A stretch of 64,000 nucleotides of DNA from Euglena gracilis (taxonomy: Eukaryota). The stretch lies in NCBI GenBank assembly GCA_039621445.1, contig CP154954.1:20322642-20386641 (forward strand). The letters are read 5' to 3'. The position numbers were made by a program, and so were the translations under genes. Shown piece by piece: positions 1 through 64,000 of the stretch; position 1 is the stretch's first letter; every line of letters begins with the position of its first letter. Under the pieces are notes generated by a model. The model did no database searches, was not told the origin of the DNA, and saw only the letters and a list, made by a program, of their open reading frames with translations.

Positions 1-224
1 TCCGAGGAGGCTCCGGGGAGGCTCCCCATGCGGCCCCCCTGGGGGCGCTCCGCGGTGGCAATGCGCTCCAGCAGGTGGCGGTTCTCCTCCGCCAGCGCCC
101 CGGAGTTCAGCCGCTCGAGGGCCGCGAGGCGGTGGTCGAGGTCCGCCTCCAGCGTGGCGTGGAGGCGGTGCTCCAGGTGGTGGATCCGCCGCACACCGCT
201 TTGCTCCCTTGGCGCACCAACCTC
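1..224 (-). CDS. GC-rich exon of an unidentified coiled-coil-like protein, runs off window
   Basis: Open minus frame EVGAPREQSGVRRIHHLEHRLHATLEADLDHRLAALERLNSGALAEENRHLLERIATAE... with strong GC3 bias. Confidence 0.7.
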
Positions 225-245
225 CCGGGCAGGGTTCGATATAGG

Positions 246-406
246 CAGGAGGGGGGGTCAGACCAGACTTTCATTTAGTGCGCCGCGGCGAAGTTTGCCG
301 CGGCGCAAAAAAAAATTTGAGCCGCGGTTACAAAATTTCCGGTGCCGCGGCGCAGAAAATTTTCTTTCCGCAGTGCACTAAATGAAAGTCTGGGTCGGAC
401 CCCCTG
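246..406. mobile_element. Palindromic MITE
   Basis: Inverted arms ccagactttcatttagtgc / gcactaaatgaaagtctgg, right end ccccctg; no TSD found. Confidence 0.6.
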
Positions 407-413
407 CAGTCTG

Positions 414-493
414 CAGGGTTTCTCACAAATTCATGCTAGGGGCCCTCAATTCTGATTTGTGAATATTCGTGGCACGAATTGGTGGGAACCCTG
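414..493. mobile_element. 80-bp CAGGG...CCCTG MITE
   Basis: TIR cagggtttctcacaaattc / gaattggtgggaaccctg; 7-bp TSD cagtctg/cagtgtg (1 mismatch). Confidence 0.65.
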
Positions 494-3300
494 CAGTGTG
501 CAAGGGGGGGGATATCCCCAACTCCTGCACAGTGGCGCGGTCAGGGTGACTGAAATTCGGCCCGGAGCGAAGCACCGGGCCGAAAAAGTTTGCCCCCAAA
601 ATCGGCCAAATCTGCCATGGGGCACATTTTGGGGCAAAAGAATCGCCAAAAATACCAAAAAATTTTCTGCGGAAAGTGCCGGCAGAAAAAAAAATGACCT
701 TTGGGGGGAGGGGTCGGGTATGCCCCCCCCGGGGTCGGCAGGCCTTTTTTAAGGCGTCTAAAAAAATCCTTAACCCGCCTCAAAATGCGCCTTAAATTTT
801 TTTTGCCAAATTACCTGAAATTGCCTTAAAGTGCCTCGAAAATTGGGGGGTTGGGGAATTTTCTTCAACCAAGCAAAAATGAAATGCGCAGAATCTCAGG
901 AAAAAATGGTTTCTGGCATCGCTGGATCATTGCCCATCTAACCAAATCTCCAAAAAATGCATTTTTTTGACTTTTTTTTTCCGATTTTGGACCACATGCA
1001 AAATCGAAACCGTTGGTTCGATGCCGGGACAGCCCTTCAACTGCCCTGGGAAATAACGTCTTAAAAAGCCTTAAAATGCCTTAAAAGCCTTTTTTCTATT
1101 AAAAAAAAATGCCTTAATATGCCTCAACATTTGGGGAAAAAATAGCCTGAAAAATAACAATAATGATCCCTGGTGGTTTTTGGACCCCCCTTCTGGTCCA
1201 GGAGGGAGGGGGTGGAGGAACACCCCCCTCTGACCCGTACACCGTCCATGTATCAAACCCTGGGGTGAGGTTTGTTTTGAGATCAATAGAGCAACCCCCC
1301 AGAAAACTTTCAAATAACAACATGTTGTCCACGTTTGAGCCCTTTCTGCCAAAAGAATTTGTTGAGTCGCACCAATGTTTTTTCCAGCTCCCGACTGCAC
1401 TGGGCTGGCCAAAAACTTTATTCCAACGGATCCTGGAGGGGGGGTCGGTAGGTAGCCTGGCTGGGAGCTGCTGACTGGGAAAAAAAAGGTGCTGGGCTGG
1501 ACCCTGTGGTCTCCGAATATAAGAAAACCCCTCGCTGTCGCTCTGAGGTAAAAAAAAAAAGCCCAGGGAAAAAATTGGACGGTTTTTCAAGGACATGAAA
1601 ACTTTGGATGTTCATGGGACAAAAGCAGGAATTATGACTGTCAAATTGAACTGAAAATCAAATCAGGAGGTACCAACACAAACATATGAATTTTCAGGCC
1701 TCGAAATTAGGAATCACCTCCAAATTGGCACCATTTTGTCAAAATGATGGAGAAAATGGGGAAAAATTTTTGGTGAAAATGTGGTGAGTTTTGGAGGCCA
1801 CAACTGAAAATACGGGGGGGGGGGAGGTGGCGGAATTTTCCTTTGCCAATTTGTTCACCCCAATTTTGTGCGCCTCTGATTTCCTCCCTGCAGGGGGGCT
1901 CCGAGGGACTCACGTCAGGGGGGTCAATTTTCGGACCAAACACCGAAAATCGCAAAATCAGAAAGTCGGTGAAACAAAAAGAAAAACCCCTGCGGGGGGG
2001 GGGGGGTTCGCATTTGACCCCTGAAGGGGGGTCAGTTGCAGGGCTGTATGGAAGGCCGGGTGGGGGGCGGTTGACCCCCCCACCCACAGGGTTGCGGGGA
2101 TTCCCATACAGCCCGGGTCAGGCCTTTTGGGCAAACCACGAAGCAAAGGTGTGGTCCGTTGCCGGGAGACCCGCTCCTCCTGCTGCACCTCCGTCAACAT
2201 CCGTCCCACCCAGGGAATGTCTCAAGCCCCCCCCCCCCCGGATTTCTCAAGCCCAACCCAGCCGGCTGAAAAAAGGTCCTGGCTGGAAAAAAGGTGCTGG
2301 CTGGACCGCCCTAGGGGGTGGGGGGTCCGGGGGGGATTCCTACCGGCTCCCAGGCTGGACCTGGAGGGAACCCCCAAAACCATCAAAAAAGCCTAAGTCC
2401 GGCTGGGTTGGATTCTTTTCAGCCAAAATTTGAGAATTCAAAAAAACAACCAAAACTGGACATCTTTGGCCATTTCGGACCCCTTTTTTCAAAAATTTCG
2501 GATTTTTCTTTTCGTCCAGCCCGGCTTTGGCAGCTGCGAAAACTTTATTACTGCTCCACCCTGGTGGTCCGCAGTGCGGCTAGGAGGTGCTGGCTGGGGG
2601 AAAAAGCTTGCTGGCTGGATCCCCAGGGGGGGGGGGGGGCGGGATGGAGGGGTCCAGCTTTTGAGATTCCCTGGCCCCACCTCCTCCTGGATTGGCCACG
2701 GGGCTTTGTTGCGACAAAAGGGTCGTCTAACGCTTCCCAAAAATAACCAAAAACCATAATCAACTTTCAATGACCTTGGGAACCAATACCCCGCATCAAC
2801 AGAAAAGAAATCAATTTGAAAAATTGAAGATTTCCATTCATCGGGAATCCAAATACCAATAACGAGCCATTTTTTTTCAATTCCACTCAACAAAGTCCCA
2901 AATCCAATGAAATGATGCTCCCAATGGTTGATGAGGCTTTGTTCTGGAGTCTCTGGCGGAAAAAAATCCACATGGAATGCAAGAAAACACAGCATTGAAA
3001 TTCATTGAGGGACAACAAACCAGAATTTTTTTTCAACCCTACAGGGGAGATTGTGCTATGGGGTGCCTGGACATTCACAGATGGGCATGTGTTATTGAAA
3101 AAAATAATAGTAACAATAATCGGCCATCCTTTCCATGGAATTTTTTACCGACCCCGGGGGGGGGTCACTCCACTCTTCGGAAAACCAGTCAGTCACCTTT
3201 TTTGGGGGAAACCAGTCAGTCACTACCCCCGGGGGGGGGGGGGTCGGCCACTCTGGAATCCAAAGGAAATTTGACCAAGAACATGAAAGCGCCTTCGGCG

Positions 3301-3563
3301 CAGGGGTTTTTTTTTTAAGGCCGGGGGGGCCCCCCCCCCACCCACCCCCCCACCCCATGGGGGGGGGGGGGTCCTGGGGGACCCACAAAAAAATGGCCGA
3401 AAATCACACAAAGTGCTAAAAATAGCATCCTTCCAAAATTTTTCGGCGCCGAAAAACATATCCACCCCCCTCCGGGGGGACCCCCCAGGGGGGGCTCGGC
3501 TGGACCCACGCACCCCACCCCCCCTCCCCCCTCCCCCGGGGGTCCACGACAAAAAAACCCCTG
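3301..3563. mobile_element. hAT-like MITE, family A
   Basis: TIR caggggttttttt / aaaaaaacccctg; perfect 8-bp TSD cttcggcg. Confidence 0.9.
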
Positions 3564-3784
3564 CTTCGGCGCCGGGTCACTTTAGTGGTTTTTTGCCGAC
3601 CCCCCCCCGGGGGTCCGGACCAAAAACCAGTCAGTCACTCTGAAAAAACTAGTCACCCACCCCCCCCGGGGGGGGGGGGTCGGCCAGTGACTAAGTGATT
3701 GCATAATCCTTTCTTTCGCATGATGGAATTCCCCAAAAATTGGAGAGGAGAGATCACACGGGGAAGAATTCACTCAACACCAAT

Positions 3785-4007
3785 CAGGCTTCTTTTTAAG
3801 ACCCCGGGGGGGGGGGGCGGGGACCCCCCCAAAATCGGGCCCGTTAAAGGCAATTTTCAAAAAATTTCGGCGCTTCGTGCCGAAAAGGTATACCCACCGC
3901 CTCCGGCGCGGGACCCCCTCCAGGGGGGGGGGGGGGGCCGGCCCGGACCCACCCACCCACCCCCCCTCCCCCCGGAGGGGGGGTCTTCTGACTTAAAAAG
4001 AAGCCTG
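3785..4007. mobile_element. hAT-like MITE
   Basis: Perfect 16-bp TIR caggcttctttttaag; 8-bp TSD acaccaat. Confidence 0.92.
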
Positions 4008-6457
4008 ACACCAATTTGCACAAAAAAATTGGGTTGTGACCGTTGCATTTGCATTGCGAACACAATCCTGTCCTGGTGGAATTTCCTTGAGGACGCTTGC
4101 AAAGAAGATATTTTCTTGAGATCCCATACACCAAGCCCCTCACCCCCCTCCCCGGGTCAACAACTTTTTCAAAATATCTGTTGCACTATGGATATTTCCC
4201 ACACAGGGGTTCATGCCCACGATGCAAAGTATGGAAAGGCCCCGCAGCATGCAAAAAATCATCTGCTGTGACCATGGCCACATCGTGCGTGTCCGCCTTC
4301 GGCCCAGAACAGGCCATTTCTGTATGAAACTTCATAATCAACTTCCAGCAAAAAAAAGTTCAGAATTTCAGAGTCCAGCTGATGGATTGAGGAACAGCCC
4401 GGTCCTGATATTGCCAGCAGCCCCACATGTGCAGCAGCCAGCCAACCCGCTGGCAGTGTGAAATCCTCATGTGTATGCACGAGGGCACAAGGCTGATACA
4501 CACCCCGGCTCCAGGGGTCAACCTCTACAAGGGCGTGTTTCCAGGGCTGCCTTGGGCAATTGTAATGGGACTTGACAGTTGGCTGTTGCAATCAACCGGT
4601 GCAAAACTGGACCCCGACGTTTGGGCACCTCGAGAGCAGATTTTTGCTGAAGGACCTGGGGGGTCACCGTCTAGACACTAGAGAAAAAAGCCACTGGCTT
4701 GGTCCAGGGGGCTCCCAACTGGATAAAAATTTCGGCCCTGCACGCCACGGTGGAAATGAGGTTTTACAACTGTTTTTGGCTGATTTCGTTCCCAAAAAAA
4801 ATACCAAACATGGCCAAAAACGAGCATTGTGGCACGCATCAGGGCCCTCAAAAAAATTCGGCACTTCATGCTGGTCACTGGCAGGCTATTGCTCAAAGAC
4901 TCGGGGGGGGGGAGGTGCACTGGCTCGCCAGTTTGCTTGATAATGGATAAAAGGGACCAGCTTGACCCCCTCCCCAGAGCAGAACGGGAAAGCCTGGTGG
5001 GGGGGGGGTGGTCGACCCCCCCCCACCCGGGAGTTGGGGGGGGGGGGGCGGGTCGACCCCCCCCACCCACCACAGCATTTTCATCAATTTCGGCCAACGG
5101 GGACGTTGGCCGGGGGAAATTTTTGAATTTTTTTTGAAAAACGAACCCAAAATACATGATTTTTTTATGGAAAACCACATTTTTCACAAAAAAAATCTCA
5201 AAATTTTCAGGTTGAAAATTGGTAGTTTTCAGGAGGGGGTTAAAAAAAAACAAAGCTCAAAAAAATAACAAAATTTTGGCACAGTCCAATTTTACTGAGA
5301 TTTTTTCTCTTGGAATTTTTCTGATTTTCAAAGGCTTTTTTTGCATCAAAAACCGCTCACAAGGTTGGGTTTTGTTTTTGTATTTTTGGGGGGGTCCCAA
5401 AATCGACCCAAAGATTTTGGGGGGGGGGGGTACACAAAAATCAAAATTTTGGGTCTCCATTGACGATGAGAGAAAACCACGGGAAACAATGGTCAACATC
5501 CGCAAAGTCACAAAGGGGCTGTCGCTCAGAGTTGTCCTGAACACTCCCCGTCTGCTTGAAACAGTTTCTGGCGTTTTTTTTCTCATAGTCAGACCTTCTT
5601 AGTTTAGTTAGTACAGTTTTGGATCCTGAAATTTTTTTGGGGCCACAAGGCCTTTCAAAATGCCCCAAAATGCAAATTTTCTGTTCTAGACATGTAAAAA
5701 CCCCCCAAACTGAAAATAATAGTCTGGATTCCAACGATCACCCCTTATCAGAATCCACAATTTTGTTGTACTATCCCCCCCGGTGTATAAACACCGGCCT
5801 TGTATAAGCACTGCCCCCCCCCCCCGGTGCGCTTCCATCCTTTTGGACGCGTTGGACAGGAATCCTGCATTGCATGTGGGGGTCGGTGGTTCGATTCCGG
5901 CTGCAGCCCCAGGGATTATTTAAGGCCGCACCCCCGGCGGGGAGGGGGGGTTGGGGTGGGTCCGGCCGGACCCCCCCCGGGGGGCCCAGAGGGGGGGTGA
6001 GATATACTTTTTGGCGCCGCAGGCGCAGAAAATTTTTAAAAGGCTTTTCTTGGCCAAAATCAGCCTTTTTTTTAGGTGGTTAAGGGTTAAGGGTTAAATT
6101 TTTCAAAGAGGGGGTCCCAAAAATACAAATTTTGGGTGTTTTTGGGGGGGTACCCAAAAAACAAAATTTTGGGGGGGGGACCCAAAACCCAAAACCCAAC
6201 CTTGCCGCTCAAAATCAAAATTTTGAGAAAATGTTGATATTTTGGAAGGTGTGAAAAAAATGGGGTTTTGGGGGGACCTCGTGTAAGGGTCCCAAAATGG
6301 GTCCCCAAAAAACACCCAGTGCCGGGAAGAGGTGGTGGGGGGGGGTCGACCCCCCCACCCACCATGCAGGGGGAGGGGGGGACGACCCCCCCCCACCCAC
6401 CACCCTGGCCGCGAGGCCGTTTCCCGTTCTGCCCCCCCCCGGGGGGGGGGGGTTGTA

Positions 6458-6877
6458 AACCCCCCCCCAAAAATAAGACCCGGGTCTTATTTTTGGGTCC
6501 GTTGCTGGAAACCTCCAGGGGGGGTCTTATTTTTGGGGGGGGTCTTATTTTTGGATTTTTGCTTGACCGACCCGGGCCCGAAAAAAACATCATTTTTCAG
6601 GTTCCCAAAAACACTAAAAATTTTCCTTCGGCGCTTCGCGCCATGTGCAAATTTGTGTAAGTTGACATTTAGCATGTTTTTTAAACTTCAAGAATCTGAA
6701 ATTTTTTGAAATTTCATCATTTTTGTGTGTGAAATTTGGGTTTTTGGCAATTTCTCAGGGAAAATTTTCACCGTCCCCGGCGCTTCGCGCCGTCAGGGGG
6801 GGTCTTATTTATGGGGGGGGTCTTATTTTTGGGGGGGGTCTTATTTTTGGGGGGGGTCTTATTTTTGGGGGGGGGTT
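6458..6877. mobile_element. TA-flanked MITE with 18-bp ggtcttattttgggggg repeats
   Basis: TIR aacccccccaaaaataagacc; near-identical copy at 35809-36267. Confidence 0.85.
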
Positions 6878-7619
6878 TATGGGAAGAGGAATGAAGGGGG
6901 GAGTCAGACCATTGACCCCCACCACCTGCCTCAATACAAACAGGCTTCCCAAAAAATACAAAAAAAAACACAAAAAAATGCAAGTAGCATGTGGAGAGGA
7001 CTTGGAGAGGAGCTTTCAGCTCCATCAGGAATTTTTTCATTTGCATAAAAATAAGCATTTTGTTGACCAAAAAATGCAAAAAAAATGGCAAAGAATTGAC
7101 AAAATTTTGATCTCATGGGAAATCAGGGCCAAAACGAGGAATTTTTCAAAGTCCAAATTTTTTCCAGCAAAAACCCAAAAATCGCCAGAAAAAAACGCAT
7201 TAAGCCACCTGAGGCTATGCGCAGTTTGGATATTTGTATGTGGAATTATTTGAAGTCGGAATGATTTCCCAGCAGAAGTTGCCAAATTTTGTCAAAATTT
7301 TTAAAAATTGGCAAAATTTGGCAAATCTGCAACAAAAAAAACAAAAAGCACCTGGGTTCCCTTATGCACCGTTCAAGGAATGGCCGGAACTCATTTCGTC
7401 TTTCAGGTTCATGCGGAAAAAATTGCAGAAAGGGAGGAAACTGTGAGGAAATTGCGGGAAACTCGCGGGAAAATTGCTGAATATTGCAGAAAATTGTGGA
7501 AAATCGTGGAAACGGCGGGAAAATTGCGCACATCAATTTCCCCCTGCAAATGTCCCCATGTATTTAGGGACATAAAAGCATCTGATAGGGTGGGGTGAGA
7601 AATATTTTTGCCACTGTGT

Positions 7620-19035
<11,416 letters not shown>

Positions 19036-19040
19036 CGGCC

Positions 19041-19065
19041 CTCTGTATCAAAATCAATCAGATGC
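19041..19065 (-). promoter_or_regulatory. Candidate spliced-leader trans-splice acceptor just upstream of the ATG
   Basis: CTGATTGATTTTGATACAG|AGGGCCGATG: CAG 7 nt before ATG with T-rich upstream tract; SL trans-splicing is general in Euglenozoa. Confidence 0.45.
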
Positions 19066-19484
19066 GGGCGTTTGGCAGCATCGGAGGGCTGCAAGTATGG
19101 GCATGAAAAATGTCTGCGGACATGGAAAGGAAATAGATATAGATAGATAGAGGGTGGAAAACACACAAAAAAAACTTCAGGGCTGAAGTAATGTGAATCA
19201 AAAAAAATGAAACTGATTTTTTATGTCACTGAATCGGTTTGATTTGGGGAGAGGGATTCCGCCAAGGGAAAAGATCATCCCTCAAAATAAAGTGGGTGCG
19301 ATTGAATTAAATGACAAAAAAAAATGAAAACATGCCAAAGAAATCAAAATGACAAAAAAAATTGGCAATGGGATTGTATATTCATACTGTAAAAGACATA
19401 TACGTGCACGCAATGACGCAATATTGTATGCACTCATGCCTGAAATACGTACATATGCACGCACACATGCGCATATGCATACAT

Positions 19485-19552
<68 letters not shown>

Positions 19553-19561
19553 CACACACAC
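19485..19561. repeat. (CA)n microsatellite
   Basis: Direct read. Confidence 0.97.
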
Positions 19562-21572
19562 CATATATTACACCGAAAAAGAACAAATACTTCATTTTTG
19601 GTCCAATGCACAGCGACAAAAAAATCCAATAACTCCCAACTACTAGCCAAAAAAGTATAAAAAAAACAGCAATCAAACAAAAGTTCTCTTTATTGAAAGG
19701 TACGCATTTGTTTCTGTGGGGCATGAAGGCACCCAAAACGAAATGCTGAAAATGCAAGAAAATAAAAAAAATGTCGCACAGAGATTCCTTCGGATTTGGC
19801 GTAACACATTTTGGGTGCGTTTGGGGGGGGGGATATTGGCAACATTCTGTGGTTTTTTGTGTATATTGTGTATTTTTCCAGGCAAATTTTCAATTCTTGC
19901 TGAGGATCATTTTCGACATAAAAAAATTCTGCTTTTTTTTAGATTTTCTCTGCCCTTTGATTAGACAGTGTGCATAGTAATCGACACCATCACTACTATT
20001 ATTAGATATAAGTACTATACTGCACCGGGTCTGAAAAAACAAGCTCAGGCGGCGCATGTCTCACTTCAGGATTTTTTTCTTTGTCGATGTGCACAACTGC
20101 ACAAATCGACATTTTCTTCAAAAAAAACACTGAAGTGCCTAAAAGTTAGAAAACACGAAGGTTTAACTAGTTATCCTAACGAGTTGTGTGTTACATCCGG
20201 AGCGACAGATTTGTATTCTTGTCAGTCAAGAAGGCGGGTCATATACCCTGGCTGTGACGGCTATGGGTTTTGGTTTGTCCGCTCCACATGCATTGCTGAT
20301 TACTGTTTGATGGGGACCGACTTTCCACCATTTAAACAATGTGATGCGCAGTAAAACTAGACGATGATTGTGGCATAAAAACCTTTCCGGAACGCTGCCG
20401 CCATCAACGGACCGAAGTATGTCTTTACCAATGGAAAATTCACGTGAAACAAATTTATGAAGTGAGGGTTGATGTGTGCATTTGTGCACACCAACCACAT
20501 GTGTATTTTGTGTAAATGGTGGAAAATGTGCGCATTTGCACACATTGACCACTTGTGTATTTGTAGATGGTCGATGTGCATAAATGCGCACACCAACCAT
20601 CAACAAATGCACGAGTGGCTGATGTGCGCATTTGCACACACCAACTGCTTACACAAAATTTACGTGGTTGGTGTGGGCAAATGTGTGAATGGTTGATGTG
20701 CGCATTTGCGCACATCAACCACGTGTCGACATGGAGCACATTACCACATGAAACAAAACACCTGCCTTTTTTGGTTCTCGAAGTAAAGATTAGGGTGAAG
20801 ATTTTGAATGGGCACCATTGTAAGGATTTTGCACGAACCTTTGTTATACCTCCGTCCACGGAGTGACCTTCGTCCTTGACAGTCAGTTGATGTGCGCACC
20901 TGCGCACGCTGATCTTCGTCCTTGACAGTTGACATGCGCACTTGCGCACATGGACCATTGTGGACGAAAAACTCTTGAATCTGTTGTGTGGTGAAAAAAT
21001 TCTGGCTTTAGGTTATGCAAAATGTTCAGTAGAACATGGTCCATGACAGGAGAAAATTTGTTTTTAGGGCAAGCTTGTATGTCTTATCTCCAACCCGCAT
21101 GACCGGTCGTTTTCGCATCATCAATTTGGAAGTAGCAGGGGAGAAATTAATGACGTATAAACCCCCAATAATTGTTGTTGGGTTTTCTTCAAAATAACGA
21201 CTTCCAGAATTTTAAATTGCATTTTTGTTCTTCGCAGATGTCAAATTGCATGCAACCATTGGTATTCAGCACCTGGATAATTGTGCACAAAACTGGTTAA
21301 AAAAAAACTGTGGTAAAAAAAAGAGAGAACAATGATTCTCGGCCAAGGCATTAGGAAGGTTACACAGTGAGCTTTGAGCATAATGATGCTGCAATGCATG
21401 ATGCTGCAATCATCCATTTGTTGTCATGGGCAGTGTGCTCCCCCCCCCAGTCTGCCGTCCCGGGTGTGGGGGATAACATGGCCACGTCGGTGGCTGCATG
21501 CATTGGGGGGTTGATGACGACCTTCAGCTGCTGAAGCGCGATCACCCGTCGTCACCTGATGTGACTGTTGAA

Positions 21573-21859
21573 CAGGGGGTTTTTTTATGACCGGGAGGAA
21601 GGGGGGGTCCCCCCACCCACCCACCCCTGTAGGGGCCCCCAGGGGGGGGGGGGTCCCGGGGGACCCACAAAAAATGGGTGAAAATCGCGAAAAGTGCTAA
21701 AAAAAATAGCACTTTTTCAAAAAATTTCGGCGCCATCGGCGCCGAAAAGTATATCCCACCCCCCTCCGGGGGGACCCCCCCCTGGGGGGGGGGGGGGGTT
21801 CGACCGGACCCACCCACCCTACCCCCCCCCCGAGGGTCCACGGCTGAAAAAAACCCCTG
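21573..21859. mobile_element. hAT-like MITE, family A second copy
   Basis: Same TIR type and interior as 3301-3563; perfect 8-bp TSD ctgttgaa. Confidence 0.9.
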
Positions 21860-24800
21860 CTGTTGAAGCAAAATGCAAGCCAGGGGGCGAGCAGGGGGGG
21901 GTTCGAGGGTCCACCCATTGCCCAAGCGGTGCCGTTGGACGTGTGCCGCGAGGTGCAAGCGGTGGGCCACCTACTAAAGGTCTGCGGTGTCCACCTGGAC
22001 CTAGCCTGTCACTGGAAAAAAAAACGCCCCAAAATAAACTTCATGGTGGAGGAGAGCGTGTGGACCATTGCAGGTGGTGTTTGGAGTCGTTTTTGATGTG
22101 TTTTGTCTGAAATTTTATTGTTGTGGTTGGTGTGTGCAAATGCGCACGTTGTAATGGTGTGCCCATTTCGCACTCCGACGACATGCATCTTTACACATGT
22201 GGTCAGCGTGCACAAGTGTGCATGTCGACCACGTGCGCATTTGCGCAAAACTGACCACATTTTTTATTCCGACGAGGTGCTTGATACCAAGTGTTTTTTC
22301 AATGCATTTCTGTCTGTTTTCTGAGTGAGACTGCATTGTAAGACCTTCTGGTTGTTGTTGTTTCGAAAGGCTCAGGGGAGCGAGGCTGTTCATGTGCGTG
22401 ATAGTTGATTGCATCAATGTGCTCAATTTCGCACATTGACCACTCTGAGGTTACAACGGCCATAAATACCCCAGGATTCCCCGGTGGAAACGGCGCGACA
22501 AACACCATGAGTTTGGGAGAGACCATGAGGTCGATTTGCGCAAATGCGCACACCATCGATGTTTGTGCAAACCGACGTCATGTATATTTGTGCAAAGGTC
22601 GACATTCTTCCTTTATTCGAACCATGGCAATAAATCATTGCAGTGAAAGTTGTGTGATCCCCTCCCCCGTTGCATCACAACACAATCTGGAGGAACACAT
22701 CCCCGTAGAAAATTGGGTGGGGACTCCCGACCCTTCCCTCCCCTTTGGACCACTTTACCTGCACATCACTTCAACCTGTACAGGTCTTCACAAAATCCCC
22801 GGGCATGCCTCTTTCCCTGCAACCCTTCCCCCCCCCCAAACCCTGCATCCTTGTTCCCCACGCTCCAGCAAACGCCAAAAAAAAAACCAAGACCGGAAAA
22901 AATAAAAAAATAGTGTGCCAAAACCCCCCGGAGGGAGACACCACCATCTGCCGACAACTGGTGAAGAGAGCCGCAGCACCCAAACATTCCCCGTTTTAGG
23001 CCATTTAAGGCCATTTTAGGCCATTTTAGGCCATTTTAAGGTATAGGTGAGGGTTCTGGAAATCATAATTTTTCGTCAATTTTGTCCCAAAAACTGTATC
23101 ATAACGTGTGCAAACCTTCTCTTATTCAGTAATAAGAAATGTACATACAAAAAGCATGCAAAATTCATGAACAATGTATCAAAACCATGACCAACAAATC
23201 TTAATTCATACCCATAGAGGAATTCTGAACAGTAAGAAATTATGGCAGTGAAAATTTTTCAAAAAAACGTTTGACAAATATTAAAAGTTTTTATTTGCGC
23301 AACCAAAAAAGCGCCCAGTTTTTTGTATTTTGTGAAATCTACGCCATTTTGCAGGATTTCGCAAAAAGAAGCCATTTTTCTGAAAGATGATGCTGTTGCA
23401 TGGTGAAATTCAATTTGAGAGCTGAGCAAAGCTGAGATCAATTCCTCTTCTCCGTGTTTGTTTTCCCCTTTGGGGAATTCATAAACAGGAGAGAATCTCA
23501 TTCATAATTGTTTGTGGTTGTTTGGGTCACTTGATCACTCGGCGTGATTATTTGTGGTTTTGGAAAATCCCCAAAATTGTGCTGGTTCGTGATTTGAAGG
23601 AATCCCTGGTACGCAACAAAACAAATGAGCATGCACATCTTTCAATTGAGATGTTCCAACATCTTTTGTCTTTCTTTCCCTGTCTTTTTCCCCATGCTTC
23701 CAAATTTGCACTGTTTCATTATTTGCAAAACAGACATCGTTGCGCACCAAAAAAGATGGGAGTAAGAAAAAAATCCAGCTGCCCAAACCTTCAAAATTCA
23801 AATACGAAAAGAAGGTTGGGGATCATGGGGACTGATACTGATACTCGCAATGAATTGCCACCTGTCTCAAAAATTTTGCCACTGTCTCAAAGTATGACTG
23901 CAATCTTCTCAAAAGCAATTGCCACTTGTCTGATAATCAGAAAAAAAGAAGTGTCCATTGGGATGGACAGTCAAAGAAAGTCATCCGACAGCCCCGTCAG
24001 GAGGGCCCACATTTTAGGCAAATCCCTGGCCAACACATGACCCATGACCCATGACGAGCATTATTCGGATCAGACATGGATGCAAGAGAAAAAGACTCTT
24101 ATGAAACAGAAACTTGTCTTCCAAACACAACTGTCATGAGGGCATTCATTCTTGAGAAAAACGGCAATTGCTTTCAGAAATTTGTTTTGAGAAAACTGAC
24201 AATTGTTTGGAGAAAATTGGCAAGGTTGCAAGACAAATTTAGAGATAATTGACCAATTACAATTGAGAAAACTGGCAGTTATTTTGATTTTGATACATAT
24301 TCCGCAACCAGATGTAACAAAAGACACCGAAAATAATTACCTGAATGGCGTCAGTTGTTCACAAAAAAAATTGTTGTGCAACAGAATTTTTCCCATTATA
24401 GGCCATTTTGGGCCATTTTAGGCCATTTTAGGCCATTTTAGGGACCCCCACTGATAGGGCGTCAAAAAGTCATTTTGGGCCATTTTGGGCATTTTAGGCC
24501 ATTTTAGGCCATTTTAGCTATAGGTGCCTGGTTCCAGCCACAAAAAAAAATCCCCCCCAAAAAACACGTAAATCCCGGGAATGCCAAGGCCAAAAATAAG
24601 CATTCGCTCGGATTTCCTCCAACCGTGCTCCCTCTCGCTCTCACCCCTTGCAACGCCGGCGCCAATATCAGATTTTGGTCGGAGTGCGAGAATGCGCAAA
24701 AAAAAGCTTAAGTGCGAAATGCGCCGCCTAAGACAAAATCAGAAATGATTCACGCCAATTATCCAAGTAATTCATCATTAAGAGTCATCCAATTATTCTC

Positions 24801-27800
24801 AAGGCAAATTTTATCATCAACAAATTCAGAATCAGCAGATGACACCGATGGGTGAGGGGGTCGGTCCCCCCTCACCCACGATGGTAGTTTGCAAGGTATT
24901 TCCTTTGTTGCCAAAGGAAATGTTAGACCTAAGAAGCGACTGGAAGTACGGGAAGGGAATTTTCTTGGGGTGGGTCGGATCCCCCCACTCACCCCCATAC
25001 AGGGCGGTCCTTAAGCAAAAAAAAAAATCCTGTCCCAATACACTTCAACCGAAAAATAAGGTTTTTGGCCGGGGAGATTTTTTGAAAATTGCTTTGAAAA
25101 ATGACCCCAAAATACATCATTTTTTGATGGAAAACCACATTTTTCCCAAAAAAATCTCCAAAATATTAGGGTTGAAAATTGTTAGTTATCAGGAGGGGGA
25201 TCAAAAAAATGCAGGTCAAAAAAATGGAACCAAATTTTGGAGCATTCAAATTTACTGATATTTTTTCTTTGGAAATTTTTGGGATGTTCAATGGCATTTT
25301 TTGCTTCAAAACCTCTCAAAATCAAAATTTTGAGAAATGTTGAAATTTTGGAAGGTGTTAAAAAAAAATGGGGTTTGGGGGGTTTTGGGGGGACCCCCTG
25401 TACGGGTCCCAAAATAGGTCAAAGTTTTGTTGCAACCTTGCACAAAAATTTTGGTACATTTTTTGGAGTCAAATTTGAAACCCATAAAATTGTTCTCAAA
25501 ATTTCAAAATGTCAAAGTCAAAATTTTTAAGCTGAACTTCCTTTAATTGAATTTATTGCTACCCACATGCTATAGCAAAAGTTAGTGTCTTCTTCAGCAG
25601 CTTGTGCTCCTTTGCGACACCCCAAATTTCGAATTCCTAAACTCTAACTTCAACTAAAATTTGCACAAACAAAACAGTTTTTGTATTTAGTTCCCAGCAT
25701 AAATAGTTGAATCTGCTCATGCGCAGGAGTGTGCAAATGGGCAGGGCGTACTGCCGGTGAACTTCACCGGTGGAGTTCACCGGGAACTTCACCGTTTTGA
25801 TGGTTAGAGGTGGGTGAAAATTTGCTCTTTTTCCTCTCAAAATGATCATTTTGAAGTTGATGGGTCATGGAGTCTGTCCCATAATGGAATTTTTCAAAAA
25901 TTGGGCATCATCGAAAAATGGCAAATCGGGGTTGGATTTTCGCCAACAATTCCTGATCCTGTAAACCCCAACGATTTACAGCTAACGGGATAAATGTTGG
26001 CCACCAGACCTAAGAAGCAGGGCCACTGGCCCTAGAACGATGGCCAGGACCGAAAACTGTGGCCACAGAACCTAAAAATAGTGCCCACGTGACCTAAAAA
26101 TAGGGGCCCCTGGACCTAAAAACCATGGCCACTGGGACCTGAGTGCGTCATTCACTAGAACTGAAAAAAACTTCCAACGATCGTCCGGAGAAATTGACCT
26201 TTATGCAGCGCCATGGGTCAGGGAACACAAATGCAACAAACCTTCCAGAGCTGATACATGACTACGGTGTCCAGTTGAAGTGGTCAGAGGCATATGTGGG
26301 GGAAGAAGTTCTATGAAACACGTGTCCAACAAACACGTGTTTTCATGTTGCTTGGGGCGCATGGCGGTAGACTAGGGGGGGGGGGCGTGGGTAGTCGGCC
26401 GACCAGTCGACCGACTACCCAAGTGGTCGGCCAACTAGGCCTGGTCGGTAGGTAGTCGGCGAGATGGGGGGGGGGGGGGGGGGAGCGGGTAGTCGGCCGA
26501 CTAGTCGGCGAAATACCCACTTTAATGTACTAACGGCTCAAAACCGCCGGCTTTTAAGCCCCCCCATGAAGAAAATCCTCTGCAAACTAGTCGGTGTCTA
26601 ATCGGTGGTCATAAGAATGGTCTGTGGCGGGCCAAATCACCCGGAAATGGTCCGGATGGGTCCAAATAAGTGCCTTACACCAACACAAACACCCTCAAAT
26701 CAGAAATATTTGGTCGGTGGGGAGTCGGTGGGTCCTTGATGGGGGTCCGGAGGGGTAAAAAAATTAATGGTGAAAGAGGGATTGCATGAAAATCCTTTAG
26801 AAATGCAAGCATTCTGCGTCACGAGGGGCGAAAAACTCCCTCCTCCACCCCCATCCGAGCCTCAAATAACAAAATCCCTTCTATGTTGGCAACATACTTG
26901 GAGGGATAAGTCCTTTTTGTGCGAAATTTTGACATTATGTTGAAAATCCAATGGGGAGAGGTGTCCTTTTGCCTAAAGTGGCCCAAAATGGACATTTCCC
27001 CCCAAGTTTTTGCATCTTCACCCCCAATTGGGGGGTTCTGGAGCCACTTGGGTGGGTTTTGACTGGTGTTGAGGTGATCTGGACAAAAAAAATTTCAGGG
27101 GGGGTAGTCAGCTGAATAGTCGGTCGACTACCCACTGCCCCCCCCAGTCTACCGTTAGGCACTTGCAATTGGGCAGAAAGCAACGTCTGGGTTGGAGAAG
27201 TGACAAAATGCCCACAGGTCACAGGTCTGGCGTTACAATTTCCCCCTCGTAAACAGGTAGGGCAGGTTTGTGACACAAGATGCCGTTTCTCAATGGGTTG
27301 CTTTCTGAAATTCGGCATCCTCAGCTCATCCTCAACAGACTTTGGGTGCGGAATGGGGTGGAAAATACCAGGTGTACACTCAAATTAGTGAATTGGTTTG
27401 CCTACTCATCCAGGGAGCCATGCAGACAGGAATTCGGGAGGCAAGGTCTTGGGTGTTTCTCAGCGGAACATTTAATTAATTCCTTGGACTCGCAAAAATC
27501 CAGCGATTTTCAGAGCGCCGTGTGACTGAGTTTTGATTCCAAACGAAAGGCTTTTAGGATTGGACATTTTGGTTGAAAGAAAAGAAGCCAGGAAGCACAG
27601 GATATTCAACATACAACACAACAAAAAAAAACGGCCAACATTTTTAAGTTCCAGAAAAAGTGGCCAACGTTTACAGGTCCAGTGGCACGTTCGGTGGCCA
27701 GAGTTTTGGGCTTGGTGGCCATCATTATAGGGAATGTGGCAAACATTTTTTGGTAAGGTGGCCATCATTTTGGGCTACGTGGCCATCGTTTTCACATGTT

Positions 27801-30800
27801 AGCTGTATATACTTTATAGACTTTTGAGCGTTTTGGGACACTTTCGGCCAGTTGGCCTGACTGTTTGTCACTTTTTGGCTACTGTTGACCATTTTTTTTT
27901 GCCAAGAGTTAACCAAAATGGCCCAAAATAGCCAAAGAAGTTTGGCCAAATTTTGGCCAAACTTTGACAATTTTCCGTCTTTTATTGCAACCTTGTACAA
28001 CATTTTTGGTGTATTTATGGTGGTCAACCCCAGCCGCAAAAACAAAACCATGTGCAAAAGAAAAAAATTGTTCCTTATGGGCCAACGTCATATTATAAAA
28101 AAGATCGCATCTGGGGGATTCTTGGACAAGCCCGGTCGCTGGACAAGGGGGGAAAGGAAGGTCAGCGGTCCCCCCCCCCCCCGGAGAGGGACTCTGGGCC
28201 AAAAATCACTCTGAAAACCCAGTCAACCACCCCCTCCCCGGGAGGGGGTTGGTCAATGACGAAGTGATTGTGTGGGCTGGTTGCCAACTTCCAGGGGAAG
28301 AGGGGAGAGAGAGGTATGTATGGTCTTTTTCGGGGCAGGCGGGAGCATTTTCACCAAAAAAAAAAACGGGGAAACGGGAAGACAGGGATTTGAACCCCAA
28401 ATACATGATTTTTGATGGAAAACCATATTTTTTTCACATAAAAAATCTTAAAAATTTCAGGTTTGAAAATTGGTAGTTTTTAGGAGGGGGTGGAAAATAA
28501 CGAAGGTCACCAAATTTTGGCACAGTCAAAATTTTACTGACATTTTTTTTCTTGGAAATTTTTTGGATTTTCAATGGCTTTTTTTGCTTCAAAAAAACAC
28601 TCAAAATCAATTTTTTGAGAAAATGTTGAATTTTTGGAAGGTGTGAAAAAATGGGGTTTGGGGGGGGGGTTGGGGGGGACCTCCCATATGGGTCCCAAAA
28701 CGGGTCAAAAAAACACCCGGCGCCGAAGGCGCCAGAAAAAATTTTCGGGTTTCTGTGTATTGGGGGGGGGGGGCGGTCCTTAAGGGGGAGGTCCTTAACT
28801 AAATAAAAAAAATACCATCCCTTACGGACCGCCCTGCCCCAATAGGGTTTCAGAAATTCCTGTACAGCCCTGGAAAAGGGAGCAACGGAATAATCATGCA
28901 GAACCCGTGATAAAACATCCATATTCCAGGAACAAAACGGAAAAAATATAACATTAGTGAATAACCAAACTCCAACCTAACCAAACCACCAAACTAACCA
29001 ATCAAATACCAAATAAGTGAATGGGCAATGCTGGATAAATGCACAGATGTGGGTGGGAAAAAAAGAACCACCACAACGAAAGTTAAACTCCTTTTGCAGA
29101 CACTTTTACAGGCCTTCGAGGGTCGTCGATTTGGACTAGTTAAGAAGGCTATTGTTGAGCATTTAATCTCAAATCCCTATAATTGCGATTTTAAGTTGGC
29201 AATTGTCCACTTGTTGGGGAGCCATCTGAGTTGTTACAAGAGGTTTGCTTCAACGGTCTGGATTGTTCGCTGAACTGTGTAACACACAAAGTTGGAAGAG
29301 AAGGAGGCTGGCAAGTTTGACGCATATGTTTGCTGTGAAAAAGAACGAATGGTTGAGGTGCAACATCAACTAGGGCCAGTCATCTGCGTCAGGTCATTTT
29401 TGCTTGAGACAACGAGTGAGTGATTGAGTGAGTGGAGTCAGCAGCACAATTCGTTCGCCAATCCCGCTTTATAGAAACATACCTGCAGCAGGGGTGCAGC
29501 GGGGCTGGTCAACATAACTTAACTGTCAGCTTCCCCAGGCTGGTGTGCACAGTCCATTTGGATCCAAAAGCAAACAATCTTTACACGATGTGTGGCTATC
29601 TGGAAACAAAAGCAGTGGGAAAGATCTGGACAAATTTTCTCCCAGGGTCGACTTGCAGCATCTTTTTGTTACAAAGTTTTCTCCAAGGGCAAGGTTTCAG
29701 GCAGAAGCCGATCTCATGCCAGGAGAAGTATGATCAAAGCAAGAGAAAATCCAACTCAACTCCAAGGTTGGATCCAGGGGTGATTCAAAACTTTTCCGGG
29801 AAGTGCCTTGGCCACGTTTCATTTCCTTGGCCCGACCCCACCACCTGCCAAGGCAGGCACTCCCCACATGGGCTGTCCAGCCTTACATCAGACATTTTTC
29901 CCTGTTGACTGAGAAACATCGCATGCTTGCTTCCTCGAAGCACGTATTTCTCACCTTTCTGTGTTTTCAACAATTTATCGGAGCTTGATGGGAAAAAAGG
30001 AGTAGCTGGTATCCAAATTCAAAAACGAATCAAAAAAATGGTTCTTCCCTCCATCCTTTTGCACTGACTAATTTGCTCCTGCAGGGCACCAAACACCCAA
30101 AAAAGTCGGTTTACTGTGCTTTTCATCAACGTCCTAATAAACACCTCTTTATCGATTTTTTGTGTTTCATGGAATCATATGAGGCAACGAGGAAGGTTTC
30201 ATGCAGAACAACAGAGCCCTTCACTCACCAAAGATTGTCCTGCATGTGTACACAACTGTCACACAGTATTTGCATGCAGAGAGGCATATGCATACACCCA
30301 CACCTTGCCACGACGTATCCCATTGATTTGAAATCGACCATCTTTCTCACTAAGGCAACCCTTGTGGAGATCTAGAGAATATGAGATTGAAGAACAATCA
30401 GCTTTCTCCACCTGGCCTTTGCAAAACTCAATGTACAGAATAATTTGCAAAATTGGCTGGAAAGCAATGAGGCCATCTCTTATGGGTGCTAATGTCCATC
30501 GTGCTTTTTACCGCAGTGCACATTTGAAAAACAATACTGGATGTGTTGAAACCTCGACCATCTGACCTGTGATTGGAGGGTGCACTCAAAAGACGGGCTG
30601 ACTTACCCCCCCCCCATTGTTTCACTGTGCATGGGCTCTTTTCCCATCTGGGACGTCCATTGTGAACCATCCCCTGCCGTCACCCAAACAGAGTCTGGAA
30701 AGGGGGAAACGCTTTTTTGAGGGTGAATCACCCAGTGTTGTGCAGATCATGAATGGGGAGGATCCCCGACGCAGGGGGGGGGGGGTCCTGTTGGGTCGAC

Positions 30801-33800
30801 CGACTCAGTTGGTCAACCCAACAGTCTAATGTACAAATAGCCCATATATTGATAAAAAAAACAGAATCCCTTGTGTGACCCACCCGTTTTTAGGGAACAA
30901 ATCCCTTTTGTTGCTCAAGTGTTCGAGAGCCCAAAAAATAGCTAAATCCCTTGCGTTACCAAGTTGTTTTGGGGGGCAAAACCCTTTTGTTGCTCAACTG
31001 TTAAAGGGCCAAATCCCTTGTGTTGCCCACCCGTTTTCAATATTCGATTCGAGAGTTGCCGCATAAGAGGGAGTCATGACAAATTGCAACCCCAAAATTG
31101 GAACTCGAAGTTTTTGTGGCCGTTTTGCGTGTTTCCAAAATTCTGTGGTCTTGTTTTTGCTTCCATGAAGGCAGATTTTGGGATGCTGATTGGAAACGGC
31201 ACCTCAATGAATCAAGTTTTCCTTTTTTGCTTGCCCTTTGTTCAGGCATCATGGAGAACATTCCATTTCTCAAGCCTCAAAAGCATCGAGGCTGTGTCCT
31301 CACCTTTTGCATTTTTGCTGTGGTTGCCTGGGCCTCGTTTCATGCGTCATCAAACCTGCAGGTTGTCATTGCCTTCTACTGCCGCCTCCCTGTTGCTCCA
31401 TTTTAATGATGGAGGGTGTTGGGGTCGCGCGGGGGGGGGTGGTCGTGGGAGCAGGGTCGCGGATGGGAAACGGGTTTTCATGACGTCACGCATGACATGC
31501 GCGACGTCATTTTTTTCATCTAATTTTGTGCCCCAATTGGGAATTTGCATATCATTTCGGCCAAAAATAATTAAGAATTTGTGACAATTTTGCAGTTTCA
31601 TTCCCAATTTAGGGGAAATTCCGAATTTATGTGAGTTTTTTTTAACACTTTTTGGAAGCTCGAAGGTCGCAGGTCGCAGGGGTGGGAGGTCGATAAAAAA
31701 AAATGACCCAAATTGGTGATTTTGCACGTTCCGAATTTGACCAAAAATTATATTTTTGAGGCATTTTGGCCCATTTCAAGTTCACTCTTGCGATCAAGGG
31801 AAATTTGGTCTCGTGATTTTCTTGACGGTTTTTTGGCCGTTTTTCAAACAAAGCATAAAAACTTTTTTTTAAAAAAGGTGACGTGGTCTGGCTGTGGACC
31901 ACCTCATAGTTGTAATGGGAGTGGGGGTCCATCCAGACGACGCATTTTTTCGTGAATTGCCCACTTTTTGACCATTTTGGCAATTTTTTATGCAATTTTG
32001 CAGATTTTTTGCATTTTTTTGAAACTGACATATTCCTCATTATTCCATATAATATTGCACCGTGGGATGCCAAAAATGGCCACTCTGGGGGGCGGACACT
32101 TTGGGGGGGGGGTTCAAATTTTGGCTTTCAGCGCCTTTGGCACCGAAGGAAAGCCACTTTGAGGGGTCCCGAGCGAGAAATTGGCCATAGACTTTTTGGT
32201 GGGTGCTACCACTGCCTCCCCCCCCTCAAAGTGTCCCACTCCCAAAGTGGCAAAATTTTTTGGCAAATTTTGGGTTACCCCCCCAAAATGGCCATTTCCT
32301 TCGGCGCCTTTGGCGCTGATGGCCAAAATTTAACCCCCCAAACTGCCCCCCCCCCCCCGAGAGTGGCTGTTTTGGGGTCCCACGGTGCCTGGATGGGGGG
32401 TGAGGGTAGTCGCTGGCGTCCATGATCTGTTCCGACTGCGGTAGCTAACGACTAGTGACCCCCTCTGCGGACTAGTCGCCAGCAACCATTGATGGTCGCT
32501 AGCAACTGGTCTCTGTCCACAAATAATCTGTCTTTGAAAAGTCAAAGAACAAGGCCCGAAACCAAGTTAAACTATTTCAGAAGGTGCATGTTGGGGGTCA
32601 ATATGCAAAAATTTCAAAATGAAACCTTCCATTTTTCTCTCTTTGAACCCTTGCCCATTTGATTTTGCCTTAGGGATCATCAGGACAGTAATTTTGCAAC
32701 ACCGGGAATCTTGCTATTTTACAGCCCTCGAACAGTTGAGAAAGAACATTGCTTCATTGTGTTCACCCTTGGGCAACAGCAATTACCAATTGGCAACACG
32801 GTAGCCAACCAGCGTTTACCCGCGGCAGCCCTGCCTTGCACACACAAAGAGATTTTGTCGATGGAAGCCCCCCCCCCGGACTTAGGACAAAGCCGGTGAC
32901 CCCCTACGATGGTCAGCTACGGCATCACTAGGACCTTGGTTAAGCTGCAGAGTGGAAGCTTTTTAGACACTTGTGAGGGGGAAAAGGCCACACCAGCATG
33001 GCACATGACATTTGAAAAACACTTATTAAATACAAAAAAATTAATGGGGGCAACTTCAGGCAAAAAAAAAGGCAAATGTACCCAGAAAATGTGAAACAAT
33101 CAGCACCAAGAAAACACATTGCTTGGCACCAAGAGTCCGTTGTTTCGACTCAGCGAAGAAAACACAGTTCCTTGAAAACATATGCAGATAATTTCCAACA
33201 TGAACCACAAGTTATAATCCCTGGTTGAAAGAAGGCCTGGAGAAAACCCTGATTGAAAGGAAAAAAAACCCAAAATCCCAAAAAAAAAACTGCACGAAGC
33301 TGTGTTGACGACCCCCCTGGATTCCAGCTCGGAGGCTGGAAAAATTGGGTTGGCTGAAAAAAGGATGGTGGCTGACTCCCTCCTCCCATGGGGGTGGGGT
33401 CGAAACGGGTGCCAAGAAAAATCGAAACTACAAAAAAAATCCCAAAAAAACTGCCAATAATGCAGAAAAAAATTGAGGGGGGTCCAGCCAGCCAGCAGTC
33501 ACTACCCAGTCAACAACCTTTTTCCAACCTCGAGGGACCCCCCTCCCACTCATCAACGAGTTTTATTCATTTCCAGCCGCTCTTTGGGTAGCTGAACACT
33601 AACGGATTTTTCGCTTTTGGGGTACAAAATGGGCCAAAGATGACTGGCCAGGGCAACGTTGGTCCAAAGGGTGGGGACAAGATTTCAAAAGCAGCGCAGG
33701 GTTAGAGTTTGGACTGTGCAGCCTGAGTTTGGCCTAACTCCGTTGCCTGATCCCCACCTGCGAGTTAGACCTGTACCTCCAACCCAGCCCCCAAAACAAC

Positions 33801-35808
33801 AGGGCGGGCCGACCGTTCAGCGCATTTATCTTTATTTCCCCCTTCCTGCCTACCTGCCTGCCGCCTTTGGGAATTGAGAGGATGGGCTGTGGGAGAGTGT
33901 AAGGCCAAGCTCAGGCGGCTCAGTCCTAACCCTAACCCAACGCCTTCAATAATGATCTTTTAGAATCAAATTAACACTATTTCAAGGCCGCCATTTTGCA
34001 GCGAGGGATTATTACGTGTTTTAAGGAACCCAAAAAAAACTTGTTCCGGCAACATTTGAGCCAGTGAACACATACTTGCTTGACTTCAAAAGGGCAGTTG
34101 GAGATTCGGCCATACTCGTGCCAGCAACCTTTTTCCAAATGGACGAAATGAATATAATGAACAGGAGCGTCTCCTCCTCCGTCTGAAGCTCCAGTCCAAC
34201 CCACGTTCCGACGCCCTCATATCTTCCACCCCCTCACATCTCCCATTCCTCTACTATTTGCCACTACGCCTCCTCTCAATCCCTTCTGAGTCTTTTGAGG
34301 AAACGACAGCATACAATTGGCTAAGCCCCCGGGGGGGGGGGAGGGGGGGGGTCATCCAACTTTTTTATAAAAACCAGGCAGTCACTCATTTCAAAAAAAA
34401 ACCAGCCAAGTCACTACCCCCCACCGGGGGGGGGGGGGGGGGGTGGACACTCAGAAAAACGGCCCCTCTTCCAGTCACTTAGGAATTTTAGGGCCCCCCC
34501 AAAAAATTTTTCCGGCGCCTTTGGCGAGGGGTCACTCAAGCCAATTTTGCCAACTCTGGCCCGACCCCCGGGGGGGGGGGTGGGGAGGGGTCCGGGCCAA
34601 AAACCAGTCAGTCACTCTGAAAAAACCAGTCACCCACCCCCAGGGGGGGGGGGGGGGTGGGGGGGTCGGTCAGTGCTAAAGCATTGCATGGTACCCAGTT
34701 TCTGTTGGACATAACAAGCAAAGAGGACATGGGCCTGCCATTCTGAAGGTGAAGAATCAGAAAACTGATAAAGAAAGTAAAAGTTGATTCCATTGGAGTG
34801 TTCAAACAAGGAAAAAAAAAGATTTCAGCTCCTCCTTCAGGAGCTGATCGTAAGTTCGAATGCATCCAAACAGTCTTTGTCGGGCTGCGGAAAATGATGA
34901 TACGCCCCCGAGAAAGCCACCTGTGGAGAGAGGTAGAGAGAGGGGGTTTGCCACACCCGACGTTCCTGCCTCCTTTTTTGCACGCAACAGGTACCACAGC
35001 CCTGAACTCTTAACAGGGACATGTCCCCCCCCCCCGATACCCTTTGGCCCAGACCCTTGGCCGAATCTGGAAGAATGGAGCAACAAACAATCAGTCAAAC
35101 AAGAAAGTCCATTACACACTGTGCAGCAATGTGATGTGGGGCAAAGATGCATTAACTAAAACCTTCCAATCGCAAAATGAGCTGTGAATTGAAAAAAAGA
35201 CAGCACTAGAGATTCGGAGATGCAAATTGAATCATTAATTATCTATTAATTATCTCAAGAGAGGTAAAAATATGGTGTCAACTTGCACAGCCAGCCCTCT
35301 GTGTCGTGCTGTGCTTGATGTGTGTAGCACTGTGAACTGTTGAAACTCTTGCTTTAAAAACACACCACTATGACGACAAGTGTTACCCCCAAAAACATAA
35401 AGCTCCTTGCCCACAATGAGGGGTTGTTTACAGGTAAACTTTTTGGGACATGGGATGCCCTCTATGGGCTTTGACTCCTAATTGAGGTAAATTTGCACTC
35501 CATACCAATTCTCACCAGTGCAACTTTCAATTTTGTTCCCCAGTTATTCACCTGTGAGAATCTGACTTCCACACATGAGAGATTTGTGCCTTGCTTTCAA
35601 CATCAACCTCGGAGGCTTTGGAGAGGTTCAATAAGTCTGACGAGGACTTTGCCATGCTGATGGGGTGAGACCGGGGGGGGGGGGGGGAGGTCCCTGCGGC
35701 GGAAAAGGGAAATTTATCAACGGCAAAGGCAAGCAAAGGCATATTGCGGGGGTCAGACCTTAGGTTTAGCTCCTTTACGTAGGGTGTTGGGGATTCATAT
35801 TACACCTA

Positions 35809-36267
35809 AACCCCCCCAAAAATAAGACCCGGGTCTTATTTTTGGGTCCGTTGCTGGAAACCTCCAGGGGGGGGTCTTATTTTTGGGGGGGGTCTTATTT
35901 TTGGATTTTTTCTTGACCGACCCGGGCCCGAAAAAAACATCATTTTTCAGGTTCCCAAAAACACTAAAAAATTTCCTTCGGCGCTTCGCGCCATGTGTAA
36001 ATTTGTGTAAGTTGACATTTGGCATGTTTTTTTGCACTTCAAGAATCTGAATTTTTTGAAATTTCATCTTTTTGTATGTGTGAAATTTGGGTTTTTGGCA
36101 ATTTCTCAGGGAAAAGTTTCACCGTCCCCGGCGCTTCGCGCCGTCAGGGGGGTCTTATTTATGGGGGGGGTCTTATTTTTGGATTTTTGCTCGATCGGCC
36201 CAGGGGGGGTCTTATTTTTGGGGGGGGGTCTTATTTTTGGGGGGGTCTTATTTTGGGGGGGGGGGTT
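35809..36267. mobile_element. TA-flanked MITE, second copy of 6458-6877 family
   Basis: Near identity over about 400 bp; TA on both sides. Confidence 0.85.
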
Positions 36268-39200
36268 TAACACTCACAGATTTGGCAGGAAATCCCAAAA
36301 TTTTGGGACTTCCTGCCAAAATTGTTGACCACATTTCCCATTATGTGGGCTCTTTTGCCAAAATGCCTGGAACCTTTCGCCAAAATCTTAGGCTGGTGGG
36401 TAAATTTTTGAGATTCCGTTGCGCAGACTTTCATACTTGGCGGTCATAATTTTTGGGACATTTTGCAAAAGCTCTCTGAATCCAACAATTTATGGGGTGT
36501 GCAATCTTTGAACAAACCGGTGCAACCTCACAGATCTTTGGAGCAACGCAGCTGCTGCAAATGAGATCACACCCGGTGGAAATGGACCATGAAAGAACCC
36601 TCACCCCCCAAAGTCCCCCCCCCAAAGTGGCCAAAAACTTTTTGCCAAATTTTGGTTTAACCCCCTCAAAGGAGTCATTTGCCTTCGACGCCAAAGGCCA
36701 TAACGGGATTCGTCGTGACTTTTCTTGTTTGGCAAATTCTGAAATCTTTGAAATGGCGTTCTTGGGGGGCCCTTTTTGCAGCCTTGCCGAAATTGGCCCA
36801 TCTTGTCCCGGAGGCTGATAGCCAATTAGGTGGGGGGGGGCAAATAGGGGGGAGTGAGGGTAATGTGTTTTTCGGTGATTTGTTGTCAAAAATGGGTATT
36901 TTAGGCAAGTGGACACAAAATCTTTCCACTCGCTAGCCCTGTGGACTCCATCCTGAGTCCTGTGTTTAAAATGCAGTCCTCCAGTTTGTACTCGGTCAGA
37001 CGGCGATAACACCCTCTTGGTCTATGGGTTGCGTATGAAACACTCAGCCCGGCATAGCTGGTGTATTTTGTGTTTTTTTTAAAAAAGAACGTTTTTTATG
37101 GTTTTTTTTTGAAAAAAGAGAAAACTGATTGAAAAAAAGGGGGGAAACAATGAGACAGATTCCCCTTGATCGCAAAGGTGATATCAAAAATGGACCAAAA
37201 TGCTTCAAAATTTTTGGTGAAAATCCACACAAAAATCACTGACTTTGATCAGTTTTGATAAATTTTCTTGTCAAAACCATGTCTGGGGGCTCCGGCTTCA
37301 CGCCCAAACCGGCGTCTGGGAAGCGGCGTGAAGCTGGCGTCTGGGGGACCAAAAATAGTGCCAAAACGTGTCCAAAATGCTTTGTAGACACGTGGTAAAC
37401 ATATCTGAGAAATTTTGGGGGGTCTTCGGCCAGGCACCGGCTTCCGAACGTCCGAACCGTTGTCTGGGACACAATTCTCGGGGTAGAAACCATCCAATTT
37501 TTCCTTGACATGGTCTATAGATGCAAAAAAAAGGCTGGTATTTGAAATCAAAAAAAAATTGCCCACGACCCTCAGTGGTGTTTTTTTTGTTATTTGTTGT
37601 TTTTCTAAAAATATTTTTGGAGAAAAACCTTTCTGGGCTTCGTTTTAAACGAGCTGCCAGCTGTGCCAGCGTTGGATGGACAGGCATTCCAGAAGCACAC
37701 TGCAGGCAGAGGGAAACAAAAAAAAATGGCAAGTCCAAAAAACCTGCAAAAAACCTCCAAAACTGCCAGACTACGGAGTACCAAACGTCTGACAAAACAG
37801 TTCAGAATATTTTCAAAAGGGTTCCAAAACTTTTGGCAAAGTGTGCAAAATTATGGCAAAAGGCACACAAATATTTTCAAAGAAGTACAAAATTTTTTGG
37901 CAAAAATGCCAAAAATTATGGCAAAACATCACAGAAGCTGTGAGTGTTAGGTGTAATTGTAAGACCATAGATTTGGGTGTGTGGTTTTATATTTTAGTTC
38001 TTATCTCTTTGGTGAGAACAAAGCTTACCACCAAGGAAAGGGAGTGCCAACCCCCCTCTGCCCCCTCCCTAGTCCGGGTAGTAACGCCAGATTATCACCC
38101 ATTTCTTCAATTGGCTTGCAATTGGATCTTGGATTTCCAAAAACCTCTTTTCGACTCCCAACTCCCCGACAGGTCAGAGTTATTCAGCGGGGGTTCAACC
38201 TGGATGGGATTTGCCACCCCCCCCCCCATTTAGACATTTCGCCAAAATAATTTAGGGCAAATAAAGATTTGTTTATTCATTTATTTACCGTATCCCCCCA
38301 AGCTATTCCCACCACAGGACCCTTACTGACCAATGGGAACAATATGGCGTATGGCGGGGAACAGCTCGGGGGGAGGCTTGGTCCCCTCCCCCGAGCTGTT
38401 CCCATTTTTGGGCTGGCCAACCTCGGACAGCCCAAAAAAGGTCATTTTTGCAACCTTTTTGAACATGGTAGATTTGATTCATCAAATAATCAACTAATTG
38501 TTTGTCATCGCCGATGAATCGAATCGTTCGGCCCAGGGCGATTAAGCGTTCATCGTGGATCTCAAACACGGAAACACGGGATTTTGAACACTACCCAATC
38601 AGATAATACGTGACTTGCTGGTCCATCATTGAACACAATGGTTAAAAGCGACCAATGAGTCAACGAAGGTGCCGCTGGAATGTTGCGCAATTCTTATTAA
38701 GATTCAGTGGTTCGTAATCTGCTTCGTTCAGCCATGGCGACTCAGAATTGAGCAAGAATTCATTAGTGGGCACGCAAAGAAACGGTTCGTGTTCAATATT
38801 CGAATTTCTCACACAGAATCATTTACAAAAATCAGAAGAGACCAACTAATAATTAATCGTCCGAGATCACGATGAATTGTTCGCCTGCTCAAAACGTTTA
38901 ATTGGCACAACCCTCCGGTGCGCATTGTGGCTGATTTTCTGTGCCTGTTATCCCTCCTTTTGGCCTGGCGTTGTTTTTCACCTGTGTCCCTTTTTGTCTT
39001 TGTACGTGGAGGTGGCCGGAGCTTGGCGGGGCTTACCTTGTTTACTGCGCCGGCCACCAAGGCACATACTCCACTTTAGTTAGGGGGGTCTCCTTCACCG
39101 CAACAAAACCATCGGTTACTGCAGTGCACAACCCCAGCAGGTGTGGTTCCCAACTCGGTGGACGGGTCCACTCAATTGGGAACAGGAACAAACTCAGGCC

Positions 39201-40339
39201 CAGAGGCACCTCCTGGGCAGCTGTGTCCCACAAGCACACCCACTCGGAACCCGGTCAGGCACCCCCCCCTTCCTGGGGGGAAAAGCGAACCTAATTTCAG
39301 CTGCCATCTCCATCACCGCTCCCAGCCGGCTACTCCAGTCTGCAACCCTCCCGGACCCCTCACAATGCCAACCCCCCCCCCAGCCAGCAGGCTCGCCATG
39401 GCGTGCCGACCCCCCCCCTTAGTTTTAACACAATGGCTCGAAATCCCAGTCGTCAATAGATGATAATATATGATCATTGAAAAAATCAATGACAGACAAA
39501 AACTGAAAATTGAAATATGAAGGACCTTTCACATGAAAAAAAAATCTGCACAATATAAAAAAGAAAAAAAGTACAAATGCATGCAAGCAAAAAAAGTTCA
39601 ACAAGAAAACATAACCCCCCTATCCTAGGCAATCCTATTCCCAAAGGGGGGATGGGGGATGGGGAGTCTTTTAATGAAGACTGTGCTGACATATTTTTGC
39701 AAATGGGGGGAGGGGGAAATTTTTTTCGTCTCAGATGATTTTTTGCAACATTCCCAGCCCGACGGGTCGAATTTTCAAAAACTATCACATTTGCGACAAA
39801 AAATTCCTCTGGAAGAATTTTTTTCAATTTTGGGTGAATTTGGGTTAAAATAATCAATTTTGGGGAAAAAGTTCAAAAATGCTCTTTTTTGTGGTCTTCT
39901 TCCCATCATTTCCTTGTTTTTGTGTTTTGTTGCTTTTGGTGGCTTTCAAGATCCAGAAAAAAATGAAATTTTGGGCGGTTTTGGGCTGATTTTTTGGACG
40001 AAAAAGTCTCCAAAAAAATTTGCAAAGATGGCCTGGCATGGCGTGGCGAGGGGGTCCGAAATGGGGAGAGGGAAAAAAAATGGACCTGAGTTGCTTGTCA
40101 ACCGCAGGTTATTCGAAGAAGACCAAGATGAACGCTCGTAGACAAGCTCCAACATTGACGAAAAAAATCTAGGATTTCTTTACAATCTTCAAAGTTGGTC
40201 CAAACAAAATCTCTTTTTCAAGAAATGAACAACCATGATATCTTTCTGGGCTTCAATCACAAAGGAAGGTATGGCAACCAAATGAAAATCTGAAACCAAA
40301 AAAACACAAATGAAACAGTGATGGACGTGTTGGATCTTG

Positions 40340-40830
40340 TTTGTAAATGCAAAAATGCAAACGATCTTCAAGGAAATGCTTCCAAGGCCGACACACCAAC
40401 AATACATTAGAGAGTTCTTGGGAGGGCAGTTGCAAACGTCACAGAAAACGAGCAAACCCCCTTCCGGGGGTACCAACCCAACCTGACCCACTCCACCGCT
40501 CTCCCACCCTCCCGGTCCAACCTTTGAGCCCCCCCTCCTCTTGGGGTTGGCTCGGGAGAACTAAGGTTTCCAGTACGAACCCACATTCCCCAACATGAGA
40601 CACTGTATTTATCTTTATTTTGCATCTGGCCCGAGTTAAGCCCATTTTGCTAGGCGCAGGTCCAAAAAAAGGACCAAAACCAGGGCCTATCTACCAACAT
40701 GAAAACTGTGTATTTTGGAAATAACTGCCTAGGGCCACGAGTCGTCAAAAGGGCCCAATAGAAGAATTGCAACACCCGTGCAACACCCTATCCAATGGCA
40801 CCTGGCTCCATGGGTGACCAAAGTTGCACC
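40340..40830 (-). CDS. Possible F-box-like exons (may be a pseudogene)
   Basis: WSQVPLDRVL (about 40780-40810) and LPSQELSNVLLVCRPWKHFLED (40365-40435) resemble the two halves of an F-box. Confidence 0.33.
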
Positions 40831-41674
40831 CCGCATCCGTAACCCCATTTCTTGACGCGTTTTCCGGCCATTTCTGGTTCTCTTTGGCCAGCATCGCATC
40901 CCAAAAATGAATCGTTGTGGTTTTCTGGGTCAGATGTCCAAGCACCATCTAGGTCATCACTCATATTTTCCAGCACTCCTGGACATTGGGGAGGGGGGGA
41001 GAAAATTAATGTGGCCTCCTTTCCAGGACTATTTTCAGCCGTAAACACATTCTGTCACGTCGAGCACCTCCTTGACCACCCCAAAAACAGCAAAAAAAAA
41101 TCCGCCAAGCACAAATGGCCATTTCTCGGACCAGGCGGAGAGTTCGACTAAAAAAGCGAACAAACGACATGCCGGGTGTTCCCAAGGCTTTCTTTTAGGT
41201 CGCCAGACATTTCTTTTGATTCCCCATTATTTTTGGGTAATACTGAAGAAATTGATTTCTCAATCCAAAAAATGGCCAAAAACGACAGAGTTGAAGCGTG
41301 AGATGCTGTGTTGGAGTGTAAATTGGCCATGTCTTGGGCTAGTGGATTGCGGTGATATTAGTTTGGGCGTTTCAGGGGCTCTGGACATTTTGCTTGGTTT
41401 TGTGTCATGTTCCAGATGTTTGGCATTTCGCAATTTTTTAGCCAAAAAAAAAACGCCTGAAATTGGCCGAAAAATGGCCGTATCTCAGGCGAGGTGGGGA
41501 GTTGGAAAAAAAAAAAGTGAGGATACGGGGTGTTTTGGGGTGAGGCACGTCCAGCCTGGGCTTGACATTTTGCTACATTTTTGAAGGTTTTTGCCATTTT
41601 CTTTCTCAGAGCGACCTAAAATAAAGCTCCGGGTCGTGCCGGGCTGTCGAGCCACCAGGATGAGCCGGGCCAGG

Positions 41675-43179
41675 CAGGGGGGGGGGATTATGCGGTCTGG
41701 CAGGCGGGTAAAAAAATGCGGAAATTATGCGGAAAAATGCGGGAAAATGCGGAAATTATGCGGAAATTATGCGGAAATTATGCGGGAAAAAAATGCGGAA
41801 AATATGCGGAAAAATGCGGAAAATGCGGAAAATATGCCGAAATTCTATGGAGTCCCAGGTCACATAGAGAAGACAGATATATTTCTACCTCACAATATGC
41901 AGGGTCCCGATGCTATTTGATTTCCATCGCCGATGCCCAAGCTTGCCAGAAGTCACCAAAATGCAATGGAAAAACAAAGCACAATAAAAATGTTCAGCGG
42001 CAGTATGCCCATTGTTCAAAAGACACGGACGCAAATAAACAATGCAAACAGGTCAGAGGGAGGTGAAACGCCCAGACAAATCACCATTAAATTGAAGCAT
42101 AAACTCCAACCTCCGTGCATTTTGTGACAAAGCCCACTGATCGGCATCCAGCTGTCCACAAACGGAAAAAAACCTTTCCACACTTGAAGTGGCGACCGGG
42201 GTGGAAATCAGAAACAAAACACGTTCACGAAAAAGAGATGGCCGATGTCCTCCACCATTCAATTAACTCCTCTGGGCCGTCAATATCCCTTTTTGTGCAT
42301 TGCAAATATTGCATGAAATCTTCATCACATCCATCCAAACGCAACGCTGAGTACCATCACCCCCCCCTAAACGACCCCCCCCCCCCTAAATGACCCTCCG
42401 GGGTCCCGGCACAGACAATGGAAAATTTTTCAAGAAAAAGTCTTCAAAATTGACCGATTTTTTTGAGATTTTCAGAATCGTGAGTTTTCCTTCTAGTAGA
42501 AATGATGCCAGAGAACACAAATTTTACAAAAAAATTCCGAAAAAAAGGGGGTGTCCGAGACCCTTTTTTCCCGACCCCCCCCCCCCAAGTGACCCCCCCC
42601 CCTAAGTGACCCTCCGGGGTCTGGGCCGGGACAAGAGGGGGGTCATTTAGGGGGGGGTAATGGTAATCTGTGGGAGCTGATGACATAAGAGGCAAATTAT
42701 TTGGGTTGAGCACGCGAAGTTGACGGTAAAACTCAATTTGTTCCTTGCTTTTCTCAAAGCGAACATTCAAACCGTCCTGCAACGATTTCAAAACTCTGAT
42801 GAACATATCATGCAGAAACTGGGCTTGCACCTGAACTTGGACCCTTTTGGAGGAAAAAAAGATGCAGACAAATTATGCATAAATCAGAGATATGAAAAGA
42901 CGAGCACTTGTGCTCCAACATATTGGGGAAACAATGAACCTTGTAGTTGACCTAAACGTAAAAAAAACCACAAAAAATGCGGAAATTGTGCGGAAAAATG
43001 CGGGAAAATGCGGGAAAATGCGGAAAAAAATGCGGTCAAATGCGAAAATGCGGAAAAATGCGGAAAATTTACAAAAAATGCGGAAAATATGTGGAAAAAT
43101 GCGGAAAAATGCGGAATAATGCGGAATAATGCGGAATAATGCGGAATAATGCGGACCGCATAATTTCCCCCCCCCCCTG
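41675..43179 (-). mobile_element. Degenerate hAT transposon with transposase C-terminal remnant
   Basis: TIR cag(g)nattatgcggtc / gaccgcataatttc(c)nctg; 7-bp TSD ggccagg; subterminal tgcggaaa arrays; minus-strand EWWRT / LISTPVATSSVERFFS (hAT dimerisation motif) with frameshift. Confidence 0.88.
42354..42663. mobile_element. TA-flanked MITE interrupting the hAT transposase remnant
   Basis: TIR ccatcacccccccctaaa / tttaggggggggtaatgg flanked by TA; removal rejoins the frame PTDY-SALRLDG. Confidence 0.85.
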
Positions 43180-43409
43180 GGCCAGGCCTTTGGGCCGACG
43201 GGCCAGACTAGGCAAGGCGGAGCCCCTGGGCCATCGGGCTGGACCGGGCCAGGCCACTATGCATGTTGCTAAACTTTTCTTCGGAATGTAGTAATCAAAG
43301 CTTGGTCCATTTGGGGGAGTGTCCAAAATACAAAGGAAAAGTCAGATGGGTCAAGAGAAAATGACCCTCAGTCAGGCCTTGGGTCATTAAAGAGGGGTGG
43401 TCCGTTTTA

Positions 43410-43886
43410 CAGTCCCTGGGCGTAAATTGTCCCCCCCCGAAAATTTCCCCCCCCTGAAATTTGGGAATTTTCCTGGTTTTGCAAAAGGCTCCGAAACGGG
43501 CGAAAACTTCCCCCCCCTTCAGCCCCAGAGGAACAACTAAGGCAGGTGGGTTGGGACTTTTTTTTGTACATGCAAAGGCAGCACAGCTTCACCACTTGCA
43601 TGGCCCCTGGGTCGAGGACTTGGCATCTTTTGGGTTTTTTGTCCATTGAACCATCCCCGGCATGTATCCATCAATAAGACCCACCGCCCTGAACAGAGGT
43701 GTTTGGGAATATACCATAACAACCCCACAACATACGGCAAATGAATTCCGAATCCCGGTCGGCTTCATGGCTTCAAAGAATAGAAGGGACGGGACAAAGT
43801 GCCCGAAACGGCCGAAAATTCCCCCCCCCCATGGTCAAGAGCCCAAAAAATCCTCCCTAGGGGGGAAAATTTACGCCCAGGGACTG
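43410..43886. mobile_element. Tc1/mariner/pogo-type MITE
   Basis: Perfect TIR cagtccctgggcgtaaatt; TA TSD. Confidence 0.88.
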
Positions 43887-45211
43887 TAGGAGTGGGGGGT
43901 GGGGGGTCAAGTCACCACACGGAGGATGGAAAAAAACTAGCACATGGAATTTCCAGGGCTTGGAAAAAAAGATCAACTTAAAACTTGCAAATGCAATCTT
44001 CCAACAAGGAACCAGATTTATGTGACACTTGGACAGATGAGTCAAAACACTTTCAAGGAGCAACGCATCAAAACAGCATTGAAGCATCAACTCTGCAGAA
44101 GGGATTCTTCGTGATTTTGAAAAAGGATCTCATCCAGATTTTTCTTGATTCCCACATACCCCTCGATTGGACTGAGGTTGAGGTTAGTGGGAAAAAACCT
44201 CAACCTGAACGCCAACAATCTCTACCTCAACCTCAACCCCAATGAAACCGTCCAAATTCAGAAAATTGAACAGGCAAAAGGCATTGATTGGACAATCCTT
44301 CCTCAAAGGTGATATGTGTGTGCACAAACCTGCAAGTTTGTGCACATCATATCTGAAAAAATGTGCAGGTTGGTGATTTTAAACTTGAGATAAATGACCA
44401 ATTGCCCAAATTTTGAAAGATTCCAGTAATTTGTCGTTTTGTACATTTTTCACAATTTTTTTTGCCATTGAGTATTTTTCCTTCGAATTCAGACACAAAC
44501 GTGACATTGAGAAACATTGGGGCGACGGCAGTACAGTTGAGGTTTTTTGGGGACCCCCCCTCCCCCCCCCCCTGTACAGTTGGGATTTTCGGGACCCCCC
44601 CCCCCTAATGCCGACCCCCCCGAGACAGATGAAAATTTTGACACCAAAAATGGCCTTTTTAGACAAAAAAGGGCCTTAAAAATTTTCCGGCGCCTTTGGC
44701 GCCAGGTTTTTGGCCGATTTTTGAGGGGGGGGGGGTTGGCAGTACAGTTGGGACCCCAGGACCCCCCCCCTGGTGTTTAGACAGTACAGCAAAAAGTGAC
44801 TAACCTCCCTCAACCTCAACCTCAATTCCTCAATCCAGCCCCGCTCCTGGCGCCGGTGTCCAAGGGTCCTCATCACGGACGAAGCGGTGATAACAATGGT
44901 ATGGGGCATGCCCACCGCATGGGGCATGCCCACCGCCTGGTAGCGTCGAGGTTTACTGGTTTCCGAAGCGCCTAAATTTAGACACCGTAAACTCATCAAA
45001 TCCAACAAATCCAACAAGGAGGTGCTCTACCGAGCAATGGCAATGTTGAAGGTGGCCACAAACAGCCATTCCCTGACGGGCCACCCCCGCAGCCACAACA
45101 AGCCACGCCCACCTCTCCCAGCTGAAACCGTGTCCAGGGGATCCGGCTTCATGGACGCTGGTTCGGGCAGAAAATTTCCCGCCCGACATCCTAGGACGCC
45201 GGTTCTGTCGC

Positions 45212-45290
45212 GGGGGGGGGGGGGGGGGGGGGTGGGGGGGGGGGGGGGGGGGGGGTGGGGGGGTGGGGGGGGGGGGGGGGGGAGGGGGGG
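45212..45290 (+). repeat. Poly-G tract with single T/A interruptions
   Basis: Direct read. Confidence 0.9.
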
Positions 45291-45717
45291 TGGCGCGTGA
45301 GGGACCCCCCAAAAAAGTGTCAAAAAGTGTCCAAAAATGCTTTGTGGATATGTGGTAAACATATCTGAGCAGGTCATCGGCCAGAAACTAGGGATTTTTG
45401 TGCAATGCATTCCCTTTGGTCAATTTTGGTGAATTTTTGAAATAGAATACCATGCGGCATGCCTGAAATGGAGGCTATGCAGTCGAGTTCGGGTCACAAA
45501 ACCCCCCCTCCTCCCCTTGTCTAGTTGAGTTCGGACCTCGACAGGGGGGTCCCTCAATCCCTCAGGGTGGATAAGAGTTGTAACCCTAACCCTACTCCTT
45601 CCAGTAACCTCATAAATTCGTTTTGGCCACAGGTTTAACGCCATCAGGAATTCATTTATGCCAAAAGTGCACTTTTTATGCTCCACGGGGTGTGGCCAAG
45701 GGTTTGGATGCTTTTAA

Positions 45718-46725
45718 AAACGTGTTCAGCCCGCCAAATGCCTGCCCTGAAATTCGTAGTCATGAACACGTTTTCAATGAGGGCATTTGTGGCAATGACA
45801 CGTTTTCCATTAAGGCATCTGTGTTCAGGCACGTTTTCCATTAAGGTATCTGTGGCAATGACACGTTTTCCATTAAGGCATCTGTGTTCAGGCACGTTTT
45901 CCATTAGGGCATCTGTGGTAACCCCGAGCAAGAACCAAAAATTGATGTCATGAAAAATCGGCGTGCGGTTGAGAGGCCGGGTGGTCCTCAACGGGTGTGG
46001 CGGGTCGGGGGCACTCTACAACACGACAGAAGGCTAGGTTGCCTTGGAGCACAACGACACGGAGTGGCGGACATCACGGAACACGACACGCTTTACACAA
46101 AAAAGAGCCATGCTTTGGTGGCCGCCGCAAATCTTGGCAATGAAAATGATATGCCAAACCGCAGGCGTCACACACAACTTTGTTCAGCTCCACACAATTT
46201 GGATTTTTGGGAATGGCAAAGAAGAAAAGAGGTTGCCGAACGATTCCCTGAAACGAACAAAGTTCCCGACTGCTGCTCACGTTGAGCCAGACATTGTTCA
46301 ATGACGCTCGCCTCATCGAACAACAGGCTGGGTTCCAGCTCCCATCCCGTCCAGGCAACAAAGAAATCATCCAGCTCAGGATAAGAGGCTTGCCGATGTT
46401 GACACAGTTTGGCGAACCCCAAACAGTTGGCAACAGCACAAGCTCTGCTCCCACGGAGCCGGACTTTTTCTTTGTGTTGCCCTGTGCCAGCAAGGTGCCA
46501 TGAAGGGGGTCAACCTTCGGCTTCTTGGCATCTTGCTGGTATACCGCGAGAGCAGCCAGGAACAGTTCCGTCCTAGGGGGAGGTGGCAAAAGACCATTCA
46601 CAAAGTTTGCCGTGCGTTTGGCCATACTGGGAGGGCTGCGGAAAAAAGAAAAAAAAGAAAGAAAAAAGGGGGGGGTGACACGTTTTCAATGAGGGCATTT
46701 GCGGCAATGACACGTTTTCCATTAA
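45718..46725 (-). mobile_element. Second, right-truncated copy of the PHD-bearing TTAA element
   Basis: TTAA then same TIR; collinear with 50828-51950; ORF ends VCDACGLAYHFHCQDLRRPPKHGSFLCKAC. Confidence 0.75.
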
Positions 46726-47937
46726 GGCTGTGTTTATAGCAACATGGCTTTGGTCAAAGTCTGTGTTTCTAAACACAGACTTTGGCGTGCCGAAGTCTGT
46801 GTTTAGAAACACAGACTTTGACCTAAGTCTGTGTTTCTAAACACGGACTCCGACCAAGAAAATTGTGTTCACAATATTTGGACCCGAAGCATCCCGATGC
46901 AGAAATAAGGAGCACTTTGGGGGGGGGGGTCAATTTTTGGGCTTTGGCGCCTTCGGCGCCAAGAGAAAATAGCCACTTTGAGGGGGGGGGACAAATTTGC
47001 CAAAACGGCCATTGTGAGGGAGGGGACACTTTGGGGGGGGGTCAAACTTTGGGCTTTGGCGCCTTCGGCGCCCAGAAAAAATGGCCACTTTGAGGGGGGG
47101 GGACAAATTTGCCAAAACGGCCATTGTAGGGAGGGGACACTTTGGGTCAATTTTTGGGCTTCGGCGCCAAGGGGGGGGGAACAAATTTGCCAAAGCGGCC
47201 ATTTTGAGGGAGGGGACACTTTGGGGGGGGGGGTCAATTTTTGGGCTTTGGCACCTTCGGCGCCCAGAAAAAAAATGGCCACTTTGAGGAGGGGGGGAAC
47301 AAATTTGCCAAAACGGCCATTGTAGGGAGGGGACACGTTGGGGGGGGGGGTCAATTTTTGGGCTTTGGCGCCTTCGGCGCCAAGAGAAATTGGCCACTTT
47401 GAGGGGGGGGGACAAATTTGCCAAAAAATTGGCCACTCTGGGGGCACTTTGAGGGGTGAGGGTTTTTTTTTGTCCCAAGTGGCCCAGAGGGAAGTTCCCC
47501 AAAAATATCACCACACAAGGTTAGGTTAGGTGACATCTGGTGCTCATCAACTTAAGCCTACCAAAGAACTCTTGGATCGTTGGGTGCAGCGCCCACAGCA
47601 TTCTTATCAACGTTGCAAAGTGAAACAGCAAAATGGGGTATTGAAAGAAAAAGGAGTCGATGCAATCTTGTGTCACCTTTCACGTGTTCCCCATGTTTAA
47701 CGGTAATGTTACCACTGTTTCGAAAGGATTCTAGTTCGGAAGACCACAGGCGGCGGCAAAAAAACTGCCCGGCGGCCACATATTCTTATTCCGGGGTTTC
47801 CGGCCGTCCGGGATCTGTGCAGCGGATCCTAATTCAGCTTCGCTTTGTCCAAAAATTATGTCGTCAGTCTGCCGTCCTTCGTCGAGGTTCTGAAACACAG
47901 ACTTTGACCAAAGCCATGTTGCTTTATAAACACAGCC
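46726..47937. mobile_element. TTAA-flanked GG...CC element (Kolobok-like termini) containing a ~118-bp tandem array
   Basis: TIR ggctgtgtttata(aa)gcaacatggctttggtcaaagtctgtgtttc; TTAA on both sides; inverted partial copy at 57870-58674. Confidence 0.75.
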
Positions 47938-48283
47938 TTAAATAACTGCGTCTTAAACGCAGACTCTGACCTGAGTCTGCGTTTCGAAACGGCCCGACCT
48001 ATAGTCAAAAGTCCTTTGAAAAAGGGGGGGGTAATGCGGTACAGTGGCAATTTCTGTAGACCTCCAGAGGTCGGCCCGACCTCCAGAACTAGCATGGCCA
48101 ATATTCCGCCCGGGGCCGCAATTTACGGTGACGTTCAGTGGTTTTATGTTAATTTTTGAAACGTTAATGAAATGTTAACCAGGTTTTGAATAGTGCTGAG
48201 CTCTTAAGGGGACTTGCATGTAATGGAAGGCCGAAAAGACTAGGATTCCAAACTTCACGTTTCTGATATGTTGACCCCCCCAT

Positions 48284-48742
48284 CAGGGCGGGATTGAGGT
48301 TGAGGTTTGGAAAAAAACCTCAACCTCAATGTCAACAACCTCAACCTCAACCTCAACCTCAATGTCACCTCAATGTCCAAAATTCAAATAATTGAACTCA
48401 CAAAAAGCATCGATGGGACCATCTCGTCTTGAAAAAACCTTCCTCAAAGGCAAGTTTGTCAGCTTTTCTGCCAATTTACAACATAAGTGGGTGGAAACAA
48501 GAAAAACATTGTGGGTTGGTGATTTAAAACTTGAGATAAGTGACGAACTGCCCAATTTTTGAAAAAATCCATGTAATTTGCCTCTCTTTGTAACACTTTG
48601 TTCAAAGCTTTTTGTTGTTGAATCATTTTCCTTTGGATTTTGGTGACAATTGAGGAAAGATGGAGGTTGGAAAACCTCAACCGCAACCTCAACCTCAACC
48701 TCAACCTCAACCAACCTCAACCAATACCTCAATCCAGCCTTG
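48284..48742. mobile_element. CAGGG MITE with (cctcaa)n subterminal repeats; partial copies at 44170-44840 and 58679-59008
   Basis: TIR cagggcgggattgagg / cctcaatccagccttg; 7-bp TSD cccccat. Confidence 0.8.
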
Positions 48743-50827
48743 CCCCCATACACCCCATACCCGTTTTGTTGGATTTTTTCGACTTTTTTGACGCGTTTTT
48801 GACCCATAGTCAATGTGTTGGCGGCCAAAAACGGGGCTCTGGCGGGGCGAAAAATGCTCATTTTCGGCTCAAAAACAGTTTTTCCAAGTCCGGGAGGCCT
48901 AAAAACATCGTTTTAGGCAAAAAAAAAAATCGACTTTTTTGGGACTTTTTGGGACTTTATTGACCCGTCTTTGACCCAGACTCCATAGGTTTCGGGCCAA
49001 AAACGGGGTCGGGGGTCGAAAAACGCTCATTTTCGGCCCAAAAACAGTTTTCCCAGATCCGGGAGGCCCAAAAACATCGTTTCGGGCAATTTTTTTTTAT
49101 TTTAAAAATTTTTGACCCGTTTTTGACCCAAAGTCTACTACAAAAAAGGGGTGGCGGACGCCGGTTCTGTCCAAAACCCGGCGTCCGGAACGCCGGGTTT
49201 TGGACAGAACCGGCGTCCGCCACCCCTTGTTTAAACCGGCGTTTTAGAGACGCCGGGTTCAGGACAGAACCGGCGTCCCCACCCTTCGGTCAAAGGACAC
49301 TCCCAGGACCAATCTCCGACCACTTATGTGCAATGTCACGCCACTTTGCATTTCACCAAATTCCGGCGATCGCGAGGGTATTTCTGGCTGTGTCAATCGT
49401 CCAAGTACAAACTCACCCCTCAATCGAAAGCTCTTTTCATCAGACGACTGGCGATCACCACCAAATTCAGCCAAGCCGCCTGGAGCTCTTATTTTCTGTC
49501 ACTGGGAAATCCTAATTTCACAACTCTGGTGCCCCCCGGGACCCCTCAGGTGGTTGATTCGAAGAGAAAAAACGTTTCTGTAAGGTTTATTAAGCATCTT
49601 AAACCAAAAATCACTGAAAATTACCACAAATTTCGACGAAGATTCTGGCCGATCCGACGATCGCGAGCGTATCTCGGGCTGCGTGCAACGTTAGGGTACC
49701 AAGTTACCCCTCGATCGAAAGCTCTTTTCAACAGACGACCAGCGGTGGTCATCAAATCTTTCCACGCTGCACGGTACTCTATTTCCAAATCCGGGCCAAT
49801 TTTCACCAAATTTGGATATCCACCCTAGTGGTCCCCAAATGGCAAAATTCATTGTCCTAGATGGTTGAAACAGTCATACCAGCACCTTAGGGCCACTTCT
49901 GGGCACTTTTGGTGACATTTTTAGGAATGAAAACCGGACGCCGGGTTTTGTCCGGTTTTGGACAAAACCGGCGTTCCTAACGCTGGGTTTTAGGACAGAA
50001 CCGGCGTCCGTAAAACCCGTGGGGGGGGACGCCGGTTCTGTCCTGAACCCGGCGTCTCAAACGCCGGTTTAATGGGTTTTGGGCCAAAAACGGGGCGCCG
50101 GCGGAGAGGTGTACTTTTGTCAAAAGTGGCCCAAAATGGACATTTTCCCCCAATTTTTTTGCATATTCACCCCCGATTGGGGGGTTATGGAGCCATTTGG
50201 GTGGGTTTTGACTGGTGTTGAGGTGATTTAGACAAAAAAATTTTCCCAGGGAGGGGCTTAAAAGTCGGCGGTTTTGACCAGTACATTAGAGTGGGTAGTC
50301 GGCCGACTAGTCGGCCGACTACCCAATTGGTCCGCCGACTAGTCGGCCGACCAATTGGGTAGTCGGCCGACTAGTCACCACCCCCCCCCCCAGTCCACCG
50401 TTTGGCCCTCCTCCCCCCCCCCTCACCGACCCCCTCGCCACGCCATTTTACCCCCCCCCTTTTCAGACCCCCTCGCCACGCCATGTCAGGCCCGCCAAAG
50501 AAAATTTTCTTGGCAAACCCCCGCGCACCCCTCCCCCCCCCATCCGGGACCCCCTCGCCACGCCAAAAACCCCCCCTCCCCCCCCCCTAGCCGGAAACCT
50601 CGCCACGGCGTGCCGAGTCCCCAATGTTTGGTGGAGTGTGGGATATGTTTCGGATTCCGATCCATTTCCGATATGTTTTCCCGAATTTTTTTTGGCCATG
50701 TTTCGTGGGTCCCCCGGGCAGGGCCTTATGGGGGGGGACCCCTGGTCTTAAAAAAAAAGAACGACTGTCCCCCTGAACGCACGTCGCGTTAAGGGGAACC
50801 CCACCCCCTGACGCTTTGTGATTCTAA

Positions 50828-52152
50828 AAACGTGTTCAGCCCGCCAAATGCCTGCCCTGAAATTCGTGGTCATGAACACGTTTTCAATGAGGGCATTTGT
50901 GGCAATGACACGTTTTCCATTAAGGCATCTGTGTTCAGGCACGTTTTCAATGAGGGCATTTGTGGCAATGACACGTTTTCCATTAAGGCATCTGTGTTCA
51001 GGCACGTTTTCCATTAGGGCATCTGTGGCAACCCCGAGCAAGAACCAAAAATCGCTGTCATGAAAAATCGGCGTGCGGTTGAGAGGCCGGGTGGTCCTCA
51101 ACGGGTGAGGCGGGTCGGGGGCACTCTACAACACGACAGAAGGCTAGGTTGCCTTGGAGCACAACGACAGGGAGTGGCGGACATCACGGAACACGACACG
51201 CTTTACACAAAGAAACCGTGTTTGGGCCGATTTCGAGACTTTAGAAGTCTTAAATCTTCGCCCAAAACACGGTTTCAAACAAGAACAGTGTTTTGGGCCA
51301 AGGTTTTAGGGGGGCCCAGGGGCGACCGCGGCGCCTTCGGCGCCGCGGTCCCCGCCCGTGGGCTCCCCCTAACTCTTGGCCCAAACACAGTTCTTGACAC
51401 AAAAGAGCCATACTTTGGTGGCTCTTTTGCCAAATCTTGGCAATGAAAAGGATATGCCAATCCGCAGGCGTCACAGAGAACTTTGTTCAGCTCCACACAA
51501 TTTGGATTTTTGGGAATGGCAACACCACAGAAACCACATTCCTCGTGTTTTATTGGCAGTCGGGACACAGCACGAGGCACAGGGGGTTGGTCAGGGGACC
51601 ACACATTGTTCGATGACGCTCGCCTCATCGAACAACAGGCTCCCATCCCGTCCAGGCAACAAAGAAAGCATCCAGCTCAGGATAAGAGGCTTGCCGATGT
51701 TGACACAGTTTGGCGAACTCCAAACAGTTGGCAACAGCAGCAAGCTCTGCACCTACGGAGCCAAACTTTTTCTTTGTGTTGCCCTGTGCCAGCAAGGTGC
51801 CATGAAGGGGGTCCGTCCTAGGGGGAGGTGGCAAAAGACCATTCACAAAGTTTGCAGGGCTGCGGAAAAAAGAAAAGAAAAGAAAAAAAGGGGGGGTGAC
51901 ACGTTTTCAATGAGGGCATTTGTGGCAATGACACGTTTTCCATTAAGGCATCTGTGTTCAGGCACGTTTTCAGTGAGGGCATTTGTGGCAATGACACGTT
52001 TTCCATTAAGGCATTTATTTTGTGTTCAGGCACGTTTTCCATTAGGGCGCCGTTTTTGGGGTCCGAATTTCACAAATTCGCGTTTTTGACCCCTTGCGTG
52101 AATCATGACCACGAATTTCAGGGCAGGCATTTGGCGGGCTCTGAACACGTTT
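50828..52152 (-). mobile_element. TTAA-target DNA transposon derivative (Kolobok-like) with PHD-finger remnant
   Basis: About 48-bp TIR aaacgtgttcag(ag)cccgccaaatgcctgccctgaaattcgtggtcatga; flanks CTAA/TTAA; 59-bp subterminal repeats; CGFC...CDACGLAYxFHC motif. Confidence 0.75.
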
Positions 52153-52299
52153 TTAAACAAATTGTGGCTGAGCCCACAATTTGTGTGTAAAAAACGTCGT
52201 GGCATCAGGTTTTTGGGAGTGGAAAGCTGGGTAGAAGTGTGGTGAAACTGTCCATCTGAGATGATGCAGTGCATAGGGGGCGGCTTTTGACAAAATGTG

Positions 52300-55250
52300 C
52301 CAACAACTCCCGCAAAACTTCCGGCAAATTAGTGAATGCATGCACGAAACGCGGAATGACTCCAAATTTCTGCACTTACATGACTCACTACGACAGTTAT
52401 AGGGACAAATGGAGTCCTGTTCATCCGCGTTGTTGCATTTGCAACAACAGTTGCATGCACGAGATTCCTCGTCTGCAACATCCAGTACTGGTGGATTTGT
52501 GTCTATGGACCATTTCACCACCCTATCCGCAACTTTCCATGAACCACAACACCGCAGTATGCAGTTGTGCGATGAAATGGAAAAGTTTCAGCAATTCCAG
52601 TCACAAGCCAACGAGAATTTTGCTCCCCACACGTATGTGCGGCAGTTGGAGGGGCGACATTCCCGTTTGGAGCAGAAAACCTGCTATGGTGACGCGAATC
52701 GGGTTGGATTATCCAATCTGAGCGGAAGTAGCACAACGGCAGGATTCCTTGCAATTGCAGTTGCAATCCGACATTGGCGGGATTAACTCGGCAATTGCGG
52801 GTTTGCAACAAATCTATTCCGCACTTTCCCACCGAGTTCCGGACATTAGCGGTGTTCAGACTGCTATTGGGGAACTCCAGACCCGGTATACATCGGTGTC
52901 TACTAAAGTAACGGAAATGCAGTCTCTACCTGCAGGTTTCAATTCCGGGATTACCGAGAACCCTGATTTCAAAGCGTTTTATGACAAAATGCTCACTGGT
53001 AGTCAGGAAACCTTGCAAGATTTCTGCATCAGCCTATTACGGCTTGAGGAATCGGTGAATCGGAATGCCCGATCCACGCAAGGTGAGATTACCATGTTGG
53101 ATGAGCGAATTTTAGCGTTTTTGGATAAGCCACAACCCGGAAATTTGCCCGTGGGTACCACAGCCGCGTCGTTTGATAAACCCGCACCGGTTGCACCCAT
53201 CACCACACCAACCAAAATGCAACCACCTTTGAAGATTCTCTCAAATGCTGTAAAAGCATTAACGGGACAACTCCAATTATTGGATGAGTCTCACGGAAAG
53301 CCTGTCCCAGATGTTACCGGAATTTCCGAAAGGATTCCGCATTTGGATGATTTTCCAGTTACCGCAAGCGTATTCGCGCTTTGGAGGATGAGGTTGACCG
53401 TATTTGCGGCCAACTCCAACATGTTGAGCATTTGGAGCAAAGTGTGCGTGACTTGTCTGTGGGTTTGGACAATGTGTCCAACCAACAGCGGGTTTCACAC
53501 CGCAATTCGGCAGTATGCATTGCTGAAGATGCGCCAAATGTTCCAGGTTCGCGTTTCCACAACCCGACTCTAGGTGCACATGCACCACCACCACCCGTGT
53601 CCCGAGTGTCAAAATCCGCGATTGTGCGAATTGTGCCACCATTGGTCTTGCCCACAACCCAAACCCAGTTTTCGGATGAATTTCCCATTACGGGAACCGA
53701 ATTTTCGTAAAACACGGCGATTCCGCCAAGTCTCCACTAAGAAATACGTCATTCCATGCTTGTGCGTGGAATGAGCCAAACCTGTACACCGGGAGTGGGT
53801 CACATGTTGCATGTGCGACATACCCCCACACCGGAGAATCCCCGAATTACGGGTGACCAACAGGGTTTGCGACCGGATTTCCGGCACCAGGATTCACCTT
53901 CACCAGAAATTTCGCGATTCCGACAAGAATCCTGAAAGGATACGCTTGGTGCTCGAGCGTACCCAGGCCCAAAACCGCGGAATACCACCGAGGGTCACTG
54001 GGTTCCTCAGAAAGACTTTAAGGGCACCATCGCAATCGCAAACAAGGTGAAACCCCAACGGGACGGTGATCCAACCACATGGAGACAGTTTTTCCGGGAC
54101 TGGGAGTACTACTGGGCATTGAAAGAACCAACCCAGGACACAAACCCGGAGGAGATCAATATGGAATTCATTGATTGCCTCCCAAGGGATGAGAAGGAGC
54201 GCGTGCGACAACTTGTGATTCGCTACCGCGTTTCCTTTGATGACCTGGTGAAGCAATACGCTTCCACCACTTCAAGTTTGGTCGCGGCAATGCACCTCAC
54301 CCGATCGCAAGTGGAAGTCCATTGACCTTTGGTGTGCCAAATGGTTAAGACTTGCCGCTGAAGTGGATGAACTCAGTGAAAAGCAAATGCGCGAACAGTT
54401 TGACGCTGTTCTCATGCATTTCACGCCTAGCCTCATCAAGGATATCCACCGTGAGGAGTTGGCGGGGCATCCAATGACTCTTGACCAACGCTGGAACTAC
54501 GTTTCCAAGCAGTTGAAGCTATCACAGCTTCTTGGTCAAATTCAATCCGCGTTTAATGCACACCCAACGGCTGGATTACCGGCTGGTTCGGCGAACGCAT
54601 TGCCAAAATCACCGGTTTCACCCACTTCACCAAACACGGGATCGAAAACGCGATACCCGCGTTCTTCGGAGCAAGCCACGGATAAAATGTGCTTTTTGTG
54701 AAACAAATTGGGACATATGCCTCAGAAATGTCCTAATCCTGAAGCGTGAAAGCGTATTCAGACTCCGCGAGGCTCGACCTCATCACGAGGTTCGGGTTCC
54801 TTCGCATTTTCACGCCAATCGTGCAATTCACGGTCATCGGGTCCCCGTTCCGGTGGTATTAGCCCCCGGATCCCGTTCCGCGATGAGCGGATACACGGTA
54901 CCTCTCGGGGTAGGTCACCCGGTGCCCCTGCCAGGAAGCGTGATTCCTATCGCGAGACATCGCGATTGCATTCGCGAAGCAGATCATACTCTTCGCGATC
55001 CTCATCGGGAAACCCAGATACACCGGTCATGGTCGACGGGATACCCGGTCACCATGACGGTTTGACGGGAAATCGGGAAAACGATCACCTCGTTACCCAG
55101 AATCGCGACACAACTATCGGTGTTCGCTTTGTGGATCCAGTGATCACCACTCATCAAAATGTCCGCGTTCTCGTTCTCCCCGCCCTGGCCAACGTCATCG
55201 CGGTATAAATCGCGGTGACAAGGTCAATCCTCCAACCGCCATAAAGTCGG
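52300..55250 (+). mobile_element. Degenerate Gag-like retroelement ORF (coiled-coil N-terminus, capsid-like segment, two CCHC knuckles); no pol or LTR pair seen
   Basis: GDPTTWRQFFRDWEYYW (54060-54115); CFL*NKLGHMPQKC (54690-54731, second Cys mutated to stop); CSLCGSSDHHSSKC (55121-55162); multiple frameshifts and stops. Confidence 0.75.
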
Positions 55251-55471
55251 TTACGTGTTATCTTGTTTGGAGGATTTGGAGGATCAGCCGGACCAATGCT
55301 GGACGCCCAGCCGTCCGTCCGGACGAAGCATTTTTTCGCCAGCCGTCCGTCAAGCCGGACCAATGTCTGCCTTGCCAGCCGGCCGGACCAAAAAAAAAAT
55401 TTCCTTCCTTTCCGAAAAGCAGTCACGGCTTCCCTCCACTCGTCGCGTCAAATCAGGAAAAACTCGAAGTT

Positions 55472-55543
55472 GCCCCCCGGCGGGATTCGAACCCGCGACC
55501 TACCGGTCACACGCTAACCACACGACCGCTATGCCACGGGGGG
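55472..55543 (-). tRNA. tRNA-like sequence / pseudo-tRNA, anticodon not assignable
   Basis: 72 nt; perfect acceptor CCCCCCG/CGGGGGG; T arm GCGGG-TTCGAAT-CCCGC; A box TGGCATAGCGG; T5 run downstream; anticodon arm irregular. Confidence 0.6.
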
Positions 55544-55611
55544 TGATATCATTCTCGTCCGTGTACTTTTATGAAAATTATTTTTGCCGCCTCAGAGAAA
55601 ACAAGAAGTCG

Positions 55612-55685
55612 CCCCCAACGACCGGGATTCGAACCCGTGTCTACAGAGACATCGACCTGTGCTTCGACCTCTGAACTACACTGAC
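55612..55685 (-). tRNA. Second tRNA-like sequence, more degenerate
   Basis: A box TAGTTCAGAGG, B box GGTTCGAATCC, ACAG/CTGT anticodon stem, weak acceptor stem. Confidence 0.5.
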
Positions 55686-55974
55686 GATGTTCAGACATAT
55701 GCCCTTTATTTTGCACTTTTTCAGCCGTGGGGTGGGGGGGAGGGCTTTTTTTTGACGAAAAAAAGAAGAAATCACGGCCACACCAGCCGGTACGGGACAT
55801 ACGGTACCCGCACCGCCACAATAATGTTGCGGATGTTTGCAAGGGTCAACATCGCGCTTTTAAGTACAAACAAGTCCGGTGAGCGATGCTTTTGAGCGGC
55901 CACACCAAAGGTTTTCATCTACTCTTCAGGCCAAGTCAAACCCTGGGCCTTAGGATCTCCAGAAGCTGAAGGTT

Positions 55975-57595
55975 CCCCACACCGCAGTCAATCTTCGTCT
56001 GGATGCTGAACTTGTAGGCAATGTGGTAAGTGTGGCAGTCCAGCATGGGGGCATAACTGTTGCCAATCTGACCAGGGTGGTTCAGAATGATGACCTGAAG
56101 AAACTTGAATGTGAAAATTTTCCGCACTTCTCGGACAGAAAGAAGACCAAAGCCCTAAAACCAACCTTGTAACAGGCAGATTGTGAAAATATTCTGCCAA
56201 CCCAAGTCCTGCTGAGCGTTTGAAGAGAGGCTCACCTGGGCACAAGGTTCGGCAAATTTCGAAATTTTGGGAATTTTTCATTTCAATTGAAAAATTCGAA
56301 AAATTCGAATTTTTCGAATTTTTCAAAATCGCGAAACGCGAGTCTGGGTATTCCTAATTTACCACAACAGGCAAAGCTGCTGTGAGAGACTTGCACTTTG
56401 TGGACTGTGCAGAGAACTCTAATATTCCAGCCGGATGCAAGAGCATATGGTGAATTTGCCGAACACTCTCTCTTGGGAAATGTTCATTCTTCTCTTTTGC
56501 AGATCTCACTGACAAGAAATTATTAAAGCTTATCATGCTTGGTAATCTGGACCTGAGCATGTCCCTGCTAAACTGCTCCATTTGTTTTCATCCGGCCTAC
56601 AACGTGTGTATTTTCTGGTTCCTGTTGCTGTTCCTGTGTGCTTTTCAATGGCAAAGAACTGGCCAGCTTTGGGCCAGATGTGCTACCCCGTTTTGGACCA
56701 CATGCTGGCCAGTTTTGGGCCAGATGTGGTGGCCAGTTTTTAGGCCAGATGTGCTGGCCAGTTTTCGGCCACATTTGTGATGGCCAGTTTTGGGCCAGAG
56801 GTGCTGGCCAGTTTTGGGCCAGAGGTGGTGGCCAGTTTTTGGGGGCAGTTTTCGCACATTTGTGCTGGCCAGTTTTCGGCCACATTTGTGCTGGCCTTTT
56901 GGGCCAGATTGGTGGCCAGTTTTCGTCCACATTTTTGCTGGGCAGTTTTCGGCCACATTTGTGCTGGCCAGTTTTGGGCCAGAGGTGGTGGCCAGTTTTC
57001 GGCCACATTTGTGCTGTCCTGGCCAGTTTTGGGCCAGGCGCACTGGCCATTGGGCCAGATGTGGAGAAGGTTTGGTGCAGGGGGTTTTGGCTTCGGTGGG
57101 TTGGGATGGTCTGGGGGGGCTTCTATGGGTGGGGGGGTGTTTGGTCTTTTTTGTCCATTTTATCGGAGGGGGGCCTCTCTGGGTGGGGGAGGGGGTCGGT
57201 TTTTTGTCCATTTTATCGAGGGGCTTCCACGCAGTTGCGGTGGACTTCAATTCGTAAAAAAAACCCTGTTGCTGCGAGCAAGATTTGCCGTGGACGGGAG
57301 AAAGAACTTTATCAGAGGTGGAAAAAAACATATTCCGTGCGCAGTGCTTCACCCTGTGGAAATTTTGGAAATTTTCCTCACGAAAAATTCGAATAATTCA
57401 ACTGCGAAAAATTCGAATTATTCGAAACGGAAAAAAACGCCGAACCCTGCCTGGGCAGTGAAGTCAGCAGCCTCCTTGGCGTTGGCGTTCGAGGCCACAT
57501 AACCAATATCGAATATCCTTGAGGCCACATATCGAATATCCTTTACAGACACGTTCTTCACGTTGAAGCCAACGTTGTCGCCAAGGACAGCCTCT
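55975..57595 (-). pseudogene. EEF1A: Elongation factor 1-alpha gene fragment (domain II/III), degenerate, retains a GT-AG intron (56095-56235)
   Basis: 57451-57595 [39 protein letters not shown]; 55975-56094 [36 protein letters not shown]; internal duplication at 57491-57543, small deletions, substitutions at conserved sites, no GTPase domain seen. Confidence 0.9.
56243..57449. mobile_element. hAT-like non-autonomous element inserted at an EF-1alpha exon end
   Basis: TIR caaggttcggc / gccgaaccctg; 8-bp TSD cctgggca; subterminal aattcgaa repeats; internal 21-22 bp tandem array. Confidence 0.9.
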
Positions 57596-57869
57596 CTGGA
57601 AGGGAGGAAAGGGAAAACAAGGGAAACAGGACATTGTTTCTTAACACACCATCCACAGAAGGTTTCTGGGTCAGGAACTTCCTCATGATTCTTGAATGCG
57701 TGATGCTTGAACTGGGCAAGTCAAACCAGAGGACACGGGGCGAGTCCTACCAGGGATTTGCGTGTGTTTACGGGTGTTTCCTAACTTTCATGTACGGAAA
57801 ATGAAAGGAAAGGTTTCACAGATTTTATCTTTCTTTCAGAGCATTTTCCACGAACTGCACCACCCTACC

Positions 57870-58480
57870 CCCAGAGTGGCCAAAATTTTTTGCCGAAGGC
57901 GCCAAAGCCCAAAAATTGACCCCCGCCCCTCCCTCACAACGGCCGTTTTGGAAAATTTGTCCCCCCCCCCCTCAAAGTGGCCATTTTCTCTTGGCGCCGA
58001 AGGCGCCAAAGCCCAAAAATTGACCCCCCCCAAAGTGTCCCCTCCCTCACAATGGCCGTTTTGGCAAATTTGTCCCCCCCCCTCAAAGTGGCCATTTTCT
58101 CTTGGCGCCAAAGGCGCCAAAGCCCAAAAATTGACCCCCCCCAAAGTGTCCCCTCCCTCACAATGGCCGTTTTGGCAAATTTGTTCCCCCCCCTCAAAGT
58201 GGCCATTTTCTCTTGGCGCCGAAGGCGCCAAAGCCCAAAAATTGACCCCCGCCAAAGTGTCCCCTCCCTCACAACGGCCGTTTTGGCAAATTTGTCCCCC
58301 CCCCTCAAAGTGGCCATTTTTCTCTTGGCGCCGAAGGCGCCAAAGCCCAAAAATTGACCCCCCCCTCAAAGTGTCCCCTCCCTCACAATGGCCGTTTTGG
58401 CAAATTTGTCCCCCCCCCCAAAGTGGCCATTTTCTCTTGGCGCCAAAGGCGCCGAAGCCCAAAAATTGACCCCCCCCCCA
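57870..58480. repeat. ~120-bp tandem array, inverse of 46915-47450
   Basis: Unit caaagtggccattttctcttggcgccgaaggcgccaaagcccaaaaattgacc... about 5 copies; related unit at 32070-32370. Confidence 0.9.
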
Positions 58481-59724
58481 AAGTCCTTTGTTTCTGCATC
58501 ATTGGGATGTTTCAGGGTCCAAATACTGTGAACACAGTTTTCTTGGTCGGAGTCCGTGTTTAGAAACACAGACTTAGGTCAAAGTCTGTGTTTCTAAACA
58601 CGGACTTCGGCACGTCAAAGTCTGTGTTTAGAAACACAGACTTTGACCAAAGCCATGTTGCTATAAACACAGCCTTAACAACAAAGAGAATTGAAAAAGA
58701 GTGTTACAAAGAGAGGCAAATTACCTGGATTTTTTCAAAAATTGGGCAATTGGTCACTTATTTCAAGTTTTTAATCGGCACCCCACTATTTTTTCTTGTT
58801 TCCACCCACATATGTTGTAAATTCATAAAAGCTGTCAAATTGCCTTTGAGGAAGGTTTTAGAAGAGGAGATGGTCCAATCCATGCTTTTTGTGAGTTCAT
58901 TTTTTTGAATTTTGGACATTGAGGTAACATTGAGGTTGAGGTTGAGGTTGAGGTCGTTGACATTGAGGTTGAACTTTTTTTGAAATCCTCAACCTCAATC
59001 CCGCCCTGCGGCCGTCTAAGTTTGTGGCCTGTTTGATACGGCTTTCTGTCCCGGACCCTGACTTTGGAACGCGAACGTGTCCCATCCTCTGAGATTCATA
59101 TACCTTCGTACCCACTTTCATACACCTTTCACACACACTCCGAATAATGGAGGTTAGGCAGGGGTGGGGGGGGGCTGTGGACCCCCCCTGGTGAAGTTCA
59201 CCGGTGAACATTCACCGGGGGGGGGTACTTTCGGCGGTGAAGTTCACCGGTGAAGTTCACCGGTGAACTTCACCGTTTTGATGGTTGGGGGTGAAATTTT
59301 CATTGGTAAAATTTTGCTCCTTTCCTCTCAAAATGGTCATTTTGAGGTTGATGCTTCATGGAATTTTATCGAAATTTCCGAAAACTTGCCCAAAATGCCA
59401 TTTTTGGCCATTTTTGGCCAAAAAAGTACTCTCTTGGTGAACTTCACTGGTGAAGTTCACCGATGGGTTAGGCAGAGGGGGGGGGGGGGGGTCCGGGACC
59501 CCCCGGTGAACTTTCAAACGGTGAACTTCACCATAGGGGGGGGGGAGGGGGGTCAAAATGACCAAAGTCTACTGCTTGATCTCCAATGTATATATTATGA
59601 AAAAAACATCAGAGGTGGAACGACGACAATGCGAATGGAACAGACAGTTGGGAAATGGTAGCTTGAGCGAGTCGACGAATGGAAGGGTAAACCAGCTTCA
59701 CAACACACCATTAGAAAACAAACC

Positions 59725-61785
59725 TCAGAAGACAAGCGTCTTGAGCTCCTTCTTCTTGATCTTCAACAGCTTCATCCCAAAGGCGGTGGTCTCGACCTCC
59801 AGGTCCAGCTCCCGGACCTGGCCTGGGGGGGGGGGGGTAGTGGGCCGACCCTAGGGTCGGCCCAATAGGACCCTGGGGTCGCTAGGGTCGCTAAAGTCGT
59901 TAAGGTCGACCCCCCCCCCAGGACGTGGAGTGGGCCGACCCTAGGGTCGCCCGTCCTAGGGTCGTGGGCCGACCCTAGGGTCGACCCTAGGGTCGGCCCA
60001 CCCCAGGACCTCGCCCCCCCCCCAAAAATGTGGAGAATTTTTTGCCCATTTGAACAGGAATTGAATTTGGACTTGAGGTTGGAATCCTGGGATGATGCCA
60101 CGTGGAAAAGGCAACGAGCAAAGCCCACAGGATTGTTTTGGGGGCCAAATCACTTTTGTTGCTCTCTCTTAGAGGGCCCGAAAATAACCAAATCCCTTGT
60201 GATTCCAAGTCGTTTTTTTGGGGCAAATCCCTTGTGTTTCCAAGTCGTTTTGGGGGGTAAATCCCTTGTGTTGTTCAACTGATCGAGGGCCCCCCAAAAA
60301 ATCAAAATCCCTGTTGCAGGAATGGAATCGTCATTTTGACCACTGTAAATTAGTCGTCATTTTAGGACAGCGGGATCGTCACTGACAGCCACCCCTGTCA
60401 AACGTAGGTTCTGCGTCAAACGAAAAAATTTGTGTCATACGTACCCGTACGTTTGACAGCCGGATAGTCAAAGTAGGCTGGAGTTGTGAAGAAGTGCCGG
60501 ATGAACTGCACGCAGGATACCAGGTTCCCCAAGAAGCAAACCCTTCCAGTCGTCCCAAAACCCGGAGAAGTTTTCCACACAGAACTGCAAGAAATAGAGT
60601 TAATTTTTGAACCTCCCCCCCCCCCCGCCCAAGAAAACAAACCCTTCACACCAAAACTGGTCCCCACCTGTGGCACTAAGAGTGTTCCCAAAACTGCCCA
60701 AGATTTGGACCCAAGATGTGGGAGGGGCGGTCAAAACAAGAACGTCAGAACAAACACAGCCTTTTTCAAAAACGTTTTTGGCAAAAAACAAAAACAAGTG
60801 AAACAGCCAACGCAAAGGCATACAGCATGCAATTTACAGCAACAGGGTCCAGTGTTTTTTTGCAAAACACCACAGGACCCTGACACCTTCACTTCATTAC
60901 TCTTCTTGGTTTATCTTCTTCTTCACATTTCAACCTGTGAGCACAAGGATGACAAATGAAAGGCAACCGGCCACTGAAAAACATGACAGAATCAGAATTC
61001 AATTTGCAGAATTACAGTTTGAAGGCGAATTGGGAAAAACTGGAGCAAGAAAACACAGAATGCAAGGCCAAAATGTCACCAAAACATCAGGCCAAAGCCA
61101 CAGATCTGCAGCCAGTGCTCTGTTAAATGGCAGCAAAAGTTCCAAAACTGTAAAAAACGACCAGAAAACCACGAGAACGCTCAGAAAATGACAGGGGGTG
61201 TTCCCCCCGTGACCCCCCTGTGACCCCCCCCCCCCGTGACCCCCCCGTGACCCGAACAAGGACCCTTTTCGGCGAAATTTTGTCGGGAAAAATATTGGCT
61301 GGCGATGCCTAATTCTGGGGCAGATTCCTAATTTTGAGGCATAAATTTTTCAAATTTGGGCTTGGCGATTCCTAATTTGGAGTCAAAATCCTAATTTTAG
61401 GCGTGGGGATTCCTAATTTGTGGAATTTTTCTCCAAAATTCCGACTCGGTGATTCCTAATTTTGCCACCAAAAATGTGGTGTTCCCCCCGTGACCCCCCC
61501 CCCCCCCGTGACCCCCCCCCCCCCGTGACCCCCCCGTGACCCGAACCACCCCCACATAAAAACAGATCACACAATAGAAGACATGCCACACGAGAGGGTG
61601 GGACTCAAAATTGTCACTCAGCAGACCAAATTTTGAAAAAAATGCCACATTTTTGAAAGTGGTCCAGATGCACTAGAAAAGACCATTACAATCATTCTTC
61701 AAAAGACACCTTCAGATGGCCAACCTGCTTCAATCTTCAAAAAATCTTGCATCATTGCATTCTCATCTTCCAAATAGCTTGTATC
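59725..61785 (-). CDS. Exons of an unidentified gene: about 61725-61785, 60468-60584 and terminal 59725-59817
   Basis: DTSYLEDENAMMQDFLKIEA (CAG/GT bounded), SVWKTSPGFGTTGRVCFLGNLVSCVQFIRHFFTTPAYFD (CAG acceptor), VRELDLEVETTAFGMKLLKIKKKELKTLVF-stop; coding-like codon use. Confidence 0.5.
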
Positions 61786-61859
61786 TGAAGTTAGAAGAAA
61801 GATAAAACCCAATTCCAAAAGGGGAAAACACCCGAAGGTAAGAAGATTACGAGCGCGAG

Positions 61860-63127
61860 CAGGGTTGCATATAGGAATGTAGGGATATAGGAGATGTAGG
61901 GCTAGGTATAGGTATAGGTATAGGTTTTTCCACCTCCTATATCTCCTATATCTCCTATATGTCGTGACCAAAAACAATTTTTGGGGGGAATATGAACGGC
62001 ATTGCAAGAATTGTTTGCCCGTGTTTTTGTTGGATGCTTTATCACTTGCACCCCAAGATCACACTCTCGGAATGAACCCCTTTTGTGACAATATTATTCT
62101 TACCGTTGCCCCCAATTTGTATTGGCTAAGCAAACATCATGTTGCCCAATAATTGGCTGAATTTTCCTTTTTTTTTTCACCATCGCGGTCACTGAAGCGG
62201 CTGTGGAGCGCACTTTCAGTGTGCAAAAAGCTCCAATCCGAAATTTGTTGAATGAGAAAGTGGTGCAAGCAGTACTTTTTGTGAAGTTCAACTTGCTGAA
62301 CTTTGGTAATGAGGGCCATTCCTCACTCCCTGAGGGAGCCCAAAAAGTTTTTGTATCACGAAGATATTTCTTTTGAAGACAATCCATCCTTGGAGCCTTC
62401 TGACCTTACTGCCGATGTTGTCTCACCGTTTTGGCACTTCTGACCCCAAAAACATTTGTTTGTGTCGGTGATCCGATCAACAAGGAAGAAGAGCCATCAT
62501 TTTTGCTTCCTGTGCTCTTTCGTTGGCTCCTGAAGGCATTTACATGTGCGAAGGTTTTGCACACATAAATGCCTTCAGGAACCAAGGAAAGAGACATTGG
62601 TACACCCCTCCGAGGGGCTCGCCACGCCATTTCCCCCCCTCCCTAGCCGGACCCCCTCGCCACGCCACCTGTTACATTTTTGATTTTGCAACCATGGTAC
62701 ACCCCTCCCCCCCCATCCGAGACCCCCTCGCCACGCCATTTTCCCGCCATTCCCCCCCCATTCGGACCCCCTCGCGACAACGTGCCAACCCCCCTAAGTG
62801 ACATATAAGTGACATATTTGGAGACATATAAGTGACATATAGGTATAGGTATAACGTGACCCCCCCCCCTATATGGCACCCCCTCGGGAGCGTTTTGACC
62901 CCCCCTGGCGACTATTAGGGGGGGGTGACAATTAGGGGGGGGTTACTCAATTTACCCCACATTTCCATGGGTCCATGGGTAACCCCCCCCCCCTAATTGT
63001 CGCCCCCCCAAGGGGGGGGCGACTATTAGGGGGGGGGTGACAAATAGGGGGGGGGGTCACGTTAAGTATAGGTTGTCGACATATAGGTATAGGTCTTTTG
63101 CCAAACCTATACCTATATGCAACCCTG
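61860..63127 (+). mobile_element. Degenerate hAT transposon with dimerisation-domain remnant and nested inserts
   Basis: Perfect TIR cagggttgcatatagg; 7-bp TSD gcgcgag; 62176-62300 IAVTEAAVERTFS...RNLLNEKVVQAVLFVKFN. Confidence 0.88.
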
Positions 63128-63269
63128 GCGCGAGAACCAAGGCGCTTTGCGTGAGTCCTAATCAGCCCGTTCGTTATACAACTTTACCGATTGTCAGCCT
63201 TTTTTTCAAAATGTCAAGTAACCTGTCACACGGTGTCGTTTGTCAGGTGAAATTTGCATTCCTGCCCTG

Positions 63270-64000
63270 TTGTGTCCAAGTCGTTTTTGGGGGCCAAATC
63301 CCTTGTGGTTCCAAGTTGTTTTGGGGGGCAAATCCCTTGTGTTTTCAAATCGTTTTGGGGGGCAAATCCCTTGTGTCCTCCAGCTGATCGAGGGAACAAA
63401 AATAACAAAATCCCGTGTGTTGCCAAGTTGTTTTCCTTGTAGTTCCAAGTCGTTTTGGGGGGCAAATCCCTTTTGTTGTCCAACTGTTCGAGGGCCCCAA
63501 AGTACTCCAATTCGTTTTGGGGGGCAAGTCCCTTTTGTTGTCCAACTGATCGAGGAAACCAAAATAACAAATTTTTTTGTGTCTCCAAGTCGTTTTGGGG
63601 GGCAAGTCCCTTTTGTTGTTCAGCTGATCGCGGGCCCCAAAGTAACAAAATCCTTTGTGTCTCCAAGTCGTTTTGGGGGGCAAGTCCCTTGTGTTTTCAA
63701 ATTGTTTTGGGGGGCAAATCCCTTGTGTTTTCAAATTGTTTTAGGGGGCAAATCCCTTGTGTTGTCCTGCTGATCGAGGGCCCCAAAATAACAAAATCCC
63801 TTGTGTTGCCAAGTTGTTTTGGGGGCAAATCCCTTGTGTTTCCAAGTCGTTTTGGGGAGAAAATCCCTTTTGTTGTCCAACTGATCGAGGACACCAAAAA
63901 TAACTAGAAAATTTTTCTCTCCAAGTCGTTTTGGGGTGCAAGTCCCTTGTGTTTTCAAATCGTTTTGGGGGGCAAATCCTTTGTGTTGTCCAGCTGATCG
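63270..64000. repeat. Compound ~30/60-bp minisatellite
   Basis: Unit tcgttttggggggcaaatcccttgtg; related patches at 60120-60310 and 30890-31030. Confidence 0.9.

Follow-up and report, generated by a model that had tools for sequence, protein, structure and literature searches.

A transposon insertion with intron-like ends in the donor of a silent EF-1alpha duplicate of Euglena gracilis

The 1.2-kb insertion in an EF-1alpha-like sequence of Euglena gracilis is rated an ordinary transposon insertion. It is very likely a copy of a multi-copy, non-autonomous hAT-like element lying in the splice donor of a silent, truncated EF-1alpha duplicate, with an intron-like geometry inherited from its family and no function as an intron at this site. 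The window, that is, the whole stretch of DNA analysed, comprises 64,000 nt of contig CP154954.1 (assembly GCA_039621445.1), and all positions below refer to it. In the mechanism proposed, a non-autonomous, multi-copy element that makes 8-bp duplications would have inserted between G+1 and T+2 of a conventional donor, and its target would have been a short, truncated and transcriptionally silent EF-1alpha duplicate. A CAG start, a (C/T)TG end and an 8-bp duplication would then yield N3-CAG ... CTG-N5^R (the caret marks the cut) for any insertion of this kind.

The minus strand is the coding strand, and on it the sequence reads TTC ACT GCC CAG G, followed by CAGGGTTCGGC at the start of the element, GCCGAACCTTG at its end and then TGCCCAGG and TGAG. 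The target-site duplication TGCCCAGG is present at 57450..57457 (copy 1) and at 56235..56242 (copy 2), both on the minus strand, and the copies are identical at 8/8 positions when 57457-57450 is compared with 56242-56235. Copy 1 consists of seven exon letters and the intron G+1, the last G of copy 2 is the G of the conventional GT donor, and the point of insertion is in the old donor, between its G+1 and T+2, and lies outside the exon. The transposon itself, 1207 bp at 56243..57449 (minus strand), was delimited by the 8-bp duplication and the inverted ends, and it is hAT-like by its end features. Its 5' inverted end CAGGGTTCGGC (57439..57449, minus strand) places CAG at +4..6 of a hypothetical nonconventional intron, and its 3' inverted end GCCGAACCTTG (56243..56253, minus strand) places TTG at -8..-6; the ends are one letter short of a perfect inverted repeat, with 10/11 positions paired between 57449-57439 and 56253-56243. 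The initial annotation had given the insertion as 56235..57457 with this coding-strand reading, and its coordinates and letters are correct by sequence. It had also proposed a cut after the fifth letter of each duplication copy. With this cut, both junctions indeed read C^A, CAG falls at +4..6 and TTG at -8..-6, and what remains is ACT GCC CAG followed by GTGAG, the exact pre-insertion sequence.

Inside the element, subterminal GAAAAATTCGAA repeats were located by repeat search at both ends, with four perfect copies, two per direction, at 56289..56324 and two perfect copies plus one mismatched copy at 57382..57423. The 12-nt word occurs in six perfect copies per 64 kb, every one within about 80 nt of the element ends, and with up to one mismatch it gives 11 matches in the window as compared with 1.15 expected. 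The interior holds a minisatellite at 56659..57049, found by the same search, with units of 24-26 nt (CTGGCCAGTTTTGGGCCAGATGTG and variants) and a very high summed DNA depth. No second copy of the inverted-end motif was found in the 64-kb window at up to one mismatch besides the element's own two ends. A scan for an exact 8-bp direct repeat combined with inverted ends paired at 10/11 positions or better returned 19 matches in the window, and 30 block shuffles of the window returned a mean of 0.07 and a maximum of 1.

Other repeats were observed in the window. Two copies of a 60-bp unit with inverted ends CACAGACTT(T/A)G lie at 46766-46841 and 58559-58634 in opposite orientation, flanked by the same eight letters (TTTCTAAA/TTTAGAAA); judged from the letters, this suggests that the shared flank belongs to the repeat and is no target duplication. 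At 46305-51624, the copies of an exact 8-bp direct repeat, 5304 bp apart, enclose a perfect 11-bp inverted repeat, TCATCGAACAA; this could be a larger element, and no transposase domain was found in its ORFs. A tandem array of C/G-run units of about 110 nt (…GGCGCCGAAGGCGCCAAAGCCCAAAAATTGACCCC…) with repetitive ORFs occupies 57840-58500, just upstream of the EF-1alpha fragment.

The state before the insertion is preserved in a paralog. Four datasets were aligned to 55800-57800 at 90% likeness, namely the RNA raw-read runs X21 and X24, the DNA contigs X1, and the contigs X15, whose kind is uncertain. A contig in X1 (depth 81.8), found also in X15 (depth 14.3), joins 56220 to 57450 via 14 other letters and reads ...ACTGCCCAG^GTAAAC... 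on the coding strand, with a single TGCCCAGG, a related intron and no element. Since the same exon-intron junction is present without the element in this paralog contig, it constitutes an exact empty site. Further contigs belong to other copies: one X15 record (record 10) matches 56243-56321 with 0 differences and continues with 29 letters unlike the window, while X15 record 16 and X1 record 7 both stop at 57449 and are unlike the window thereafter. As contigs break exactly at both ends of the element, several copies of the family must lie at different sites. At least one other copy, that in X15 record 10, carries the CAAGG end that reads TTG on the coding strand, and variants at 57362-57405 are carried by 30-35 contigs. 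The summed X1 depth of the bins at the element ends is 64,000-269,000, compared with about 3,000 in the flanks, a summed depth not being a copy number; the bins 57140-57340 show a depth like that of the flanks, which indicates that the copies share their ends and not their interiors. Summed depth in the DNA contigs peaks by far in the minisatellite (56659-57049), where it reaches about 500,000 compared with about 3,000 in the flanks, so that the minisatellite motif is very abundant genome-wide and probably occurs also outside the element family. An exact metagenome match to a 20-nt element end (L001) diverges at once and looks bacterial, and it was set aside as a chance match. That the whole pattern arose by chance or from misassembly is barely conceivable: among the 16 of 3947 pieces listed no contig bridges either element-flank junction of this locus, which would favour such an origin, but only 0.07 matches are expected per shuffled window, the paralog holds the exact empty site, and the same two boundary letters recur as the ends of independent contigs.

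The element is non-autonomous, having no coding capacity in a Pfam search, in which its six ORFs of at least 118 aa gave 0 families; the whole window has 147 ORFs of this minimum length, and none of them showed a transposase domain either. Recognisable coding sequence is otherwise almost absent from the window by the same Pfam search of the 147 ORFs. Two sub-threshold Pfam matches were recorded, one to an RsmB/F methyltransferase in the minus-strand ORF 10208-10822 (26.3 bits, just below the cut-off of 27) and one to a PHD-like piece in the ORF 46077-46685.

Ac-type hAT elements are marked by an 8-bp duplication, short CAGGG/CAAGG ends and clustered subterminal repeats, the consensus of hAT inverted ends being (C/T)A(G/A)NG, and 8-bp duplications are produced also by P, Merlin and Zisupton elements. 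Here TGCCCAGG stands twice at the locus and once in the empty site of the paralog, and the short inverted ends, CAGGG and CAAGG, follow the hAT consensus. From the duplication length, these ends and the subterminal repeats, we infer an affiliation with hAT. The element resembles non-autonomous hAT elements of the Ac/Ds type in its 8-bp duplication, its short and imperfect inverted ends, its subterminal repeats and its lack of coding capacity, and it differs from them in an interior made of minisatellite and low-copy sequence and in that no transposase or autonomous partner has been identified. The description as a "hAT-like insertion" in the initial annotation stands in so far as the locus holds an inserted transposon, with Ac-like CAGGG ends and a duplication of 8 bp, and its hAT label is unproven, no transposase having been found.

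Membership in another superfamily with 8-bp duplications, be it P, Merlin, Zisupton or an undescribed one, is unlikely. It would agree with the empty transposase search of the window ORFs, and Merlin families with 8-bp duplications have been published for E. gracilis itself (PMC8101967, in the part available), so that target duplication and species are shared. On the other hand, the CAGGG start, the ends of 11-12 bp and the subterminal repeats of this element are those of the Ac type. According to the available parts of that paper and its supplement (PMC8101967), the inverted ends of Merlin elements begin with GG and extend over at least 24 bp, and the E. gracilis copies begin with GGTACTTGT and have long inverted ends. 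Membership in Merlin was rejected on these grounds, the ends of this element beginning with CA and measuring 11-12 bp.

The host sequence consists of two exon fragments with an intron between them, all on the minus strand. The EF-1alpha-like exon fragment A (57451..57595, about codons 289-331) was defined by tblastn and the direct repeats, and ends in ...FTAQ. The conventional GT...AG intron of 141 nt (56095..56235) sits at a codon position shared with the genomic paralog and the expressed mRNA, and exon fragment B (55972..56094, about codons 331-373) was defined by tblastn. In fact, a tblastn search of the 64 kb with the 446-aa EF-1alpha (P0006), with E values up to 10, recovered codons 289-331 and 331-373 only. 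Fragment A has lost 3 codons and has a private insertion of 8 codons, which is a tandem duplication around 57491-57543; fragment B has lost 1 codon and has replacements that include Cys to Tyr, and its similarity is gone past KID. Conserved cysteines are replaced in the EF-1alpha fragment. Both RNA and DNA records become unlike the window beyond about 57591-57594, and nine extra letters at 57481 are present in 598/1783 X21 RNA reads. A functional EF-1alpha gene, with about 446 expressed codons, was considered for this locus and rejected, as only about 80 codons are present, with indels, and at most 0.4% of the reads carry the letters of the locus at five exon-B sites. The initial annotation's view that the host copy looks pseudogenic is borne out by a truncated two-exon fragment with private indels in tblastn and by RNA letters that are those of the paralog. 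A tRNA-Thr(TGT) gene lies at 55472-55543 on the minus strand, about 430 nt downstream of the fragment (ARAGORN; Rfam 37.1 bits), and no RNA gene other than this one was found around the locus by Rfam and ARAGORN.

The RNA aligned to the locus comes from elsewhere. In X21, 8846/9164 aligned reads were only 90-95% alike to the window, as were 1102/1139 in X24; another 34 X21 reads were at least 99% alike, their positions within the region not being given. A letter different from that of the window was read at 56015 in 2905/2906 and 2254/2255 RNA reads, at 56027 in 3169/3173, and at 57584 in 966/967 and 1315/1315. The match of the reads to the window stops at 56008, with 5044 loose ends in X21, and at 57591, where the functional mRNA continues. 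The depth in X21 is 0 in three bins at 56135-56335, which cover the conventional intron and one edge of the element, and at 56671-57407 it does not exceed 0.67; the RNA at 56336-56670 is of low depth, bears other letters and stems from other copies. No RNA read was found over the conventional intron or the element edges in the two runs, in a sample of about 5-6% of each from which very rare transcripts could escape. A joint from 56093 to 57450, which slides by 4, was carried by 2209 X21 reads and is absent from the DNA run. Because the reads bear the letters of the paralog and the locus is silent, this joint is the exon-exon junction of the expressed paralog, not the removal of the element. 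With no reads across the intron or element edges and with paralog letters in the exons, splicing is not visible at this locus, and since the locus is without detectable RNA, the element is not seen to act as an intron here. The initial annotation had cautioned that splicing was not demonstrated, which holds: RNA-seq with copy-specific letters gave paralog reads, and no transcript of the locus was detected. Its picture of a snapshot of an insertion becoming an intron finds no counterpart in the two runs sampled, in which the locus gave no RNA. The RNA reads divide about evenly at 56092 (431/845), and 3-5% keep the window letter at 57544-57580, which suggests that the organism expresses two or more variants of EF-1alpha.

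How far the element matches a nonconventional intron depends on which description is applied. The code of Nomura 2025 (PMC12501133) was taken from the available part of the paper as N3-CDG...CH'G-N5-6^R together with pairing beyond the motif. The description of Milanowski 2016 (PMC4770533, available in part) is based on 55 natural introns, in which +5,+6 and -8,-7 are always paired and the junctions are Y^R, and CAG/CTG occurs in only 33/55. The hypothetical nonconventional intron of this locus would be 1215 nt long (56238..57452, minus strand; AGG-CAG ... TTG-TGCCC^A), a feature defined by geometry and not observed in RNA. On the minus strand its 5' side reads AGG-CAG, as the N3-CDG of the code; the 3' spacer, TGCCC^A, has five letters before a purine; and Y^R is present at both junctions. 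The minimum-energy fold of a 1235-nt RNA pairs the element ends in a 13-bp stem that includes G.U pairs, and this predicted stem supplies the pairing beyond the motif that the code asks for. At -8..-6, however, the element has TTG in place of CH'G, with fitting middle and last letters and T as the first, and the T at -8 gives a G.U pair with G+6 where the published code demands G-C. By its letters, the element is thus one letter away from the strict code, and that letter is predicted to preserve the pairing. The plus strand reads CAA...CTG and lacks the 5' side of the code. The claim of the initial annotation that the insertion already fits the consensus therefore agrees with the pairing-based description of Milanowski 2016 and disagrees with the code of Nomura 2025, which requires C at -8, both as far as the available parts of these papers go.

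Two routes by which the element could leave a transcript were weighed. That it is splice-competent as a nonconventional intron if transcribed, either here or as a same-orientation copy in an expressed gene, is improbable. In such splicing CAG...TTG would pair as C-G, A-U and G.U, and the message would be restored by cutting 3 nt upstream of CAG and 5 nt downstream of TTG. Such competence would be favoured by the geometry N3-CAG and N5^A with Y^R at both junctions, by the 13 bp over which the ends pair in the minimum-energy fold (1235-nt RNA), and by the invariable pairing of +5,+6 with -8,-7 in 55 introns of which just 33 have CAG/CTG (PMC4770533, part available). Furthermore, in the available part of PMC12501133, CGG-CTG with a G.U as the middle pair splices in a knock-in assay, 42,699/649,158 introns of E. 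agilis are of the 'CAG-nnn' type (Dataset S8), and the change assayed at -8 was CTG to ATG only, TTG not being covered (Dataset S9). Against this, every single change within CAG or CTG that was tested in the same work abolished splicing, and the code keeps C at -8; the sole RNA joint across the element bears paralog letters; and the locus is silent and under no selection. In its CAG at +4..6, its 3-nt 5' spacer, its 5-nt 3' spacer followed by a purine, its Y^R junctions, its 13-bp end stem (predicted here) and its direct repeats at the junctions, the element is like euglenid nonconventional introns, and it is unlike them in having T at -8, a silent pseudogene as host, a conventional donor 2 nt away and no removal seen from RNA.

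The other route would involve the ordinary spliceosome. As the target spans the old donor, the first duplication copy now reads CAG^GCAGGG, and a hypothetical composite GC...AG conventional intron of 1356 nt (CAG^GCAGGG ... TTCAG^G; 56095..57450, minus strand) can be drawn from the sequence, although none was observed for this locus. In this case the element and the old intron would be removed together, if transcribed, as one GC...AG intron from 57450 to 56095, which is most improbable. Copy 1 does re-create CAG^GC beside the element's own AGGG, and the correct junction of exon A and exon B, hence the same mRNA, would result. About 4% of the introns of E. agilis are GC-AG (25,777/649,158; Dataset S8 in the available part of PMC12501133), and the direct repeats of a tubA intron allow a GC-AG reading one letter away (Milanowski 2014, PMC3935182). 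The RNA sample, however, holds no transcript of the locus, and an intact GTGAG donor 1215 nt downstream would compete. The preferred reading is still that of a transposon insertion in a silent gene fragment, which the element does not serve as an intron.

The intron-like geometry is not peculiar to the EF-1alpha site. CAG-type ends together with an exact duplication of 8 bp were found in six elements of the window, namely the EF-1alpha insertion and those at 3293-3571, 3777-4015, 15143-15491, 21565-21867 and 60309-63272. The other five, of 223-2948 bp, belong to at least three different end families. The full code occurs in at least one orientation in four of the six; the EF-1alpha insertion and 15143-15491 lack it. 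If the cuts fall 3 nt upstream of CAG and 5 nt downstream of CTG, any such element is lost along with exactly one duplication copy, and the only letter of the geometry that depends on the site is a purine at position 6 of the duplication. As a CAG start, a (C/T)TG end and an 8-bp duplication suffice to give 3+5, the resemblance is inherited from the element family and not acquired at the site; the 3+5 geometry would accordingly be generic to CAG-ended elements with an 8-bp duplication. A fit to the consensus as a property of the EF-1alpha insertion, as presented in the initial annotation, cannot be upheld, being generic and better in four other elements of the window. A more far-reaching proposition is that the CAG...TTG asymmetry of the family is tolerated in that the nonconventional machinery would read G.U; copies in such an orientation would then be born as introns, those reading CAA...CTG, with an A.C mismatch, would not, and the mixed 'intermediate' GC/GT-type introns of euglenids would have one source in insertions next to a conventional donor. 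This proposition is doubtful.

A MITE-like origin of euglenid nonconventional introns was proposed in Milanowski 2014 (PMC3935182) and taken up again in Milanowski 2016 (PMC4770533), in a Mob DNA 2024 review (PMC11282704) and in the discussion of Nomura 2025 (PMC12501133), the 2016 and 2025 papers being available in part. A gapC intron that had been newly gained has an 8-nt repeat at its junctions, at the time read as the result of break repair (available part of Milanowski 2016, PMC4770533). Among the papers searched by their running text, none was found that ties euglenid nonconventional introns to hAT or to a 3+5 = 8-bp duplication. The introners of Micromonas and Aureococcus (Huff et al. 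2016, as described in the available part of PMC11282704) are alike in that transposon ends and a target duplication supply the splice sites and in that removal restores the message, which for the present element is hypothetical. They are unlike it in their dependence on the ordinary spliceosome, for which the introner contributes GT or GC and a 3-nt duplication the AG, and in a nucleosome-linked size; for the present element, with its 8-bp duplication, the candidate is the nonconventional machinery of euglenids.

Since the host is a dead and silent gene fragment, the locus cannot show splicing, and its value is that of an example and of a knock-in design. It supplies a natural variant at -8, TTG, which lies outside the mutagenesis published in the available part of PMC12501133. 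What the published work lacks is a transposon family, identified by name, that accounts for the 3+5 geometry by its ends and the length of its duplication. The locus contributes a single clean and datable insertion, from a family that makes 8-bp duplications, and the matching empty site in a paralog.
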